Source: a virus. Taken from it: a stretch of DNA of 59,994 bases. Positions 1-59,994 of the stretch are shown here, piece by piece. Location of the stretch: positions 78,387 through 138,380 of the IMG/VR virus record IMGVR_UViG_3300009514_000004; one strand, given 5' to 3'. The notes below the pieces were generated by a model. That model searched no databases. It saw nothing but the letters and a program-made list of their open reading frames with translations, and had not been told where the DNA came from. A program made the position numbers and the translations under genes. Positions within the stretch are counted from its first letter, which is position 1, and each line of letters starts with the position of its first letter.

Positions 1-701
1 TCCGCCGGGAGTTCGAGCTGGAGCTGGCGCGCCGTCACATCAACTGGTCCCACCGGGGCTGCCCCACCAAGCCCGACATGCTCCAGCTGTGCGAGACCAA
101 CGTGCTGGGTTACCTCCACACGATGAAGCACAACCGCCTCCTCGGCCCCTACGCTAAGACCGAGGTGGAGATCCTCGCCTACGCCAACCCGGAGACCCCC
201 ATCGGCGTCCGGGTCGACATCATCATTCGGCGGTCCGACACCGGCATCACGCTCCTGGATGGGAAGAACTCCAAGCGGTACAAGGACCGCAAGGGCAACC
301 CGCTCTTCTATGTCGACCCCGACCAGCTCCGGTGGTCGGCCATGGCCTTCTATCTCAAGCACGGCCGGATGCCTGACCGCTTGGGGTTCGTCTACTTCCG
401 CTACCCCTGGGGGTTCGTCCACGAGGGCGAAACCGAGCCTGTGACCGGTGTGGAATGGGTCCCTTTCACGATGGAGGACCTTGCGGGACTCGGTCATCGA
501 GCTATCAAGGCCCGGGCTCAGATGGAGCGTGAAGAGTTCCCGGCTCAGCCCGTGCCCAAGATGTGCAAGTTCTGCGACTTCCAGTCGATCTGCCCGGAAC
601 GCCAGGCTCAGATCGAGAAGAACCGACGCCGGCCCAAGAACAAAGACGATTTCTGGGATGGGCTTGACGCGGAACCGGGTCTGATCGAGATCTCACTCTG
701 A
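1..701 (+). CDS. PD-(D/E)xK exonuclease, RecB/Cas4/AddB-like (5' truncated by window)
   Basis: Frame open from base 3; G-x-x-D...LLDGK nuclease motif, QL-x-W motif, C-terminal CKFCDFQSIC cysteine cluster typical of Cas4/AddB-like nucleases. Confidence 0.8.
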   Translation, partial: RREFELELARRHINWSHRGCPTKPDMLQLCETNVLGYLHTMKHNRLLGPYAKTEVEILAYANPETPIGVRVDIIIRRSDTGITLLDGKNSKRYKDRKGNPLFYVDPDQLRWSAMAFYLKHGRMPDRLGFVYFRYPWGFVHEGETEPVTGVEWVPFTMEDLAGLGHRAIKARAQMEREEFPAQPVPKMCKFCDFQSICPERQAQIEKNRRRPKNKDDFWDGLDAEPGLIEISL

Positions 702-733
702 TCGACATGGCGTAGAAGGGGGTGGAGGTACCC

Positions 734-1012
734 ATGAGCGATGACCTGAAGCAGACCCTCGAGACGGCTATTCGTCGTCGGGATGAGCTGAGCGGGAAAG
801 TGCAACGGGTCAAAGGTCGCCTGGAGAGCGCCCAGTCATCCCTCAAGGACGTGGTCGCCGAGTGCAAGGGCCGCGACATCGACCCGAAGAAGCTGGGCGC
901 CACGGTCAAAGCCGTCAGGAAGAAGCTGACCGACTCCATCAAAACCGTCAACGACAAGATCGACGCCGCTGAGAAGCAGCTGGCGCCGTTTCTGAAGGAG
1001 GAGGCCGAGTGA
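734..1012 (+). CDS. small coiled-coil hypothetical protein
   Basis: GGAGG RBS at 724-728, heptad-like helical sequence, 4-bp overlap with next gene. Confidence 0.7.
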   Translation: MSDDLKQTLETAIRRRDELSGKVQRVKGRLESAQSSLKDVVAECKGRDIDPKKLGATVKAVRKKLTDSIKTVNDKIDAAEKQLAPFLKEEAE

Positions 1013-2154
1013 AGGTGGTCGTCGCGAAAAACGATCTGAACGCCGCGCTACAGATCGTCTCGACAAGCATCGCGTCCAAGGGGATGGAGATCGAGTCCCA
1101 CTACGTGTTCCGTGCGGTGGAGGACGGCCACGTGGAAGTCCTCACGACGAGTGGTCGGGTGTTCTCGAGCGCGAAGTTTGTCGCCAAGGTCGAGGACGCC
1201 GACACGTACAAGGCTTTCACCATCGAGGGGTGGCGGCTCAAGAAGTGGTTGGGGTCGGTCGGCGACGTGGCCTTGAGTTTCACGTTCGACGGCACCCTGG
1301 TGACCGCGGCCGAGCCCAAGGGGACCAACGAGTTCCAGAGCCTCGACCCGGGGCTTTTCCCCTACTGGGATAACCACCTCCAGGAGGCGAAGTCGATCGC
1401 GACGGTGAAGGCCTATCGGCTCCACAACGTCTTCTCCTACCTTAAGCAGTTCATGAACAGCGATGAGGGCGGCAACCCCGGCCTGTGTGTCACCGAGGTT
1501 CGGAACGGGCTGTTCTACGCGGCCACGGACACCTCAATCACGACCGTCGCGGTAGAGCCATTCAAAGACTCCACCCTGCGGGTGCACGGCAAAGACATCC
1601 CGACCCTCCAGAAGTTCCTCGCCCAGGCGGGAGATGAGGATGTCGAGGTCCTCGAGTACGACCAGGGCGTCTTCTTCCGCCGCGCCTCCGGGCCGGTGTT
1701 TGGTGAGGCTCGGTACCGCTCCCCGTTCCCCAACGTGCGGCCACCCAAGAGCGACGACGCGGACCCGCACTGGTGGACGGTCTCGTGCGCCGAGATGGAC
1801 ACCAGCCTCAAGGCGGTCGAGGCGTCCGCGGCTCGCGAGGATAACCGGGTCTGGCTCAGGCCGCTCAACGGCAAGGTTCAGATCTCGATGCTGAGCCCCA
1901 ACGGCCGTCATCAGAAGCGGGTGTTGGAATGCTCAGACTCGGGGACGACCGACGGCGCCCTGCCGATCCCGACCGATGGGTTCGCGATCGACCAGGTCAC
2001 AATCGACCGGGTGCTGTCGCACTACGAAGGGGACGCGATCCGGCTGGGTATCACCACCAAGAGCGAGGCACCTCAGACAGGGTTCGTCAAGGTGACCGAG
2101 AAGCGCGGGGAGGACCAGTTCCTCACGTGCGCCGCTTGGCTGATGGGGTACTAG
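1009..2154 (+). CDS. dnaN: DNA polymerase III beta sliding clamp-like protein
   Basis: 381 aa, N-terminus MKVVVAKNDLNAALQIVS resembles DnaN, ATD motif and FPNV motif, replication context. Confidence 0.7.
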   Translation: MKVVVAKNDLNAALQIVSTSIASKGMEIESHYVFRAVEDGHVEVLTTSGRVFSSAKFVAKVEDADTYKAFTIEGWRLKKWLGSVGDVALSFTFDGTLVTAAEPKGTNEFQSLDPGLFPYWDNHLQEAKSIATVKAYRLHNVFSYLKQFMNSDEGGNPGLCVTEVRNGLFYAATDTSITTVAVEPFKDSTLRVHGKDIPTLQKFLAQAGDEDVEVLEYDQGVFFRRASGPVFGEARYRSPFPNVRPPKSDDADPHWWTVSCAEMDTSLKAVEASAAREDNRVWLRPLNGKVQISMLSPNGRHQKRVLECSDSGTTDGALPIPTDGFAIDQVTIDRVLSHYEGDAIRLGITTKSEAPQTGFVKVTEKRGEDQFLTCAAWLMGY

Positions 2155-2177
2155 ACAGGGTGCCCGGACTTCCCTCC

Positions 2178-2807
2178 ATGGTAGCCCTCCGATCCCAAGC
2201 CGATCGGGCGAAGGCCTTCCGGGACGCCGTGACAGGTCAACTCACGTCGGTCAACACGGAGATACAGCAGCTGGAGAACGAGGAGGCCTTGTTGGTCCTG
2301 GTCTCTGAGCTGTTCCGCCAGCTGATCGACGCCGAGATCACCTCGGGTGTACAGGCGGTCGAGAAGCTCCAGACCGAAGGCCTCCAGGCTGTATTCCCCG
2401 ACATGGACCTGGTCGTCACTGCGCAGATCGAGGTCCTCCGGGGTAAGGTCTCGGTCTCTCTGCTCACCACACAGAAGCTCGACGACGGAACCGTGGTCGA
2501 GGGGTTGAGCAACGACGCTTTCGGAGGTGCCTTGAGTACCGTTCAATCGGTCCTCATGCGAGTCATCGTGGTGCTTCGGCGCCGGATGCGCCCGCTCCTG
2601 GTGATGGATGAGTCTTTGCCGGCCTTCGACTCCAACTACGTTCACACGATGGGTCAGTTCCTTTCTCAGCTCTGTTCGCGTATGGGGGTGGATATCCTGT
2701 TGGTGACTCACAACCCTGCCCTGGTCGAGGCAGCCGACCGCGCATTCAAGATTGTGCGCAAGAACGGCACCGTCGCCTTCCAGAGGCTCCCGATCAGCCT
2801 GCACTAG
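2178..2807 (+). CDS. Rad50/SbcC-type ABC ATPase, C-terminal half only
   Basis: Coiled coil followed by signature-like FGG, Walker B LLVMDE, H-loop LLVTH; no Walker A; start codon uncertain. Confidence 0.75.
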   Translation: MVALRSQADRAKAFRDAVTGQLTSVNTEIQQLENEEALLVLVSELFRQLIDAEITSGVQAVEKLQTEGLQAVFPDMDLVVTAQIEVLRGKVSVSLLTTQKLDDGTVVEGLSNDAFGGALSTVQSVLMRVIVVLRRRMRPLLVMDESLPAFDSNYVHTMGQFLSQLCSRMGVDILLVTHNPALVEAADRAFKIVRKNGTVAFQRLPISLH

Positions 2808-2817
2808 CGAGGTCCAC

Positions 2818-3360
2818 ATGCAGACCGAAGGCAAGATCAGACAGCAGCTCAAGCAGGTCCAGTTCCGGGCCCGCAAGAGGCTGCTCAAACAACGTCTGCG
2901 GGTTGTGCCGTGCAACTGCGTCCACAACCGGACGCTCCAGTTACCCAACGGCCACACCGACGAAGCCGTCAGCTTCTGCGGCCTGTACGCCGAGGACAAC
3001 AAGGGAGAGGACTGGCAGGGGCTGACCTGTGATGAGCGCTACGGTGGGGTCGAGCTGGCCCGGGACTGCCCTTCGTTCGAGCTGCGCCAGAACAAAGCCG
3101 AGGTCAAGGCGGAGTTCAACAGGCTCCTCCGTGGCGACCGAGGGGTGCTGGCGTCTCAGCATCCCGACATCGCCGCGTTGGCGTGGGTCCTCGACAGCAA
3201 AGACATCCTCGTCGACGAGGATGCCGACGAGGATGTCGACGAGGAGATCGACGAGGAGCCCGTCACCCTCCAACCAGCCCCCGACCCTGACGACTCCGGT
3301 CACACCCCGCTGGACGAGCCCAGGAGGCCTCTGTGGCGTCGCTTCTTCCGAATGCCGTGA
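2818..3360 (+). CDS. hypothetical Cys-containing protein with acidic tail
   Basis: GAGG RBS, NCVHN/FCG/TCD/DCP cysteines, typical codon bias. Confidence 0.7.
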   Translation: MQTEGKIRQQLKQVQFRARKRLLKQRLRVVPCNCVHNRTLQLPNGHTDEAVSFCGLYAEDNKGEDWQGLTCDERYGGVELARDCPSFELRQNKAEVKAEFNRLLRGDRGVLASQHPDIAALAWVLDSKDILVDEDADEDVDEEIDEEPVTLQPAPDPDDSGHTPLDEPRRPLWRRFFRMP

Positions 3361-3902
3361 GCGATCTCCTGCAAGTCAGCCCTGTACCGGCCCGGAGAGG
3401 GGCGACCCCCCTGTTCATCGAGTCCAAGGTCAACCCCGAGTCCGCCCCTTTCTTGGTCTCCTCCAGGAAGGCAATGCTCTGGGTCCAGCGGTCCTCCATG
3501 GCCGGGTTCGTTCGAGCCGCTGTGCGGACGGGCGTCGAGGACAACGGGGAGATGTACCTCGAGGTGGTACGCGCGATCGCCCAGATGGGCTCCGAGGCCG
3601 AGTGGGGCAACGTCCAACCATGGACTGAGGAGGGCCTTCAGGAGGCCCTCAGCTACCTGGCCTATTTCGGGTTCACCGAGGTCGAGCTGCTCATCCCGAA
3701 CACCAAAGAAGCCGCCAAGTTCGTCTCGACCCAAACCGAGTGTGAAATCACTGTCGCCGACTGGCTCGAGCCCGGGATGGTGGTCGCGATACCCAAGGAC
3801 CGGTCCTTCGTGGGCAGCCTCGGCCGCATCGACGAAGACTCCGTTGTCGTGGTGGTGCACAACCCCAGTCGTGGTGTCACGGTGGTACGGCGTGAGGAAT
3901 GA
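3357..3902 (+). CDS. hypothetical protein
   Basis: GTGA overlap with previous stop and ATGA overlap with next gene. Confidence 0.65.
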   Translation: MSDLLQVSPVPARRGATPLFIESKVNPESAPFLVSSRKAMLWVQRSSMAGFVRAAVRTGVEDNGEMYLEVVRAIAQMGSEAEWGNVQPWTEEGLQEALSYLAYFGFTEVELLIPNTKEAAKFVSTQTECEITVADWLEPGMVVAIPKDRSFVGSLGRIDEDSVVVVVHNPSRGVTVVRREE

Positions 3903-4618
3903 CGTGGCTGGCTGACCACCTGTTCGCGTGCTCTCTGGACGAGGAGTGCGAAGACTACGCCCTGGGCCGCGGCGCCCTACCCAAAAGCATCGTCGAGATG
4001 GGGCTCACGACTTGGGAGCCGTTGTCCGAGCCATCTCCCGATGCCAAGTTCGGGGAGCTGTACGGCAAGTACGGCGAGAAGATCGAGGGTGCCCTCATCT
4101 GCCCGCTGACCAACCCCAGAGGAGACCTTCTCGGGTTCGAGGCGCGCAGCATCCTCGGCAAGCGCATCAGCCAGTTCAAGGTGTTCCCCAAGGCCGCCTG
4201 GAACCCCGTCTGGATCGGGTGCCGGCGTGCCATGGCGCGCATCTATGGGGGAGGCGACATCTGGGTGGTCGAGGGGCAGTTCGACCTGTACCCGCTCGAG
4301 TGGGTCATTCCCGAGACCGATGTGGTTTTGGCGTCCTTGCGCGCCCAGCTCACCCGCGCCCAGGTGGAGTTCTTGCGGCGGGTGTCTGGGTTCGGGGGCA
4401 CGGTTCACATGGTCTACGACCGTGACGAGACCGGCAAGAAGGGTGTCCACGGCTGGGTGGACGACCAAGGAAAGCGCCACTGGGGCGCGTTGGAGCAACT
4501 CCGCTATGTGGGGGTACCGTGTGACGACGTCCCCTACAGAGGCGGAGAGGACCTCGGTGAGGTCTGGGACTCGGGAGGGGTCGAGGCGATGCGCCGGGCG
4601 TTTCCCACACTGATGTAG
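3899..4618 (+). CDS. DnaG-type DNA primase catalytic (TOPRIM) domain, no Zn-binding domain
   Basis: GFEAR motif, WVVEGQFD and YDRDETG (DxD) TOPRIM motifs. Confidence 0.8.
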   Translation: MTWLADHLFACSLDEECEDYALGRGALPKSIVEMGLTTWEPLSEPSPDAKFGELYGKYGEKIEGALICPLTNPRGDLLGFEARSILGKRISQFKVFPKAAWNPVWIGCRRAMARIYGGGDIWVVEGQFDLYPLEWVIPETDVVLASLRAQLTRAQVEFLRRVSGFGGTVHMVYDRDETGKKGVHGWVDDQGKRHWGALEQLRYVGVPCDDVPYRGGEDLGEVWDSGGVEAMRRAFPTLM

Positions 4619-4628
4619 GAGGTACGAG

Positions 4629-5078
4629 ATGGATATCTGGAAGGCCGGTGAGGAGGTCTACGACCTCATGCGCGACCTGGTCGCTCAACACCACCCCCAC
4701 CTGGCTCTGGTGGAGCGAGAAATCGTCATACTCATGCGTGAGAAGGCGTCCAAGAGCGGCGGCGTGACGACCATGGGCAAGTCCAGCAAGACCCCTGACT
4801 GGGTCTCTCAGCTGGGGGTCGACAACTGGAAGTTCAAGGTCGAGATCGGCTCCGACGTCTGGAAAGACCTGCCGCCGCACGAGAAACGGGCCCTCATGGA
4901 CCATCACCTGTGCGCGATGGGGGTCGAGGAGAAGAAGGACGGCTCGCTGAAGTGCTTCATCAAGCCGCCGGATTTCGTCGCCTACGAGGAGGAGATCGAG
5001 CGGCACGGGGTCTGGCGCATGTCCGGGGAGTCTGTCGATCGACCCCTGGTGGAGAAGCTGTTCGGGTCCAAGAACTAG
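4629..5078 (+). CDS. putative phage metallopeptidase-family protein (degenerate HExxH)
   Basis: ALMDHHLC...PPD..F.EEIERHGVW pattern of phage metallopeptidase family; GGAGG RBS. Confidence 0.6.
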   Translation: MDIWKAGEEVYDLMRDLVAQHHPHLALVEREIVILMREKASKSGGVTTMGKSSKTPDWVSQLGVDNWKFKVEIGSDVWKDLPPHEKRALMDHHLCAMGVEEKKDGSLKCFIKPPDFVAYEEEIERHGVWRMSGESVDRPLVEKLFGSKN

Positions 5079-5111
5079 GGCTGCCGCGGGCACTGATGGG
5101 GTAAGTCCAGT

Positions 5112-6578
5112 ATGGGTCTGGATGTGAAATACAGACCTCGTCGTTACGGCGAGGTTCTGGGCCAGGAGGACACCGTCCGGATCCTCCGGAGTTTCGTGTC
5201 CAAGGGTATTGGGTTTCACCAGTCGTACCTGTTCCACGGCCCGTACGGCAGCGGCAAGACCACCCTCGGACGGATCCTGGCGCGCACCCTCTTGTGCGCC
5301 GATCCCGTCGAGGGTGAGCCCTGCGACAAGTGCCCCTCGTGCACGTCCATGCTCGACGGTGGTGTGGCCGAGGGATACGTCGAGGTCGACGCGGCAACCA
5401 ACTCCGGCAAGGACCACGTCCGCAAGGTCGTCGAGACCATCCAGTATTCGACCTTCTCGGGGTCCCGTCGCATCTACCTGTTCGATGAGGCCCACCAGCT
5501 CTCCAAGGACGCCCTAGACGCGCTCCTCAAGCCGCTCGAGGACGAGGAGGTGGGGAGCGAGAACAAGCGCTTGGTCTGCATCTTCTGCACGACTGAGCCT
5601 GAGAAGGTCCGCGAGACTATCTGGAGTCGGTCGGCGGCCTTCCGTGTTCGGGCGGCCGACCCCGAGGTCATCGCCGCCCGCCTGGCCTACATCTGCGACC
5701 AGGAGGCGATCGAGTACGAGCCCACGCTGCTTCAGTACATCGCCGAGGCCACCGAGTGCCACGTCCGGGACGCCATCAAGGCTGTAGAGGGGATCTCCCA
5801 GCTGGGGGCCGTCGACCAGGCCAACGTGACGACGTTCCTGCAACTGGACCTGAATCCGATGTACCTGAAGGTCCTGGCCCACATCGGTCAGGACCTCCCC
5901 GAGGCGTTGTCGACGGCCGACGCCATCCTGGCTCGTGTCTCGCCGCTGACCATGTATCGACAGTTGAGCGCGGTGGCCTTGATGACTTTCCGGCTATCGC
6001 TGGGCATCACCAAGCTCGACCAGTTCTGGGACCGTGACGCCGTCAAAGCGTTGGCCGACCAGCACGGGCAGTTCCTGATCACCATCGCCCGGACGTTCGC
6101 GGAACAGCCTGGGCGACCCACAGGGGCGATGCTTCAATGCGACCTGGCCCAGCTCCACTACGGTCCTGGAAGTATGCCCGCCCGCCCTCTATCAGTGCCG
6201 GCGCCGGCGGCGTCGGCCCCGCCTCCCACCCCGCCTCCCACGCCTGAGTCTGAAACCGTCCCCACGCCTGAGCCTGAACCAACCCCTGCCTCGGCATCCC
6301 CGACAACGCAATCGCGTTCGACCACCAAGAGTGTCAAGCCCACCCCGGACCTCGGTACAGTCGACGAGACTCCGCGCTTGCTAAATGGGGGCGTGTACAC
6401 CGACATTAGGCTCATCCGGAAAAGGCAACGCAACAACAACGGCGAGGGGCCTGGGTCCACCCCCGACGAGCTAAACGACGCCGAGTTCTGCCGACTCTTG
6501 AGGATGACCATCTCGAAACAAGACGAGGCGAAACAGAGGCGTGGACCAGCGGGACGAGGGAACCTGGATCGCGGTTGA
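5112..6578 (+). CDS. dnaX: DNA polymerase III gamma/tau clamp loader
   Basis: KYRP..EVLGQ, Walker A GPYGSGKTT, PCDKCPSC zinc site, EVDAA, Walker B FDEAH, Pro-rich linker. Confidence 0.92.
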   Translation: MGLDVKYRPRRYGEVLGQEDTVRILRSFVSKGIGFHQSYLFHGPYGSGKTTLGRILARTLLCADPVEGEPCDKCPSCTSMLDGGVAEGYVEVDAATNSGKDHVRKVVETIQYSTFSGSRRIYLFDEAHQLSKDALDALLKPLEDEEVGSENKRLVCIFCTTEPEKVRETIWSRSAAFRVRAADPEVIAARLAYICDQEAIEYEPTLLQYIAEATECHVRDAIKAVEGISQLGAVDQANVTTFLQLDLNPMYLKVLAHIGQDLPEALSTADAILARVSPLTMYRQLSAVALMTFRLSLGITKLDQFWDRDAVKALADQHGQFLITIARTFAEQPGRPTGAMLQCDLAQLHYGPGSMPARPLSVPAPAASAPPPTPPPTPESETVPTPEPEPTPASASPTTQSRSTTKSVKPTPDLGTVDETPRLLNGGVYTDIRLIRKRQRNNNGEGPGSTPDELNDAEFCRLLRMTISKQDEAKQRRGPAGRGNLDRG

Positions 6579-7470
6579 GCTGTCGAAGCAGGGCGAGCTG
6601 AAGGTCGAAGACCGCACGCTCGAGGCTTCGTTGCGCACCGATCTGGAAGTGGACGGTGCGTTCGAGATTTTCATCCCGGCGACGACCTACGTCCGTGATG
6701 GTAGGTCGGTGACCATCCACTTGATCGAGGGGTACGTGTTTCTGCGGTCGGGGCTCCCCGAGGTGCGCTACTTCGGCCTCGAGAATTTCCCCTACGTCAA
6801 CCAGGTGATGTCGACGAAGTCCGGTCCCCACGGGATGCGGGTTCTCAGCACTATCCCGGACGTACAGATACAGACGATGCGCACCCGCCTGCGCGAGCAG
6901 GTCGTTGCGGACATCCCTCCAGGAACACGGGTCGAGGTCGTAGAAGGGACCTACAGGCACCTCGAGGGCGAGGTGCTGTTCTCCGAACACGACATGGCGA
7001 CGGTCCTGATCACGCTTCGTTCCCTCGAGCTGATCGTGAACATCCCGCTGGTGTTTCTGGAGGCGATCGAGGCCCCCAAAGAGTCGGAAGAGCCCTCGGC
7101 AGAGGCCGAGGACGTACCCCAGGAGCAGGCACCCCAGCCCGGCAAAAGGCTCACAGCGCGAGACTTTTACGAGGAGATCGTCCTGGTGCTCGGGCGCCTC
7201 ACCAAGTATCAGGCAGGGGCCTTCGTCCACATGGAGGAGGTCATGCCCCTGGTGCTTCGGCAGAAGGGCATGGACCCCAAAAACCTACCCGACGGGTGGG
7301 AGCTTCGAGGGGTGGGGGGTATTTACCGCCGCGTAGGGTATGCTTTCCGGAACCAGCGGCAGGAATACTGTACAAATCCGAAGACGCTCCAGGGCGTCAG
7401 ACGCGGGATGTGGGGTCTCACCGAAGAGGGGGTGGCGCTCGCATTGAGGTTGAAAGCGGGCGAGCGATGA
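6541..7470 (+). CDS. NusG-like transcription factor (NGN+KOW) with extra C-terminal winged-helix (Mrr-N-like) domain
   Basis: IFIP...LIEGYVF NGN motif, GTRVEVVEGTYRHLEGEV KOW motif, C-terminal RRGMWGLTEEG. Confidence 0.75.
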   Translation: MDQRDEGTWIAVELSKQGELKVEDRTLEASLRTDLEVDGAFEIFIPATTYVRDGRSVTIHLIEGYVFLRSGLPEVRYFGLENFPYVNQVMSTKSGPHGMRVLSTIPDVQIQTMRTRLREQVVADIPPGTRVEVVEGTYRHLEGEVLFSEHDMATVLITLRSLELIVNIPLVFLEAIEAPKESEEPSAEAEDVPQEQAPQPGKRLTARDFYEEIVLVLGRLTKYQAGAFVHMEEVMPLVLRQKGMDPKNLPDGWELRGVGGIYRRVGYAFRNQRQEYCTNPKTLQGVRRGMWGLTEEGVALALRLKAGER

Positions 7471-7545
7471 AATAAGTTCCAGACCCGTGGTACTGTAGTT
7501 GTGTTAGCTACTCGAGCTGTTTCTCCGGAGAAGAGCAGGGTACAC

Positions 7546-8154
7546 GTGACAATTTCGTGGTCCGGTCATCGCATGACCGATCCAACGGAGATGGCATCGA
7601 GGTTCGCCGTCGAGGACGGCATGGCTTTCCTCGACTCGATATTCGAGGAGCCCTCCGAAGCGGCGAAAGAGAAGATCGAGCAGGTACGACACCTCATGGA
7701 GTCCCTCCCACCGTGCGAGGCCGACTTCGTGAACCTGTACTATTTCCGGGGGCTCAAACAGACCGAGATCGCGGCGATTTTCCGGTGCTCCCAACCGACG
7801 GTCTGCTACCGGCTCCAGCGAGCCACCGCCCGCATCCAGTACCTCATGGACCTGCCGGACGTGGATCCGAGAGACCTCGAGCGGGCGATGCGTCGGTTCC
7901 TGGACGACCCGCTCGACGCTGAGATCATGATCCGGATGAACGACACGACGTGTCAGTCCGAGGTCGCCAAGGCGCTCGGCGTCAGTCAGGGTCTGGTCCG
8001 ACACCGGTTCATCCGATCGCTGAAGCGGATGCAAGAAGTCCCGGCGCTCCAGCTGTTCGTCGATCTCTTCGAGTACATCGCCCAGAACCTTCCTCTCCTC
8101 CGGGAAGTCCAACGCACCAAGCGGAGGGAGAGCGTCACGTACGTCGTGGCGTAA
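7546..8154 (+). CDS. sigma-70 region-4-like protein with two HTH motifs (candidate late activator/sigma)
   Basis: LYYFRGLKQTEIAAIFRCSQPTVCYRL and CQSEVAKALGVSQGLVRHR; start codon uncertain (7501/7546/7573). Confidence 0.7.
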   Translation: MTISWSGHRMTDPTEMASRFAVEDGMAFLDSIFEEPSEAAKEKIEQVRHLMESLPPCEADFVNLYYFRGLKQTEIAAIFRCSQPTVCYRLQRATARIQYLMDLPDVDPRDLERAMRRFLDDPLDAEIMIRMNDTTCQSEVAKALGVSQGLVRHRFIRSLKRMQEVPALQLFVDLFEYIAQNLPLLREVQRTKRRESVTYVVA

Positions 8155-8157
8155 CTC

Positions 8158-8187
8158 GGTTTTTCCTCTATCCAGCGCGCGAAGTAG
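8158..8187 (+). promoter_or_regulatory. putative late promoter (RRT-N7-CTAT-N13-TAG)
   Basis: GGT-ttttcct-CTAT-N13-TAG; same spaced motif recurs at about ten late-gene starts. Confidence 0.65.
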
Positions 8188-8208
8188 GACGACCTGCGAG
8201 CTGGAGAC

Positions 8209-8520
8209 ATGCCTAGAGCATCTGAGAAACGCGTGGTGATGGCGAAGGAAGTCGCCCGACGGTGGCTGAGTCGCCTGGCGAGAGAGGAGCACCGTCTTCG
8301 CATCCTCTACGGCGCCGCGCGGGAGACCCGTAACCTGCCGAACTTGTTACGGTCTTTCCGAGACCGCAAGGCCACGTTCCCGGGCATCGATCCGATCAGG
8401 GACCTGGGCATCCTGGAAGGCTTCGATTTCGTCGAGGTCTGGTCCAAGGACCGCGTCGGGCTGGAGAAGCTCCGGGACTGGTTCGAGGGTCGCGGGCACG
8501 AAACCTCGGGCATCTGGTAG
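8209..8520 (+). CDS. hypothetical late protein with KEVARRWL tag
   Basis: GGAG RBS, follows late promoter motif. Confidence 0.7.
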   Translation: MPRASEKRVVMAKEVARRWLSRLAREEHRLRILYGAARETRNLPNLLRSFRDRKATFPGIDPIRDLGILEGFDFVEVWSKDRVGLEKLRDWFEGRGHETSGIW

Positions 8521-8525
8521 GTCAC

Positions 8526-9212
8526 GTGGCAGCGACGCGAGTCATCTCAGAGTTCACGTTCCGGTCCACCTCGGGTGGGGCGGATTACTTTTGGGAGGTC
8601 GTGCAGGACGAGCAGGGACTCATCCAGGTGCGTCACATCCGCGCGCCGACAGGCCTGATTCGAGACACGGTCACGGGGCTCCCCCAGACGGTCGTCGACG
8701 ACATCGACGAGTCGGTCCGATTGGTGCAAGCCCTGGTGTCGGAGACGACGGCTGCCTCGGGAACCCTGACCTTCACCGGGGAGACCTTCCAGGACGCGGT
8801 TATCGCCGGCGGGGTGCTCAACAACACCGAGTATCGGGTGATCTACTCGAGTCCCGACAACGTCCTGTTCACGACAACCAACAAGACGACCACAGGGTTC
8901 AGGGCCGAGACCTCGACCGCATACGGATCTCCGTCCGACCCCAAGGACGTCGACTACACGGTGTTGGTCGCGACCGCCCAGGCCAGCACGTTTTCCGGCA
9001 CGGTCACGTTCACGGATGCCGAGACGACCGGCCAGATCGCAGTCGCGTTCGGGACGGCTTTCGCCACCGCCTCTTACCGTGTCCACCTGACGCCCGACGA
9101 CTTCGTGCTGGCCCGCGTGATCGACAAAACGACCACTGGGTTCACGATCGAGCTGGGCGTCACCATGGACACCGGTCAAACCCTCGACGTCGGCTACGAC
9201 GTTTTCGTGTGA
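8526..9212 (+). CDS. virion structural protein with two copies of a small beta-sandwich module
   Basis: Repeated Y.V.....K.TTGF......DV.Y module, Thr-rich. Confidence 0.6.
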   Translation: MAATRVISEFTFRSTSGGADYFWEVVQDEQGLIQVRHIRAPTGLIRDTVTGLPQTVVDDIDESVRLVQALVSETTAASGTLTFTGETFQDAVIAGGVLNNTEYRVIYSSPDNVLFTTTNKTTTGFRAETSTAYGSPSDPKDVDYTVLVATAQASTFSGTVTFTDAETTGQIAVAFGTAFATASYRVHLTPDDFVLARVIDKTTTGFTIELGVTMDTGQTLDVGYDVFV

Positions 9213-9222
9213 GGACCTGACC

Positions 9223-9663
9223 ATGAGCAGCCTTCGAGACGAGCTAATCCGCCTGGCCCATCGTGAGCCCGAGCTACGGGCCCCCATCGTCGCATTCCTG
9301 CGTACGGCCTCCAAGAAGCTGGACCTGGCGTCGAAGGGGGACGCCATCCGGAAACGCGTTCGCGAGGCCGAGAGGAAAGCGTGGGAGGACGGACTCAAGA
9401 ATATCAAGCGGGACCTCGTTTCAGCGTTCAAGTCCTGGGGCTACAAAGTCGACGAGAAGGCGACCTTCTTGAGCCCCGACAGGGACGGTGGTCTGGAGGG
9501 CTCGGTCGCGTTCTCCGATGAAAAAGCCACAACCCCCGGTACCGTCATCCGAGGCCGACTCCAGGTAGACCGGGAGGTCCGGGAGATCCTCGGGCGTGGC
9601 GTGGGGGGATCTCTCAACCGGGACGCCCGGAGCAACTGGGTCTTCACTGTCGACTGGGCGTGA
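9223..9663 (+). CDS. putative capsid-internal protein with shared N-terminal leader
   Basis: MSSLRDELIRLAHREPELRAPIVAFLRTA leader; GAGG RBS. Confidence 0.7.
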   Translation: MSSLRDELIRLAHREPELRAPIVAFLRTASKKLDLASKGDAIRKRVREAERKAWEDGLKNIKRDLVSAFKSWGYKVDEKATFLSPDRDGGLEGSVAFSDEKATTPGTVIRGRLQVDREVREILGRGVGGSLNRDARSNWVFTVDWA

Positions 9664-9673
9664 GGGGTAGCTG

Positions 9674-10924
9674 ATGCCACAACCACCAATGCTGGTAGAC
9701 GCCGTTCAGATCGAACCTGGGTCCGGCGACACGCTCCTCATCGAGAGGGACGCGACAACCGGCGCGATGACGTTCAGGGACGCGGTCATCACGACCCCGA
9801 TCACCCTGCAACAGATCGCCGGCCTCCCTTCGATCGAGAACATCATCACCGTCGGCAAGTCGGGCGCCGGGGCGCAGTACACGACCGTCACCGCCGCCCT
9901 GGCGACCATCCCCGCGACGGCCGGCCCGACCAACCCCTACCTCGTCCTGGTGGGCCCCGGCGTCTACAAGGAGACCTTCAACATCGTCCGGGACCACGTC
10001 ACCATCGTCGGTCTCGGCGGCGTCACCTTCCAGTCCCTCGCTGAGGACACCCCCAACGGCGTAGGCGCCGACAACACCGTCATCATCCACGCTGACCTGG
10101 GCACCATCCCCCGGCATGTGGTCCTGCGGAACCTGACCATCACCAACTCCCACGACCTGAAGTCCTGCGTCCGCGTCGTCGGTGCCGCGGCCTCGACGGT
10201 CGGTGCCGACATCATCCGCCTGGAGAACTGCTTCCTTCAGGCCACCGGGGCCGGGTACCCAATCCGGGCGAACTCGGTCAACCACGTGCACATGTACGGC
10301 GGGTCGATGCGAGGGTCAGCGTCCACCTCGCTTGTCTTGGCCGAGGAGTGCGCCAGCGTCCGCCTTCAGGACGTGGCCGAGACCACCGCACTTCAGCTCG
10401 ACTACGACACCACCGGGGACACCCCCTCGGCGGTGGGGTGCGACTACCGGATCCACGGTAGCGCTCAGGTGGCCATCGGCACTGCGCTGTCGCCACCGGT
10501 CAGCTCGACCCTCTCTGGCGATGGGCAGCTGACCCTGTCCAGCTGCGGCGAGGTCGGTGACGTCACGGTCGACGGCGACAGGTCGGTCCTGGTGGTGGGC
10601 TCCACGATCGGCGACCTGACCCTCAGCTCGACGACGGCGGGGACCCTGGTCGCGTCGAAGCGCGGCACGGCGACGGGGGCGACGGCCACCCTCGAGGAGC
10701 CTGTCCTTCGTGGCGGGGCTTCGTTCGCCGCATCGGCCTCGGAGGCGGTCGTCTTCGGTGTTCCGATGCCCGACGACGACTACACCGTGGGTCTCGAGCT
10801 GTTGGCCTCCCCTGGTTCGGAGAACACCTACATCACCAGCAAGAGTGCCACGGGGTTCACCATCAACTTCACTAGCGCTGTCACCTTGGATGTGGAGTGG
10901 ACAGCCATTCGGAGCTTCAGCTGA
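9674..10924 (+). CDS. virion protein with pectin-lyase-like beta-helix and C-terminal beta-sandwich
   Basis: VGKSG.GAQYTTV.AAL...LVLVGPGVYKE N-cap motif of right-handed beta-helix proteins. Confidence 0.65.
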   Translation: MPQPPMLVDAVQIEPGSGDTLLIERDATTGAMTFRDAVITTPITLQQIAGLPSIENIITVGKSGAGAQYTTVTAALATIPATAGPTNPYLVLVGPGVYKETFNIVRDHVTIVGLGGVTFQSLAEDTPNGVGADNTVIIHADLGTIPRHVVLRNLTITNSHDLKSCVRVVGAAASTVGADIIRLENCFLQATGAGYPIRANSVNHVHMYGGSMRGSASTSLVLAEECASVRLQDVAETTALQLDYDTTGDTPSAVGCDYRIHGSAQVAIGTALSPPVSSTLSGDGQLTLSSCGEVGDVTVDGDRSVLVVGSTIGDLTLSSTTAGTLVASKRGTATGATATLEEPVLRGGASFAASASEAVVFGVPMPDDDYTVGLELLASPGSENTYITSKSATGFTINFTSAVTLDVEWTAIRSFS

Positions 10925-10932
10925 GGTGCAGC

Positions 10933-11496
10933 ATGAGTGATTTCCGCGACGATTTCTGGGACAACGCCAACAGCTTCTTCGTCGATGAGCGGACGGCCAA
11001 CACCGTCGACGAGTACCTCCAGAACGAGTTCGGGGGAGAGCAGGCAAGGTCCGTCCGAGCCCTGGTTGCCTCCCAGGCGCCCGAGGACATCTGGAAGGGC
11101 GGCATCCGCGTGTCTTTCGACACCGAGAACCTGGAGGCGCTGCTGACCTACTCCGACGTCCCCGACCCTGGGACTTTGGGCACTGTGGTCACAGTGCGGA
11201 CAGGCAACGGCGACACCACGATCGACAACGATCGCGTGTTCGTCCTCTGGGACGACGGCAAGTTCCGAGCCATCCAGGCTGACCACCTGACCATCGAGTC
11301 GGCCCGCAAGACGGCCAACGCTGTCCGCATGGTCGTGGCCGATCTCGGCGACCTCTCGGCGTTTTTCGTCTCTGGGTCCTCGGGTGAAGACCTGGTCCAC
11401 AAAGCCACCAAGGACCTGTGGTCTCTGCGCAAGGACGGCGACAACTACGTGGTCGAGCGCCTGTTCAGCGAAGACGGCGAACCCCTCAAGGTGTGA
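10933..11496 (+). CDS. hypothetical virion-associated protein
   Basis: GAGG RBS, RTA/KTA motifs, C-terminal LVHKATKDLW...ERLF. Confidence 0.7.
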   Translation: MSDFRDDFWDNANSFFVDERTANTVDEYLQNEFGGEQARSVRALVASQAPEDIWKGGIRVSFDTENLEALLTYSDVPDPGTLGTVVTVRTGNGDTTIDNDRVFVLWDDGKFRAIQADHLTIESARKTANAVRMVVADLGDLSAFFVSGSSGEDLVHKATKDLWSLRKDGDNYVVERLFSEDGEPLKV

Positions 11497-11498
11497 TT

Positions 11499-12155
11499 AT
11501 GGATCTTCGGAACCGACTTCTGAAGCTGGCTCACGACAACCCTCCCCTGCGCCGGGTCCTCTTGCCCCTTTTACGCGAGGCTGACACGTCGTTGACGGGG
11601 AAGGCCTTCGAAAACGATGACATCCGGTACCACGTGTACCGGTCGTCCGTGCGGGTATGGGATCTCACCAATGCTGGAAAGCGCGGCAAGAAGGTCGACT
11701 ATTTCGCGCTCTACGACATCGACATGGTGCGTGACCCTGAGCTGAGCAAGAAGGTTGAGCAGTGGGCCTTCCGACTCCGCACCATGAACTACCGGCAAGC
11801 GCTTCGGGCGGCCCAGGAGTTGGCGTTCGAGGGTGGCGATTACCCACCCAAGATTTCCCAACAGCAGGAGAAAGGTGTCCGGATCACCCCAGCTGGGTTC
11901 AAGCCTCTTCGAGTGCGCGGGCGGGGAGTTCTCGTGGAGTCTGAGTGGGACTCCTTCCGTGTCCGAGATCTTCTGGACACCAACAACGACCCCACGTGCA
12001 TCCCTGCTTTCAAGGGCGGCAAGAAGGATGTCAAGGTTTTCTACCGGTGGGTCCGTGACAACGAGTCGGCCATCAAGCGGATGGACTTCAGACAGGTCCT
12101 CAAGCACATGGACCAGAACAACATCCGGTACCACTACTACTGCGCGATGGACTAG
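11499..12155 (+). CDS. putative capsid-internal protein with shared leader (paralogue of 37827)
   Basis: MDLRNRLLKLAHDNPPLRRVLLPLLREA leader; start reassigned from 11418. Confidence 0.7.
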   Translation: MDLRNRLLKLAHDNPPLRRVLLPLLREADTSLTGKAFENDDIRYHVYRSSVRVWDLTNAGKRGKKVDYFALYDIDMVRDPELSKKVEQWAFRLRTMNYRQALRAAQELAFEGGDYPPKISQQQEKGVRITPAGFKPLRVRGRGVLVESEWDSFRVRDLLDTNNDPTCIPAFKGGKKDVKVFYRWVRDNESAIKRMDFRQVLKHMDQNNIRYHYYCAMD

Positions 12156-12172
12156 AGGCCTCAACGGGGCGC

Positions 12173-12202
12173 AATTGCTGGCCTATACGCTCCGACCAAT
12201 AG
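12173..12202 (+). promoter_or_regulatory. putative late promoter
   Basis: AAT-tgctggc-CTAT-N13-TAG. Confidence 0.6.
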
Positions 12203-12217
12203 AACCGCGAGGTTTGC

Positions 12218-13366
12218 ATGAGCGCCCACCTTCGACAAATCCTTATCCAAGCAGCCCACGAGAACCCGGCTCTGCGCAAGGCGCTGGTGCCGGTTCTCAG
12301 GGCCAGCTGGGATCCCGGCGATGTGGTTCCCGAAGGGTACGACACGGGCGGGAAGGTGCGTCGAGAGCATGACGACGTCGGGGTCGGGTCCCAGGTGCCG
12401 CCGGCGCACGATCACAAGGGCAACCCCATCGCGGTCGACGGCGAGTTCGAGAAGGCCGCCATGCGGGTCCTCGGCAAGGACAGCCTGACCCCGGTGCTCG
12501 GCCTCCTGGAGGCCGGCGTCATGTCTCGGGTGGGCTACATCGGCCGGATCCTCGACCAACGATTTCGAGCCAAGGTGGCCGGGTACAAGGGTGGCCTGAA
12601 GCTCCGTATGTCCTTGGACCCAACCCGAAGGAAGTGGGTCATCCGGGGAGCGATGGAGCACACGCCAGGTTCCCGCCAAGAGATCCTTGAGGTCCTCGGC
12701 GAGCTTGGCGACGTGACCTTGTCGACGAAGCCGGTCGGGCTCCGGAAGCGCGGCAAGTTCGCGGACATCCCCCACGGCTCCGAGTTCTTCCTGCTCAACC
12801 CCTACTATGGTGACCTGACCTACAAGTCGCCGGTCATCCGCGTCGGCAAGAACCTCACGACGATGTCGACCATGTCCCGGACGGCCGGTGAGGTCCGGTT
12901 CATCAAGGACAAAAGCGGCGACGAGAAGCAGTGGGGCTGGGCCAACACAGGCCCCAGCGAGCGGGAAATCACGCCCGATTACCAGTTCCGGCCGACCAAG
13001 CTGAAGCCGCTGGCAAAGACCCTACGTGCCAGCCTCGCGGCCCTCGGGCACGCGATGAGCGCCTACCACACCTTCTCGAAGATCAAGTCGGCGACGGTCA
13101 GCCCAGACGGGAGCCTGGGTGGCAAGGGCTACATCCAGAAGATCAGTGAGATGCGGCGCCAGTTCATGAACGTCGTCGAGGGCCTTTCGGCGCTGACCGA
13201 CACCATCTACGACGAGCTTCAAGCGCCGCACTGGAACCCCGCGGTCAAGTCGCAGGGCGTGCGTGAGCGCGAGAAGGTCAAGGAGATCCTCCAGGACGCC
13301 GAAGAGATCCGGGAAGACCCGGAAGGATGGGCGAAAGAGGAGGAAGAGGAGATGAGCGGTGAGTGA
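12218..13366 (+). CDS. putative capsid-internal multi-segment protein with shared leader
   Basis: MSAHLRQILIQAAHENPALRKALVPVLRA leader; internal EKAA, GKFA, SRTA sites. Confidence 0.7.
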   Translation: MSAHLRQILIQAAHENPALRKALVPVLRASWDPGDVVPEGYDTGGKVRREHDDVGVGSQVPPAHDHKGNPIAVDGEFEKAAMRVLGKDSLTPVLGLLEAGVMSRVGYIGRILDQRFRAKVAGYKGGLKLRMSLDPTRRKWVIRGAMEHTPGSRQEILEVLGELGDVTLSTKPVGLRKRGKFADIPHGSEFFLLNPYYGDLTYKSPVIRVGKNLTTMSTMSRTAGEVRFIKDKSGDEKQWGWANTGPSEREITPDYQFRPTKLKPLAKTLRASLAALGHAMSAYHTFSKIKSATVSPDGSLGGKGYIQKISEMRRQFMNVVEGLSALTDTIYDELQAPHWNPAVKSQGVREREKVKEILQDAEEIREDPEGWAKEEEEEMSGE

Positions 13367-15602
13367 AGACCTTCTAGCTGAGCTGTGGGTCGAAGCCGAC
13401 TCCACAATCCCCTCGGACGACAAGACCCCCTCAATGGGATCTCGATTCCTTCTGGACGGGTTCGATTTCGAGCAAGAAGACAACGAGGGGGTTCTCGACC
13501 GCGCCCGGCTCCCGGAGGTTCGTGGCCTTTCGGGTCTCCCGGACGGGCTCATCCAGACGGCAGCTGACGAAGATGCCTTCAGCGTCACCCTCGGCCACGA
13601 CAGCTTCGACCTGGCCGATGAAGACGGCATGGGTCTCGAGGAGCTGATGAAGGAGGCCGCCCTCCCCAACCTCGACTGGCTCGACCCCACCCAGTTCCAA
13701 GACCCCGAGCGGCTGCCGGAGAACCCGGTGGATAAGGGCATCCCCGAGCTGGAAGAGGCCTGGGGCCGTGACCTCAGCACCAGCGGGCTGGGCCTGGTGC
13801 CCAACATCGACAAGGAGGTCGCCGACTACCAGCAGTCCATCCAAGAGGGCCCCAAGTCCGATCTCCCAGGCGCCCCAGAAGACAGCCGCAACGCCCACCT
13901 GGTCACCTCGACCCTCCAGAAGGTCGCACGCCAGGCGATGCGGGAGTCACACGCGGGTCGGCCCATCGAAGGCATTCTGCGGCGCGCGGCCCTCGAGCTG
14001 GGTGAGCTGGCACCGCGAGCTTACGAGGTGATGAAGGTCATCGCCAAGCGGCACGGGCTGGCGGGAAACGTTTTCGTCCAGTCGGCCGCGTTCCCTGGAC
14101 TCCTCCAAGGCAAGTGGGACGAGTTCCTCAAGAAGCACGCGAAATCGGCCAAGTACATCCTGGCGCCAAAGGACTCCAAGGTCGCCCAGGTGGACACGTA
14201 CCTCGGCAAGAGGGTGGTGACCAAGGTCCCGTGGAAGAAGGCCTTGGCGCACTACGGCCCACGGCTGGAGGCTTCCGGTCACAAGGTGGCTTCGGACCTG
14301 AAGCCGCGGGAGTCCCTCCGCCGCGCGTTCCGATCGCAGCCGCAGAAGGCCGAGCGCGCCGTCCTGGACGGCAAGCCAATCGACCAGAGGCCGGCGGACC
14401 GTGTCTCCACCGAGGAGGCTTTCGAGGAGCTGGCTCAGGCTCCCAAGGACGAGCCCAAGAAGATCGCCAAGACCGGCGACCCCAAGGTCGCGTTCGTGGC
14501 TAAGCAGCTCGACCGCTGGCACAAGGCCGGACTGTTGTCCTCCGAGGCGGTCCTCAACATCAAGTCACGCGATCTGGCCCCCCGCGCGAAGCTCAAGCTG
14601 GCGGCGAAGGTCATCGCCACCAACCGGAAGCTGTCGAAGTACCACGGCAGCGGTGTCGACATCCTCACACCCGTCGTCGACGTCTCGGTGGTCGAGGCGT
14701 TCAAGGAGCTGCGGGCCGCCGGGGACACCCCCGAGCGTCAGCAGCGCGAGTTCGAGCAGGCGCGACGGGCCAAGGTGGCTAAGGTCATCAACCGCATGGC
14801 GACGACCGGGCTGCTGTCCAAAAAGGACGCCGCCCGCATTCTGGCGCTCGACAAGACCGCCGATGAGCTTCTCGAGGTGGCCTCGGTACTGGCGCGCACC
14901 CCACGTGAGACTGCTCTGCCCAAGTCGGAGGAAGCTCGCGAGTTCCAAGGACCCGTTCTGACTCGAGCTGCGCAGCAGGCCAAGCCTGCCAAAGACTTCT
15001 CTCCCGAGCAGCTGCGGGTCATGGCGGCGGCGAAAGAGAGCGGTATCGCCTCCGGGGAGTTCCGGACCTTGCTTCGGGTGGTCCGGCGGGCGATGAGCGA
15101 GGGGGTGGCTGGCAAGCCGCTGGACGAGTTCCTTCGGGTACGGTTCTCCCCGCCTCTCCTGAAAGCTGCCAGCCACCTCCTCCACGACCTCCGTGACCAG
15201 CACGAGGGGCTCGCCGGCCATCTCTACGTCGACGCCTCGGCCTACGCCACCAAGAAAGGCATCAAGGGCTGCGACAAGGGTGGCCTCCAACACCGCGGCA
15301 ACCCCATCAAGTTCGTCATGGCGATGGAGCGCTGCGGCTCGTGCGTGCACGCCAACGCCAACGGTCGGTGCACGAAGTACAAGAAGCACCTCGTGTCCTC
15401 GGTTCCGGTCGAGGACCCCAAGGCCTACCAGACCGAGATGATTCGGCTGGCCAACGGCACCGACGCGGACATGACGGCGTCGCTGTACGACCCGACCGAG
15501 TACGGCCTCCGCAACGAGCCTCTCGAGGAGGTCACGATCGGCGACCACGGGGCCACCCAAGAGTCTCTGGGTGAGGTCCTCTTCGGAGGTTTCGAGCTGT
15601 GA
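13359..15602 (+). CDS. large head-associated protein, Cys-rich C-terminus
   Basis: 747 aa, acidic N-terminus, KEA/KVA sites, C-terminal CGSC...C motif. Confidence 0.7.
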   Translation: MSEDLLAELWVEADSTIPSDDKTPSMGSRFLLDGFDFEQEDNEGVLDRARLPEVRGLSGLPDGLIQTAADEDAFSVTLGHDSFDLADEDGMGLEELMKEAALPNLDWLDPTQFQDPERLPENPVDKGIPELEEAWGRDLSTSGLGLVPNIDKEVADYQQSIQEGPKSDLPGAPEDSRNAHLVTSTLQKVARQAMRESHAGRPIEGILRRAALELGELAPRAYEVMKVIAKRHGLAGNVFVQSAAFPGLLQGKWDEFLKKHAKSAKYILAPKDSKVAQVDTYLGKRVVTKVPWKKALAHYGPRLEASGHKVASDLKPRESLRRAFRSQPQKAERAVLDGKPIDQRPADRVSTEEAFEELAQAPKDEPKKIAKTGDPKVAFVAKQLDRWHKAGLLSSEAVLNIKSRDLAPRAKLKLAAKVIATNRKLSKYHGSGVDILTPVVDVSVVEAFKELRAAGDTPERQQREFEQARRAKVAKVINRMATTGLLSKKDAARILALDKTADELLEVASVLARTPRETALPKSEEAREFQGPVLTRAAQQAKPAKDFSPEQLRVMAAAKESGIASGEFRTLLRVVRRAMSEGVAGKPLDEFLRVRFSPPLLKAASHLLHDLRDQHEGLAGHLYVDASAYATKKGIKGCDKGGLQHRGNPIKFVMAMERCGSCVHANANGRCTKYKKHLVSSVPVEDPKAYQTEMIRLANGTDADMTASLYDPTEYGLRNEPLEEVTIGDHGATQESLGEVLFGGFEL

Positions 15603-16315
15603 CCCAATCACCCTCCGTTGCTCGGGTTGTGGCGCGCCACCTGGCGCCCCGGCGGGTGGTCGACGCCTACCTGAAGAGCCCGAGCGACAACAAGAAGGAC
15701 GAAATCAACATGAGGGAGTTCCTTTGCGAACTCCTGGGCTGCCTCAAGGCGATCTACTGGGCGCACTGGACCGCTCACTGGCAGTGCGCCGGCGACAGCT
15801 CATACGCCGACCACCTGATGTTCGGCCGGATGTACGAGGCCACTGTCGACGAGATCGACACCCTGGCCGAGAAAGCTGTCGGGTACTTCGGACCGTCGGC
15901 GGTCGACCCGCTCAAGGTCACCGAGATCGAGCTGCGTCATCTGTCGAAGTGGCCCCACGTCGACCACGTCAAGAAGGCCCTGCTGTGTGAGCAGGCGCTG
16001 CTGGACTACCTGTCGGCGCTGTACGACACCATCAAGAACCTCAACATGATGACGCTCGGCCTCGACGACTTCATCATGTCGCTGGCCAGCGCCCACGAGA
16101 CCAACGTCTACCTGCTCCAGCAGCGCCTGGGAGGCAAGGTCGCCTCCCATCACGAGCATCACCACTGCGACTGCCCGTGCGGTGACCACGACCATCACCA
16201 CGAGCACGGTCACCACCATGACCACGGTCACGAAGACGACCGTGTCGCGCTGACCAACCTGGAGAAGAGCTGGGGTGGGTACTCCACGTTCGCCCCGAGG
16301 AGGGATGCGCAGTGA
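15599..16315 (+). CDS. Dps/ferritin-like protein with His-rich tail
   Basis: HWTAHWQ..G..YADHLMF...YE...IDTLAE ferroxidase-like motif; 15 His within 32 residues near the C-terminus. Confidence 0.75.
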   Translation: MTQSPSVARVVARHLAPRRVVDAYLKSPSDNKKDEINMREFLCELLGCLKAIYWAHWTAHWQCAGDSSYADHLMFGRMYEATVDEIDTLAEKAVGYFGPSAVDPLKVTEIELRHLSKWPHVDHVKKALLCEQALLDYLSALYDTIKNLNMMTLGLDDFIMSLASAHETNVYLLQQRLGGKVASHHEHHHCDCPCGDHDHHHEHGHHHDHGHEDDRVALTNLEKSWGGYSTFAPRRDAQ

Positions 16316-16833
16316 AACGGTACATGACCCACGGCCCGGCCTTCACCATGCTGGTCGGCACGCTGAGCCATCCCTCGGACCCGAGCGCCAACATCGACCC
16401 CAAGGTCATCAAGGCCCACGGGTGGACGACACAGCAGCTCAAGGAGCACCCGGCCGGCGGCGGTCTCACCGGAGGCATTGTCCCCGACGCGCCCAAACCG
16501 ACGCTCCAGGGTGTCATCACGGTCGATGACAACGACTTCTCCACAGGTCAGGCGCAGGTCACCGTCGGCGAGCGCACGATCGTTGCCGGCCTCGATTACC
16601 TGGTGGGTGGGTCGGTCGACGCTACCGCGACCAACCTGGCGGCGGTTTTGGACGCCATCCCGGGCATCTCGGCCGCTGCCGTGGGTCCGGATGTGACGGT
16701 CGACGTCCCCTACATGATCGGCCAGGTGGATTTCCTGACGTTCCACCTGGGCACCATCACCAATTTCCTCCTCAGCCCCACAACGGGCTCTCTGTCGCCT
16801 ACAGCAGCGGTGTTGAGTCCCCCCGTGTTCTAG
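16312..16833 (+). CDS. hypothetical structural protein
   Basis: ATATNLAA motif typical of virion Ig-like/sheath-associated domains; overlap with previous gene. Confidence 0.6.
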   Translation: MKRYMTHGPAFTMLVGTLSHPSDPSANIDPKVIKAHGWTTQQLKEHPAGGGLTGGIVPDAPKPTLQGVITVDDNDFSTGQAQVTVGERTIVAGLDYLVGGSVDATATNLAAVLDAIPGISAAAVGPDVTVDVPYMIGQVDFLTFHLGTITNFLLSPTTGSLSPTAAVLSPPVF

Positions 16834-16842
16834 GGGGTCCAC

Positions 16843-17517
16843 GTGAAGAAACAACGACCGACCGAGAAGAAAGCCATCCTCAAGAACCTGGATGGTCTGG
16901 TGACCCGCATCCGGGTTCTCGACAAGGACGGCAAGCAGCGCTGGCGGAAACGGGACCAGGTCAAGGATTCCGACCGAATCGAGCTGAACGCCGCAGGGCA
17001 ACCCCACGTGATGAGGGGCAAGCCGGGCCGCGCTTACAAGCCGAACATCGAGGCTGTCAGCGCAACAGTAAAGGAGCTGAAGGAGCGCAAGAGCCAGTCG
17101 ATCGCCACCAACCCGCTGGTCAAGGCGGTCGCCGACACCCCCAACTCCCCCGACGTCCTTCAGTACATCATGCAGGGCATGGCCACCGAGGCGGCCAGCT
17201 TGGCCTTCGAGCGCAGCGAAGCCGAGCGGAAAGGTGAGGGCACCAGCACCATCTCGACGCGGATGATCACCGCGTACAACTCCATCGCGAACACCTGGCT
17301 CAAACGGATGGAGCAGCTCGGTAGCGGAGGCAGCCTCGAGCTGGACTCCCCGGGCACCCAGGCGCTGCTCGCGTTCCTGTTCGAGACCGTTCGGGAGGCG
17401 ATGGCGGCCGCGGGCCTCCGGCGTGAGATGGCCGACACCATCTTCGCGAACATGGCCGCGAAGATGAACGACAAAGGGTGGGAGTCCGAAGCCCGGCGTC
17501 GCATCAAGAACGCCTGA
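16843..17517 (+). CDS. hypothetical protein, candidate terminase small subunit
   Basis: Helical 224-aa protein immediately upstream of the large terminase (positional inference). Confidence 0.45.
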   Translation: MKKQRPTEKKAILKNLDGLVTRIRVLDKDGKQRWRKRDQVKDSDRIELNAAGQPHVMRGKPGRAYKPNIEAVSATVKELKERKSQSIATNPLVKAVADTPNSPDVLQYIMQGMATEAASLAFERSEAERKGEGTSTISTRMITAYNSIANTWLKRMEQLGSGGSLELDSPGTQALLAFLFETVREAMAAAGLRREMADTIFANMAAKMNDKGWESEARRRIKNA

Positions 17518-17528
17518 ACGGGGGTGGT

Positions 17529-19490
17529 ATGGCTATCGGTTTAGGTGATCTGGCACTTCGCTCCGGCAAGAAGTCCGACGAGCAGAAAGACGATGTCGTC
17601 GACATCATCACGTTCATCGAGGCTCCCTGGGGCCTCGGGATGCGTTTGTTCCCGGTCCAGCGGGTCATCCTGAAGGCCCACTACGGCCTCGAGCTGGACG
17701 ACAACCCCTTGGGCGTGGACATCACCAAGCCCATCCCCCTGGACCACCCCAACTACGACGAGATTACCGCTCAGGTCGGGCGAGAGAAGGGCTACTACAA
17801 GAACCGGGTCGTCGTCTCCGACTGGCGACGCACGACCTTCCAGGTGTTCACCGAGGCCGGGTACCTCCGGTACCTCCACGCCAGCGGGCGCTGCAACATC
17901 AAGGAGGTCACTCCCGGTGTCGAGCTGCGGGAGTTGGTCCTGGCCATCGGGCGCCGCTCCGGAAAGACGCTGCTGGCCTCGTGCATCGCGGCTTACGAGA
18001 ACTACAAGCTGCTGTCCAAGGGCAACCCCCAGGCTTACTACGGCCTGCCCGAGGGCGACAACGTCATGATCACCTCGGTGGCGACCGACAAGGACCAGGC
18101 GGGGCTGCTCTACGCCGGCGTGTCGAACCACTTCCGCAAGTGCGCCTTTTTCAGGCCGTTCACCGCCAACAACACCCAGTCGTACGCGCGCTTCCAGACA
18201 CCGCTCGACATCGAGCGGTACGGGACCTACAGCGACGACCCCAAGACGTCCAAGGCCTCGATCAAGGTCACGTTCAAGAGCTGCATCGCCAAAGGCCTCC
18301 GCGGGCCCGGCAACATCGTCATCATCCTCGACGAGATCGCGCACTTCACCGACGCGGGGCAGTCGTCGGCCGAGGAGGTCTACAAGGCCATCACGCCGTC
18401 GATTTCGGCGTTCACGCCCAAGGATCCCGAGGACCCCACCACGGCCATCGGTCCCGGCGAGGGTCGCATCATCTCCATCTCCTCGCCGCTGGGTCAGGAG
18501 GGCAAGTTCTACGAGCTGTTCCAGCAGGGGATGAAGGGCACCCGGAACTTCCTGTGCATCGAGGCGCCTACCTGGGAGGTCAACCCGACCGTCCCCGAGG
18601 AGGAGTTCGAGAAGCACTACCTGAAAGACCCGCGAACCTTCTTCATCGAGTTCGGCGCCGAGTTCTCCCCACGTGGTCGCGGCTGGATTGAGGACCCCAA
18701 GGACCTGCTGGACTGCGTCGACCCAGGGCTGCGGCCGAAGTTTCGCGCGCCTGCGCGCGTGCCTCATTTCATGGGCATCGACTTCGCGCTCAAGGGCGAC
18801 GCGACCGCGATCGCCATCGGGCACGTCAACGACCAGAAACGCATCGTTCTGGACTGCGTCGAGCAAATCAAGGCCGGCGAGGGCGACTACGACACCTACG
18901 ACCGGCTCGACTTTGAGGAGGTCGCCGACTGGATCCACGGGTTCAGCAAGCGCTTTTTCATCGCCGAGGGGATGTTCGACACCTGGTCGGGCATCGTGTT
19001 CGAGCAGGCGCTCCACAAGCGGGGGCTGACCCAGCTGAAATCGGTCAACCTGACTCGCCAGGAATCCTCGAAGCTGTGGTTCAACTTCAAGGACCTCATG
19101 TGGGACCAGCGCGTCATCTTGTACGACTGGCCGCTGCCCGAAGGGCAGAACCACTGCCCTTACATCCAGGAGCTGCTCGAGCTACAGGAGAAGCGGCACT
19201 CCAAGCACATCATCACGGTCTCGGCACCCAAGGTCGACGGCAAGCACGACGACCGTCCCGACGCCCTTGTCCGCATGTGCTGGTTGGCGTCGAAGATCCT
19301 CGGCAACAACGCCTACATCGCCAGCCGTCGTCAGGGTGACCCGAGGGCGCAGGGAGCCCGCTCCTTGAGCGCCAAGGAGTACCGCAAGGCCTACGTCAAG
19401 ACGCGACGCGGCGGCAGCCACCCCGACCGGATGCCCAAAGGCGTCCGAGGCAAGGGCCGAACAGGGAGGACGGCCCGCGGGAGGTGGTAG
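17529..19490 (+). CDS. terL: terminase large subunit
   Basis: LFPVQ adenine-binding motif, GRRSGKT Walker A, IILDEIAHF Walker B, SSP motif, GIDFA and HDD nuclease acidic residues. Confidence 0.92.
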   Translation: MAIGLGDLALRSGKKSDEQKDDVVDIITFIEAPWGLGMRLFPVQRVILKAHYGLELDDNPLGVDITKPIPLDHPNYDEITAQVGREKGYYKNRVVVSDWRRTTFQVFTEAGYLRYLHASGRCNIKEVTPGVELRELVLAIGRRSGKTLLASCIAAYENYKLLSKGNPQAYYGLPEGDNVMITSVATDKDQAGLLYAGVSNHFRKCAFFRPFTANNTQSYARFQTPLDIERYGTYSDDPKTSKASIKVTFKSCIAKGLRGPGNIVIILDEIAHFTDAGQSSAEEVYKAITPSISAFTPKDPEDPTTAIGPGEGRIISISSPLGQEGKFYELFQQGMKGTRNFLCIEAPTWEVNPTVPEEEFEKHYLKDPRTFFIEFGAEFSPRGRGWIEDPKDLLDCVDPGLRPKFRAPARVPHFMGIDFALKGDATAIAIGHVNDQKRIVLDCVEQIKAGEGDYDTYDRLDFEEVADWIHGFSKRFFIAEGMFDTWSGIVFEQALHKRGLTQLKSVNLTRQESSKLWFNFKDLMWDQRVILYDWPLPEGQNHCPYIQELLELQEKRHSKHIITVSAPKVDGKHDDRPDALVRMCWLASKILGNNAYIASRRQGDPRAQGARSLSAKEYRKAYVKTRRGGSHPDRMPKGVRGKGRTGRTARGRW

Positions 19491-19493
19491 CGC

Positions 19494-19745
19494 ATGGGTG
19501 TGCTGTCTCCCAGGAAGCCCCTGCGAGCTGATCACCGCTTCATGAAGAAGCTGATCGGCATCGTCCTCAAGGGCAAGGTGATGCTGGTTCCCGGCGAGCT
19601 GTCGCGCGTCTCGCGGGTATTCTGTCGGTTGGGGGGCTCCTGGGAGCGCCTCTTCGCCGGCTCTGTAGAAGAGGTAGTCCGACTCCGGTACCTCCTCGAG
19701 TACGCCTACGAGCATGGCTACCTGACCAAGAAGGAGAAGTGGTGA
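19494..19745 (+). CDS. small hypothetical protein
   Basis: Tightly packed between terL and next ORF. Confidence 0.6.
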   Translation: MGVLSPRKPLRADHRFMKKLIGIVLKGKVMLVPGELSRVSRVFCRLGGSWERLFAGSVEEVVRLRYLLEYAYEHGYLTKKEKW

Positions 19746-20098
19746 GGCGGTTCAAGACGGGTCAGACGCCGGCGGAAACGGAGATGAGTAAACATCTCGC
19801 CAACGCCCGGTCGTCCCTTCAGGCGGCCTATGCGGTTGCACACAAGGCCCGTACGAACCGCCGCGTCGTGAACCGGCGCGTGGCCGAAGCCGAGTACAAG
19901 ATTCGGCGAGCCCTCGGCTCCATCGGCTCCATCCGAGGCCTCCAGCCGGCCTACGACTTGGATGACCCCGATCTGATGCCCGAGGAGGACAAGAGACCAC
20001 CCACGCCGGCAGAGGTGCCGGCCAAGGGACCGCCGCAGCTGGACAAGTTCGCGGAGGAGGCCCTCGTTTTAGGCGAAGCCGGAGAGGACGGTAGTTGA
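19739..20098 (+). CDS. hypothetical protein
   Basis: AGGAG RBS, overlaps with neighbours. Confidence 0.6.
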   Translation: MVRRFKTGQTPAETEMSKHLANARSSLQAAYAVAHKARTNRRVVNRRVAEAEYKIRRALGSIGSIRGLQPAYDLDDPDLMPEEDKRPPTPAEVPAKGPPQLDKFAEEALVLGEAGEDGS

Positions 20099-21795
20099 TG
20101 GCGAAGAAAGGACAATCAGGACGAGTCGTACGGAAGATCCCCAAGCGCCGCCGTGTACAGACGGGGAAGCCACGCAAAATCATCGCGGGGTCGATGCGGG
20201 TAGCCTACGGCGCCGGGTTCGGCGGTGCGGGAAGTAGTGGAGTCCTGATGGGAGCGGGCGGCAACGTCTACTCCCCCGAGCTGTCGACAGATTTCCTCGA
20301 GCTTCCGCAGTCCATAGACGAGCTGCGCAACTACTTCCGGTTCTTCTACCGGCGCGATCCGTTCGTGGGCCAGGCTGTCGACCTTCACGTCACCCTGCCG
20401 CTGTCCAAGACCACGATCAGCCGACCGGAAGCCAAGAGCCAAGAGCTGGCCGAAGAAGCCACCAAAGCCATGGTTGTGTGGGCCGATGAGATCGGGCTGC
20501 TCCACCGGCTCATGGAGATCGTCCACGACTACACCCTGATGGGTGAGGTCCATGTCTTCTGCGAGGACACCTCCCCGGACATCCCCGAGCACCTTCTGTG
20601 GGAGACGGTGCGCATCGTCGACGACGAGGGTGCCCACGAGGAGAAGATTCGTCGCAAGGACACCGAGGCTGAGGTCGCCGAGTGGGTCAAGGCCAACTAC
20701 AAGGGCTGGACAGCCATCCGGGTCTTGCCCCCCGAGCAGGTTCACATCGAGACCTTCCCGTTCACCGATGAAAAGCTCATGGAGCTGGTCCCCGACAGCA
20801 AAACCCGGGGCGTCGTGGCCCAGGCCCAACAGGGTGACCCGCGGGCGCAACGCGTCGTCGACTCGATGCCCAAGGAGATCGTCGAGCGCATCATCGCCGG
20901 CGAGAACATCCCCCTGAACACCGACCCTGACGCCGGCAGTTTCGTTCACACGATGAGCCGCCAGAAGTCCCAGTACGAGGCGCGAGGACACTCGGTGCTC
21001 GAGCGGTGTCTGCCGACCCTGGTCTACCGTGACAAGCTCCGGCAGGCTCAGACGTCCATCGCCAGCCGGCACATGACCCCGTACCGCATCGTGTACGCCG
21101 AGGACATGTCCGCGGAACAGACCGAGGACCTCAGAGATCAGGTCGACCTGGCGCTCCAGGACCCCGATTTCTCGATCGTCACCAACTTCCCGGTCGAGTG
21201 GGACGAGCGCGGCGCCGACGGGCGGCTGCTGGACCTGTCGTCCGAGTACGACCTGACCGACCGCCAGCTGTACGCCGGCCTCGGCGTCACCGAGGGCCTC
21301 CTGACGGGCGAGTCGACCTACTCCGGCGACCGCATCAGCCTCGACGTCATCAACACCCGGTTCATGCTCCTCCGCGAGCTTCTTCAGGACATGGTCGAGA
21401 AGTATTTCTTCAAGCCCATGTGCCGGAGGATGGGCTTCATCGAGGTCGATGACGACGGTCGAGAGAGGGTGATCTACCCACGACTGTCGTTCACCCGCCT
21501 GCCCCTGCGCGACAACCAGGACACGTTCGACATCCTGTTCAACCTCTACCAGAAAGGGTCGCTGGACATCGACGTCATCCTCGAGATGCTCAACATCGAC
21601 CCGATCCGGACGCGCGAGAAGCTCAAGCGCGACGCGATCACGCTGTCGGACGCCACTTTCAACGAGATCCTCCGCAGCGCCTACAGCCAGGCTGGCTCTG
21701 ACCTGGCGCAATACTCCGATCTAGTCAAGAAGGCCGCCGAAGAGCTGGACCTCAAGTACGAGAAGCCCGAGGAAGAGGGTGGGGGTCGGTGGTAG
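20095..21795 (+). CDS. portal protein
   Basis: 566 aa after terL; RFFY..DPFVGQAVDLH..LPLS, G.SVLERCL..LVYRDKLRQAQ and LGV...LL.GE.TY patterns of large-phage portals. Confidence 0.8.
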   Translation: MMAKKGQSGRVVRKIPKRRRVQTGKPRKIIAGSMRVAYGAGFGGAGSSGVLMGAGGNVYSPELSTDFLELPQSIDELRNYFRFFYRRDPFVGQAVDLHVTLPLSKTTISRPEAKSQELAEEATKAMVVWADEIGLLHRLMEIVHDYTLMGEVHVFCEDTSPDIPEHLLWETVRIVDDEGAHEEKIRRKDTEAEVAEWVKANYKGWTAIRVLPPEQVHIETFPFTDEKLMELVPDSKTRGVVAQAQQGDPRAQRVVDSMPKEIVERIIAGENIPLNTDPDAGSFVHTMSRQKSQYEARGHSVLERCLPTLVYRDKLRQAQTSIASRHMTPYRIVYAEDMSAEQTEDLRDQVDLALQDPDFSIVTNFPVEWDERGADGRLLDLSSEYDLTDRQLYAGLGVTEGLLTGESTYSGDRISLDVINTRFMLLRELLQDMVEKYFFKPMCRRMGFIEVDDDGRERVIYPRLSFTRLPLRDNQDTFDILFNLYQKGSLDIDVILEMLNIDPIRTREKLKRDAITLSDATFNEILRSAYSQAGSDLAQYSDLVKKAAEELDLKYEKPEEEGGGRW

Positions 21796-21821
21796 TCCTT
21801 CTATGAGCCACCCTGGGTGAG
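21791..21821 (+). promoter_or_regulatory. putative late promoter
   Basis: GGT-agtcctt-CTAT-N13-TGAG. Confidence 0.55.
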
Positions 21822-21844
21822 GCCCGACCCTCTCGAGGAAGTCT

Positions 21845-24800
21845 GTGCCAGATGGAACACTCCAGCGTGTAGCTCGGAACCTGGTGGCGCGTCACCAGAT
21901 GAGGGTCGTGGTGCGCCGTCTCGCCAAGACGGCCGGCTGGTGGGCGGTCAACCCCGACAAGGGCACGGGCCAGATCGACTGGGGCAACTCCGGTGAGCCG
22001 GGCGGCCTGGCCAATGAGATCCCCGGCGAGGGGAGCGACGACGGCAAGAGGTACAACGGCGACGGCCCGGCCGACATGATGGGCGCGGTCCTCGACGACA
22101 TCGACCTGGCTTACCGCCAGGCGTGGGGTCGGCCGGCGTACCCGGAAGAGATCGATGCGGTGTTCGAGTTTGTGTTCCGCGGCGCGCGCAAGGATTACGC
22201 GGACCCGCCGCCCCCCGACACCGACGAGTACGTGTCATGGCCGCTCAATCGATGGGTCGAGGAGACTGCTGAGTTCGCCGGGGTCACGACCGAGCGTCTG
22301 ATGAAGCTCCCCTGGGAAACCCTCCAGAAGCTCCGACAATGGGACATCGACCGCCGCAACGAGGGAGGGTCCAGCTCGTCCGACTCGGAGAAGGTCAAGA
22401 AGGAGAGGGAGGAGAAGAACCGCAAGAAGTGGGAGAAGCGCATCAAGTCGGTCATCGAGGTCAAGGTGAAAGCGGCCGGCAAGACCGCCGCCCTCGTGGG
22501 GACGGACGTCGCCGAGATCTACGCCATCTCACCTGAGCAACTCAGCACCCTCATCGAAGGGGGTCGGTGGGCTGAGGAGTGGCCCGAGGACCCGTTTGCC
22601 GCCGACAAACTCATCCGGCAGCACGGCGGCGCAGTGTTCCATACGGGGGCTGATGGGAAGTTCGATGTGAAGATCCCCGACCGAGAAGGGTCCCTCCCCA
22701 TCGTCGCTGAGTTCGGGTACATGGAACCCTACGGGACCAAAGGCTACGACGAGGCCATCAAGAAGGTGGCCAAGTTCGAGTGGCAAACAGGCGACGGATC
22801 CGAGACCTGGATTGGGTTCCGCATCCCCGCGCCCCTGTGCAATGAGTTCCCCGACCTCGGTCCCGAGGACAAGAGCCCTCCTCACATCACCTTCCTGTAC
22901 GCGGGCAAGGTGGACCCGGCGCGCACCGAGGAATTCCTGGCGACGATTCGTGACTCGTTCCGTTGGGTTCCGACGGTGCGCGCCAACTTCCTGGGTCTCG
23001 ACTACTTTACCCATGCGGACAAGAACCGGCGGGTCGCGATCAACCAGGTTCGGTTCGACCGTGACTTGTCAGACATCCGCTGGCGACTGCGAGAGGCCCT
23101 CAACGACCGCGGTTTCGACGTAGAGGACAGTTACCCGCTCCTTTACAAGCCCCACGCGACCCTCGAGTACATCGACGGCCTCGACACGCCCTACAAGGGT
23201 CACGTGCCGCGTGGGGATGTCATCCTGACCGAGGTCGAGGTCTGGGGGATGCCCAAGGTCCACCGGGTCGCGTTCGGCGGGGAGCGCAGGGACCTGTCCC
23301 CAAAGAGGGTGGCGTCCCTGTACCAGAAGCGGGCGTCACAGGACGACCTGTTCGACCCCCGGTTCAACCTTCGGGAGTGCTGCAAGCACCTCATCCTCCT
23401 CGAGGACCACCTGGCGCACCCGCACAAGCGGTGCAACGACTGCATCAACAAGCACCTGCTGGCGGTGGAAGCCTTCGCCGAAGAGGGCGTGGCGCTCCAA
23501 CCAGGCGGTCCCCTGTCGCAGCTTCTGGGACAGGTCGCCTCGACGGCAAGGGCGGCTCAGGGGTCTTGGTTGGCCAACCAAGACTCCGAAGGTCTCGGCG
23601 CCGTTCTGCGCAAGCTCCGCAAGTTCCTGGTGCCGCTGACCTGGGCTACCAAGATGGCCCGGATGGCCAAGACCTTCACGGTCAACGTCGGCGACCCGGT
23701 GCTGACGGGCAAATTCCAGAACAGCCCGGGCATCGTCCGCGGGTTCGACAAGGACGACAAGGGCAACCCGCTCGTGATCGTTCAGAAGGGCAAGGAGGGC
23801 GACGGGTCCAAGAAGACCTACAAGCTCTTCAAGATCAGGTACGACCTCGCCCGTGCCGAGCAGATGAAAAAGAAGGCCTTCGATGGCACCCGGTACGAGG
23901 TCGGTGAAGAGGTGGCTTTGGGTTCGTACCGGGATAGCGACCGGCCGGACGTTGCCATCTACTACTCCGGGGTCATCCTGGGTCCTCCCGATCACCTGCG
24001 GGAGACCCGAGACAGCGACCTCCAGGTCGAAGTCCATTACTCCGACGGTACCAAAGTCGAGAAGGTCGACCCGGACACTGTCATGTCTCGGGAGGAGTGG
24101 CTCGAAGCGCATCTTGGGCAGCCCTTCCCTAAGGGTCGGGTTGAGGTGCCCTCCAAGACAGCCGACCTGATGCCCCCTCTGGGGTATCCGGGCGGTCCCT
24201 GCCACGTCGTCCAGCGCATCGACGACCAGGTCCGCAACCCGAGGGTCAAAGACAACCTGACTGACCAAGTCCAGGACGGCAAGAGCCTGTCGAACCCGTC
24301 GGCGGCCAAGGTCTACCGACTCGAGAAGGAGAGGGGGCCGGGCGGCCCCATCAAGCAGATCCTCATCGGCCCGCACGCGCAGTACCGGATGGACCTGCGC
24401 GGCGTGACGGTGACCGAGGTCCGCCTGGCGCTCAAGCGGTTCACCAAGCAGCTCAACGACTGGAAGTCGCGCAAGGATTTCCAGTACGAGCACTTCATCA
24501 CCCGGTTCCAGCGAGGCGAGAGCTACGAGTACACCGACCCGGGCCTCAAGCTCACAGTCGTTTTCGCCGGCCACGGTCGCGACACCGCCAAGATCGTCAC
24601 GACCTACTGGAAGGGTCAGCCCGACCCGCCCCCTCCTGGAGCGTGCCTCCTCCCTTCCCCCTCTCGGGTCGCGGCCAGGTACAAGAACAAGAAGGAGGTG
24701 CCCAAGGCCGACGGGAAGGGCACGACTACGGTGTACGAGTACGGCCCCCGCCAGGTGGCGAACCGGAACAAGGAGAAGGCCCAGAGGGTCGAGAAGCTCC

Positions 24801-27800
24801 GCAAGAACATCGGCAAGCTCCGGTCGCAGGTGCGGCAGGACCTGATGGACTCCGACGAGGCCAAGCGCCTCACAGCCCTGGCGGTCGCTCTCATCGACAA
24901 CACTTTCGAGCGGGTGGGCAACCCTGAGTCGGCCAAGCAGGGCCACTTCGGGGTCACCGGATGGCTCGTCAAGCACGTCACGATCGGCAAGAGCAAGGCG
25001 ACGCTGAAGTACGTCGGCAAGTCCGGGGTCAAGCAGGAGAAGACGATCGACGACGCAGGGGTCGTCCTGGCCCTCAGAGAGGCGATCGCCGACAAGGGCA
25101 AGGGCGACAAGATCTGCTCGGGAACCGACTGCGAGATCGGTGCCTCAGACGTCAACGCCTACCTCAAGCCTTTCGGGGTGACGGCCAAGGATCTGCGCGG
25201 GTTCCACGCCAACACCGAGATGCAGAGGTTCCTCAAGGAGGAGCGCAAGGGCTCCCTGCCCGACGACAAAAAGAAGCGCGAAGATCAGCTCAAGAAGGAG
25301 TTCGACGCCGCTCTCGAGAAGTCGGCCAAGGCGGTCGGGCACGAGGCCTCGACGCTGCGCTCCCAGTACCTGGTCCCCGGACTCGAGGAGGCGTTCCTCA
25401 AGGACGGCACAGTCGACGACTCCCTGGTCAAGAAGGCGGGGGAGGACTGGTGGTACCGCCCGTACAGCATATATTCCCCGCCGGGGGTCTACGCGGGGAC
25501 CAAGAGCGACGGCGACAAGGAAGACGACAACGCCCGCAAGCTCATCAAAAAAGAGCCCAAGAAGAAGCCCCCGCGCCGGGACCTGCGCAAGCGTCGTCTG
25601 GACGACACCGACCCCGACATCGAGCCCCAAGGCGCCGAGAACGACCCCGACCTGAGCCTCAACTGGAAGAAGGTCTCGGCGATCCACCGCATGGCCGACT
25701 TTTGGCTGCGGCGCCGTCAGGTCCTGGCTGGTCTGGTGGCTCCCGACAAAAAGCCCAAGGCCGACGGGGACTATTGGTCGCCAGGAGACGGGAAATACTC
25801 CGGCATGGCCAATGGTGTGGTGCAGACCTTCGACAACCCCGAGTCGGCCAAGGATTACGCCTCGGGCAAGAAGAAGGAAGAGGACGACAAGGAGCCCAAG
25901 ACCGAGAAGGAGGAGAAGGAGAAGGAGAAGGCTGAGAGGGAGGAGGCGAAGAAACAGGAGCAGCTGGAGAAGAAACGCAAAGAGCGGCGAGAGCGCGCGA
26001 TCAGCGAGATGAACGACAAGGTCTCGCAGGCGTTCGAGCAGATGGGTATCGAAGGGATGTCCTCGGCGGTTCAGAAGGACCTCAAGCAAGCTCTCGAGCA
26101 GATCCCTGACGGCGAGGGCAAGGCCGCCTGGGCGTTCGAGGAGCATGTCTCCAAGCTGATCGAGAGCGATATCGCGGATGCCGGGTTTACCAACGAGGCC
26201 ATCGAACGCGCCTCCAAGGCACTGTCCCGGACCAAGTACGACGGCAAGGATCCCGAGAAGCTCGGGCGGCAGTACGCGGAGCTTGTTTTCGCGCAGATTG
26301 TCTCCAACCCCTCTTTGTTGGCCGCCAAACCCGTGTCCTCGACGCCGAAGACACCCGAGGCATTACAAGAGCGAGCTGAACAAGCCCACGACCAGTACAT
26401 GCGGATGCCGTCAGAGCTGCGGGCAGAGGCAGCTAAGCAGCTCGTCGCGCAGATGAAGAACCTCAAAGAGGACTCGCCGGAGTATCAGGAGCTGGCAGCG
26501 ATCGGCGATGGCTTGCATTTGGCGGCGGTCCAGAACGACGAACGTCTGGAGGTCGGAGGCAAGGAACTCCGGAGCCGACCGACCCCACGCCTGCGGGCCC
26601 TGCTCAAGCAGTTGGGGCCCGAAGCCGGCAAGCACACCGAACTCCTGCATCTCGACCACCTGACCTCCCCCAAGGGCCGCAAGCAGGTCCGGCAGCATAT
26701 GGACAAGCTCGAGCCCGAGGAAGTGGTCGACTTCGTCGGAGGCACCGAGGGCCCGTTCGGTCAGCTTGCGGGGCTGGTCAACGACCCCGAGCTGAGCACC
26801 GAGCACCGGGAGCTGGCCCTGAAAATGCTCAAGGGCCTGGCGGTCGACGAGATGACCGTGGCCGGCGGGTTCCTCCAGCGGGCCGCCAAAGGCAACCGCG
26901 ACCGCGGCGCCGAGAAGGCTGACATCCGTGAGCAGGTCGAGAAGGGCAAGGGCAAGGGCCGCAAGCTCTTCGATGAGGATGAGGAAGCCGAGACCGAAGA
27001 GGCCAAGGCCGAGAAGGAGTACCGCGAGTGGGAGTCCCGGGAGGAGAAAAAGAAGGCCAAGCGGTCGGAGCTGCTCCAGAAGTACGACGCCTCGAAGGCC
27101 AAGTACATGGAGGCCCGCAGGGCTAAAGACAGGTTCATCCAGGAACGGATGAAGGCCCGGGACCAAGGCAAGGACGACTGGAGCGAGCACGAAGAGGAGT
27201 ACGAGAAGCTCACCCAGGCTGTTGAAGACCTCCAGAACGAGGTCGACGGCTGGAAAGCGGAGATGGAGGCGGTCCAGGCGGAGCCCGCCCCCGAAGGTGC
27301 CAAGGCCCCGCCCAGCTCTTCGGCGAAAAAGGCCGATGAGGTCTTCGACCGTGTAGATCAGATCTTGTCGGAGTCCAAAGGGCTCAGCGTCGACGAGCTT
27401 CGATCACGGTTCCAGTCGGAGATGTCGGTCGAGGACGAGCTGGAGAAGATTCTCGCGGAAGACAAGACGTACAAGCCGCAAACACCTCCTCCCTGGGCCA
27501 ACCCCATCGGCAAGCTCGACGAATGCCTCCGGGAGGGTGGCACGTACGACACGTGCATCCAGAAGGTCCGGAAGCTGCGGCAGCAGTTCGAGGCCTGGAA
27601 GGACGAGAAGACCAGCGAACGTATCCTTGCCGAAGTCAAAGACAGCCCCGAGATGAAGAAGGCCACCGAGGAGATGTTGGAGGCCATGAGGGGCGACACC
27701 CTTTCAGTCGATGCCCGCGCCGAGGTCGAGAGAAAGTACCGGGCGGCGTATGCTCGATCTGTCCAGGGTGCCGCCCACCGGGAGTTCGGTGAGCTTTCGC

Positions 27801-28825
27801 CCGGGAATCCGGCGGCCGCTCAGATGAGTCAGGTTGCTGAGACGGGCAAGGTCGAGGAGTTCGACAACCGCTGGGAGTCGGCACCCAAGAAGGAGTCGTC
27901 CTGGAGTCCTCGAGGCGGATTTTTTCAATCACGTTTCTATACGGCCGGACATATATGCGGAGGGCGTAGCCACGCCCGTGTAAGTCCGTCGTGGAATAAC
28001 AACCTCCCAAGGAGAAACCGGACGATGGCTAACGATAACAAGCAGGCGCAGTTCAAGCTCACGGCGGCAGTGGCGATGAAGATCGGCGCGGACTTCGACA
28101 AGGTGGCCAACTTGGTCACCCACATGCACGAGGTCCTCGGCATTCCCGAGAAGATCGCGATGGATTACGCCCGTCGGACCGACTACCTCTCGAGCCTCAT
28201 CGAGCGCAACGCCGGGCTCGACCCGCGCAACAAACAGGCGCTGACCGAGGACCCGAACCTCAAGGTCGACTACCCGGTCAAGCCGGGCTTCGACCCCGAG
28301 GAGATCGGCGAGGAGGTCTCCGGGACCCTCGAAGGCGACGCCGACGAGAAGTCCTACATGGGCGACAACTTCTCCCAGCAGGAGAACCGCGAGCTGCGTG
28401 AGCGGCAGGAGGGCGGCGACCTGGCCAAGCTCCAGGTGATCGACGACGAGCAGTCTTCGACCCCCGGTCGACAGGCCACGCTCGACGAGACGCTGTCGAA
28501 GTTCAAGGGCACCCAGCTCCGGACTTTCATCAGCCAGCTCGAGTCCGACTACCAGGCCGCCTCGGGCAAGCTCGGTGGGACGCGGCGAGGTGATCTTCGT
28601 TCGATCGCCGGTGGGCTGGCGTACATCGCCCACAACCTCGGGAAGGCCGCGTCGGCCCTCGAGGATGACGACACGATCGTCGGCAACTACACCCGGCAGG
28701 GTATCCAGCGTGTCGCCGCGGCGGCCAACGAGGTCCTCCCGCATGTCCAGGGCGACATCGCCGAGACGGACATCCCGAAGCTGGCCCAGCTGGTCGACGC
28801 CGTCGCCGACATCCTCGCGGCCTGA
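21845..28825 (+). CDS. giant multidomain head protein (putative polyprotein): 2H phosphoesterase, Cys/His domain, SH3/KOW-like, RNase-like, topoisomerase IB and helical domains
   Basis: HITF/HATL 2H motifs (22883, 23152); RVGN, GKSG, KDLR, VGH, SQY topoisomerase IB residues (about 24700-25430); lies between portal and protease. Confidence 0.75.
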   Translation: MPDGTLQRVARNLVARHQMRVVVRRLAKTAGWWAVNPDKGTGQIDWGNSGEPGGLANEIPGEGSDDGKRYNGDGPADMMGAVLDDIDLAYRQAWGRPAYPEEIDAVFEFVFRGARKDYADPPPPDTDEYVSWPLNRWVEETAEFAGVTTERLMKLPWETLQKLRQWDIDRRNEGGSSSSDSEKVKKEREEKNRKKWEKRIKSVIEVKVKAAGKTAALVGTDVAEIYAISPEQLSTLIEGGRWAEEWPEDPFAADKLIRQHGGAVFHTGADGKFDVKIPDREGSLPIVAEFGYMEPYGTKGYDEAIKKVAKFEWQTGDGSETWIGFRIPAPLCNEFPDLGPEDKSPPHITFLYAGKVDPARTEEFLATIRDSFRWVPTVRANFLGLDYFTHADKNRRVAINQVRFDRDLSDIRWRLREALNDRGFDVEDSYPLLYKPHATLEYIDGLDTPYKGHVPRGDVILTEVEVWGMPKVHRVAFGGERRDLSPKRVASLYQKRASQDDLFDPRFNLRECCKHLILLEDHLAHPHKRCNDCINKHLLAVEAFAEEGVALQPGGPLSQLLGQVASTARAAQGSWLANQDSEGLGAVLRKLRKFLVPLTWATKMARMAKTFTVNVGDPVLTGKFQNSPGIVRGFDKDDKGNPLVIVQKGKEGDGSKKTYKLFKIRYDLARAEQMKKKAFDGTRYEVGEEVALGSYRDSDRPDVAIYYSGVILGPPDHLRETRDSDLQVEVHYSDGTKVEKVDPDTVMSREEWLEAHLGQPFPKGRVEVPSKTADLMPPLGYPGGPCHVVQRIDDQVRNPRVKDNLTDQVQDGKSLSNPSAAKVYRLEKERGPGGPIKQILIGPHAQYRMDLRGVTVTEVRLALKRFTKQLNDWKSRKDFQYEHFITRFQRGESYEYTDPGLKLTVVFAGHGRDTAKIVTTYWKGQPDPPPPGACLLPSPSRVAARYKNKKEVPKADGKGTTTVYEYGPRQVANRNKEKAQRVEKLRKNIGKLRSQVRQDLMDSDEAKRLTALAVALIDNTFERVGNPESAKQGHFGVTGWLVKHVTIGKSKATLKYVGKSGVKQEKTIDDAGVVLALREAIADKGKGDKICSGTDCEIGASDVNAYLKPFGVTAKDLRGFHANTEMQRFLKEERKGSLPDDKKKREDQLKKEFDAALEKSAKAVGHEASTLRSQYLVPGLEEAFLKDGTVDDSLVKKAGEDWWYRPYSIYSPPGVYAGTKSDGDKEDDNARKLIKKEPKKKPPRRDLRKRRLDDTDPDIEPQGAENDPDLSLNWKKVSAIHRMADFWLRRRQVLAGLVAPDKKPKADGDYWSPGDGKYSGMANGVVQTFDNPESAKDYASGKKKEEDDKEPKTEKEEKEKEKAEREEAKKQEQLEKKRKERRERAISEMNDKVSQAFEQMGIEGMSSAVQKDLKQALEQIPDGEGKAAWAFEEHVSKLIESDIADAGFTNEAIERASKALSRTKYDGKDPEKLGRQYAELVFAQIVSNPSLLAAKPVSSTPKTPEALQERAEQAHDQYMRMPSELRAEAAKQLVAQMKNLKEDSPEYQELAAIGDGLHLAAVQNDERLEVGGKELRSRPTPRLRALLKQLGPEAGKHTELLHLDHLTSPKGRKQVRQHMDKLEPEEVVDFVGGTEGPFGQLAGLVNDPELSTEHRELALKMLKGLAVDEMTVAGGFLQRAAKGNRDRGAEKADIREQVEKGKGKGRKLFDEDEEAETEEAKAEKEYREWESREEKKKAKRSELLQKYDASKAKYMEARRAKDRFIQERMKARDQGKDDWSEHEEEYEKLTQAVEDLQNEVDGWKAEMEAVQAEPAPEGAKAPPSSSAKKADEVFDRVDQILSESKGLSVDELRSRFQSEMSVEDELEKILAEDKTYKPQTPPPWANPIGKLDECLREGGTYDTCIQKVRKLRQQFEAWKDEKTSERILAEVKDSPEMKKATEEMLEAMRGDTLSVDARAEVERKYRAAYARSVQGAAHREFGELSPGNPAAAQMSQVAETGKVEEFDNRWESAPKKESSWSPRGGFFQSRFYTAGHICGGRSHARVSPSWNNNLPRRNRTMANDNKQAQFKLTAAVAMKIGADFDKVANLVTHMHEVLGIPEKIAMDYARRTDYLSSLIERNAGLDPRNKQALTEDPNLKVDYPVKPGFDPEEIGEEVSGTLEGDADEKSYMGDNFSQQENRELRERQEGGDLAKLQVIDDEQSSTPGRQATLDETLSKFKGTQLRTFISQLESDYQAASGKLGGTRRGDLRSIAGGLAYIAHNLGKAASALEDDDTIVGNYTRQGIQRVAAAANEVLPHVQGDIAETDIPKLAQLVDAVADILAA
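27927..27957 (+). promoter_or_regulatory. putative late promoter internal to the giant ORF
   Basis: AAT-cacgttt-CTAT-N13-TATG followed by AAGGAG and ATG at 28025. Confidence 0.55.
28025..28825 (+). CDS. probable separately translated head protein nested in frame at the end of the giant ORF
   Basis: Own promoter motif, AAGGAG RBS at 28009-28014, codon bias resumes at MANDNKQA. Confidence 0.55.
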   Translation: MANDNKQAQFKLTAAVAMKIGADFDKVANLVTHMHEVLGIPEKIAMDYARRTDYLSSLIERNAGLDPRNKQALTEDPNLKVDYPVKPGFDPEEIGEEVSGTLEGDADEKSYMGDNFSQQENRELRERQEGGDLAKLQVIDDEQSSTPGRQATLDETLSKFKGTQLRTFISQLESDYQAASGKLGGTRRGDLRSIAGGLAYIAHNLGKAASALEDDDTIVGNYTRQGIQRVAAAANEVLPHVQGDIAETDIPKLAQLVDAVADILAA

Positions 28826-28840
28826 TCTCCGGAGACCCTC

Positions 28841-29386
28841 TTGTCGTATCCCAACTACCAGGAACGGGCGGCTGAGTTCTCCGTAGGAGACCGGGTGTTC
28901 CCGTTCTACACCGATGCCTACCACGCCGGGACGGTTGTCGCGGTGTGGCCGGCCATCGGGATGGTAGATGTGTCTTTCCCTCACGGGACGGCACGCATGG
29001 GGGTCGAAGAGCTTCAACGTGGTGAGCGGGGGGATGAGGCGGTTCCGCCCTCCCCCGAGAACGAGACGGTCCCGGGTGGTGTAGGCATGGTCCCCGTCTC
29101 CGCGGGACCCAACGCGACGCGGGTGGCACGAACCTTCGTTCAGCAGTCCCTCCAAAAGAACGCGCTCTACTGGGCCGCGGTCGACCGGAAGTACCGAGCC
29201 TCCCGCAGCGAGCTGGACTCCGGCAAGTACGGATGCCCCAAGTGCAAAGCGGCGGCCCTACGTCGTGCCGTGTACAAGCGCCGCGACGGGTCCAGCGAGA
29301 AGCTCTACGGCTGCCCTTCGTGTCTGTTCCTGGTCAAGCGGTGCGACATCATCGGTGACTCCCATCACGCGCCGGCGGGGGTCTGA
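28841..29386 (+). CDS. SH3-like plus Zn-ribbon head protein
   Basis: FSVGDRV..GTVVAVWP, ATRVARTF tag, CPKC...CPSC. Confidence 0.65.
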   Translation: MSYPNYQERAAEFSVGDRVFPFYTDAYHAGTVVAVWPAIGMVDVSFPHGTARMGVEELQRGERGDEAVPPSPENETVPGGVGMVPVSAGPNATRVARTFVQQSLQKNALYWAAVDRKYRASRSELDSGKYGCPKCKAAALRRAVYKRRDGSSEKLYGCPSCLFLVKRCDIIGDSHHAPAGV

Positions 29387-29389
29387 GTC

Positions 29390-30829
29390 ATGGGGTTCGT
29401 CAAGTACGCCAATGCTGAGGTCGTGGATCCACGGGTCAACAAGACCGCGTGGAACAACATCCGTACGGCCTCGTTTGGTACCCCAGTAGACCTGATCGAG
29501 CAGGCCTCGGCGATCTTCGCCGAGCCGTTCAACCCCTCCAAGTTCCTCTTGACTCACGCGACGATCGTGGCGTCCGTAGATGTGGTCGACGCCCCCAACG
29601 CCAAGCTGGGGTCGCACGTCGAGAACGGGTTCAAGGTCAACCGGAAGTTCGGCGACTACCGGCTCAAGACCGACTCCCAACGGTTCGTCAACAACAACAA
29701 CGACTGCTGGTCACGGGGGGTGCTCAAGCTCGCACACCCGACGTTCGTGGGCGCCCACAACTTCGTCGAGCATGTGCAGATAGAGGAGCTGAGCAAGGGC
29801 CGCATCATCGACGCGGTGGCTCGCGACATCGGCCCCTCCATCTACACCGACATCCTGATCGCGACCGAGCTGAAGCACGCCCCTCTCATCCGTTCCATCC
29901 GGAGCGGGGAGATGTCGACGCTGTCGATGGGCTGCACGGTCGATTTCACCATCTGCACCAAGTGCGGTCACGTCGCAGCGGACGAGACCGAGATGTGCCC
30001 GCACGTCAAGTACCAGAAGGGCAACACGTACATCGACCCGATGACCGGCCAGATCCTCAAGATCGCCGAGTTGTGTGGGCACGAGAGCGTGGATCCCACT
30101 GGTGGCGTGGTCTTCATCGAGGCCAGCTGGGTCAAGACACCAGCTTTCACCGGCGCGGTGCTCCGCAACGTCCTTCAGCCGTCCAAGGAGCTGAGCCGGC
30201 AGATCGAAGCCGTTCTGGCCTCTCCGCCGAAGAAGTGGAGCGAGGACACCCAGGTCAAGGCCGCCGCTGACGCCCGACTTTCCCAGTGGGAAGAAGAGGA
30301 GACCGAGGGCGAGGGTGAAGAAGAAGAGGAAGAGGCCAAGTCTCCCCTCGATGACGTCAAGGACGAAGTCGAGCAGCACATCCTTGACCAGACGGTCAAG
30401 AAGCTGAAGAAGAAGGTCAAAGAAGATGCCGCCAAGGATGAGTTGGGTGTACTCCCCTCGTCGGCGTCCCCCAACGAGAACGTGAACAAGTGGTCAGCCG
30501 AGCGCAAGACCGCGGCACGTCACTACGTTGCGGCTCTCAAAGCGATCGCGACGACCGCCTCGTCAGACGTTGCTCTGATGAACGGCGTCGCGACGTTCAA
30601 CCAGTCCGTTGGCATTCAGATCCCGGTTCATGTGTACCGGGCCGCGCTCCAGCTCGGAGCAAGGTCCAAGTACGCGTCCGAGGCGGCGTTCAGGAAGGCC
30701 TGTCGGCAGGCACTGGGTCGGAAACCTTATCCGGCCGAGTTCCAACAGGTGCTCGCCATGAGCACCCTTCTCACGCGGAGGCACCCTTCCGCAACCACTC
30801 TTGACGGAGGTCAAAATGAGCACGCGTAA
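29390..30829 (+). CDS. prohead (capsid maturation) serine protease
   Basis: FVEH histidine, GRIIDA, LSMGC serine, CTKCG..CPH zinc insert, FIEASWV..PAF; sits upstream of scaffold and MCP. Confidence 0.8.
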   Translation: MGFVKYANAEVVDPRVNKTAWNNIRTASFGTPVDLIEQASAIFAEPFNPSKFLLTHATIVASVDVVDAPNAKLGSHVENGFKVNRKFGDYRLKTDSQRFVNNNNDCWSRGVLKLAHPTFVGAHNFVEHVQIEELSKGRIIDAVARDIGPSIYTDILIATELKHAPLIRSIRSGEMSTLSMGCTVDFTICTKCGHVAADETEMCPHVKYQKGNTYIDPMTGQILKIAELCGHESVDPTGGVVFIEASWVKTPAFTGAVLRNVLQPSKELSRQIEAVLASPPKKWSEDTQVKAAADARLSQWEEEETEGEGEEEEEEAKSPLDDVKDEVEQHILDQTVKKLKKKVKEDAAKDELGVLPSSASPNENVNKWSAERKTAARHYVAALKAIATTASSDVALMNGVATFNQSVGIQIPVHVYRAALQLGARSKYASEAAFRKACRQALGRKPYPAEFQQVLAMSTLLTRRHPSATTLDGGQNEHA

Positions 30830-32498
30830 GCGTACGTCGTGGGCGGATGGCAACAAGGTCGCGTCTCCGCCTCCCGCTGTCCCGGGATACCTGGAATACT
30901 GGACCGACGACGGTGGGCCACACCCTGCCGCGTACAAGGATCCGGCCTACGAGGCCTACAAGAAGGGCGACCCTTCGGCGTGGGCCGAAGATGTGCACCC
31001 GGGTCCGCACCGCACGTCGGAGCCCCCGTCGGTTCCTGGCTACCGCCAGGAGGACGGCAAGGCCCACCCGGCCGATGACCGCGACAGCTCCAACAAGCGC
31101 GCGGCGGAGGAGATCCCCCGTCACGAGCTGGAGGCGCGGGCTCTCAAAGCCATCCACATCGCCCAACAGCTGCTGCCCAAGACGGCCTCGGTGGCCGAGA
31201 TCGAGCAGCAGGCTGCGGACCTGATGGAGATGCCCCCGGAGCGTCTCGAGAAGACCCTCGAGCGCGTCGGCGGCGGGTTCATGGGCATGGAGGAGGGCAT
31301 GATGGGCTGTGGCCCGGCTGAGGGCATGGACATGCCCATGGGCGAGGACATGCCCCTCGAGGAGGAGGAAGGTGGCGACGAAGCCATGGCCTCCGGCCGC
31401 TACTCCATGGACGACGTGCTCTCCATGATCATGGGGATGAAGCAAGAGATGGAGGCCATGAAGGGCGGCATGATGCACGCCGCCGACCAGAACGACCCCG
31501 ACTTCATGTTCGACGGTGACGGCGGGTCCGGCGGTGAGTTCTCCGAAAAGGAGGTCGACGACCGCACCAAGAACGTCACCGGCACGGGCCTGGGCATGTA
31601 CGCGAAGAAGGTCGCGTCCGAGATGTTCAAGTCCATGGACACCGACGGCGACGGCTTCGTCACCGAGGAGGACTGGACGGGCGACAAGAAGCTCTTCGCG
31701 TCCCTCGACACCGACGGTGACGGCATCCTCGCGTACGGCGAGACCATCGAAGCCCTGGCGAGTCGCTTCGCCCAGGACGACGAAGAGGACGACGACGGCG
31801 AGGAGGAGGAGGGCAAGGAAGCCGGCGAGCTGCCCGAGGCCTTCAAGAAGAACATCAAGAAGAAGGACGACGAGGAGGGCGACGACGACGACGACGACGA
31901 GGGTGAAGAGGGCAAGGAGGCCGGCGACAAGTCCGCCACCATGACGCTCTTCGCCGGTCTCGACGACGAAGCGAAAGCCATGCTCCGGCAGATGCTCGCC
32001 GAGGAAGACGCCAAGACCGCGCAGGACGAGGGCGAGGACGAGGGCGAGGACGAGGGCGAGGACGAGGGCGAAGAGGCCGAAGAGGACGAGGAGGGCAAGG
32101 AAGCCGCTCTCGTCGCGGAGGCCGGCACCTTCGCCATGGTGGACGACCCGATGGGTCTGTCCGGCGATGCGCCCGAGGACACCCTGCTCGTCGACCTGTT
32201 CACCAGGCAGGCCGAGGACGAGGAGGCCGAAGAGGGCGACGACGAAGGCGAAGAGGAGGAAGGCAAGGAGGCCACCCTGGTCGCCGACCCGGATCCCGAG
32301 ACCCAGGCCAAGCAGACCGAGGTCGTCGCCAAGGTCGCATCCAAGGTCGCGTCCAAGAGCAAGCGTCGCCCCAAGGGCCGCAAGCCGTCCAAGGGCGTCA
32401 AGCAGCTCGGCCGCGTGGCCGCCGACCAGAGCGACAAGGTCAGTGACCTGTCGAACCTGTGGGAGACCAAGCCGGACGTGAGCAGCGCGTTCGAGTAG
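30816..32498 (+). CDS. acidic scaffolding protein with two EF-hand motifs
   Basis: GGAGG RBS, very D/E-rich, DTDGDGFVTEED and DTDGDGILAYGE, many KxA sites, position between protease and capsid genes. Confidence 0.7.
   Translation: MSTRKRTSWADGNKVASPPPAVPGYLEYWTDDGGPHPAAYKDPAYEAYKKGDPSAWAEDVHPGPHRTSEPPSVPGYRQEDGKAHPADDRDSSNKRAAEEIPRHELEARALKAIHIAQQLLPKTASVAEIEQQAADLMEMPPERLEKTLERVGGGFMGMEEGMMGCGPAEGMDMPMGEDMPLEEEEGGDEAMASGRYSMDDVLSMIMGMKQEMEAMKGGMMHAADQNDPDFMFDGDGGSGGEFSEKEVDDRTKNVTGTGLGMYAKKVASEMFKSMDTDGDGFVTEEDWTGDKKLFASLDTDGDGILAYGETIEALASRFAQDDEEDDDGEEEEGKEAGELPEAFKKNIKKKDDEEGDDDDDDEGEEGKEAGDKSATMTLFAGLDDEAKAMLRQMLAEEDAKTAQDEGEDEGEDEGEDEGEEAEEDEEGKEAALVAEAGTFAMVDDPMGLSGDAPEDTLLVDLFTRQAEDEEAEEGDDEGEEEEGKEATLVADPDPETQAKQTEVVAKVASKVASKSKRRPKGRKPSKGVKQLGRVAADQSDKVSDLSNLWETKPDVSSAFE
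32025..32072 (+). repeat. 12-bp tandem repeat (GACGAGGGCGAG)x4 encoding DEGE
   Basis: Directly visible; last unit ends in GAA. Confidence 0.9.
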
Positions 32499-32520
32499 GC
32501 CGCTCCCAGGACGAAGTCCG

Positions 32521-32564
32521 CGGCAGGCGGGGTAGGATTTCCTACCCCGCCTGTCGTTTTTTTT
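32521..32564 (+). terminator. intrinsic terminator
   Basis: CGGCAGGCGGGGTAGG/CCTACCCCGCCTGTCG stem followed by T8. Confidence 0.9.
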
Positions 32565-32576
32565 GGCCGGATCTTC

Positions 32577-32606
32577 AATAGGGCTTCGATACCCAGCCCC
32601 TTATGC
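32577..32606 (+). promoter_or_regulatory. putative late promoter for the capsid operon (variant)
   Basis: AAT-agggctt-CGAT-N11-TATG, aligns with the 27927 copy. Confidence 0.45.
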
Positions 32607-32707
32607 ATGAACGACCTTTGCGGGACGGTCTCGTAGGGGTCAGCGGACGACTTGCTTCGCCATCGGGCGGGCGGTCTACCACCCAACCTGTAAACAGGGA
32701 GTAGAGA

Positions 32708-33385
32708 ATGGCTCTGCTTGGACAGGCATCGGGAGGCTGGACAGAGTCGTCGTCGCAGTTGCGGATCCTCAACGTCGGCGTTCGAAACGCTGTCGGGGTC
32801 CTGACGGACGACGCCTTCACCCAGACCAACCCGCCTTCTGTCACAGTCGCGGCTACGATCTCGACGCAGGTCGACCAGACCCTCAACGGCGTTCTCGCCG
32901 GCTCGTGCGCCTTCGCGCGCCCCGATGTCGGCTCGAACTTCCACGGAGGTCCGGGCGACACGGGCACCATCGCAACGGTGCCTGCGGAAGAGATCGGCTA
33001 CCGCGTCCTCGGCGTCTACGTCAACTCGGCCAACGGGAACGCGTTCGAGAACACGCCCGGTCCGGCCAGTGGCAAGGGCACGTACGTCTCCGCCCAGGGC
33101 ACGTACGCCTCGCAACTCTATGAGTCGCAGGCTCTTGCCACCAACGGCGCTCTCACCGCGGGGGACGACCTCACCTACGTCAACGGGATGCGGCTCATCG
33201 CCTCGCTCAACGGCTACATCATGCCGGGCGACCAGGTGATCGGCGGCGCCGTGACCTCAATGGACACCACAGACGCAGCGGCTGAGGCGGCTGTTCGTGG
33301 CGCAGACACCTCGACGCTCCTGGGCGTCGTGAAGATGCCCCCGGACGCCACTCAGAACGAGGTCGTCTGGGACCAGCGGATCTGA
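32708..33385 (+). CDS. capsid decoration/cement protein
   Basis: Directly upstream of MCP; FENTPG.ASGK.TY motif, Ala/Gly/Thr-rich. Confidence 0.6.
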   Translation: MALLGQASGGWTESSSQLRILNVGVRNAVGVLTDDAFTQTNPPSVTVAATISTQVDQTLNGVLAGSCAFARPDVGSNFHGGPGDTGTIATVPAEEIGYRVLGVYVNSANGNAFENTPGPASGKGTYVSAQGTYASQLYESQALATNGALTAGDDLTYVNGMRLIASLNGYIMPGDQVIGGAVTSMDTTDAAAEAAVRGADTSTLLGVVKMPPDATQNEVVWDQRI

Positions 33386-33401
33386 GGGAGGCAAGAAGAA
33401 C

Positions 33402-34277
33402 ATGAGTGGTGTAACCAACGCAACCAAGCAGCGCATCATCTCAGAGTACATCCGTACTCCCGCCGGCCGGCAGAAGCTGGCGGCGTCGATGACGCAGCCG
33501 CTCCGTACCCGCCGCGACTACGCTGCGGTCGGCCGCAAGACCTTCTTGGTCGAGCAGCTCCCGGACGGCGCGCTCCCGATCTACGACAAAGACCCGGATG
33601 TCACGGCATACGTCGTCGGCGAGGAAGGCCAGAACATTCTGGCCATCACCAAGCCGCGGCGCGTGATCTTCCCGCTGTTCGAGATCGCGAGCAACCCGGA
33701 GATCCCGCTGACCCAGATCAAGGAGCGCAGGTTCGACCTGATCGAGCGCGCTCAGGAGCTGGCGAGGGCTCAGATCCAGGCCGCCGAGGACGAGCGCGTC
33801 TTCGCCATCCTGGACTCGATCGCGACGGCGGGCTTCGACTCGCTGCCGGCGCAGCTCAACCCCGACATCCCGGTCGTCGCCCCCATCTCGGGTGCGGTGC
33901 TCGCGGATGCCTTCGCTCTCGTGGAGCGTCACGACCTGCGGGTCGCGCGCGTCTTCATGAACGCGAGGGACTACGCGGACCTCCGCAAGTTCGGGCGGGA
34001 CATCCTCGACATCGAGACGCAGGCTCAGCTGCTGAAGACCGGCCTCATGGGAACCCTGTGGGGAGCCCAGGTCATCGTCAGCCGCCTCGTCCCCGTGTCG
34101 ACCGTCTATGTATGCTGCGAGCCCGAGATGTTCGGGCGCATCCCGGTGCGCACCGAGCTGACCGTGTTGTCGGCCGACGATCCCAAGGCTCGAACGATCG
34201 GATTCTCCGTGTTCGAGAACCTGGGCATCGGCGCCTACAACCCGCGCGGACTCACCCGTCTCACGATCACCCGCTAG
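33402..34277 (+). CDS. major capsid protein (HK97 fold, encapsulin-like type)
   Basis: GR.KLA.SM.QPLR...DY..VGRK...VE.LP.GALP.YDKD, PLFEIASNP.I, AQIQA.ED, G.LWGA motifs; followed by a terminator. Confidence 0.88.
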   Translation: MSGVTNATKQRIISEYIRTPAGRQKLAASMTQPLRTRRDYAAVGRKTFLVEQLPDGALPIYDKDPDVTAYVVGEEGQNILAITKPRRVIFPLFEIASNPEIPLTQIKERRFDLIERAQELARAQIQAAEDERVFAILDSIATAGFDSLPAQLNPDIPVVAPISGAVLADAFALVERHDLRVARVFMNARDYADLRKFGRDILDIETQAQLLKTGLMGTLWGAQVIVSRLVPVSTVYVCCEPEMFGRIPVRTELTVLSADDPKARTIGFSVFENLGIGAYNPRGLTRLTITR

Positions 34278-34306
34278 CGCAAGCTGACGGATCCGTAGGG
34301 TTTCCT

Positions 34307-34345
34307 CAAAACCCCCGACCTTCACTGGTCGGGGGTTTTGTCGTT
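34307..34345 (+). terminator. intrinsic terminator (possibly bidirectional)
   Basis: CAAAACCCCCGACC/GGTCGGGGGTTTTG stem. Confidence 0.85.
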
Positions 34346-34440
34346 CTAGTCTTTTCATCCGCTGGTAGTTATCTACACTTCTAAACAATGTCATCACAGG
34401 CTCATTGACTCGGTCTCACGTTTGGTTTTAGTTTGTAAAG

Positions 34441-36390
34441 ATGAGGCAACCCCTGACACGATTGTGCTCTCCCGAGCAACTTCGACAGTGGTACGAGGTG
34501 GAACTGCTCTCGGAAAATGAGATCGCGCGACGGTTGGGTACCTACCAAGTCAACGTGGGGAGGCTTCGTCGGAAGTACGGAATCGAGACGATCACGAAGA
34601 CCGAGCGCATTGCTCGGCAGCTCCCTTCCGACCTGACCTTTGAGCAAGAACAGCTCATTGTAGGGTCGCTTCTGGGAGACGGGTGGATGACCGCTTCTAG
34701 CGAGGCGTCTGCGCGGTTCCATGAGGGTCATGCGATGAAACAGGCTTCCTACACCGACTGGAAAGCCGACCAGCTGAGGCCTTTCACTTCTAAGCGGTAC
34801 CCCACCACCAAACGCCAAGGAGGGAGGGAGTACCCTTGCTGGTATTTCGCCACCAAATCGTGCACCGTCCTCCGCCCCTACTACGACCTCTTCTACCCAA
34901 CCCCTGAGCGGAAACGGGTGTTTCCCTCGGACCTCTACAAGAGGATGACCCCTCTTGTCCTGTCTGTCTGGTACATGGACGATGGCAGCGTGACCAAGAG
35001 CGGTCACCCCCGCATCCATTTCGGTCTCGACCCCCTATCTCTCAAAAGGGCGCTCAGGGCTCTCCGGACATTGGGCCTCACACCCAAGGCTTATGGTGAG
35101 GAAGGGGACAAAGCCATCTGGTTCCCTAAACAGTCGCACGCTTTCTGTCAGCTCATCGAGCCGTATGTCTCGCAGGTTCCCTGTATGGTGTACAAGCTCC
35201 CGACAGAGACCCTTCGGCAGGAAGGCGACAGGAATGCCCGTAAGCTGACCGCGGAGGTCGCCGCGAACCTGTACGACGGGGGTATGTCCACCAAGGAGAT
35301 CGGTCGCCTCTACGACGTGAGTCCAAGTACCGTGAGCCGCCGTCTGTCTAGTGCGGAGGTAGTGAAACGCAGGTCGGGACCGCGGTCCCTCTCGTACACC
35401 CAGGAGGCCTCCTCCTCCCTCCTGGCAGGGTACGACTCCAAGAAATGGTCAGACCTCCCTCCAACCACTCAGGACACCTGGGTCGCGGAGGTTTTGCAGG
35501 TCCTGCGTGTCACCCCTTTTCCGACGACCCCAGCTTTCGATCGGGTGGCAGCTTTGAAAGCTTTGGGGAAAGTAGTCTCTGCTGAGATGCGGTTGGAGGA
35601 TTCCCGCGTGATGCCCATCCGCACGGTGGGGATCGGGTGCTGTTCTTCCTACTTCCCCAATCGGTACAAGGGAGCATCCCGAGGTACTCGGACTGCCTAC
35701 GAGGCGTGGTACAACGACCGGGAATTGGAGCGTGCCGTCAGGTTCCAGTTCCGGGTTGGCGATCCTGTGCAGCCTCACCGAGTGCTCCGGGCCGTGACGA
35801 TGAACTGTCGAACCCCGTCGGTGTTCCGACCTACCCTGGCCCGGTTCATCTACGACCGGTACTGCCCACCTGGAGGCAAAGTCTGGGATCCCTGTGCTGG
35901 GTTCGGAGGCCGTCTTTTTGGGGCTTGCGCGGCGGGGGTTCAGTACGTCGGTACGGATGTCGACCAGGAGACCGTGACTGGGAACCTACGGTTAGCTGAG
36001 GCTTTGGGATATCTAGCTGAGGTGCACCTGTGCCCCGCCGAGGAGTTCGACGCCCCTGAAGTCGATCTGGTGTTTACGTCGTCGCCGTATTTCAACCGAG
36101 AGCTGTACTCTCACGGGGCCAACCAATCCTGGGTGCGGCACGGGGACGATTTTGAGTCCTGGGTTGAGGGGTTCCTCCGCCCGGTGATACGGAAGGCTTA
36201 CCAGGTGAGCCCTCGTCTGGTGCTCAACGTGAGTGACATCCGCGTGGGAAAGGTTGTCGTTCCCCTGGAGGAGACCACCGTGCGGGTGGCTCTCGAGGAG
36301 GGGTTCCAGCTTGAGGAGACTTTGTACATGCCGCTCCCTAAACTGAACCGGACCGACCCCAAAGAGCCTTTTCTGGTTTTCAGTCGCTGA
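34441..36390 (+). CDS. HTH-LAGLIDADG endonuclease-HTH-DNA amino-methyltransferase fusion
   Basis: IVGSLLGDG and LSVWYMDDGS (LAGLIDADG_2); WDPCAGFGGRL SAM-binding motif I and FTSSPYF motif IV; lower GC3 than flanks. Confidence 0.8.
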   Translation: MRQPLTRLCSPEQLRQWYEVELLSENEIARRLGTYQVNVGRLRRKYGIETITKTERIARQLPSDLTFEQEQLIVGSLLGDGWMTASSEASARFHEGHAMKQASYTDWKADQLRPFTSKRYPTTKRQGGREYPCWYFATKSCTVLRPYYDLFYPTPERKRVFPSDLYKRMTPLVLSVWYMDDGSVTKSGHPRIHFGLDPLSLKRALRALRTLGLTPKAYGEEGDKAIWFPKQSHAFCQLIEPYVSQVPCMVYKLPTETLRQEGDRNARKLTAEVAANLYDGGMSTKEIGRLYDVSPSTVSRRLSSAEVVKRRSGPRSLSYTQEASSSLLAGYDSKKWSDLPPTTQDTWVAEVLQVLRVTPFPTTPAFDRVAALKALGKVVSAEMRLEDSRVMPIRTVGIGCCSSYFPNRYKGASRGTRTAYEAWYNDRELERAVRFQFRVGDPVQPHRVLRAVTMNCRTPSVFRPTLARFIYDRYCPPGGKVWDPCAGFGGRLFGACAAGVQYVGTDVDQETVTGNLRLAEALGYLAEVHLCPAEEFDAPEVDLVFTSSPYFNRELYSHGANQSWVRHGDDFESWVEGFLRPVIRKAYQVSPRLVLNVSDIRVGKVVVPLEETTVRVALEEGFQLEETLYMPLPKLNRTDPKEPFLVFSR

Positions 36391-36447
36391 TCACATCAGC
36401 CGGCGCCTGGACGAATGGGGTATCGCGTAACGCACAAGAGGTGCCCG

Positions 36448-36858
36448 ATGGATGATTTCGGGATCGGCTCGGGAGATGACCACGTCCAAGTCCAAAGGGG
36501 ACCCACCGACGACGAGCCTCCCTACTACATCTTCTCGGATGAGTTTGGGGCTGCGCGGGAAGCACTGATGTACCTAGCCGAAGGGGGTCAGGAGGTGATG
36601 CACATCACCGATGGAGGCGGTGGGTTTGCGGCCGAAGTTCGCGAGGGTCGCATCCAGGTGCAGGAGGGCTACTTCGGTCTGTTCGAGTTCGACTTGCAGG
36701 ATCTCGACATCTGGTGGGTGCAGATCGGGCACACGATGGTTTTTTCCCTCGAGACTCTCCAAGGGAGGTTGGGTGTCCTTATCCGTAAACCTCCTGAAAT
36801 TGTCGACAGTTCTTTGGTTGACGATGACGATTGGGACGCCTCTCTCGACAAAATCTAG
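36448..36858 (+). CDS. acidic hypothetical protein
   Basis: GAGG RBS at 36438. Confidence 0.55.
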   Translation: MDDFGIGSGDDHVQVQRGPTDDEPPYYIFSDEFGAAREALMYLAEGGQEVMHITDGGGGFAAEVREGRIQVQEGYFGLFEFDLQDLDIWWVQIGHTMVFSLETLQGRLGVLIRKPPEIVDSSLVDDDDWDASLDKI

Positions 36859-36877
36859 AGAAAGCGCGCTTTTCATG

Positions 36878-36906
36878 TTGACGGTCTCGAGGGTCTTCTG
36901 TAGAAC
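36878..36906 (+). promoter_or_regulatory. sigma70-like promoter
   Basis: TTGACG-17bp-TAGAAC. Confidence 0.55.
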
Positions 36907-36909
36907 CCC

Positions 36910-37255
36910 TCCTGCCTGGACGGGGCACCTCTCGAGAGGGAGGCGCGGCGAGCAGGCTGGCTGGTTCCCGAAAGGGGATCGACTACCCGATCTTTCAGAA
37001 CGGCGCGATCGAAGCTCCCACATCACACTGTGGTCGGTGCCAGGTAGAAGGCACACAACTGACCCTATGACGTGTGGGCGCGTCCGAGAGAGCGCACAGC
37101 CAAGACCGTTGACGACGGGGACGTGAAACACCGGCCCCGAGAGGCAAGCTGAACCGAGAGGGGATTTGCAGCCGAGCCAGCGGAACCCAACGCAGCTCCA
37201 CAAAAGCACCGCGGCGGGTGACGAACCTCTGACCTAACAGTCGGGGGTTTCGTCG
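36910..37255 (+). ncRNA. candidate structured non-coding RNA of unknown class
   Basis: No credible ORF; several stems with GNRA tetraloops; bounded by promoter and terminator. Confidence 0.5.
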
Positions 37256-37260
37256 TTTCT
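37220..37260 (+). terminator. intrinsic terminator
   Basis: GACGAACCTCTGAC/GTCGGGGGTTTCGTC stem followed by GTTTCT. Confidence 0.7.
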
Positions 37261-37331
37261 GGGGCCCGTGGTCCTAACTTGGGTCCGGGCGGGCAGGAGG
37301 AGGTCCAACTTGTGGCCTCCTCCCAACGCCT

Positions 37332-37712
37332 TTAGCGGTTGCACGCTGTGCAGGGGACGTACTCAGGCTCCGGGCGGACGCGGAACAGGGTCACGATGCC
37401 CGAGTGGGACTCGTTGTCGCCTTCGAAGTTGGCCTGGAAGCACCCCGGCTGAGGAGCGGGGGCACGCTCCGGTCGGTAGATGTCGATGTAGTACCCACCA
37501 CCATCGCTGAGAGTCACGCCGTCCAGGTCATCGTCGTCGAGACGTGGGAAAGCGTCCAGGGGAGCCGTCCCTTCCATGGGGGCGTCGTCGCCGTCCCTGG
37601 TGAACGCGTAGAATATCTCCTCGCCATCCAGCTTCCGAAGCTGGTTGAAGGTGAGGGCCGGTCCGTACCGGCGGTCACGCCCTGTGGCCTTGTCGTATTC
37701 TTGCTGGCTCAT
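37332..37712 (-). CDS. hypothetical (early-type) protein
   Basis: AAGGAG RBS, typical codon bias, own promoter motif. Confidence 0.7.
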   Translation of the reverse strand: MSQQEYDKATGRDRRYGPALTFNQLRKLDGEEIFYAFTRDGDDAPMEGTAPLDAFPRLDDDDLDGVTLSDGGGYYIDIYRPERAPAPQPGCFQANFEGDNESHSGIVTLFRVRPEPEYVPCTACNR

Positions 37713-37741
37713 GTAATGCTCCTTGCGGTTGAGGTTACACC

Positions 37742-37773
37742 CTCTCTACGAAGGTGTCCGGAGAGCTAAGCAA
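37742..37773 (-). promoter_or_regulatory. putative early promoter TTGCTTAG-N14-TCGTAGAGAG
   Basis: Identical boxes and spacing at 39591-39622. Confidence 0.65.
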
Positions 37774-37778
37774 AATTC

Positions 37779-37808
37779 GGTGGTCTCTCTATACCTCCGG
37801 TCCAGTAG
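37779..37808 (+). promoter_or_regulatory. putative late promoter
   Basis: GGT-ggtctct-CTAT-N13-TAG. Confidence 0.65.
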
Positions 37809-37826
37809 ACGGACTGGAGAACCTGC

Positions 37827-38570
37827 ATGAGCGACCACGACAACGACCTCCGAAAGGCCATTCAGAAGCTCGCGTGCGAGAACCCCGACGCACGGAAGCA
37901 TCTGGTGCCGATCTTGCGTCGTACGGCGCGTTACGACCTGTCTCGCACCAACTGGAGCGGAGAGGTCAAGGGATCCAAGGTCCGGATCCGGTGGAACCGC
38001 GACAGCCTCCTGATCGAGGAGCTGCCGGGCAAGCCCTTCAAACGCAAGCTCAAGCAGACGATCTTCCTCCTGGGCCGGGCCATGCCAGGCTACGACGTCC
38101 CCAGCGCGTTCATCATGGACAACCTCCTTCGGGACGCCAAGTTCTCCTCGAGCATGGACCACGGCAAGGCCGTCAAGGCTTTCGAGAAGGCGCTCCAGGA
38201 GGCCAAGAAGGTCTCCAAGGACATCATGCCCGACTGGATGGCCAAGGCCGTCGACAACCTCGCGGAGACCGACGACGTCTTCTACCTGGAGGTCGAGCCG
38301 GCCGACTCCGAGCCGATGACGGTCGAGGCCAAGGACTTCTCCGTCCACGCCGCCTGGGGCCGGTTCAAGGCCTACAGCCCCAGAGGCATCGACCCCCAAG
38401 AGGGCATGGGAGACTTCATCCAGTCGAAGTCTCCGAAGTCGGCGCGGAAGTTCTTCAAGATGGCCAAGGCCAAGCCGGACCTCCTCAAGAGGACCTCCTG
38501 GTCGGACTTCATGAAGTGGCTCGGCGACAACAAGATCGCCTACGACTACGTCGGGAGCGTCTGGCGCTAG
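37827..38570 (+). CDS. putative capsid-internal protein with shared leader (paralogue of 11499)
   Basis: MSDHDNDLRKAIQKLACENPDARKHLVPILRRTA leader; GGAG RBS. Confidence 0.75.
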   Translation: MSDHDNDLRKAIQKLACENPDARKHLVPILRRTARYDLSRTNWSGEVKGSKVRIRWNRDSLLIEELPGKPFKRKLKQTIFLLGRAMPGYDVPSAFIMDNLLRDAKFSSSMDHGKAVKAFEKALQEAKKVSKDIMPDWMAKAVDNLAETDDVFYLEVEPADSEPMTVEAKDFSVHAAWGRFKAYSPRGIDPQEGMGDFIQSKSPKSARKFFKMAKAKPDLLKRTSWSDFMKWLGDNKIAYDYVGSVWR

Positions 38571-38839
38571 ACCTTCTCGAAACTGTTGGCCCAGGCGAAC
38601 CACCCGATTGACCTGGGGCCGTCGAGGCCGGTGTGCTCACGCTTGAAACAGGCGATCCTGGGACCCCCACCCCGAGGACCAGTCTTCAGCTTGAACGCGG
38701 TCCCGACCCAGCCCCGGCTGGTCTTGACCCGTCCGACATTCTCAGCTGCCCAGGCGTTCACAACGGCGGCCTTGATGGCCTCGGACACGGTGAAGTCGCC
38801 GCTTTCCACGCGACGTTTGATGACCGACAGTACGCTCAT
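38567..38839 (-). CDS. small hypothetical protein
   Basis: GGGAG RBS, ATGA overlap with upstream gene; start reassigned to MSVLSV. Confidence 0.55.
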   Translation of the reverse strand: MSVLSVIKRRVESGDFTVSEAIKAAVVNAWAAENVGRVKTSRGWVGTAFKLKTGPRGGGPRIACFKREHTGLDGPRSIGWFAWANSFEKV

Positions 38840-39177
38840 GTGGACCACTCCCGGATTTCCGTCTTGGTGAGATCCGACCGGCGCGCGAAGAACTCGCGGT
38901 TTTTTGGGTCCTGAGCCGCCCACTTCTTGCCCACCCCGACCGCGAAGGCTTTGGTGAACTCGCCGCTCAGGATGAGCTTGCGGCCATCGAGGCCGGTGGC
39001 TGACCGGACGTTCCAACCACTCGAGCATTTGACCAGCTCCGCGGATTCGCGACCCGCGCAGAACTGGTCTTTCTGGATGTCGGTGAGCGCGTCGCCGGCG
39101 TTGGCTCGCCTGAGCATTTCCTTGTCCCACCTGGAGGGATCACCCCCGAGGAGGACGAAGCCTTCTTTGTTGAGCAT
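38836..39177 (-). CDS. small hypothetical protein
   Basis: GGGAG RBS, operon packing. Confidence 0.6.
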   Translation of the reverse strand: MLNKEGFVLLGGDPSRWDKEMLRRANAGDALTDIQKDQFCAGRESAELVKCSSGWNVRSATGLDGRKLILSGEFTKAFAVGVGKKWAAQDPKNREFFARRSDLTKTEIREWST

Positions 39178-39188
39178 CTGTGGTCTCC

Positions 39189-39395
39189 CTACTGGAAGAT
39201 GCTGAGGTCTTCGGCGGCGCCGCGGGCCTCTCGATAGTTGCGGTCGTAGCGATCACCCTCGACGGGCTCGCCGGTGACCTGCTCCTGGATGAAGTCCAGG
39301 AGGCCGCGGAGGGCCCACGCCTCGTCGATCTCGCCGTTGTCGGCTTTGCGGCTGAGGGCTTTGTCGATGGTGTCGAACGCTTGCTCGAGGGTCAT
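39189..39395 (-). CDS. small hypothetical protein
   Basis: GGAG RBS before MTLEQAF. Confidence 0.6.
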   Translation of the reverse strand: MTLEQAFDTIDKALSRKADNGEIDEAWALRGLLDFIQEQVTGEPVEGDRYDRNYREARGAAEDLSIFQ

Positions 39396-39397
39396 GA

Positions 39398-39571
39398 TCA
39401 GCTCCGGTTGTAGTCGAGGCGGGCGGCGCGGCAAGCCTTCTTGCCGCGATGGCGGCACTTGGTCTCGATGGCTTTCTCTTGGCGGTTCGGGGAGCGTCGG
39501 GATGCGTGACCGTGACGTACGACCCACGTCTTGTCCGAGCTATGTCCTTGTGACTTGCGACCGACCTGCAT
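39398..39571 (-). CDS. small basic hypothetical protein
   Basis: AGGAGG RBS before MQVGRK, first gene after promoter motif. Confidence 0.55.
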   Translation of the reverse strand: MQVGRKSQGHSSDKTWVVRHGHASRRSPNRQEKAIETKCRHRGKKACRAARLDYNRS

Positions 39572-39590
39572 ATACGCCTCCTGGTTCGCT

Positions 39591-39622
39591 CTCTCTACGA
39601 GGAACGGCGGGATTCTAAGCAA
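39591..39622 (-). promoter_or_regulatory. putative early promoter TTGCTTAG-N14-TCGTAGAGAG
   Basis: Second copy of the 37742 motif. Confidence 0.65.
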
Positions 39623-39631
39623 TGCTCTTTC

Positions 39632-39660
39632 GGTTTCGAGTCTATGTCCTCCCCCTGTAG
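39632..39660 (+). promoter_or_regulatory. putative late promoter
   Basis: GGT-ttcgagt-CTAT-N12-TAG. Confidence 0.55.
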
Positions 39661-39672
39661 TAGGAGGTCAAG

Positions 39673-42600
39673 GTGGCCAAAGACCGAGAAGTGACGCTAG
39701 AAAACGGGGTTCCGACTTACCGGACCACGTCGGACAACATCGAAGACTTCAACAACGCCTCCGGTCAGGTGGCGGTCAACGATGCTGTCTACCTGTCCTC
39801 CGACGACACGGTGTCCAAGGCGATCAACACGGACACCACCCAGGAGGTCATCGGACTCGTTTTCGAGACGCCGACGGCGACGACGTGCCGGGTGCTCACC
39901 TGGGGCATCATCTTCGATTTCGACACGGGGATGACCGTCAACGACCGCTACTACCTCGGCGGCACGGCGGGTGAGCTGACTACGACGAAACCGACCGGCG
40001 GCGGAACCTTCGCACAGGTTGTCGGCATCGCCGTCAACGGGACCGATCTCCTGGTTGTCCCTCAGGTGGGCATCACCGAGATCGACACCAGTGTCACCCT
40101 CGACGACGCCTACGACAACGGCCACACCGTCGCCGTCGACGACGGCGCGATGCTCCTGAACCTGACCTACGACGCCTCCCCGAGCGCCGGTGAGGGGTTC
40201 ACCGGCATCGAAATCAACGTCGGTACGGCGGCCGGCGACCTGTCCAACAAGTCGACGGGGTTCGAGTACACCCTCGGCGCCGGAGCCTACACTGCCGAGC
40301 AGCGCGGCATCTTGGTTGATTTCAGCACCGCGACGTCGCTGACCGACGCCGGTGGGAATCCCTCATACGGCATCGAGCTTCTGGGTGAGTCCCAGACGTC
40401 TGGAGATTCTGTAGGTCTCTATGTCGACGCGGGTTGGGACTACGGGATCCGCCTGGTAGAGGACCAGTACATCCAGTTCGGCAGCGACGCGACGGATTTC
40501 GGGACTATCCGGTGGATTGACGCCGCGGGCTGCGTTGCGTTCGAGCTAGACGACAACGCCAATGACGCGTTCCATTTCATCGGCCCCATCGGGATGCTCG
40601 GGGATACGTCGGGGACACCTTACGGGCTGACGACGTCGGGCTCGGACACGGGGTTCTCCATGTCGGTCATGGCCGACCAGGATGCCTCGAGCATCGCCCT
40701 GGCTGGTATCGTCGTCGACTGGCGTGGCGACAACGCCAGCAACGTCCCTGCGACCGGCTCGAACGGGCCTTCCTACGAGGCCTTGAAGATTCGGGTGTAC
40801 GCGGACGCCGGCGACACGGATGCGACGGCCAACTACTTCGGCGCCCGTATCATCTGCGAGGACGACAGTGGGTCAGCGGTCAAGACAGGCCTGCGGGTCG
40901 AGTCTGGCGGTGGCGGCGACGCCTGGGACCGTGGGATCGAAATCGACCAGGACTTCGCTGGGGGAACAGCGTTCGCTCTCTCGATGGGCGACGACAACGA
41001 CCTGAAGTTCTACCACGACGGGACCGACTCGAAGATCGACAACGGCACCGGCGATCTGGTCCTCGACAACCAGGCCACAGGGTTCATCCACCTTCAGTCG
41101 GGCAACGACACCACCACGACCGGAACGAAGATCCTCAACAACTCGGGGACTGAGCTGGCGTTCTTCCGTTCCGACGCCAACCACATCTACAACTCGAGCG
41201 GGCGCTTCAACGACGACTTCTACTTGTACTTCGGCACCGACACCGACTGGCAGTTCCAGTACGCCGACACCGGCAACGCGTTCACGATCGCCAACCCCAA
41301 CACCCCGGCCAACAACGTGGTCGGCAGCCCCTTTACTGTGACCGGACAGGTCGGCGCGGCAGGCGGGAGCGGCAACGCAGGGACCGTGGGGACCACGTTC
41401 TCCTGGACGGCGGGTACGGGTGGTGCTGCTTCAACAGCTGGTGGTGAGACCGCTGGTGTCGGTGGCGACTACTTCAGCTTCGGCGGGACCGGAGGCGCGG
41501 CGTCGACCGCGTTCGCCGGCGCCACGGGCGGTGAGGCCCAGTTCGCCGGCGGCTCTGGTGGTGCTGGTTCCGCGGCGCAGGCGGCTGGCAGTGGTGGTCG
41601 GTTCAAGGCCTACGGTGGAGCTGCGGGCGCTGACGGCGGCGGTGGTGGTGGCACTGGCGGTGCGGTCGAGATCGACGGCGGCACAGGAGTCACCGGCGGT
41701 ACGGTCCAAATCAACGGCGGTCTCGGTGGGACTACCGACGGCGATGTCCAGATCGGTCAGAGCAACACCAACGACATCACCTTGGGCGCCAGCAACGCGA
41801 CCATCACACAGACAGGTACGGGTCAGGTTACGTTCGCCGGCAACGTGGATGCGGACGCTGGGCTCGACGTCGAGGGCAACTTCACCCACGCGACCAGTGG
41901 GACGGGTGATATCGACCGCGCCTGGGATTTCTCTGGGGGTCTGACGAATTCTGCTGGAGAGCTGCTCGTTTCCGGCGGCAACGTCCAGCTGGACGACGAC
42001 ATCCTCTTGAGCTTCGGTACGAGCGACGACGTCACCATGGAGTGGAACGGCAGTGCCTTGGAGGTACTGCCAGCGGTGGATGACTCGTCTTGGCGGTGGG
42101 GTAACGGGACCAACTCGTTCGTCATGTTCTGGTTCGGCAATAGCGCCTCGGACACCATGACGTGGGACGCAGCTACTAACAGCCTCACCCTGAGCGACAA
42201 CGTCGACCTCCACATCGGCAACAGCCAAGACCTCACGCTCGTCCACAACACGACCAATTCCGTGGTCACGTCGACGACGGGCGACCTGATCATCGACAAC
42301 ACCAACACCTCTGGGCAGACCATCGCGCGTCTGGGCACAGATACGAACGCGACGGATTTCGAGGTCCAGAACAACTCAGGCATTGCGCTGATGACGGTCG
42401 ACGGCGCTGGGGCCGTGACCATCCCTGGGGACCTGACGGTCAACGGGACGATGACGACGGTCAGCTCCGAGTCCCTGAACATCACCAACAGCCACATCAC
42501 CCTCAACTCCGACTACAACACGGCTTCGGACATCGACGGTTGCTTGGTTGTCATCGTCGCGGGTGAGGGAACCACGGACACCGTAGCGGCGACCGGTTTC

Positions 42601-45600
42601 GAGTCTCAGGCGACCACTGGTGGCGACGCGAAAATCCACACCACAGGAGCCGCTACGTTCTCGGCCGGCGACCTGCTTCAAGTCGCTGGCGCGAACACGG
42701 ATGCCAACGACGGCATCTATGAGGTCTCGGCGCACGCGTCCAACGAGCTGACGGTCAAGGCTTCCCCCCACGTGTCCGCTGGGTTCGTGTCCACGGATTT
42801 CACCGACGACACCGACACCTCGGGAACCCTTTCCAAGATCGTCGTCAACATCCTCAAGTCCAACACCGACGGCACCTGGGAGATCTCAGGCGAGGTCGAT
42901 GCCACTCCGATTACCTACTCGACCCTGGCGACGGCGACCGGCGCGCTGACCCTCGACGACGCCTACACGAACGGCCGGACCATCACCCAGGACCTCGGTC
43001 CCATCGTCATCAACGGCGACGCCACGACCACAGGCGGGGCCCTGGACATCAACCCCGATGTCCTGGCGGAGACGAGCTACCAGGTCGACGTCAGTTGGGC
43101 GGCGGGCAACTACACAGGGACCTTGGGCGGGCTCAATGTCGATTACAGCACCGCTACGAGCCTCTCCAATGCTTCCGACATCGTTGGAGTCCGCCTCGAC
43201 GGCATCACCAACGGCGGCGGAGGGGAATCTGTCGGGCTCGACATCTTGGGTACCTGGGACATCGGCATCCGGGTCGCAGATGGGATCCCGGTCAACCTGG
43301 GGTCGGGGACCTGGGTAGCGACTCCCGCGTCCACCGGCATCACCTGGGCAGGTTCCGCGGGCTCGAGTGCAACTGGCACCATCTGGTCAGCTACCGCCGG
43401 CGCCGGCGACACCGGGTTCAACGGCGGCTCTTTCTCTTGGACTGCGGGTGCAGGCGGGGTCGCTGACGTTTCCAATGAGGGCGGAGAGGGTGGTCAGCTC
43501 TCGCTGACTTCCGGGGATGGTGGAGATGCCACCACCAGCAACAATGCCGGACCAGGCGGAGCGGTAGGGCTCACTGGGGGTGCCGGAGGGACGGGAGCAT
43601 CTGGTGTCGCCGCCGGCGACGGCGGGAGCATCCTGTTCACCGCGGGCGATGGTGGCGCGGCCAACGGTGGCACCGCAGGTGCGGGTGGCGGCATTCGGAT
43701 GGATGCTGGCGATGGCCTCACGGCCGGCAACATCAACTTGGGTATCAACAAGGCCGCGACCATCAACCTCGGCAACACAGCCGATGCGACCAACGTCGAC
43801 CTACCTGACGACGTCACCCTCCGGTTCGGTGACGGCGCCGACGCGCAGCTCAAGTGGGATGGTGCTCAGCTTGAAGTCGTGCCCGCGACCGACCACGCGG
43901 ACTGGGCATGGGGGTCCAGTGGCGGCAGCGCATCCTGGAGCATCATCTGGTACGGCACGAGCGCGTCGAACTATTTCTTCTGGGACTCGACCGGCGACCG
44001 GCTCCAGTTCGACAACGCCTCGATCGCTATCGACGATGATCAGACGGTCGGGTTCGGCAACATCACCAACCCGGATGTCGCCATCGAGTGGGACACCTCA
44101 GGTGGCGGCGGCAACGAAATCTGGTTGTTCGACCGGCTGGGGGCCGGCAACTCGACCACGGTCTTCCGCATGGGGGCCGACACCACCGGTCAGAGCTTCA
44201 TTGTCCAGAACGGGTCGGCCGCTGACATCATGCGGATCTACGGCGACTCCTCGGCGGATTTCACCGTGGCCGACAACCTGGCCACCGCTTTCCGGATCTG
44301 GGACGGGACCGACGAATACCTCAAGGTCACCACGACCAACGACTCCGAGGTGATCGCGCTGGGTAACACCAGCACGAACCCCGACCTGACGCAGCTGGGC
44401 ACCGGCCAGGTGACCTTCGCGGGCAATGTCGACGCCAATGCTGGGGTCGACCTACCTGACGACATCGAGCTGGTCTTCGGTTCCGACAGCGACATCACCA
44501 TCGACTACAACTCGACCTTGAACGCTTTCTTGGTCTCCGGGGCCAATGCGACCGGTCAGTCCGGCGGTGTCGGGATCGCAGGTGCCCGGTTCGATTTCTT
44601 CGGCGGCAATGGCGCTGATGCGGTAGCCAACACCAATACAGGTGGTGCGGGTGCGAACTTCCGTGCCTTCCCCGGAGACGGTGGAAGCGCAGCTGAAGGT
44701 ACCTCCGGCCAGGAACGAGACGCCGGGGACGGCGGCATCTTCACTTTCACCGCCGGAGTCGGGGGCTCTGGCTCAGGGGCGACTGACGCAGCCAACGCGG
44801 CTGGTGACGGCGGTGGCGGCGGAACCATCAACATCACCGGTGGCAAAGGCGGGACGGCTTCGGAGGCGTCGGGGTCGGGCACTGACCACGGCGCTGCTGG
44901 TGGGGGCGGCAACGTTTCTATCTTGGCCGGGCAAGGCGGCAACGGTACCGCTTCCGAGGTTAGTGGGGACGGAGGCACCCTTACCCTTCGCGGTGGTGCT
45001 GCGGGAACGGATAACGGCGGAGGTGCCGGAACGGCGGGAACCGTAAGCATCGGCGACTCCAACACCGCGACCCTCAACCTGGGGAACTCGACCGATCAGA
45101 CCAACATCGACATCCCAGACAACGTCACCATGCGGTTCGGCACCGGCAACGATGCACAGTTGCGTTGGGACGGCACGGACATGGACGTTCTCGCAGCTGC
45201 CGACGACCAGGTCTGGAAATGGGGCGACGGCACCAACTCGTGGGACATGTGGTGGTACGGGAACACGGCGTCGAACACCGTGGTCCTCGACGCATCTGCG
45301 GACACCTGGACGTTCGACGCTGTCGATCTCCACATCGGCGACGACGACAACCTCGTCTTCGGTGACGGAGCCGACGTTGCCATGTACTGGGACGGCCAGA
45401 TGCGGTTCATCCCTGCTGTGGACGGCACCAACCTGTGGTGGGGTAACGGGACCGAATCTTTCGACATTTTCTGGTTGGGGTCGTCGGGCGGCAACTCGAT
45501 GGCCTTCAACTCGGCCGCCGACCAGTTCTCGTTGGCCGCCATCGATTTCTTCGTTGACGGTGGTGACGCCGATTTCAACATGGTCGACAACACCAACTCG

Positions 45601-47028
45601 GCGTTCCAGGTCAGGGAGGACACCAACGCTTACATCGACATCGACACGACCGACTCGAGTGAGCTGATCACCATCGGTAACTCGACCACGAATCCTGACA
45701 CCACGTTCGCCGGGACCGGGACCGTCACGTGGGAGGGCAACCCGAACACCAACACGGTCGAGTGGCGGAGCGCCTCCAATTTCATGCTGTTCAACGGAGC
45801 CGATCTCCAGTTTGGGGATGATGACGAGCTTCGGTTCGGTGACAACAGTGAAATTCAGATCCAGTACACCACATCGGACACTTTTCTGATTCAGCCGGTC
45901 AACGACAACACCCTGCTGTACTTGGGTGGGACTGGTGGGTCGGCCAGTTTCGACGTCATTTGGACAGGGTCGACCAGCGGAAACGACATCCGCATGAATT
46001 CGAACACCGATGTGATGACCCTGGACGGCATCGACCTCACCGTGACGGGGGCTTTGAACACCACGGGGACGGTCGACATCGACCTCACCGACAACACGGC
46101 CCAGGCGTTGCTCATTGCGGAAGGTATTCGGGCCTACATCGACGTCGGGACGACCGATGCCGGAGAGTCCGTCACCTTCGGCAACGCCACCACCAACCCC
46201 GTCTACAGTTTCGTAGGGAGCGGGACGACGACGTTTGGGGGTGACGTCGAGTTCCAGGCCGACATCACCATCGACGACAACACAGCCAGCGTGTTCACGA
46301 TCATCGAGGGGTCGAACAACTACCTCAACATCACCACGACCAACAGCAACGAGATTATCCAGTTCGGCAACGCCACCACCAACCCCGATTTTTCGTTCTT
46401 GGGGACAGGCACCGCCGACTTCCAGGGGCCGTTGACCATTGACGGGACCATCCGGCTCACCAACGAATCGGATCCCACCAACGTGTCGGGCAATGGGTTC
46501 GTCTACGTCAAGGACGTCGCGACGATCTCCGAGCTGTACTACCTGGACGACACGGGGACGGCCACCCAAATCACGACCAACGGCGCCGTCACCCTCACGG
46601 AGTACATCAGCGTCCGTCGGACAGCGGTGGCGACAACCAGCCCGGACACCGAGTTCAACCCGCTGGGGACCACTACCCCCGGCGGGACGATGGCGACCGA
46701 CGCCGACAGCGGTGACATCACGTTCACCTCGACCACCGGCGTGTTCACCATCCCGTCAACAGGCGCCTACGAGTTCATCGTCACGCTGTATCTCACCCAG
46801 TCTGGCGGTGGCGTTTTGGACAGCTTCTTCCTGGAGAAGAACGGCACCACGACCATCTGGACAGGCAACGCCTTGATTCACCAGTCGGTCGACCCCAGCT
46901 GCCGGTCGTTTTCGGTCATCGTGGATTTGGCGGCCTCAGACACCGTGGAAGTGCGGGTCGACAGCAGTGGCTCCACGACCTTGACGGCTGAGCTAGGCTG
47001 CTCCTGCACGATCAAGAGGATCAGCTAA
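39673..47028 (+). CDS. giant Gly/Thr/Asp-rich fibre protein (head or tail fibre) with C-terminal C1q/TNF-like domain
   Basis: 2451 aa; N-terminal cement-like domain (VAVNDAVYL..IGLV..YYLG..GEL..TKP..QVVGIA), GG/AG-rich tracts, repeated FG...D...W modules, GVFTIP..GAYEF tip. Confidence 0.75.
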   Translation: MAKDREVTLENGVPTYRTTSDNIEDFNNASGQVAVNDAVYLSSDDTVSKAINTDTTQEVIGLVFETPTATTCRVLTWGIIFDFDTGMTVNDRYYLGGTAGELTTTKPTGGGTFAQVVGIAVNGTDLLVVPQVGITEIDTSVTLDDAYDNGHTVAVDDGAMLLNLTYDASPSAGEGFTGIEINVGTAAGDLSNKSTGFEYTLGAGAYTAEQRGILVDFSTATSLTDAGGNPSYGIELLGESQTSGDSVGLYVDAGWDYGIRLVEDQYIQFGSDATDFGTIRWIDAAGCVAFELDDNANDAFHFIGPIGMLGDTSGTPYGLTTSGSDTGFSMSVMADQDASSIALAGIVVDWRGDNASNVPATGSNGPSYEALKIRVYADAGDTDATANYFGARIICEDDSGSAVKTGLRVESGGGGDAWDRGIEIDQDFAGGTAFALSMGDDNDLKFYHDGTDSKIDNGTGDLVLDNQATGFIHLQSGNDTTTTGTKILNNSGTELAFFRSDANHIYNSSGRFNDDFYLYFGTDTDWQFQYADTGNAFTIANPNTPANNVVGSPFTVTGQVGAAGGSGNAGTVGTTFSWTAGTGGAASTAGGETAGVGGDYFSFGGTGGAASTAFAGATGGEAQFAGGSGGAGSAAQAAGSGGRFKAYGGAAGADGGGGGGTGGAVEIDGGTGVTGGTVQINGGLGGTTDGDVQIGQSNTNDITLGASNATITQTGTGQVTFAGNVDADAGLDVEGNFTHATSGTGDIDRAWDFSGGLTNSAGELLVSGGNVQLDDDILLSFGTSDDVTMEWNGSALEVLPAVDDSSWRWGNGTNSFVMFWFGNSASDTMTWDAATNSLTLSDNVDLHIGNSQDLTLVHNTTNSVVTSTTGDLIIDNTNTSGQTIARLGTDTNATDFEVQNNSGIALMTVDGAGAVTIPGDLTVNGTMTTVSSESLNITNSHITLNSDYNTASDIDGCLVVIVAGEGTTDTVAATGFESQATTGGDAKIHTTGAATFSAGDLLQVAGANTDANDGIYEVSAHASNELTVKASPHVSAGFVSTDFTDDTDTSGTLSKIVVNILKSNTDGTWEISGEVDATPITYSTLATATGALTLDDAYTNGRTITQDLGPIVINGDATTTGGALDINPDVLAETSYQVDVSWAAGNYTGTLGGLNVDYSTATSLSNASDIVGVRLDGITNGGGGESVGLDILGTWDIGIRVADGIPVNLGSGTWVATPASTGITWAGSAGSSATGTIWSATAGAGDTGFNGGSFSWTAGAGGVADVSNEGGEGGQLSLTSGDGGDATTSNNAGPGGAVGLTGGAGGTGASGVAAGDGGSILFTAGDGGAANGGTAGAGGGIRMDAGDGLTAGNINLGINKAATINLGNTADATNVDLPDDVTLRFGDGADAQLKWDGAQLEVVPATDHADWAWGSSGGSASWSIIWYGTSASNYFFWDSTGDRLQFDNASIAIDDDQTVGFGNITNPDVAIEWDTSGGGGNEIWLFDRLGAGNSTTVFRMGADTTGQSFIVQNGSAADIMRIYGDSSADFTVADNLATAFRIWDGTDEYLKVTTTNDSEVIALGNTSTNPDLTQLGTGQVTFAGNVDANAGVDLPDDIELVFGSDSDITIDYNSTLNAFLVSGANATGQSGGVGIAGARFDFFGGNGADAVANTNTGGAGANFRAFPGDGGSAAEGTSGQERDAGDGGIFTFTAGVGGSGSGATDAANAAGDGGGGGTINITGGKGGTASEASGSGTDHGAAGGGGNVSILAGQGGNGTASEVSGDGGTLTLRGGAAGTDNGGGAGTAGTVSIGDSNTATLNLGNSTDQTNIDIPDNVTMRFGTGNDAQLRWDGTDMDVLAAADDQVWKWGDGTNSWDMWWYGNTASNTVVLDASADTWTFDAVDLHIGDDDNLVFGDGADVAMYWDGQMRFIPAVDGTNLWWGNGTESFDIFWLGSSGGNSMAFNSAADQFSLAAIDFFVDGGDADFNMVDNTNSAFQVREDTNAYIDIDTTDSSELITIGNSTTNPDTTFAGTGTVTWEGNPNTNTVEWRSASNFMLFNGADLQFGDDDELRFGDNSEIQIQYTTSDTFLIQPVNDNTLLYLGGTGGSASFDVIWTGSTSGNDIRMNSNTDVMTLDGIDLTVTGALNTTGTVDIDLTDNTAQALLIAEGIRAYIDVGTTDAGESVTFGNATTNPVYSFVGSGTTTFGGDVEFQADITIDDNTASVFTIIEGSNNYLNITTTNSNEIIQFGNATTNPDFSFLGTGTADFQGPLTIDGTIRLTNESDPTNVSGNGFVYVKDVATISELYYLDDTGTATQITTNGAVTLTEYISVRRTAVATTSPDTEFNPLGTTTPGGTMATDADSGDITFTSTTGVFTIPSTGAYEFIVTLYLTQSGGGVLDSFFLEKNGTTTIWTGNALIHQSVDPSCRSFSVIVDLAASDTVEVRVDSSGSTTLTAELGCSCTIKRIS

Positions 47029-47240
47029 CGGCAGGACCGGGGTGACGACAGGACAGCTACCTCGTCACTTTCCGGGTCGAAGCCCAACCTCACGACCCGG
47101 CTCAGTTCCCTCTGTTGCTGACGCCAGCGGAGGATCCTGTGCCTTCCCGGCCATACTCCGCACACTCCCCGCCCGATTTTGGGTCGCCCGGGGGTCTTCT
47201 TGCTGCACTTGCTGCACCCGCCTGACCTGCTTCTCGCCAT
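47025..47240 (-). CDS. small basic Cys-containing hypothetical protein
   Basis: GGAGG RBS before MARSRSGGCSKC. Confidence 0.45.
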   Translation of the reverse strand: MARSRSGGCSKCSKKTPGRPKIGRGVCGVWPGRHRILRWRQQQRELSRVVRLGFDPESDEVAVLSSPRSCR

Positions 47241-47453
47241 CTGGACCTCCACTGGGCGCGGGCGTTACCCGCGCGTTCGTGTAGATCCCCGGCCGGTGGG
47301 GAGGGTTCAGGAAGGTAATCCAGTACCAAGGGAAGGGCATGGATTCACGGTACGTCCAGCCCCTTCCGGAAGGAAGTCCTTTCTGTCCGTCCCAGAGGGA
47401 TCGGGCCCGGGGTAACGTAGGAGCGTTGCGAGGATGACTTCCTGGGATTGAGG

Positions 47454-47750
47454 ATGGAGATGGACAAGCACTCGCGCCGCGTACACTGCGAGGTGGACGT
47501 CAAAGAGGGAGTCCAGTACGGGGTCTACGCCAATGCGTTCCGCGTCCTGGACGAAGGAGACGGGGACGCGGTCCTCGACTTCTGCCTCTACTCGGCGACC
47601 GAGTCGAAAGCCGTTGTGGTTTCCCGGGTACGGGTGAAGAGAGACTTCCTGGGGTCAGTACGTGACCGTCTGAGCGAAAGCCTCGGGGAGATCACCGAGA
47701 CCCCGGCGACGGGTACAGTCCTATTCCTACATGACCGACAAATGAGCTGA
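47454..47750 (+). CDS. DUF3467-like small protein
   Basis: GVYANAFRV...VLDF...VVSRV pattern. Confidence 0.55.
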   Translation: MEMDKHSRRVHCEVDVKEGVQYGVYANAFRVLDEGDGDAVLDFCLYSATESKAVVVSRVRVKRDFLGSVRDRLSESLGEITETPATGTVLFLHDRQMS

Positions 47751-47757
47751 GGCGGGT

Positions 47758-48708
47758 ATGGTCCAGCAAGCTACGTTCCGTGAGGATGGCGTGACCGAGT
47801 TCAAAAGGGGTGATTTCCAGTCTTTTCGCGCGACGGCTGACATTCGGGTAGGTAATCCGGTCGACAAGACCATCAAGGTGGACCAGACCATCGAGTTCGA
47901 CGGCTCCGTCGTCATCTACAACGGCGAGGAGTTCTCCAAGCCCAACCTCAAGGGCGCGGTCGACAAGGGGTGGCTGGTTCCTATCGAGGACACCGAGTCG
48001 AGTTACGTCCCCGAGCCTGCCGACATCCGTGTGGGCCCGGCCGACAACGCCGGTGCCAAGCGCGAGAAAAGGATGCGCATCGAAACGGCCGTCGAAGACG
48101 AGCAGTTCGTCGGCACCGTCGCAGAAGCCACCGCCAAGCGCAAGGAAGGGCAGAAGGTCGCGCAGAACCGCCGCGCCGCCCGGGCACAGAAGAGGCGGAA
48201 GGCGGCGTCGTCCAAGCCGCGGGCCAAGACCCAGGCCCCGGATCCCCCGTCGACCCGCAAGAAGTTCCCTATCGAGCTGGACGCCGCAGACCAGGACGCT
48301 GTGCCCGTGGCCAAGATCGTCAGCGAGGCGGTCAAGCGTCCCCGGGTCGACGACCCCAACAAGGCGCGCCGAGAGGTCCAGCGCCTCGACTCCACCAAAG
48401 GTCACTCTCCGGTGGAGACCGAACGCATCGAGACATCGGGGGATGTCGAGGAGCCTATCACCGGCGACAGCGTCGAGGATGTTCTCCCGGAGGCAATCTC
48501 GACAGGAAAGCCAGCGCCGACGGTCATGGCCCAGGACGGTTCGGAGATCGAGTGGGACATGTCTCGGCACTGGCGGTCACGCCTCTCGGATGCCTTGCGG
48601 CTGGCCAAAGAGGACCGCGGGGCCTTCAATCACGTGATGGCCATGGAAACGCCCAAGCTCAAGAAGCACATCCGCGCGGCCATGGCGCCCAAGAAGCCTA
48701 CCCAGTAA
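47758..48708 (+). CDS. hypothetical protein
   Basis: Long ORF with typical codon bias; C-terminal WD...HW..R motif. Confidence 0.7.
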   Translation: MVQQATFREDGVTEFKRGDFQSFRATADIRVGNPVDKTIKVDQTIEFDGSVVIYNGEEFSKPNLKGAVDKGWLVPIEDTESSYVPEPADIRVGPADNAGAKREKRMRIETAVEDEQFVGTVAEATAKRKEGQKVAQNRRAARAQKRRKAASSKPRAKTQAPDPPSTRKKFPIELDAADQDAVPVAKIVSEAVKRPRVDDPNKARREVQRLDSTKGHSPVETERIETSGDVEEPITGDSVEDVLPEAISTGKPAPTVMAQDGSEIEWDMSRHWRSRLSDALRLAKEDRGAFNHVMAMETPKLKKHIRAAMAPKKPTQ

Positions 48709-48733
48709 TCCTTCGATTGCGGGCCTCCTGTAG
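48704..48733 (+). promoter_or_regulatory. putative late promoter
   Basis: AGT-aatcctt-CGAT-N13-TAG. Confidence 0.6.
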
Positions 48734-48748
48734 AGACTGGAGGTTCCC

Positions 48749-49144
48749 GTGACCGACAAACAGGGTAGCAGCCAAGCGGCGTGGTCCCTCCTGACAGAAG
48801 GGGTCACCGCTGCTCGTCTTGAGGCCCATCGCCTCCGGCACCTGATCAACCGGGGGATGAAGCTCGTGGAGCAGTCCCCCGAGCGTGAGCACATTCACCA
48901 GACGGCTGGGGATCTGATTCAGGCGGTTCCCCGCCGCTTGAATGCTCTCGATCAGCACCTGGACCGCACGGCCCTCGCCCTCATCAAGATGGGTGAGGAG
49001 TTCTTCGACTCCCGGCTGTCGCTGAGCGACAAGACCATGGTCGAGGAAGCCGTGTCTTCTGCGGGGTTCGCCCCCAAACCCACGCGACGCTCGGAGCCCA
49101 GCCCGAAGCGCGTCGCGCGGCTCTACCTGGCGAGGCGCATTTAG
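48749..49144 (+). CDS. helical late protein with C-terminal SPKRVARLYL tag
   Basis: GGAGG RBS; tag nearly identical to one inside the giant ORF. Confidence 0.7.
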   Translation: MTDKQGSSQAAWSLLTEGVTAARLEAHRLRHLINRGMKLVEQSPEREHIHQTAGDLIQAVPRRLNALDQHLDRTALALIKMGEEFFDSRLSLSDKTMVEEAVSSAGFAPKPTRRSEPSPKRVARLYLARRI

Positions 49145-50763
49145 TGGGGTACCGGGTTCCCGACAGCCACCTGCCTGGTTGGACGTCCTTGGTTACCGAC
49201 CGGTCCAAGGACGACCTTCCCCCGAACGCTCGGCGGGAGCAGGACCCGAGGTACCCGCAGAGGCCTGAGGCGCCCGACCACAAGCAGCAGGCGCTGCCGC
49301 TCCCCAACGACATCCGTGACCTTCGAGACCGCAACGTCCTCGAGACCCCTCCGACCCAGTACCAGAAGCCTTCGGTTCGCGAGAAGTCGCCTGACGGCCG
49401 GTCGCTCTCCGAAGACAAGGTGAGGACTCCCAGTAAGCCTGGTGATCAGGTCAAGCACCCGCACCTCGACCCCACCCACAAGCGCACCCCGAAGCGGAGA
49501 GAGCTGCGGGGCGGCCCGGCCTTCCCCTCGTCCCAGGACCGGCAGAAGGAGCAGAAGGGGGATGCCGCGAAGCGCTCCGAGAAGGAGTACCAGCAGAACC
49601 GCGGGCCCAAGAAGACCGAGGCGATCAAGCGTTACCGGCAGAACAAGAACCGGAGCGAGTTCAAGCGCAAGGAGGAAAACAGGGACAACTTCCCCAAACG
49701 ATTCGAGCGCCGTCCAGGTGGGGGATTCAAGGACCCCGCGGAGAGGACCAAGGCCTGGCGAGAAGAGAACAAGGAGGCCTCTGCCTCACGTGTGGCCGAC
49801 TTTTTCTTGGAGCGGCGGCCGCCGGAGATGGAGCACGGCTCCTGGTGGGACCGGGCCCGTCGTGTGCTCGACTACCGAGAGGAGCGCAACAAGAAGCAGC
49901 CGGCGCCGCATCACCACGACATCGAGGACCACGAGGTGCCCAACAACCCAGGGTCGGCCAAGGTCATCCCCTGGGAGCACCCCGAGATGGTCAACAAGAA
50001 GGCTGTCCACAGGGTGATCTTGGGGCTCAACTGGGCCCGACTGCCTCGCAAGATACGCCAGGTCCTCCTGAAGCTGATCAAGTCGCCCCTGTGGGAGCAG
50101 TACAAGTCTCGTCGCAAGTCCGACTCCGACATCGTCACCTGGTTCCGCGGCCAGGGGTGGGACACCGATCTGCGGGAGTGGGAGGACCTCAAGGTCCAGC
50201 TCATGAACCCGTCTCTGGGTCGGGTCGCCACCCGCATCGCGGAGATCGAGCGGGGGACCAACCAGGCTGTGCATTCCAAGGCTGGAGGGCTGCCGGTCAA
50301 GCTCAAGCGGGTCGACCGCCGCAACGCGATGCTGACCTTCCACGTGACGGGCTCGAGCGACACCTACATCGTCAAGGTCAAGGCTCCCCGCAAAGGCAAC
50401 ACCCGCCGCATGGAGGACCTGGATGTCAGGGTGTCCTGCACGTGCCCGTTCTGGCGCTGGCAGGGCCCTGAGCATCACGCGAAGGCCGGCGGCTATCTCC
50501 TGGGCAAGCCTCGAGGCACCGCGTCGAAACCTGATATTCGTGACCCCGATGGCGAGCACGGGGCCTGCAAGCACGTGTTGGCCGCGCTCCGTAAGGTCCG
50601 TGGCCTCGTGCTCCACCAACAGTGGGGCAAGAGGGGGTCGGTGTCTCAGTACCTCTTCGATAGCCTGGATAGGTGCAGAGTGGTGCAGGTTCCCTCAGAG
50701 GTTGATCGACGCATGATTCAGGCGGTGACGGTACGGTATCTCGAGCAACGAGGAGGCTCCTGA
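49144..50763 (+). CDS. multi-segment late protein with SWIM-type Zn finger
   Basis: VSCTCPFW...ACKHVLAAL; internal KEA, SRVADFFL, KKA, RVA sites. Confidence 0.7.
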   Translation: MGYRVPDSHLPGWTSLVTDRSKDDLPPNARREQDPRYPQRPEAPDHKQQALPLPNDIRDLRDRNVLETPPTQYQKPSVREKSPDGRSLSEDKVRTPSKPGDQVKHPHLDPTHKRTPKRRELRGGPAFPSSQDRQKEQKGDAAKRSEKEYQQNRGPKKTEAIKRYRQNKNRSEFKRKEENRDNFPKRFERRPGGGFKDPAERTKAWREENKEASASRVADFFLERRPPEMEHGSWWDRARRVLDYREERNKKQPAPHHHDIEDHEVPNNPGSAKVIPWEHPEMVNKKAVHRVILGLNWARLPRKIRQVLLKLIKSPLWEQYKSRRKSDSDIVTWFRGQGWDTDLREWEDLKVQLMNPSLGRVATRIAEIERGTNQAVHSKAGGLPVKLKRVDRRNAMLTFHVTGSSDTYIVKVKAPRKGNTRRMEDLDVRVSCTCPFWRWQGPEHHAKAGGYLLGKPRGTASKPDIRDPDGEHGACKHVLAALRKVRGLVLHQQWGKRGSVSQYLFDSLDRCRVVQVPSEVDRRMIQAVTVRYLEQRGGS

Positions 50764-51155
50764 TGCCGATGTACGACTTCCAGTGCCAGGAGGAAGCGTG
50801 CCACCACACGTTCGATCGCATGGTCCGCCTGTCCGAGTTCGATGAGGTCCAACCCTGCCCCGAGTGTGGAGCGGACTCCAAGAGACTGATCTCCAAGGTA
50901 GGGGTCGTGCTCAAGGGCGACGGCTGGGCCAGCAAGAACGGCCGCATCGCCAAGCAGATGGCCGAGAAAAACCAACGACTCGCTGCCAAGGAGAAGGACC
51001 AGAAAGCCGCTGGGTTGGTTCCACGTCTGGCTCCCAACGTCGGTGGGCAGCGCGTCGACTCGTGGTCTGATGCCAAGAAGCTGGCGAAGTCGAAGGGCAA
51101 GGAAACGTCCTCTTACGACAAGCTCATCCGGCGCGAGAAGGCAGGTGTTTCATGA
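50763..51155 (+). CDS. FmdB-family zinc-ribbon protein
   Basis: MPMYDFQC...C...F...CPECG...RLIS....LKGDGW. Confidence 0.8.
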   Translation: MPMYDFQCQEEACHHTFDRMVRLSEFDEVQPCPECGADSKRLISKVGVVLKGDGWASKNGRIAKQMAEKNQRLAAKEKDQKAAGLVPRLAPNVGGQRVDSWSDAKKLAKSKGKETSSYDKLIRREKAGVS

Positions 51156-51973
51156 CCCTGTATGGCCCCCTCGAGACGATGGTCGAGATGGTCGAGCGGC
51201 TCCCACATTTCGTGGACCTGATGATCAAGAACCGGCCGGGTGTCCGGTCGTACCAGCTCTACGCCCACAAAAGCCTCAACGACGCCTACGGCAACCCCGC
51301 CGCGACCGGCGGTGGCAACTCCGGTGTGGCAGGCGCGGGCGCAGTGGCGTTCACCACGGTCGACCGCGGCATGACCCGACGGTCAGCCACCATACGCCGC
51401 CGTGGTCTGGGCATCCTGGATGAGAACCGTCGCGGGATGTCTCGCGTCGTGTACGACCCCAGCGACTTTGTGGGTGCGGCCTTTTCCCCGGACGAGGAGT
51501 TCGTCTACATCCGGGTCCAGGAGTGGGACCCGTTCGCGGGACAATTCCGCGAGGTCTTGGGTGTCACCAATAACACAGATCCGGTTCTCGGACCGATCTA
51601 CATCCTTCCCCGTTCCGGCTTCTTCAATGCGCGATTTCCGACGATGATGCTGGCGGGGCTGGCACCGGCCAACACCGGTGCTACAGAAGGGGCTTTGCCC
51701 CCATTGCATGTCGACGGGCAGAACCCCAGCGCCATGCATTTCGTTCTACCACGCGCCGCGGATGACCTGCGGATTCGGAACACCCACGCCACCCAGGACA
51801 TGCTTATCGCGTTCGGACTGGGTCAGCCTATGGCGCGGATTCCGGCCGGCGAGGAGTACCCCATCTTCGATGGGTCCGTGAAACACATCCTTGTGGCGAG
51901 CACTGACAACGGCGGAGGCGGTGCTGTTGCACCAACGTTCAGCGGGTACGCTTCCGTTGGACAAGGTCGTTAG
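51152..51973 (+). CDS. hypothetical structural protein
   Basis: ATGA overlap, beta-rich composition. Confidence 0.65.
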   Translation: MTLYGPLETMVEMVERLPHFVDLMIKNRPGVRSYQLYAHKSLNDAYGNPAATGGGNSGVAGAGAVAFTTVDRGMTRRSATIRRRGLGILDENRRGMSRVVYDPSDFVGAAFSPDEEFVYIRVQEWDPFAGQFREVLGVTNNTDPVLGPIYILPRSGFFNARFPTMMLAGLAPANTGATEGALPPLHVDGQNPSAMHFVLPRAADDLRIRNTHATQDMLIAFGLGQPMARIPAGEEYPIFDGSVKHILVASTDNGGGGAVAPTFSGYASVGQGR

Positions 51974-51998
51974 ACCCTCTATAGGACCGCTAGGGTAG
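51969..51998 (+). promoter_or_regulatory. putative late promoter
   Basis: GTT-agaccct-CTAT-N13-TAG. Confidence 0.6.
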
Positions 51999-52037
51999 GC
52001 GAAGCGGCCATTTGTCCGGAAAAACCAGGAGCACGCG

Positions 52038-52817
52038 ATGCCCTACATCTGCTTGTCCCAAGACCTCCCCGACGGAACGGTTCAGGTCCTGGATCTGAAA
52101 CCGAACACGTCGCAGCGGTCTTTGACCTACGAGCCGCCTGGGCAGACCCAGTACGTCAACCGGGTACAGAACAACACAGTGGTACCCGATGCCGTCGGTG
52201 TCACCATGGCCGCCACGGTTGGGCTACGGGCCTATCTGGTGGACCGTGTCGAGCCGGATGGCGGCTCGTGGACGGCCGCCGACCAGGCCACCGTCTCGGA
52301 CGCCCTTGTCGCACGGCTGGACGCAGGGCTCGCTCTGACCCTGGCCGACATCGACACGGTCATCCAGGCGACCTTCGGCGGGTCCGATCTCGACGGAGCA
52401 GGTTCGGACTCCACCGGGACGGTCGAGGACGTTCTGTCGATTCTCGCTGGCCGCGAGTACGTGCTCGGCGCGGGGTTCACCAAGGGCGATGGCGGCGTCT
52501 GGGACACCACCCAGCGCGGCTCTTTCACCGACTCCGTCATCCACAACGACCCGGACCTCGACGGTCCGATCGGTGGGGTGGCGACCGACGTGGAGCGCAA
52601 GCCCATCGTCACCACGGTCCATTCGTCAGCGCTGTCGATCTCGATGGCTGTGGGTCACCTGGCCACACTGACGTCGGGGGTCACGCTGTTCCCGGACAAC
52701 AGCGAGTTCTCTGCGTTCAAGGGCCAGCAGTTCCAGCAGCCCGGTCCGCAGACCGCCCAGGTCGACGGCGCTCGGGTCGTCACCGTCTACGATGACGACG
52801 GCTCGGTCCTGGCCTGA
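52038..52817 (+). CDS. virion protein, PNTSQ paralogue 1
   Basis: LDLKPNTSQR...GQT.Y N-terminus; VTVYDDDGSVL C-terminus. Confidence 0.75.
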   Translation: MPYICLSQDLPDGTVQVLDLKPNTSQRSLTYEPPGQTQYVNRVQNNTVVPDAVGVTMAATVGLRAYLVDRVEPDGGSWTAADQATVSDALVARLDAGLALTLADIDTVIQATFGGSDLDGAGSDSTGTVEDVLSILAGREYVLGAGFTKGDGGVWDTTQRGSFTDSVIHNDPDLDGPIGGVATDVERKPIVTTVHSSALSISMAVGHLATLTSGVTLFPDNSEFSAFKGQQFQQPGPQTAQVDGARVVTVYDDDGSVLA

Positions 52818-52834
52818 GCTGAAGGAGAAGTCAC

Positions 52835-53686
52835 ATGGCGCGCGCCTACATCGTTCTTGCCCGCAACGACCTCCCCGAAACCGGGCTTCAGACTCTCGAC
52901 CTGTGGCCCAACACCTCTCAGAAGGGGTGGCCGTACGATCCCGGCGAGGGGCAGACAGGATACCTGTCCCTGTACCTGATCGACGGCATCAACGTGAACG
53001 TCGCCACCACGGTTGGTGTGATGGACGCCGACTCCTACGGGCTGTCGACGTACCTCAAGGCCAACGTCGAGGATCAGGCGGCGGGCGCGGCGCTCACCGA
53101 CGTGCAGGCCAACGGAGCCGCGGCGGACATCGAGGCGGCAGCTGCCGCTGGTGACCCGCTGACAGCGGCCGACATCAACGGCCACATCCAGGCCCAGGGC
53201 GGTGTCAACGCCGGCACGACCCTGACGGCCGGCGACTCCACGGGTTCGGTGGAGGAGATCCTCCGTATCCTCGCGGGAGAGCGCTACAAGGTTCCCGAGG
53301 GAACCGACGTTGGCGTCGCGGCCTTCATCCCGGGTGGCGGGTTCTTCACGACGGCGGCCAACGTCGTCGAGACGCTCCTGCACTCCGGAGGCCGCAAGGG
53401 CACCGAGCCCATCGGCGCGCAAAGCGGCCGCACGGTGGCCCAGACGGGGACCGAGGATGTCAACCACAACGACATCCGACAGACCATCGACACCGAGGCG
53501 GTCCACCGCTCCGCGCTCGATGGTCGGCTGGCCCAAATGGCCGACTCGAGCTACGCTTTCAGCAACCCCGACTTCACGTATGGCGCCGCGGGCACCGCGC
53601 TGACGTTGGGGCTGGTGAACATCGGAACCGACAACGCCGCGCGGGCCGTCACGGTCTACGCCGACGACGGTTCCGTGATCATCTGA
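52835..53686 (+). CDS. virion protein, PNTSQ paralogue 2
   Basis: LDLWPNTSQK...GQTGYL; VTVYADDGSVI. Confidence 0.75.
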   Translation: MARAYIVLARNDLPETGLQTLDLWPNTSQKGWPYDPGEGQTGYLSLYLIDGINVNVATTVGVMDADSYGLSTYLKANVEDQAAGAALTDVQANGAAADIEAAAAAGDPLTAADINGHIQAQGGVNAGTTLTAGDSTGSVEEILRILAGERYKVPEGTDVGVAAFIPGGGFFTTAANVVETLLHSGGRKGTEPIGAQSGRTVAQTGTEDVNHNDIRQTIDTEAVHRSALDGRLAQMADSSYAFSNPDFTYGAAGTALTLGLVNIGTDNAARAVTVYADDGSVII

Positions 53687-53697
53687 CGGAGTAGGAC

Positions 53698-54618
53698 ATG
53701 CCTGACCAAGCCTTCATCGTTCCGCGGCGCAATGACCTGGATGGGGTCATCCTCCATCTCAACGACCTGCGGCCAAACACGTCCCAGCGCAACCTGATCT
53801 TGGACGGCCCTGGTCAGAGCGGATACCTCAAGTATTCGCTCGACGTCGCAGGGACGACCACGGTCGACGGAGACGCCTACGTCAGCGGGTCGACGGACAC
53901 GACGCCGATCACGGCGGTCGTGGACGACGACACCACCAGCGGCGGCGACGACGTCGAAGCCACGACAGCCGCCGAGTTCGGTCTGGAGGCCTACCTGCGG
54001 GATCGGGTCAACGCCGACCCGGGAATCGCCGACACGTCTCTGTCTGTCGCCGAGGCCGCCACGGTCGCGGGGGACATCCGTGACCTCCTGACGGCAGGCG
54101 ACCCCATCGACGTCGCGGCAGTCGACGCGTCTCTGACGGCGGCCGTCGGCGCGGCCACCGACTTCGATGGGGCCACTGTGGGCGGGTCGAAGTCGTTCGG
54201 GACCATTCCCGAGCTGATGCGGATCCTCCGCGGCGAGGTGTACCGTGTCCGGGCCCTGACGATCATCAACGACGTCGCCAGCGCGTTTCAGGACCTCGCA
54301 GCGCGCCAGGTCTTCGTGGACGCACAGACGACGGCCCAGATCGCCTCCCAGGGGCGCTTCTACTCCCAGGGCGAGTTCCTGGTCGACGGGGAGGCCGGGT
54401 TCCGTAACGTCCGCCAGCTGACGATCTCGGGCGCTCTGCGGATCTCCTGCAACGAGGGAGTCCTGTCGGGGTACAAGGACGGCGGCTTCGCTTTCCTCAA
54501 CCCGAGTTTCACCTACGGTGCGGGCGGCTCGGCCGTCCTCCCTGACGGCACGGCTGTCGACACCGACGGTGTGGGCGCCGCCGTGGTGGTCTACGACAAC
54601 GACGGCAACGTCCTGTAG
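53698..54618 (+). CDS. virion protein, PNTSQ paralogue 3
   Basis: NDLRPNTSQR...GQSGYL; VVVYDNDGNVL. Confidence 0.75.
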   Translation: MPDQAFIVPRRNDLDGVILHLNDLRPNTSQRNLILDGPGQSGYLKYSLDVAGTTTVDGDAYVSGSTDTTPITAVVDDDTTSGGDDVEATTAAEFGLEAYLRDRVNADPGIADTSLSVAEAATVAGDIRDLLTAGDPIDVAAVDASLTAAVGAATDFDGATVGGSKSFGTIPELMRILRGEVYRVRALTIINDVASAFQDLAARQVFVDAQTTAQIASQGRFYSQGEFLVDGEAGFRNVRQLTISGALRISCNEGVLSGYKDGGFAFLNPSFTYGAGGSAVLPDGTAVDTDGVGAAVVVYDNDGNVL

Positions 54619-54632
54619 GCGACCCACTACCC

Positions 54633-54672
54633 ACAAAAGGCCCTCGGGGACGCGTCTCCGGGGGCTTTTTGT
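54633..54672 (+). terminator. intrinsic terminator
   Basis: ACAAAAGGCCCTCGGGGAC/GTCTCCGGGGGCTTTTTGT hairpin. Confidence 0.8.
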
Positions 54673-54723
54673 TGGTAGGGTGAGGAAGTCCGCCCAGAAG
54701 GCGGTAAAGACAGACGGTGAAAC

Positions 54724-55008
54724 ATGACAACACAGATCCAGGCCCCAGCTCCGAGAACGGTGCGCACGGCTGACATTTTCCTGGCGGCCTTCCTGAAGAC
54801 CGCCGCTGTCCCCTTGGTCAAGGTGGAGAGAGGCAAGGCAGAGGGAGAGGAGAAGCGCCTCTACTTCTATTTCGAGAAGTTGCCAGGCTCTGTGATCGAC
54901 GACCTCAAGCGCGAGTATTTCAACCGCGTCGGCAAGGTGGTCGCGGCTACTTACGCGGACGAGTACCGCGCCCTCAAGACCTTGAGCTACGAGATGTTGG
55001 GGGGCTGA
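54724..55008 (+). CDS. DUF5659-like small protein
   Basis: RT.DIFLAAFL...FYFE...YFN...V.A..Y...R.LK pattern. Confidence 0.55.
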   Translation: MTTQIQAPAPRTVRTADIFLAAFLKTAAVPLVKVERGKAEGEEKRLYFYFEKLPGSVIDDLKREYFNRVGKVVAATYADEYRALKTLSYEMLGG

Positions 55009-55010
55009 CG

Positions 55011-55379
55011 ATGGCGGAAAGCCTTATCGGCGCCACCTTCACGTTTCAGGTCCTGTTCGTTGACGGCAACGGGGACCCGATCGCCGGCATCACCGATGCG
55101 GCCATCCTGGTGTTCTCTGTGGACTCCTCCGGCAACAAGACGATCCATGCCCAGGTCGCTATGAACGCGCCTGTGCCGGCGGAGACCGGCCGGTTCGTCT
55201 ACCCCCTCTACCTCAACCCCAACCTTTTCACGGTGGGGCAGACCTTGTACGCGGAATTCACCGCAACGGACCCCGGGGTGGGTACCATCACACTCCGTGA
55301 CGAGGAGACGCTGGACATCGTGGAGGCACCCCCCTCCGTTCTCAGCGGACTCCGGGCTACGTTCTATAAGGGAGGATAG
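55011..55379 (+). CDS. Ig-like structural protein
   Basis: Beta-rich, TGRFVY motif. Confidence 0.55.
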   Translation: MAESLIGATFTFQVLFVDGNGDPIAGITDAAILVFSVDSSGNKTIHAQVAMNAPVPAETGRFVYPLYLNPNLFTVGQTLYAEFTATDPGVGTITLRDEETLDIVEAPPSVLSGLRATFYKGG

Positions 55380-55381
55380 CT

Positions 55382-55900
55382 TTGGTTAAGAAGAAGAAGA
55401 GCGCGACCAAGAAGGTCGAGACCAAGAAGGCTGATACCACAGTCAACGGTGACAAGACCGGGGTGTCCCGCAGCGATGACCTGGCTTTCGTCGAGCGAGA
55501 GATCGGTGCGAAAACGGCCGAGCGCAACGCGATCGCGCAGAAGTACCAGGACTACCACCAGAAGATCAGTGACTGCGTCAAGGCGATCATGGTCGAGGCG
55601 GGCATCTGGGAAGAGTGTAACCAGCTCGAGCTGGGCCGCAACAAGGTACGCCAGGACGCGCAGGCGAGCATCGACCGGTGCAACACGGAGATCGAGGATC
55701 TGCGGAAGGTGCAAAACTTTCTACTGGGCCGAGCTGGTGCGCTCCCTGATCGACCCAGCAAAGATGAGCGCGCTCCGGAAGATGCCGGAGAAGAAGAAGA
55801 AGAAGAACTCACCCTGAACGAGGAGCCCGGCGAAGCTGCCCCGGCGGGCCAGGACGATTCTTCGACGAAGAGGGAGGTGCCCGCGCCACCCACGTTCTAG
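55382..55900 (+). CDS. coiled-coil hypothetical protein (possible fibre assembly chaperone)
   Basis: GGAGG RBS, TTG start, coiled coil, precedes fibre gene. Confidence 0.55.
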   Translation: MVKKKKSATKKVETKKADTTVNGDKTGVSRSDDLAFVEREIGAKTAERNAIAQKYQDYHQKISDCVKAIMVEAGIWEECNQLELGRNKVRQDAQASIDRCNTEIEDLRKVQNFLLGRAGALPDRPSKDERAPEDAGEEEEEELTLNEEPGEAAPAGQDDSSTKREVPAPPTF

Positions 55901-55912
55901 GCCTCCCGGTTT

Positions 55913-55942
55913 GGTAGTCTTTCTATCGGAAGCCCCATATAG
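55913..55942 (+). promoter_or_regulatory. putative late promoter
   Basis: GGT-agtcttt-CTAT-N13-TAG. Confidence 0.65.
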
Positions 55943-56027
55943 ACAAGAGCGAGAACAGCCTTGTCTGTTCGTGCTGCTCGCGCTCTGGCTCCGACGCCCA
56001 CTACCGACCTGATCAAGAGGCCTGAGC

Positions 56028-59000
56028 ATGGCGACGCGCGACAATTTCCTCACGCTGGACACAGGTTCTGGCGAAACCGTCAAGCCCAATGGCGCTGTCG
56101 ATGACTTCAGTGTCGAGCTTCAAGGGTTCACGCTCGATAATTCGAGCGTCACCGGGCAGACGATCTTCATCCTGGGTACGGACACCAGCGCGACTGGTTT
56201 CCAGGTTCAGAACAACAGCCTGTCGGCGCTGATGGATCTGACCGGCGACGGTCAGGTCGATTTCAGCGGCAACGTGGACGCCAACGCCGGCCTCGACGTC
56301 ACCGGCGGGGACTTCACCCATGCCTCCGGAGGCACGGGTAATGTCGACGTCGCCTGGGATTTCAGCGGCGGAGTCACCAACTCGAGCGGAGAGCTGCTGC
56401 TGTCGGGCGGCAACATGCAGTTCAACGACGGCATCGTGCTGTCGTTCGGGACTGGCGACGACTTCACGGTGTCGCATTCGGATCCGGACACCACGTTCGA
56501 CAACACGAACGTGACCGGCTCCACCATCATGAAACTCGGCACCGACACGACGGCGACCGACTGGCAGGTACAGAACGACTCGGGCGCCGCTCTGATGACG
56601 GTGAGCGGTGACGGCGCGGTCACCATCCCCGGCGACCTCACGGTCAACGGGACGACCACCACGATCGACTCCGAGAACCTCCTCATCTCGGACAACCACT
56701 TCCAGCTCAACGCGGGCTACACTTCCGGCACCGACATCGCCGGCTGCATGGTGGTGGTGGTCTCGACCGAGGGCACGACCGACACGATCGCGGGTAACGG
56801 TTTCGAGTCCGGCGCCACCGCCGGCGGCGACGCTACGATCGACACGACCGGCGCGGCCACATTCTCTGCGGGCGACCTGGTCCAGGTCTCGGGTGCGAAC
56901 ACCGCCGCCAACAACGGCATCTACGAGGTCCTGACCCACGCGGCCAACCTCCTGACCATCAAAGGCCCGTCGACCTCCCCGCACGTCTCGGCCGGGTTCG
57001 TCGGGTCGGATTTCACCGACGACACCAACACGGCTGGCGCGCTCGACAAGATCACCGTCAACATCCTCAAGACGAACACGGACGGCACCTGGGAGATCTC
57101 GGGTGAGGTCGACGCCACCCCGATCACTTACACGACCCTGGCGACGGCGACCGGCTCAGTCACCCTCCAGGCAGCCTACGACGAGGGGAACACCATCCTC
57201 CTCTCGGATGCCGAAGGCGACCTGACGATCACCCTGGACGACACTGGCGCCGCTGCTGACTTCCAGGTGACCGACTCCGGCGGCGACTACATCCTCACCG
57301 ACGCGACCAACAACACGCTCGACCTCGGGTCGGCGGCCAATACGGTCGACTACGTCGGCTCCGCGGTGACCGCAACCGGCAACCCGACCTGGAACTTCGG
57401 TACGGGCCAGGCGGACTTCGGCGGCAACATCGACGCGACCGCAGGTCTCGACGTCGACGCCGACAGCGTCAACCTGACGGTGGGGGCCAGCGCCGACTGG
57501 TCGGTCTCCCACGATGGGTCCGACACCACGATGACGTCGGCTACCGGCGATTTCATCATCGACAACACCCTGGCCACCGGGTCGACGATCAACCGCCTGG
57601 GTACGGACACCAGCGGCACGGATTTCCAGGTCCAGAACAACTCCGAGTCACCCCTGTTCACGGTCGACGGGTCGGGTCAGGCGACGTTCGCCGGCAACGT
57701 GGATGCCACAGCTGGTGTCGACGTGACCGGCGGGGACTTCACCCATGCCTCCGGAGGCACGGGTAATGTCGACGTCGCCTGGGACTTCTCGGGCGGCGTG
57801 ACCAACTCTTCGAGCGAGCTGCTGGTTTCCGGCGGCAACATGCAAATCAACGACGACATCCTCCTGACCTTCGGGACCGACGACGACTGGTCGATCGAGT
57901 ACGACGAGGACGGGAGCGATGCGTTCACGATCTCTGGCGCAGCTTCCGCCGCTACCGTGGCAGGCACCCTGTTCCTCCAGGCGGGCTCGCCTGGCGGCGC
58001 AGCTTCCGGCGGAACCGCGGGTGGCACCGGCGGCCAAAACTTCATGCAGTCGGGCACCGGTGGCGCGTCTATCACGGGCGTCAACAACACCGCGGGTGCC
58101 GGCGGGATCGCCCGGTACTACGCAGGTACGGGCGGCGCCGGATTCGCTTCCGAGCATGACGGCGCGACCGGCGGTGACCTGTTCCTCAACGCCGGTACGG
58201 GTGGTGTAGGCGCGACCGGTCAGACAGGTGGCGATGGCGGTGGCGTCTCTGTCAATGGTGGTACGGCCGGCGCGGCCGGCGGAGGCACCGGCGGCGATGG
58301 CGGTGACGTCACCATCAACGGTGGTTCAGGCGTCACAGGTGGCGACGTCAACATCAACGGTGGGTCGGGGACATCGACCGACGGTGTCATCAATATCGGG
58401 GCGACCACGACGACTTCGCCGACGATCAACCTGGGCAACGCCACCGACAACACCACGATCACCCAGGCGGGTACCGGCCAGGTCACCTTTACGGGCAACG
58501 TGGATGCCACCCTGGGCCTCGATGTCACGGGTGGGGACTTCACCCACGCTTCCGGTGGCACGGGCAACATCGACGTCGCCTGGGACTTCAGCGGTGGCGT
58601 CACCAACAGCGCCAGCGAGTTTCTCGTCTCTGGCGGGAACATGCAGTTCAACGATGACATCGAGCTGACGTTCGGCACGGGTGATGATTTCACCATGGTG
58701 TACGACACCGGGTTCACCCCGAATACCATGCGGATGTCGGGCGACACCTTCTTCGAAGGTATCATGTTCATGGCCGACGCTACGGGCAACGATTACTCGA
58801 CCCCGTACAGCATCCCCGGTGGTGGCTCCGACAACCACTTCAGCATGTTGTCTGAGGCCGGCACGGCTACGGACGGCTTCTCGCTGTTCCGGCCCCAAAT
58901 CGACAACTCGGCCGGTACGGCCCTGACGACCGGGTCGATGACTGCGATCCGGACCGAGACCACGGGCCATGCCTCCGATGGCTCAGGCGCTACCTACTAC

Positions 59001-59994
59001 GCCATGCTGGTCAGTGCACCAGCCGACAGTGGTGGGTCGGCCAATTACATCGCCATCGAGATCTCGGGCGGCGGCACCGAGTGGGATGAGGCGATGCGCA
59101 TCCCGGATGATGTCCCCATTACGATGGGGGCCAGTCAGGACATGACGATCGATTTCGACTCGACCGATCATGACCTCACCTTCGTGGGCTCGGCCGCCGA
59201 TGTCGCCGGCTCGACCGGCGCAGGCTACGACCTCACCGCAGGAGCCGGACTGGCTTCCGCGACGGGCGCGTCTGCGGGTACGGACGGTGGTGGCTGGGCC
59301 CTGGCTCTTGGAGCCGGCGGTGCCTCCAACGCAGGCGGCGGCTCTGGTACGGCAGGTGTCGGTGGAGCCATCAGCCTGATCACTGGTAACGGTGGTGCGG
59401 GCGCGGTGGGCGCCAACGACCACCTCGGCGGTGCCTCGGGTGGGTTCACCATCACTGGTGGCACCGCAGGTGCGGGTGACGGTAGCGCGACCGAGGCCAA
59501 CGCTGGTGGCGCCGGCGGAAGTTTCACCTGGACTGCTCCTCTGGGTGGAGCTGGCGGCGAGCACACAGGCGCGACAGGCGTTACGGGTGGTGCTGGCGGC
59601 GCAGGCGGAGACTGGACCATCACGGGCGGTTCCGGTGGTGTCGGTGGTGATGCCGACGGCGCGAGCGGTTCGAACACCGGTGGCGCTGGCGGCGCCGGCG
59701 CAGACGTCACCATCACAGCTGGTGTCGGCGGTGCTGGCGGTTCTGCCAACGGCGCCGGCGGCGGTGACACAGGCGGCGCTGGCGGTGACGGTGGTAACCT
59801 CATCCTCAGTGGTGGTTCCCCAGGTACCGGGTCCACGGACGCCGACACCCCTGGTGCCGACGGCAAGACCGGTATCGTCAAGGTCGCGACGAGCGGCTTC
59901 TTCCAGCTGCCGCAGGTCACCACGACCGAGCGTGACGACACCGACTCCGGGTACCCGGATGGGTCCGGCGCTGGGTTCAACGGCCTCCTCATCT
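56028..59994 (+). CDS. second giant Gly-rich fibre protein, paralogue of 39673 (runs off window; missing from ORF track)
   Basis: GAGG RBS, MATRDNFLTLDTGSGE..., no stop seen in the regions read; shares long modules with 39673. Confidence 0.8.
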   Translation, partial: MATRDNFLTLDTGSGETVKPNGAVDDFSVELQGFTLDNSSVTGQTIFILGTDTSATGFQVQNNSLSALMDLTGDGQVDFSGNVDANAGLDVTGGDFTHASGGTGNVDVAWDFSGGVTNSSGELLLSGGNMQFNDGIVLSFGTGDDFTVSHSDPDTTFDNTNVTGSTIMKLGTDTTATDWQVQNDSGAALMTVSGDGAVTIPGDLTVNGTTTTIDSENLLISDNHFQLNAGYTSGTDIAGCMVVVVSTEGTTDTIAGNGFESGATAGGDATIDTTGAATFSAGDLVQVSGANTAANNGIYEVLTHAANLLTIKGPSTSPHVSAGFVGSDFTDDTNTAGALDKITVNILKTNTDGTWEISGEVDATPITYTTLATATGSVTLQAAYDEGNTILLSDAEGDLTITLDDTGAAADFQVTDSGGDYILTDATNNTLDLGSAANTVDYVGSAVTATGNPTWNFGTGQADFGGNIDATAGLDVDADSVNLTVGASADWSVSHDGSDTTMTSATGDFIIDNTLATGSTINRLGTDTSGTDFQVQNNSESPLFTVDGSGQATFAGNVDATAGVDVTGGDFTHASGGTGNVDVAWDFSGGVTNSSSELLVSGGNMQINDDILLTFGTDDDWSIEYDEDGSDAFTISGAASAATVAGTLFLQAGSPGGAASGGTAGGTGGQNFMQSGTGGASITGVNNTAGAGGIARYYAGTGGAGFASEHDGATGGDLFLNAGTGGVGATGQTGGDGGGVSVNGGTAGAAGGGTGGDGGDVTINGGSGVTGGDVNINGGSGTSTDGVINIGATTTTSPTINLGNATDNTTITQAGTGQVTFTGNVDATLGLDVTGGDFTHASGGTGNIDVAWDFSGGVTNSASEFLVSGGNMQFNDDIELTFGTGDDFTMVYDTGFTPNTMRMSGDTFFEGIMFMADATGNDYSTPYSIPGGGSDNHFSMLSEAGTATDGFSLFRPQIDNSAGTALTTGSMTAIRTETTGHASDGSGATYYAMLVSAPADSGGSANYIAIEISGGGTEWDEAMRIPDDVPITMGASQDMTIDFDSTDHDLTFVGSAADVAGSTGAGYDLTAGAGLASATGASAGTDGGGWALALGAGGASNAGGGSGTAGVGGAISLITGNGGAGAVGANDHLGGASGGFTITGGTAGAGDGSATEANAGGAGGSFTWTAPLGGAGGEHTGATGVTGGAGGAGGDWTITGGSGGVGGDADGASGSNTGGAGGAGADVTITAGVGGAGGSANGAGGGDTGGAGGDGGNLILSGGSPGTGSTDADTPGADGKTGIVKVATSGFFQLPQVTTTERDDTDSGYPDGSGAGFNGLLI
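56301..57784 (+). repeat. 59-bp identical direct repeat (56301-56359 and 57726-57784), diverged third copy near 58527-58590
   Basis: ACCGGCGGGGACTTCACCCATGCCTCCGGAGGCACGGGTAATGTCGACGTCGCCTGGGA. Confidence 0.85.

What the first reader, a model, noticed from the sequence alone, without database searches (positions are those of the whole stretch)
21845..28825. 2,326-aa head ORF built as a polyprotein of enzymes separated by K/R-x-A sites
Seen: domain boundaries coincide with AKTA (21923), GKTA (22481), KKVA (22760), QKRA (about 23330), KKKA (23870), SKTA (24155), RVAAR (about 24670) and VKKA (25430). The segments are: two unknown domains, a 2H phosphoesterase (about 22772-23290), a Cys/His domain (23336-23660), two SH3/KOW-like units, an RNase-like domain (24164-24650), topoisomerase IB (24683-25438) and a long helical domain. 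The ORF lies between portal and prohead protease, behind its own late promoter motif. Inference: it is packaged whole, cut by the prohead protease into a toolkit of ejected effectors, and evolves by domain insertion between cleavage sites.
Basis: partly seen in the sequence, partly recalled or inferred. Interest (0 to 1): 0.87.

Follow-up and report, generated by a model that had tools for sequence, protein, structure and literature searches.

The report
Topoisomerase-centred modular phage head polyprotein
A huge uncultured phage encodes, between its portal and capsid-protease genes, a 2,326-residue chain of unrelated enzyme modules whose joints carry a Lys/Arg-x-Ala motif that also studs the other head-assembly proteins, so it is probably cut into separate injected enzymes; this kind of protein is known, but the joint motif and this topoisomerase-based family are not described.

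Summary
The ORF and all eight K/R-x-A sites are real. The window is a fragment of a phage-G-like huge phage.

**What the protein is.** It is a 'polyvalent protein' (Iyer 2017) built around a type IB topoisomerase. More than 750 cluster representatives share this core, and 80 viral loci show the synteny TerL, portal, topo ORF of 290-3,098 aa, gene B, p181, protease, scaffold, MCP.

**The motif.**
- K/R-x-A is not enriched over the whole ORF.
- It sits at 8 of 9 homology-block boundaries (p<1e-5).
- Across 251 relatives it starts exactly at block onsets at 8.5-12.7 times background.
- It is 1.5-2.4 times enriched in scaffold, gene B, p181, protease and portal orthologues.
- It is depleted in MCP, TerL, the decoration protein and the topo core.
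- K-x-A is the top a-x-b pattern in the head proteins of phage G and Tunturi_5.

**The protease.** It has the assemblin/T4 gp21 fold.

**Verdict.** Cleavage at the joints is therefore well supported but not shown.

- The last 266 aa are a normally separate gene, fused here by read-through of an intact intergenic region.
- 'RVAAR' is the first conserved stretch of the topo module.
- The 2H domain is confirmed. The RNase assignment is borderline and the SH3/KOW assignment is untested.

This is a new variant of a known kind.

The parts
20095..21795 (+). Portal gene. It has a conserved [KR]-x-A (here MRVA|Y, residues 34-37) in front of the conserved GGNFYSPELSTDFLELPQS core.
   Evidence: PHROG portal match, E 1.3e-28. 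Most of the 33 orthologue N-termini shown carry K/R-x-A at this place.
21800..21805 (+). TCTATG, a promoter-like element 45 nt before the GTG start.
   Evidence: All four TCTATA copies and three of eight TCTATG copies in the window lie 19-90 nt before + strand starts. Function was not tested.
21845..21928 (+). N-terminal leader (residues 1-28): the helix RVARNLVARHQMRVVVRRLA, ending in KTA.
   Evidence: The model shows a helix over residues 3-27. The same leader precedes this module inside relatives, which supports the GTG start over the ATG at codon 19.
21920..22480 (+). Module 1 (residues 26-212), of unknown function. It opens with K-T-A-G-W-W. It has a small fold at 69-114 and helices at 136-217.
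   Evidence: Shared with 12 relatives, all starting [KR]-x-A-G-W-W. Model.
22481..22765 (+). Module 2 (residues 213-307), of unknown function. It opens with K-T-A-A-L-V-G-T-D.
   Evidence: Found in 9 relatives in other contexts, and absent from P0073. The model is poor here because the alignment is shallow.
22766..23290 (+). 2H phosphoesterase (residues 308-482), with the motifs HITF and HATL.
   Evidence: pLDDT above 90 over residues 312-480. Foldseek matches: D. radiodurans CPDase at E 8.6e-8, LigT, and viral 2',5'-PDE and cGAMP PDE. Pfam PF13563 is found in homologues.
23291..23347 (+). Linker (residues 483-501) carrying RVASLY and KRA|S.
   Evidence: Helix of low confidence behind the 2H core. 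RVAxRY-type leaders precede modules across the family.
23348..23659 (+). Cys/His module (residues 502-605), of unknown function.
   Evidence: Shared with about 21 relatives. It is a separate gene of about 135 aa just after the portal gene in LR745208.1.
23660..23869 (+). Small module with a KOW-like GDxVxxGK motif (residues 606-675), preceded by KMA-RMA.
   Evidence: Shared with about 34 relatives. The fold was not tested.
23870..24154 (+). Small module (residues 676-770), which opens with KKA.
   Evidence: Shared with P0072, P0041 and P0160; the block boundaries are 676 and 771. The fold was not tested.
24155..24655 (+). Module with the ADLxPxLGYPGGPC motif (residues 771-937), which opens with KTA. 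Possibly a BECR-type RNase.
   Evidence: About 25 relatives, many of them stand-alone proteins of 170-360 aa with an RVAxRY leader. DUF4258 is matched in homologue P0161 at E 3e-5, 24.6 bits against a cut-off of 25. No match by sequence in the PDB.
24656..25438 (+). Type IB topoisomerase (residues 938-1198). It begins RVAARYKNKKEVPK and ends DGTV..LVKKA.
   Evidence: Pfam PF01028, E 8.8e-25. The boundaries are 936-944 and 1192-1199 in 150 representatives. The R, K, R, H and Y of RVGN, GKSG, KDLRG, VGH and SQY are invariant.
25439..26944 (+). Conserved stretch behind the topoisomerase (residues 1199-1700): the KKKPPRRDLR...DPDLSLNWK motif, then a helix-prone region.
   Evidence: Residues 1217-1290 are shared with about 100 relatives, and 1300-1700 with about 50 of 157. 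No structure was obtained.
26945..27898 (+). Lineage-specific charged region (residues 1701-2018).
   Evidence: No relatives in the set. GC3 remains that of coding sequence.
27899..28024 (+). Intergenic region read through in frame. It contains a T-run, TCTATAC...CATAT...GCGGAGGGC...GCCC, and an AAGGAG RBS.
   Evidence: GC3 falls to 0.40-0.67; sequence. The same element lies between two separate genes in 31 of 35 relatives.
28025..28825 (+). Gene B (266 aa), fused here to the giant ORF. It is a conserved head-module protein rich in [KR]-x-A.
   Evidence: A separate gene in 31 of 35 non-redundant loci and in LR745208.1. [KR]xA is 2.35 times the expected count.
28841..29386 (+). p181, a conserved small gene between gene B and the protease.
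   Evidence: 47 orthologues in the same position. [KR]xA is 1.88 times the expected count.
29390..30829 (+). Prohead protease. It has a disordered N-terminus with KYA, KTA and RTA, an assemblin/gp21-fold core at residues 40-264, an acidic linker, and a helical C-terminal domain.
   Evidence: PHROG head maturation protease match, E 4.9e-10. Model with core pLDDT of 85-97. Foldseek top hit is T4 gp21. VIA gives Z 10.6 for VZV protease and 9.6 for T4 gp21.
30801..32498 (+). Acidic scaffold-like protein studded with K-[TV]-A-S.
   Evidence: Seven [KR][TV]A sites were read in its sequence. 27 orthologues carry [KR]xA at 2.43 times the expected count, while other spacings are about 1.0.

Best explanation
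**Shown.**
- The ORF is a phage 'polyvalent protein': a chain of independently folding, independently mobile modules built around a type IB topoisomerase.
- It is encoded in the head-assembly block of a phage-G-like huge phage.
- Its modules are joined by short linkers that carry [KR]-x-A, often behind an RVAxRY-type helix.
- The motif marks module starts across the family.
- The motif is enriched in the head proteins that are usually processed and avoided in those that must stay whole.
- The neighbouring protease has the assemblin/gp21 fold.
- The last 266 residues are a normally separate head-module gene (gene B), joined on because the upstream stop is missing while promoter-like element, hairpin and RBS are still in place.

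**Inferred.**
- The chain is built into the prohead.
- The assemblin-fold prohead protease, encoded two genes downstream, cuts after the Ala. The next residue is mostly Ser, Ala or Gly, as at herpesvirus assemblin sites.
- This releases a topoisomerase, a 2H phosphoesterase, a possible RNase and several small domains.
- These travel into the cell with the DNA.
- Gene B is probably made both free and as a tail of the giant protein.
For: - **Class.** TopoIB and 2H lie in one chain. Relatives carry ART-PolyVal, InPase, PolyA_pol, RNA ligase and ChaC next to the same topo core.
- **Head context.** The order TerL, portal, topo ORF, gene B, p181, protease, scaffold, MCP recurs in most of 80 loci.
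- **Modularity.** Topo ORFs range from 290 to 3,098 aa. The interval is one ORF in 7 loci and 2-6 ORFs in 13 loci.
- **Joint motif in this ORF.** 8 of 9 boundaries, p<1e-5.
- **Joint motif in the family.** [KR]xA starts at offset 0 of block onsets at 8.5 times background, and 12.7 times with equal weight per module family. The control Ax[KR] gives 2.4 times. It is seen in a dozen or more unrelated modules.
- **Motif in the head proteins.** An unbiased scan of 400 a-x-b patterns ranks KxA first in LR745208.1, Tunturi_5 and phage G, and second in this window's other head proteins. Only spacing 1 is enriched.
- **Orthologue sets, observed over expected.** Scaffold 2.43, gene B 2.35, p181 1.88, protease 1.74, portal 1.51. 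Against these: MCP 0.57, TerL 0.56, decoration protein 0.53, topo core 0.75.
- **Conserved sites.** Present at the portal and protease N-termini.
- **Protease fold.**
- **Sites 28, 213, 307, 488 and 495.** They lie outside confidently folded cores.
- **Gene B fusion.**
Against: - No cleavage product, virion proteome or expression data exist for this phage or any topo-bearing relative.
- [KR]xA is not enriched over the whole ORF or over the family's proteins as a whole (1.00). About half of the sites in residues 1-500 lie inside folded parts.
- Some stand-alone module proteins start M-K-K-A-D-L. There the motif sits at residues 2-4, where cutting would serve no purpose. Part of the motif may therefore belong to the modules.
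- RVAAKY is a conserved piece of the topo module, even at protein N-termini.
- The mapping of invariant H128 and S179 onto the catalytic positions of gp21 or assemblin was not checked.
- BLAST block starts are biased towards conserved residues.
Confidence: 0.6

Rival explanations
1. The protein is packaged and delivered largely intact, like the N4 virion RNA polymerase. The [KR]-x-A motif with its RVAxRY helix at module starts would then be a docking or capsid-targeting element, or a flexible-linker signature. The protease would cut only scaffold, portal and its own ends.
For: - The motif and leader are kept at the very N-terminus of stand-alone module proteins, as a targeting tag would be.
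- P1' at the joints of this ORF is mixed (G, A, K, S, F, D, A, G), whereas Ser and Ala predominate in the pooled head-protein orthologues.
- The 2017 polyvalent-protein paper notes that some such proteins are transferred full length.
Against: - The same tripeptide, at the same spacing only, is enriched about 2.4 times in scaffolds and avoided in MCP, the decoration protein and the topo core. That fits a protease site better than a docking tag.
- In T4, targeting sequences and cleavage sites coincide (my own knowledge), so the two readings are not exclusive.
Confidence: 0.22
2. The protein is not a virion component. It would be an intracellular multi-enzyme for DNA topology and RNA repair that merely lies in the head gene block, and the joint motif would be a relic of gene fusions.
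For: - Stand-alone TopoIB genes in other jumbo phages have been read as DNA-topology enzymes (PMC7824862).
- Joints such as R-M-A-K-T could be fossil ATG-GCN starts of formerly separate genes.
Against: - The position between portal and protease is conserved over 80 loci, while every other feature of the ORF varies.
- The middle residue of the motif is mostly T, K, V, A or L, not the M, V or L that fossil starts would give.
- A fossil start explains neither the K/R before it nor the many sites within scaffolds.
- Relatives carry ART-PolyVal and InPase, which are typical of injected polyvalent proteins.
Confidence: 0.08
3. The single 2,326-codon frame is an assembly artefact: a missed stop or an indel in the T-run near 27920 joined two genes.
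For: - The junction keeps a full intergenic element and an RBS.
- The contig is a metagenomic fragment.
Against: - Three independent contigs (L047, L069, L084) show the same in-frame fusion, two of them with the intergenic element retained.
- In either case this concerns only the last 266 residues, not the modular part.
Confidence: 0.1

Closest known systems
Polyvalent proteins of phages and conjugative elements (Iyer, Burroughs, Anand, de Souza, Aravind 2017, PMC5512222)
   Same: - Many domains of unrelated activity sit in one chain.
- The gene lies next to virion genes of a portal-terminase phage.
- Orthologues show extreme mosaicism.
- 2H and BECR-type RNase modules occur, and relatives carry ART-PolyVal and InPase.
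- Processing by peptidases, including assemblin-like ones, was proposed.
   Different: - TopoIB is not among the domains discussed there. The only 'topoisomerase' in the text is in a reference.
- No joint motif is described there.
- The peptidase there is a domain within the chain (MPTase, or assemblin-like at the C-terminus). Here it is the separate prohead protease.
Head proteins processed by T4 gp21, phiKZ gp175 and SPN3US gp245
   Same: - The prohead protease has the same fold.
- A short motif is repeated over scaffold, portal, protease and internal or ejected proteins.
- N-terminal propeptides are removed (PMC10052503).
   Different: - Those enzymes cut after Glu in x-x-E motifs (my own knowledge). 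Here the motif is [KR]-x-A.
- Their substrates are mostly single-function proteins that lose a propeptide, not chains of enzymes separated by sites.
Herpesvirus assemblin and its maturation and release sites
   Same: - The fold matches (VIA Z 10.6 to VZV protease).
- The predicted cut is after Ala, with Ser preferred next, as at the (V/L)-x-A|S sites (my own knowledge).
   Different: - A basic residue at P3 is required here.
- The substrates include a multi-enzyme chain.
- The specificity is inferred, not measured.
Virion-packaged type IB topoisomerase of poxviruses
   Same: A TopoIB with the R-K-R-H-Y set that would be carried in the particle.
   Different: - This is a tailed phage.
- The enzyme is embedded in a modular chain.
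- Packaging is inferred from gene position only.
MuF/SPP1 gp7-type head proteins fused to effector domains
   Same: A gene just behind the portal gene carries variable effector modules, including 2H and BECR RNases.
   Different: No MuF domain was detected. The constant part is a topoisomerase plus a conserved stretch behind it.

Membership tests
Polyvalent proteins (Iyer et al. 2017) | Two or more domains of disparate biochemical activity in one polypeptide | tested here: met
   TopoIB (Pfam E 8.8e-25) and 2H phosphoesterase (Foldseek E 8.6e-8), plus at least five further separately mobile modules.
Polyvalent proteins (Iyer et al. 2017) | Encoded by a phage with a portal-terminase system, in the context of virion genes | tested here: met
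   TerL, portal, protease, scaffold and MCP flank the gene here and in most of 80 loci.
Polyvalent proteins (Iyer et al. 2017) | Carries domains typical of the class (ART-PolyVal, InPase, LPDs, MPTase) | tested here: not met
   None is detected in this protein. They are present in relatives that share its topo core: ART-PolyVal in P0003 and P0008, InPase in P0007 and P0172. This is not a required feature of every member.
Polyvalent proteins (Iyer et al. 2017) | Delivered into the host with the DNA | not testable with these tools
   Needs virion proteomics and infection assays.
Type IB topoisomerase (PF01028) | Profile match above the curated cut-off | tested here: met
   87.8 bits against a cut-off of 23.7, residues 973-1170.
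Type IB topoisomerase (PF01028) | Catalytic Arg-Lys-Arg-His-Tyr set | tested here: met
   R90, K126, R185, H233 and Y242 of the aligned segment (RVGN, GKSG, KDLRG, VGH, SQY) are invariant in 12 sequences. Assigning them to the pentad rests on motif recall, not on a structural superposition.
2H phosphoesterase superfamily | Two H-x-T/S motifs on the 2H fold | tested here: met
   HITF and HATL. pLDDT above 90 and top matches to CPDase, LigT and viral 2',5'-PDEs. PF13563 is found in homologues.
BECR-fold RNases (DUF4258 / PBECR) | Profile or fold match of residues 771-937 | tested here: inconclusive
   One homologue, P0161, matches DUF4258 at E 3e-5, 24.6 bits against a cut-off of 25. Other members have no hit, and a profile search of PDB sequences found nothing. 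No structure was predicted.
Assemblin / gp21-fold prohead proteases (for the neighbouring gene 29390-30829) | Fold of the catalytic domain | tested here: met
   The Foldseek list is led by T4 gp21 and herpesvirus proteases. VIA gives Z 10.6 (rmsd 2.5, 113 aligned), Z 10.0, and Z 9.6 to T4 gp21 (128 aligned).
Assemblin / gp21-fold prohead proteases (for the neighbouring gene 29390-30829) | Catalytic His and Ser at the family's positions | tested here: inconclusive
   H128, S179 and H163 are invariant in 33 orthologues, but their superposition on the catalytic residues was not examined. Pfam finds no family.
Substrates of a prohead protease (motif-defined) | Recognition motif shared with scaffold, portal and protease, and avoided in the shell proteins | tested here: met
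Substrates of a prohead protease (motif-defined) | Observed cleavage at the motif | not testable with these tools
   No proteomic data are available. The phage G capsid paper (PMC7316594) is not held.

The most novel reading that the evidence does not exclude
A large, so far uncultured clade of huge phages would use its capsid protease as a polyprotein-processing enzyme. A [KR]-x-A 'punctuation' would let unrelated enzyme modules be swapped in and out between portal and protease, as fused or separate genes alike, so that each phage loads its head with a custom set of injected enzymes around a constant virion topoisomerase IB. Short RVAxRY leaders and the gene B tail would serve as loading signals.
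Probability: 0.4. Interest if true: 0.8.

Novelty: new variant of a known kind. Interest (0 to 1): 0.66.

Why it matters
**If the joints are cut**
- This would be a clear case of polyprotein logic in a tailed dsDNA phage.
- The sequence rule is simple enough to predict the mature products, and the packaged proteome, of hundreds of uncultured huge phages from sequence alone.
- It would give a prohead-protease specificity different from the Glu-specific T4 and phiKZ type and close to herpesvirus assemblin.
- It would point to a phage counterpart of the poxvirus virion topoisomerase.
- The hypervariable interval would be a catalogue of candidate anti-defence and take-over enzymes: 2H phosphodiesterases, ADP-ribosyltransferases, nucleotidyltransferases, RNA ligases and pyrophosphatases.

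**Even without cleavage**
The family, its conserved position and the joint motif are useful for annotation.

Tried and rejected
**Searches that found nothing**
- A locus scan with the whole protein found no relatives. A profile of the topo module was needed.
- PHROGs gave no hit for the giant protein.
- Pfam on the whole protein gave only Topoisom_I.
- Pfam on 33 protease orthologues gave nothing, and a PDB sequence search with the protease gave nothing.
- A profile of the 771-937 module against PDB sequences gave nothing.
- The ESM Atlas gave no usable hit for gene B. Two earlier tries failed because the machine was busy.
- The phage G capsid paper, which might hold cleavage data, is not held. 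Papers on phage G proteomics and jumbo-phage reviews mention no such motif or family.

**Structures not obtained**
- MAFFT could not place shuffled or fragmentary homologues on a multi-module query.
- No usable alignment, and so no structure, was obtained for residues 500-940.
- In the model of residues 1-500, module 2 stayed at low confidence.

**Readings considered and rejected**
- 'K/R-x-A is enriched in the ORF as a whole': false.
- The motif as a fossil of fused ATG/GTG-GCN starts: the middle residue is mostly not M, V or L, and this explains neither the basic residue nor the many scaffold sites.
- The motif as a recombination joint: only the amino-acid pattern is kept, with a free middle residue.
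- Composition bias of Lys/Ala-rich helices: only spacing 1 is enriched. Spacings 0, 2, 3 and 4 and the reverse pattern are not, with small exceptions.
Full report
**Where the window comes from.** The window is the last 60 kb of a 138-kb IMG/VR record estimated to be 26% complete. Its major capsid protein is 87% identical to that of the 485-kb uncultured phage LR745208.1, 48% to Tunturiibacter phage Tunturi_5 and 39% to Bacillus phage G. Around the finding lie TerL, portal, the giant ORF, a 181-aa gene, a 479-aa head maturation protease, an acidic scaffold-like protein, a 225-aa protein and the capsid protein.

**The ORF.**
- 21845-28825 is open for 2,326 codons, with third-position GC of 0.74-0.96 throughout, except at codons about 2005-2060, where it falls to 0.40-0.67.
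- That stretch (27899-28024) reads as an intergenic region: a T-run, TCTATAC...CATAT...GCGGAGGGC...GCCC, then AAGGAG and ATG at 28025.
- The 266 residues behind it are a separate 211-aa gene in LR745208.1. They are a separate gene, 70-190 nt behind the stop of the topo ORF, in 31 of 35 non-redundant related loci.
- The same promoter-like element and hairpin lie in that gap in many of these loci. In-frame fusions occur in the window, L047, L069 and L084.
- So the '2,326-aa ORF' is a modular gene of about 2,018 codons plus a neighbouring head-module gene (gene B). Gene B has probably kept its own start.

**The modules.**
- Pfam sees only a type IB topoisomerase (973-1170, E 8.8e-25). The R, K, R, H and Y of RVGN, GKSG, KDLRG, VGH and SQY are invariant in an alignment of 12 members.
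- An exhaustive profile-free search with residues 1-1200 found 3,682 cluster representatives, 754 below 1e-30. The topo block ends at query residues 936-944 and 1192-1199 in proteins of 326 to 3,381 residues.
- BLAST against 186 collected relatives cuts the rest into blocks that occur in other orders and alone: 19/26-212, 213-307, 308-482, 502-605, 604-676, 676-771, 771-937, 938-1198, 1217-1290, 1300-1700 and 2026-2300. Residues 1700-2020 are without relatives.
- Residues 308-482 are a 2H phosphoesterase. The evidence is HITF and HATL, PF13563 in homologues, pLDDT above 90, and Foldseek matches to D. radiodurans CPDase (E 8.6e-8), LigT, rotavirus VP3 and poxvirus cGAMP phosphodiesterase.
- The 771-937 block is often a stand-alone protein of 170-360 aa. 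It touches DUF4258 in one homologue just below the cut-off and nothing in the PDB by sequence.
- The Cys/His block is a separate gene right after the portal gene in LR745208.1.
- The small blocks at 606-770 were not folded. The first has a KOW-like GDxVxxGK pattern.

**What kind of protein it is.**
- Relatives with the same topo core carry PolyA_pol (interrupted by an intein), ART-PolyVal, InPase, RNA ligase, an AstE/AspA-type peptidase, ChaC and GNAT domains.
- This is the 'polyvalent protein' class of Iyer et al. 2017. These are multidomain proteins of phages and conjugative elements, encoded next to virion genes, thought to be injected with the DNA and processed by peptidases, with strong mosaicism among orthologues (PMC5512222).
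- TopoIB does not figure in that paper. A later jumbo-phage survey by the same group treats phage TopoIB as a DNA-topology enzyme.

**Conserved position, variable content.**
- A scan of IMG/VR with a topo profile gave 175 confirmed loci, of which 80 were kept.
- In most of them the order is TerL, portal, topo ORF, gene B, p181, protease, scaffold, 225-aa protein, MCP. The topo ORF ranges from 290 to 3,098 aa.
- A subclade has a topo-only gene of about 350 aa between TerL and portal.
- In 20 loci that hold both portal and gene B, the interval is 3.2-12 kb. It is read as one ORF in 7 loci and as 2-6 ORFs in 13.
- Modules of the window's protein (module 1, 2H) lie in separate upstream ORFs in several loci.
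- The capsid protein is 84-93% identical across these loci, while the portal is 44-70% and the protease 35-64% identical.

**The joint motif in this ORF.**
- Over the ORF the motif is not enriched: 44 [KR]xA against 34.7 +/- 5.1, and 21 KxA against 19.2.
- Its placement is what counts. 8 of 9 block boundaries in residues 1-1210 have a site within -7..+1, which no one of 100,000 random placements reached.
- In the model of residues 1-500, sites 28, 213, 307, 488 and 495 lie in low-confidence stretches between folded parts. Sites 396, 416 and 474 lie inside the 2H core.
- The first site ends an N-terminal helix, RVARNLVARHQMRVVVRRLA. This helix also precedes the same module inside relatives, so the GTG at 21845 is the likely start.
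- RVAAR opens the topo module. RVAA[KR][YF]K.KK.VPK is kept even where the module begins a protein.

**The joint motif in the family.**
- Unrelated modules open with the same tripeptide: K-T-A-G-W-W, K-T-A-A-L-V-G-T-D, K-T-A-D-L, K-T-A-I-I, K-Q-A-C-I-V, K-T-A-A-G-N-Q, R-M-A-S-V-P, K-T-A-A-Y-D, K-K-A-G-G-S-R and others.
- The topo module ends DGTV..L.K-[KT]-A just before whatever follows.
- In an all-against-all BLAST of 251 family proteins, [KR]xA starts exactly at the modal start of homology blocks 8.5 times more often than its background frequency. The figure is 12.7 times when each of 41 block families counts once. Neighbouring offsets give 1-3 times, and the control pattern Ax[KR] gives 2.4 times.
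- Many modules, including stand-alone ones, are preceded by a short RVAxRY(L) leader.
- That leader pattern occurs 10 times in this phage fragment's proteins against 2.2 expected. The occurrences include the N-termini of the portal, of a 238-aa ORF at 15599 and of the giant ORF.

**The motif in the head module.**
- I scanned all 400 a-x-b patterns without choosing one in advance. KxA ranks first in the portal-to-scaffold proteins of LR745208.1 (44 against 23.6), Tunturi_5 (38 against 17.9) and phage G (22 against 10.3). It ranks second, after ExE, in this window's head proteins without the giant ORF (25 against 12.2).
- Only the spacing K-x-A is raised, apart from two smaller excesses, K-A at spacing 0 in LR745208.1 and A-x-K in Tunturi_5. 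Tail proteins of Tunturi_5 show 12 against 12.0.
- In orthologue sets from the 80 loci, [KR]xA observed over expected is 2.43 in scaffolds, 2.35 in gene B, 1.88 in p181, 1.74 in proteases and 1.51 in portals. Other spacings range from 0.67 to 1.42 and in no set exceed spacing 1. The residue after Ala is Ser (329), then Ala (235).
- It is depleted in the capsid protein (0.57), TerL (0.56), the 225-aa protein (0.53) and the topo core (0.75). It is exactly 1.00 over the polyvalent proteins as a whole.
- Most portal orthologues have K/R-x-A just before the conserved core (MRS-KVA-F/Y-P..GG).
- Nearly all proteases start MAFxKYA...W..V-R-T-A.
- Enrichment in proteins that are usually processed, together with avoidance in those that must stay whole, is the pattern expected of a maturation-protease site.

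**The protease.**
- The 479-aa protein matches a PHROG of head maturation proteases but no Pfam family and no PDB sequence.
- It was folded with 33 orthologues (mean pLDDT 77.4, core 85-97). It has a disordered N-terminus carrying the three sites, a beta-rich core at 40-264 with a Cys-rich insert, an acidic disordered linker and a helical C-terminal domain.
- The Foldseek list is led by T4 gp21 (E 1.8e-3, probability 0.97) and herpesvirus proteases.
- VIA-align gives Z 10.6 to VZV protease (rmsd 2.5 over 113 residues), Z 10.0 to pseudorabies pUL26N and Z 9.6 to T4 gp21 (rmsd 3.0 over 128 residues). These stand above unrelated MCE-domain rows at Z 6-7.
- H128, H163 and S179 are invariant. I did not verify that they superpose on the catalytic residues.
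- Herpesvirus assemblin cuts after Ala before Ser, and T4 and phiKZ enzymes cut after Glu. Both statements are my own knowledge.

**Mechanism proposed.**
- Shown: a modular chain of enzymes in a conserved head-module position; a [KR]-x-A punctuation at module starts in the whole family; the same motif's enrichment and avoidance pattern in head proteins; an assemblin-fold protease two genes downstream; modules that exist as separate genes in relatives.
- Inferred: the chain is incorporated into the prohead, the protease cuts after the Ala of exposed joint sites, and the freed modules are ejected with the DNA.
- The constant parts are the topoisomerase, the KKKPPRRDLR...DPDLSLNWK stretch and the helical region behind it. 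They may be what ties the protein to DNA or to the head.
- The 2H module could remove cyclic-nucleotide or 2',5'-linked immune signals or trim RNA ends, as proposed for this class.
- The gene B tail may be a neutral read-through or a loading aid. I cannot tell which.

**Limits.**
- There are no proteomic or expression data.
- Residues 500-940 and 1199-2326 were not modelled.
- Block starts from BLAST lean towards conserved residues.
- Some stand-alone modules begin M-K-K-A-D-L, so part of the motif may belong to the modules themselves.
- The promoter reading rests on a hexamer.

**Earlier notes of this scan.** I tested the first four here and they hold as far as sequence can show.

**Verdict.** The class is known, while the topoisomerase-based family, its fixed place in a large clade of huge phages and the [KR]-x-A joint rule appear not to be described.

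Noticed in passing
window 30801-32498: The acidic scaffold-like protein contains a single canonical EF-hand loop at residues 273-292 (Pfam EF-hand_1, E 1.3e-7, above the cut-off). A calcium-binding motif in a phage scaffold is unusual.
   Followed up: no
L005-L084: The capsid protein is 84-93% identical across these loci, while portal (44-70%), protease (35-64%) and scaffold (29-53%) diverge much more. The capsid protein is strikingly constrained.
   Followed up: no
L038, L048, L061-L063, L066, L067, L070, L075-L080, L082: A subclade has a topo-only gene of about 350 aa between TerL and portal, instead of a long modular ORF behind the portal gene.
   Followed up: partly
window 27935-27985, and upstream of gene B in L012, L036, L047, L049, L084 and others: A conserved intergenic element, TCTATAC-N7-9-CATAT-N1-3-GCGGAGGGC-loop-GCCC, lies in front of gene B. 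It looks like a promoter followed by a hairpin. It is kept even where it is read through in frame.
   Followed up: partly
L005, L020, L053, L056 protease ORFs: The protease ORFs are 920-1,474 aa instead of about 480-550. In further loci (L057, L007, L013) the ORF found begins with an endonuclease-like sequence. This suggests inteins or inserted homing genes in the protease gene.
   Followed up: no
P0003 residues 506-1090: In a relative's polyvalent protein, the poly(A) polymerase head domain is followed by an intein with a LAGLIDADG endonuclease.
   Followed up: no
window 13359-15602 and 15599-16315: A 747-aa ORF upstream of TerL has 6 [KR][TV]A sites against 1.4 expected. The next ORF (238 aa) starts with an RVVARHL leader and has a KVA before a His-rich stretch. 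Both are candidates for further packaged, processed proteins.
   Followed up: partly
window 34441-36390: A 649-aa ORF right after the capsid gene combines LAGLIDADG_2 (E 1.5e-25), HTH domains and a methyltransferase-like C-terminus. GC drops to 0.60 here.
   Followed up: no
window 28841-29386: p181 is conserved in 47 loci between gene B and the protease. It has an SH3-like N-terminal pattern and two Cys pairs (CPKC...CPSC).
   Followed up: no
window 39673-47028: A second giant ORF (2,451 aa) lies on the + strand, with no [KR][TV]A excess (2 against 1.3 expected).
   Followed up: no

Follow-up and report, generated by a model that had tools for sequence, protein, structure and literature searches.

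T4-like phages carry free-standing homing endonuclease cassettes, exemplified by the seg and mob genes, whose mobility is known as 'intronless homing'. In bacteria, some small RNAs derived from 3'UTRs, such as DapZ and MicL, are made from a promoter of their own and are referred to as 'type I'. Phages are also associated with large, ornate RNAs, GOLLD and ROOL (Weinberg et al. 2017, PMC5737381), for which cryo-EM structures are available (bioRxiv 10.1101/2024.12.08.627333).

The locus described here can be compared with each of these systems. It lies in a window of 59,994 nt, which corresponds to bases 78387-138380 of a 138-kb IMG/VR contig rated as about 26% complete. Within this window, a gap of 473 nt (36859-37331), to which no strand is assigned, separates two converging genes, p147 (36415-36858, plus strand) and m126 (37332-37712, minus strand). 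A preliminary description had read most of this gap (36878-37260) as a candidate stand-alone structured RNA with its own promoter and terminator. The reading preferred here, with a probability of about 0.5, is that the gap belongs to a free-standing homing-endonuclease cassette and forms its non-coding tail.

The cassette sits behind the gene for the major capsid protein (33402-34277, plus strand; 291 aa). This protein has 557 IMG/VR relatives at 87-96% identity, and the contigs that bear them reach 536 and 619 kb, while the scaffold-like protein adjoining the capsid is only about 50-63% identical in those same relatives. From this difference it follows that the phage is a lone representative of a diverse huge-phage family, without a close relative in the collections searched. 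Across this family, with its contigs of up to 619 kb, a single head protein, the capsid, is conserved unusually strongly; the DNA of the capsid relatives (loci L002-L081) spans 44% to 64% GC. The capsid protein aligns with its relatives over residues 1-291 and to the end of the Pfam profile. Its gene is followed by a terminator (34307-34345, plus strand) built on a perfect 14-bp inverted repeat, which has a fold energy of -29.3 kcal/mol (z = -5.4) and is symmetric between the strands (-29.3 and -29.6 kcal/mol).

Directly beyond this terminator is a gene of 649 codons (34441-36390, plus strand) that encodes a homing endonuclease of the LAGLIDADG and HTH type. It matches Pfam LAGLIDADG_2 at 1.5e-25 and a PHROG homing endonuclease family at 3e-22; its matches to HTH families are weaker and fall under the Pfam cut-offs, and its C-terminal part is weakly methyltransferase-like, with a faint N6_N4_Mtase match below the curated cut-off (E = 0.016). 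In many relatives, homologues with 27-57% identity are found at this position behind the capsid terminator; other relatives lack them. The gene is thus intergenic, adjacent to a conserved gene and variably present, as is characteristic of free-standing homing-endonuclease cassettes. More generally, LAGLIDADG/HTH endonuclease genes have a hotspot directly behind the capsid terminator, where a given relative may have none, one, or two to three tandem copies; relatives with such genes behind the capsid include L006, L012, L013, L015, L017, L027, L028, L041, L046, L059, L060, L063 and L080. The DNA 3' of the endonuclease differs in every relative, and the gap sequence is present in none of them.

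The endonuclease gene is preceded by a sigma-70-like promoter, TTGACT-18-TAGTTT (34405-34434, plus strand), recognised by pattern match. TTGAC-type promoters also precede the endonuclease genes of relatives. With the ATG only 6 nt after the -10 element, the predicted transcription start falls on the ATG itself, and the mRNA looks leaderless, which would fit an actinobacterial-type host.

In several respects this arrangement resembles the seg and mob cassettes of T4-like phages. An endonuclease gene with its own promoter lies between conserved genes and beside a highly conserved, target-like gene, here that of the capsid; it is variably present among relatives, and small genes without relatives lie alongside. 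The cassette differs from seg and mob in its enzyme, which belongs to the LAGLIDADG/HTH type, has a weakly methyltransferase-like tail and is only putatively capable of homing, and in its end, made up of about 360 untranslated bases and a duplicate of the neighbouring gene's terminator. The association of a LAGLIDADG gene with a GNRA-containing non-coding stretch of ribozyme-like size also recalls group I introns with LAGLIDADG ORFs. This identity was rejected: the capsid gene is uninterrupted and is followed by its terminator at 34307-34345, and no intron model matches.

The whole cassette measures 2.9 kb and comprises the endonuclease gene followed by p147, bracketed by two terminator copies. 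The capsid terminator has as its 3' arm and U-tract the 18-mer GTCGGGGGTTTYGTCGTT, of which the 138 kb contain exactly two copies: one at 34328 and one, 2912 nt away, at 37240. The two enclose the endonuclease gene, p147 and the gap. The right terminator has 17 of 18 bases in common with 34328-34345. About 35 nt can be aligned between the two terminators, with no similarity beyond; a search for another copy of the capsid 3' end ahead of the right terminator found none.

Such direct repeats of about 35 nt flanking a 2.9-kb cassette would result from one crossover with a circular donor, and they lend something to the idea that the gap functions as DNA rather than RNA, as a recognition or immunity site of the endonuclease or as a recombination joint of the cassette. 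The repeats account for the ends but not for the 310-nt body, which holds no further repeats, or palindromes beyond ordinary hairpins. In addition, the drift of the right terminator keeps RNA pairing on one strand only, which points to selection at the RNA level. A DNA-level site is accordingly considered very improbable.

The gap itself is truly non-coding. The preliminary description had noted that no ORF here has a coding-like bias, and composition agrees: GC content by codon phase is flat over 36860-37260, whereas both flanks show the genome-typical low-GC second position. None of the six frames of the gap has positive codon log-odds (values of -0.23 to -0.37 bits per codon), while each flanking gene, p147 and m126, has one frame with positive values. 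Neither the codon-phase composition nor the codon bias in one frame that marks a protein-coding gene is therefore seen. Of the long ORFs that run through the gap, neither the plus-strand one (36611-37126) nor the minus-strand one (36574-37209) has a Pfam or PHROG match. The GC content of the gap is 0.63, which is typical of the genome, whereas other nearby intergenic DNA is richer in AT.

This genome-like composition hints at some constraint or at a recent coding past. A decayed gene of the variable region behind the capsid, either a second cassette gene or a paralogue of the gene at 47758-48708, with its promoter and terminator left over, would be one such past. The surroundings are favourable to this idea, since the region from the capsid to the 47758 gene is hypervariable and filled with genes without relatives, and some relatives carry two or three tandem endonuclease genes here. 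In addition, frame +0 at 36922-36990 reads GAP..R..A..AGWLVP, which resembles the best-conserved motif of the 47758 gene family and is the top non-self match of that family's profile across the contig. The match is short, however: six-frame tblastn over all loci and the contig gives E = 0.08, and a profile of 30 family members gives 6.6 bits (E = 1.4), as expected of the top chance match. No frame holds another collinear match, the gap gives no match to endonuclease-family profiles, and no residual codon periodicity remains. The GWLVP motif in the gap is probably a coincidence, and descent from a decayed gene appears unlikely.

The region concerned has features of its own. In the fetched loci, nearly all genes between the endonuclease and the 47758 gene (36415-47000) are without relatives, and this stretch can be regarded as a hypervariable cargo region. 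The 47758 family lies 5.4 kb behind the capsid gene in L041, compared with 13.5 kb in the window, where its member is at 47758-48708. Close by, at 37746-38611, two ORFs of 285 aa and one of 247 aa overlap on opposite strands; a codon-usage score of 178 and a 33%-identical homologue in L123 indicate the plus-strand frame 37827-38570 as the real gene among them.

Short coding frames within the gap were also considered, for example a 23-codon, TTG-initiated frame at 37167-37238 that is preceded by GAGAGGGGA and ends in the terminator loop. A purine-rich, Shine-Dalgarno-like run lies about 1 nt 5' of the TTG, but TTG is itself a point against the frame, there is no codon bias in any frame, no homologues were found, and the frame is shorter than the length reported by the ORF listing. 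That one or more such micro-ORFs explain the gap is hardly credible.

Elements that could direct transcription lie at both ends of the gap. A promoter-like site, TTGACG-17-TAGAAC (36878-36906, plus strand), is present where the preliminary description had placed a promoter. It shares the motif TTGAC(N1-2)GGTCTC with the endonuclease promoter, and, with a TAG at -10 distance after it, this motif has just two occurrences in the 138 kb, at 34405 before the endonuclease and at 36878 in the gap. The promoter motif is in this sense duplicated, like the terminator. The site is a candidate promoter for the RNA, although its -10 element TAGAAC is without the consensus final T and a consensus scan calls no promoter at 36878-36906.

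The terminator at the other end, which the preliminary description had also recognised, is confirmed by a terminator scan and by its fold energy. It is an intrinsic terminator (37220-37262, plus strand), the diverged right copy of the capsid terminator, and consists of a hairpin (-21.0 kcal/mol, z = -4.2) with a U-rich run after it. As minus-strand RNA, these bases fold to just -13.5 kcal/mol. At two positions the capsid copy has C where this one has T, and the resulting G.U pairs exist only in plus-strand RNA, so that by fold prediction this terminator would work only as plus-strand RNA. Upstream of it, no stable hairpin was found between the p147 stop and 37220: the fold of 36855-36885, at -1.2 kcal/mol, is worse than that of shuffled sequences, and sliding z-scores are flat. 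The first strong hairpin 3' of p147 is thus the terminator itself. On the opposite side, a GC-rich hairpin directly 3' of the m126 stop (37287-37331, minus strand; -27.3 kcal/mol, z = -3.5 on the minus strand) is probably the terminator of m126, albeit without a U-tract.

Together, the promoter-like site and the genuine plus-strand terminator make plus-strand transcription of the gap likely. Since there is no terminator between the p147 stop and 37220, the gap would be at least the 3'UTR of the endonuclease-p147 transcript, and the claim of a stand-alone RNA becomes doubtful, even with a promoter-like site and a terminator in place. A separate RNA of about 345 nt, starting near G36914, is possibly made in addition.

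The non-coding tail of a homing-endonuclease cassette would then be organised as follows. On the plus strand, the cassette would run from its promoter through the LAGLIDADG endonuclease gene and p147 to about 360 untranslated bases and a terminator; it would sit right behind the terminator of the capsid gene and end in a diverged copy of that same terminator. A host-type RNA polymerase that starts at the endonuclease promoter would meet no stop before 37220-37262, and the gap would be transcribed as a long 3'UTR. These bases may also be made as an RNA of their own, about 345 nt long, from the second and weaker promoter-like site that lies immediately 3' of the p147 stop. Finally, the tail terminator would stop cassette transcription before it enters m126 in antisense, which suggests an insulating role. 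Termination is the only function of the gap that its anatomy can be considered to demonstrate.

This organisation has a parallel in the type I small RNAs. As with DapZ and MicL, a promoter-like site is found where the upstream coding region ends, and the putative RNA shares the rho-independent terminator of the mRNA. The gap follows a coding region of the same strand and has its intrinsic terminator in common with that mRNA, as is expected of RNAs of this type. Unlike DapZ and MicL, the putative RNA is larger (about 345 nt) and is without conservation.

The further proposal, that the gap is a specially structured RNA (ribozyme-like, a sponge or an anti-defence RNA), rested on a series of hairpins and loops. 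The listed sequence elements are indeed present: CCUCUC-GAGA-GGGAGG at 36928-36943, GGUUCCC-GAAA-GGGGAUC at 36964-36981 and a nested arm at 37014-37081. Folded from the predicted start, the 5' half gives a tidy, modular model with pair probabilities of 0.7-0.99. It is predicted to begin with a hairpin capped by a GAGA tetraloop (36914-36957, plus strand; pair probabilities 0.91-0.98; -24.6 kcal/mol), for which z = -2.9 with boundaries chosen after folding. This hairpin is followed by a predicted multibranch domain (36958-37102, plus strand; z = -2.7, again with boundaries chosen after folding), which includes the GAAA hairpin, a competing GAUCG hairpin and a long nested arm at 37003-37095. The 3' half (37106-37219, plus strand) is weakly defined, with two CGAGAG words, z-scores of -0.8 and -1.6 and pair probabilities of 0.56-0.89. 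A candidate long-range closing helix would pair 36908-36916 with 37292-37300; it competes with the m126 hairpin and needs read-through of the terminator.

These features do not exceed the background. For 36905-37262, the z-score of the minimum free energy is -1.33 on the plus strand and -1.94 on the minus strand, and for the body without the terminator (36914-37219) it is -1.44. In sliding windows of 120 nt, the body ranges from +0.9 to -1.5, and the terminator block alone stands out, at -3.9. Domains cut at the predicted helix ends reach z = -2.7 to -3.1, values that result from choosing the boundaries after folding: when 348 control segments of the window, most of them coding, are cut in the same way, their domains average z = -1.9, and 28% reach -2.7. 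The only clearly non-random hairpins are the two terminator ones (z = -4.2 and -3.6).

The loop motifs fare similarly. GNRA loops on stems of at least 4 bp number two only. Beyond the first GAGA hairpin, the preliminary description had pointed to further C-GAGA-G loops; three more CGAGAG words do occur, at 37085, 37138 and 37155, but they form no stable tetraloop hairpins, and a single one of the four copies caps a stem of at least 4 bp. Four copies are striking against the genome-wide rate of this word, yet some 6-mer occurs four times in 20% of the genome's 350-nt windows. Both the folding stability of the body and its cluster of loop motifs are at background level. A sponge RNA similar to CsrB or RsmZ was rejected, as the repeated loop motif is no commoner than chance. 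In GC-rich phage DNA, such hairpins, GNRA loops and repeated short words arise at background frequency.

Searches for known RNA families were likewise negative, in agreement with the expectation that the gap belongs to none. Rfam 15, whose scope includes group I and II introns, RNase P, tmRNA, 6S, SRP, GOLLD, ROOL, HEARO, OLE, raiA and Y-RNA-like families, gives zero matches at the gathering threshold over the whole window. When matches with E <= 10 are admitted over 36600-37500, there are only two, both eukaryotic and at chance level (MAT2A_E at 17 bits and mir-1281 at 16.6 bits). ARAGORN detects no tRNA or tmRNA in the window, as the preliminary description had supposed for the gap. Like GOLLD and ROOL, the gap is phage-borne, non-coding, several hundred nucleotides long and has GNRA loops. 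Unlike them, it is not beside tRNA genes, its folding stability is ordinary and it matches no Rfam family even at E <= 10; identity with GOLLD or ROOL is excluded by the Rfam scans.

Homologues of the gap are absent from all sequences searched. None was found by blastn in INPHARED phages, by blastn and nhmmer in 80 + 62 related loci fetched via the capsid and scaffold proteins, or by DNA search in five related genomes of 220-620 kb, and there is no second copy within the 138-kb contig. A two-hairpin pattern gives 27 chance matches in viral contigs, without extended similarity, and a version coded in purines and pyrimidines gives 0 matches in metagenome contigs. Exact 18-mers have 11 and 25 matches in genome and metagenome contigs, respectively, which barely extend past the seed. 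A covariance model of the 5' half, R1 (36914-37102), has no match in the five big relatives, recovers itself alone in the contig, and in the 142 loci gives matches at E of 0.47 or more only; the best of these, L002:1938-2028 (E = 0.47), lies inside a coding region.

The flanking genes are equally isolated. The product of p147, the last gene of the cassette, has no Pfam or PHROG match and no relative in viral contigs, and it matches itself alone among 5.8 billion protein clusters. The m126 protein likewise matches itself alone among the 5.8 billion clusters, with no relative in viral contigs or in the five big related genomes. Because both flanking proteins are unique, synteny cannot guide the search for homologues.

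A stand-alone structured RNA of about 345 nt (36914 to about 37258), made early by the host RNA polymerase from its own promoter and acting in trans as a protein sponge, an anti-defence decoy or a partner of the endonuclease or p147, is a less likely alternative, at well below even odds. Its attractions are the promoter-like site and strong terminator on the same strand, loops that are of GNRA type on the plus-strand reading only, a 5' hairpin that starts at the predicted transcription start and leads into a half with high pair probabilities, and a GC content that is genome-like rather than AT-rich. Set against these are an overall z of just -1.3 to -1.4 with domain values that are ordinary for boundaries chosen after folding, a CGAGAG cluster at chance level, a -10 element without the conserved final T and the lack of any Rfam family even at E <= 10. 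Moreover, neither sequence nor covariance-model searches find a homologue in relatives, there is no second copy on the contig, and both neighbour genes lack relatives. With a body z of -1.44, a motif cluster at chance and no homologue, the claim of a specially structured RNA was not upheld.

Some observations do count against a plain tail. A 3'UTR of 360 nt at a GC content of 0.63 is long for a tightly packed phage, the well-defined modular fold of the 5' half begins exactly at the predicted start, and an internal promoter-like site would be superfluous for a plain 3'UTR. It is conceivable, though doubtful, that a structured RNA gene of about 345 nt, specific to the lineage, belongs to the cassette, is expressed early from a host-type promoter and aids the selfish element or the phage. 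Such an RNA might, for instance, act together with the endonuclease or p147, regulate one of them, or serve as a decoy for a host defence. To our knowledge, mobile nuclease cassettes do not carry RNA genes of their own, and the locus would then represent a mobile 'endonuclease plus RNA' module without a described counterpart. The importance of the locus would rise only if a discrete, conserved RNA were shown to travel with the endonuclease.

If, on the other hand, the gap is simply the tail of the endonuclease cassette, the locus is another free-standing homing-endonuclease cassette, here with a long untranslated tail. Its value would lie chiefly in the annotation of the huge-phage family, where the site behind the capsid is a cassette hotspot. 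For now, the gap is best treated as an ordinary orphan spacer or untranslated region.

Two other stretches of the contig are worth recording. Within the window, about 420 nt (47029-47447) between an ORF of 2451 aa and the conserved gene at 47758-48708 form a second gap in which no gene is called. Outside the window, the contig stretch 9786-10450 holds the only other near-consensus sigma-70-type site of the contig, TTGACT-17-TATAGT. After this site come about 550 nt in which no gene is obvious, and next a tRNA-like sequence near 10375-10450.
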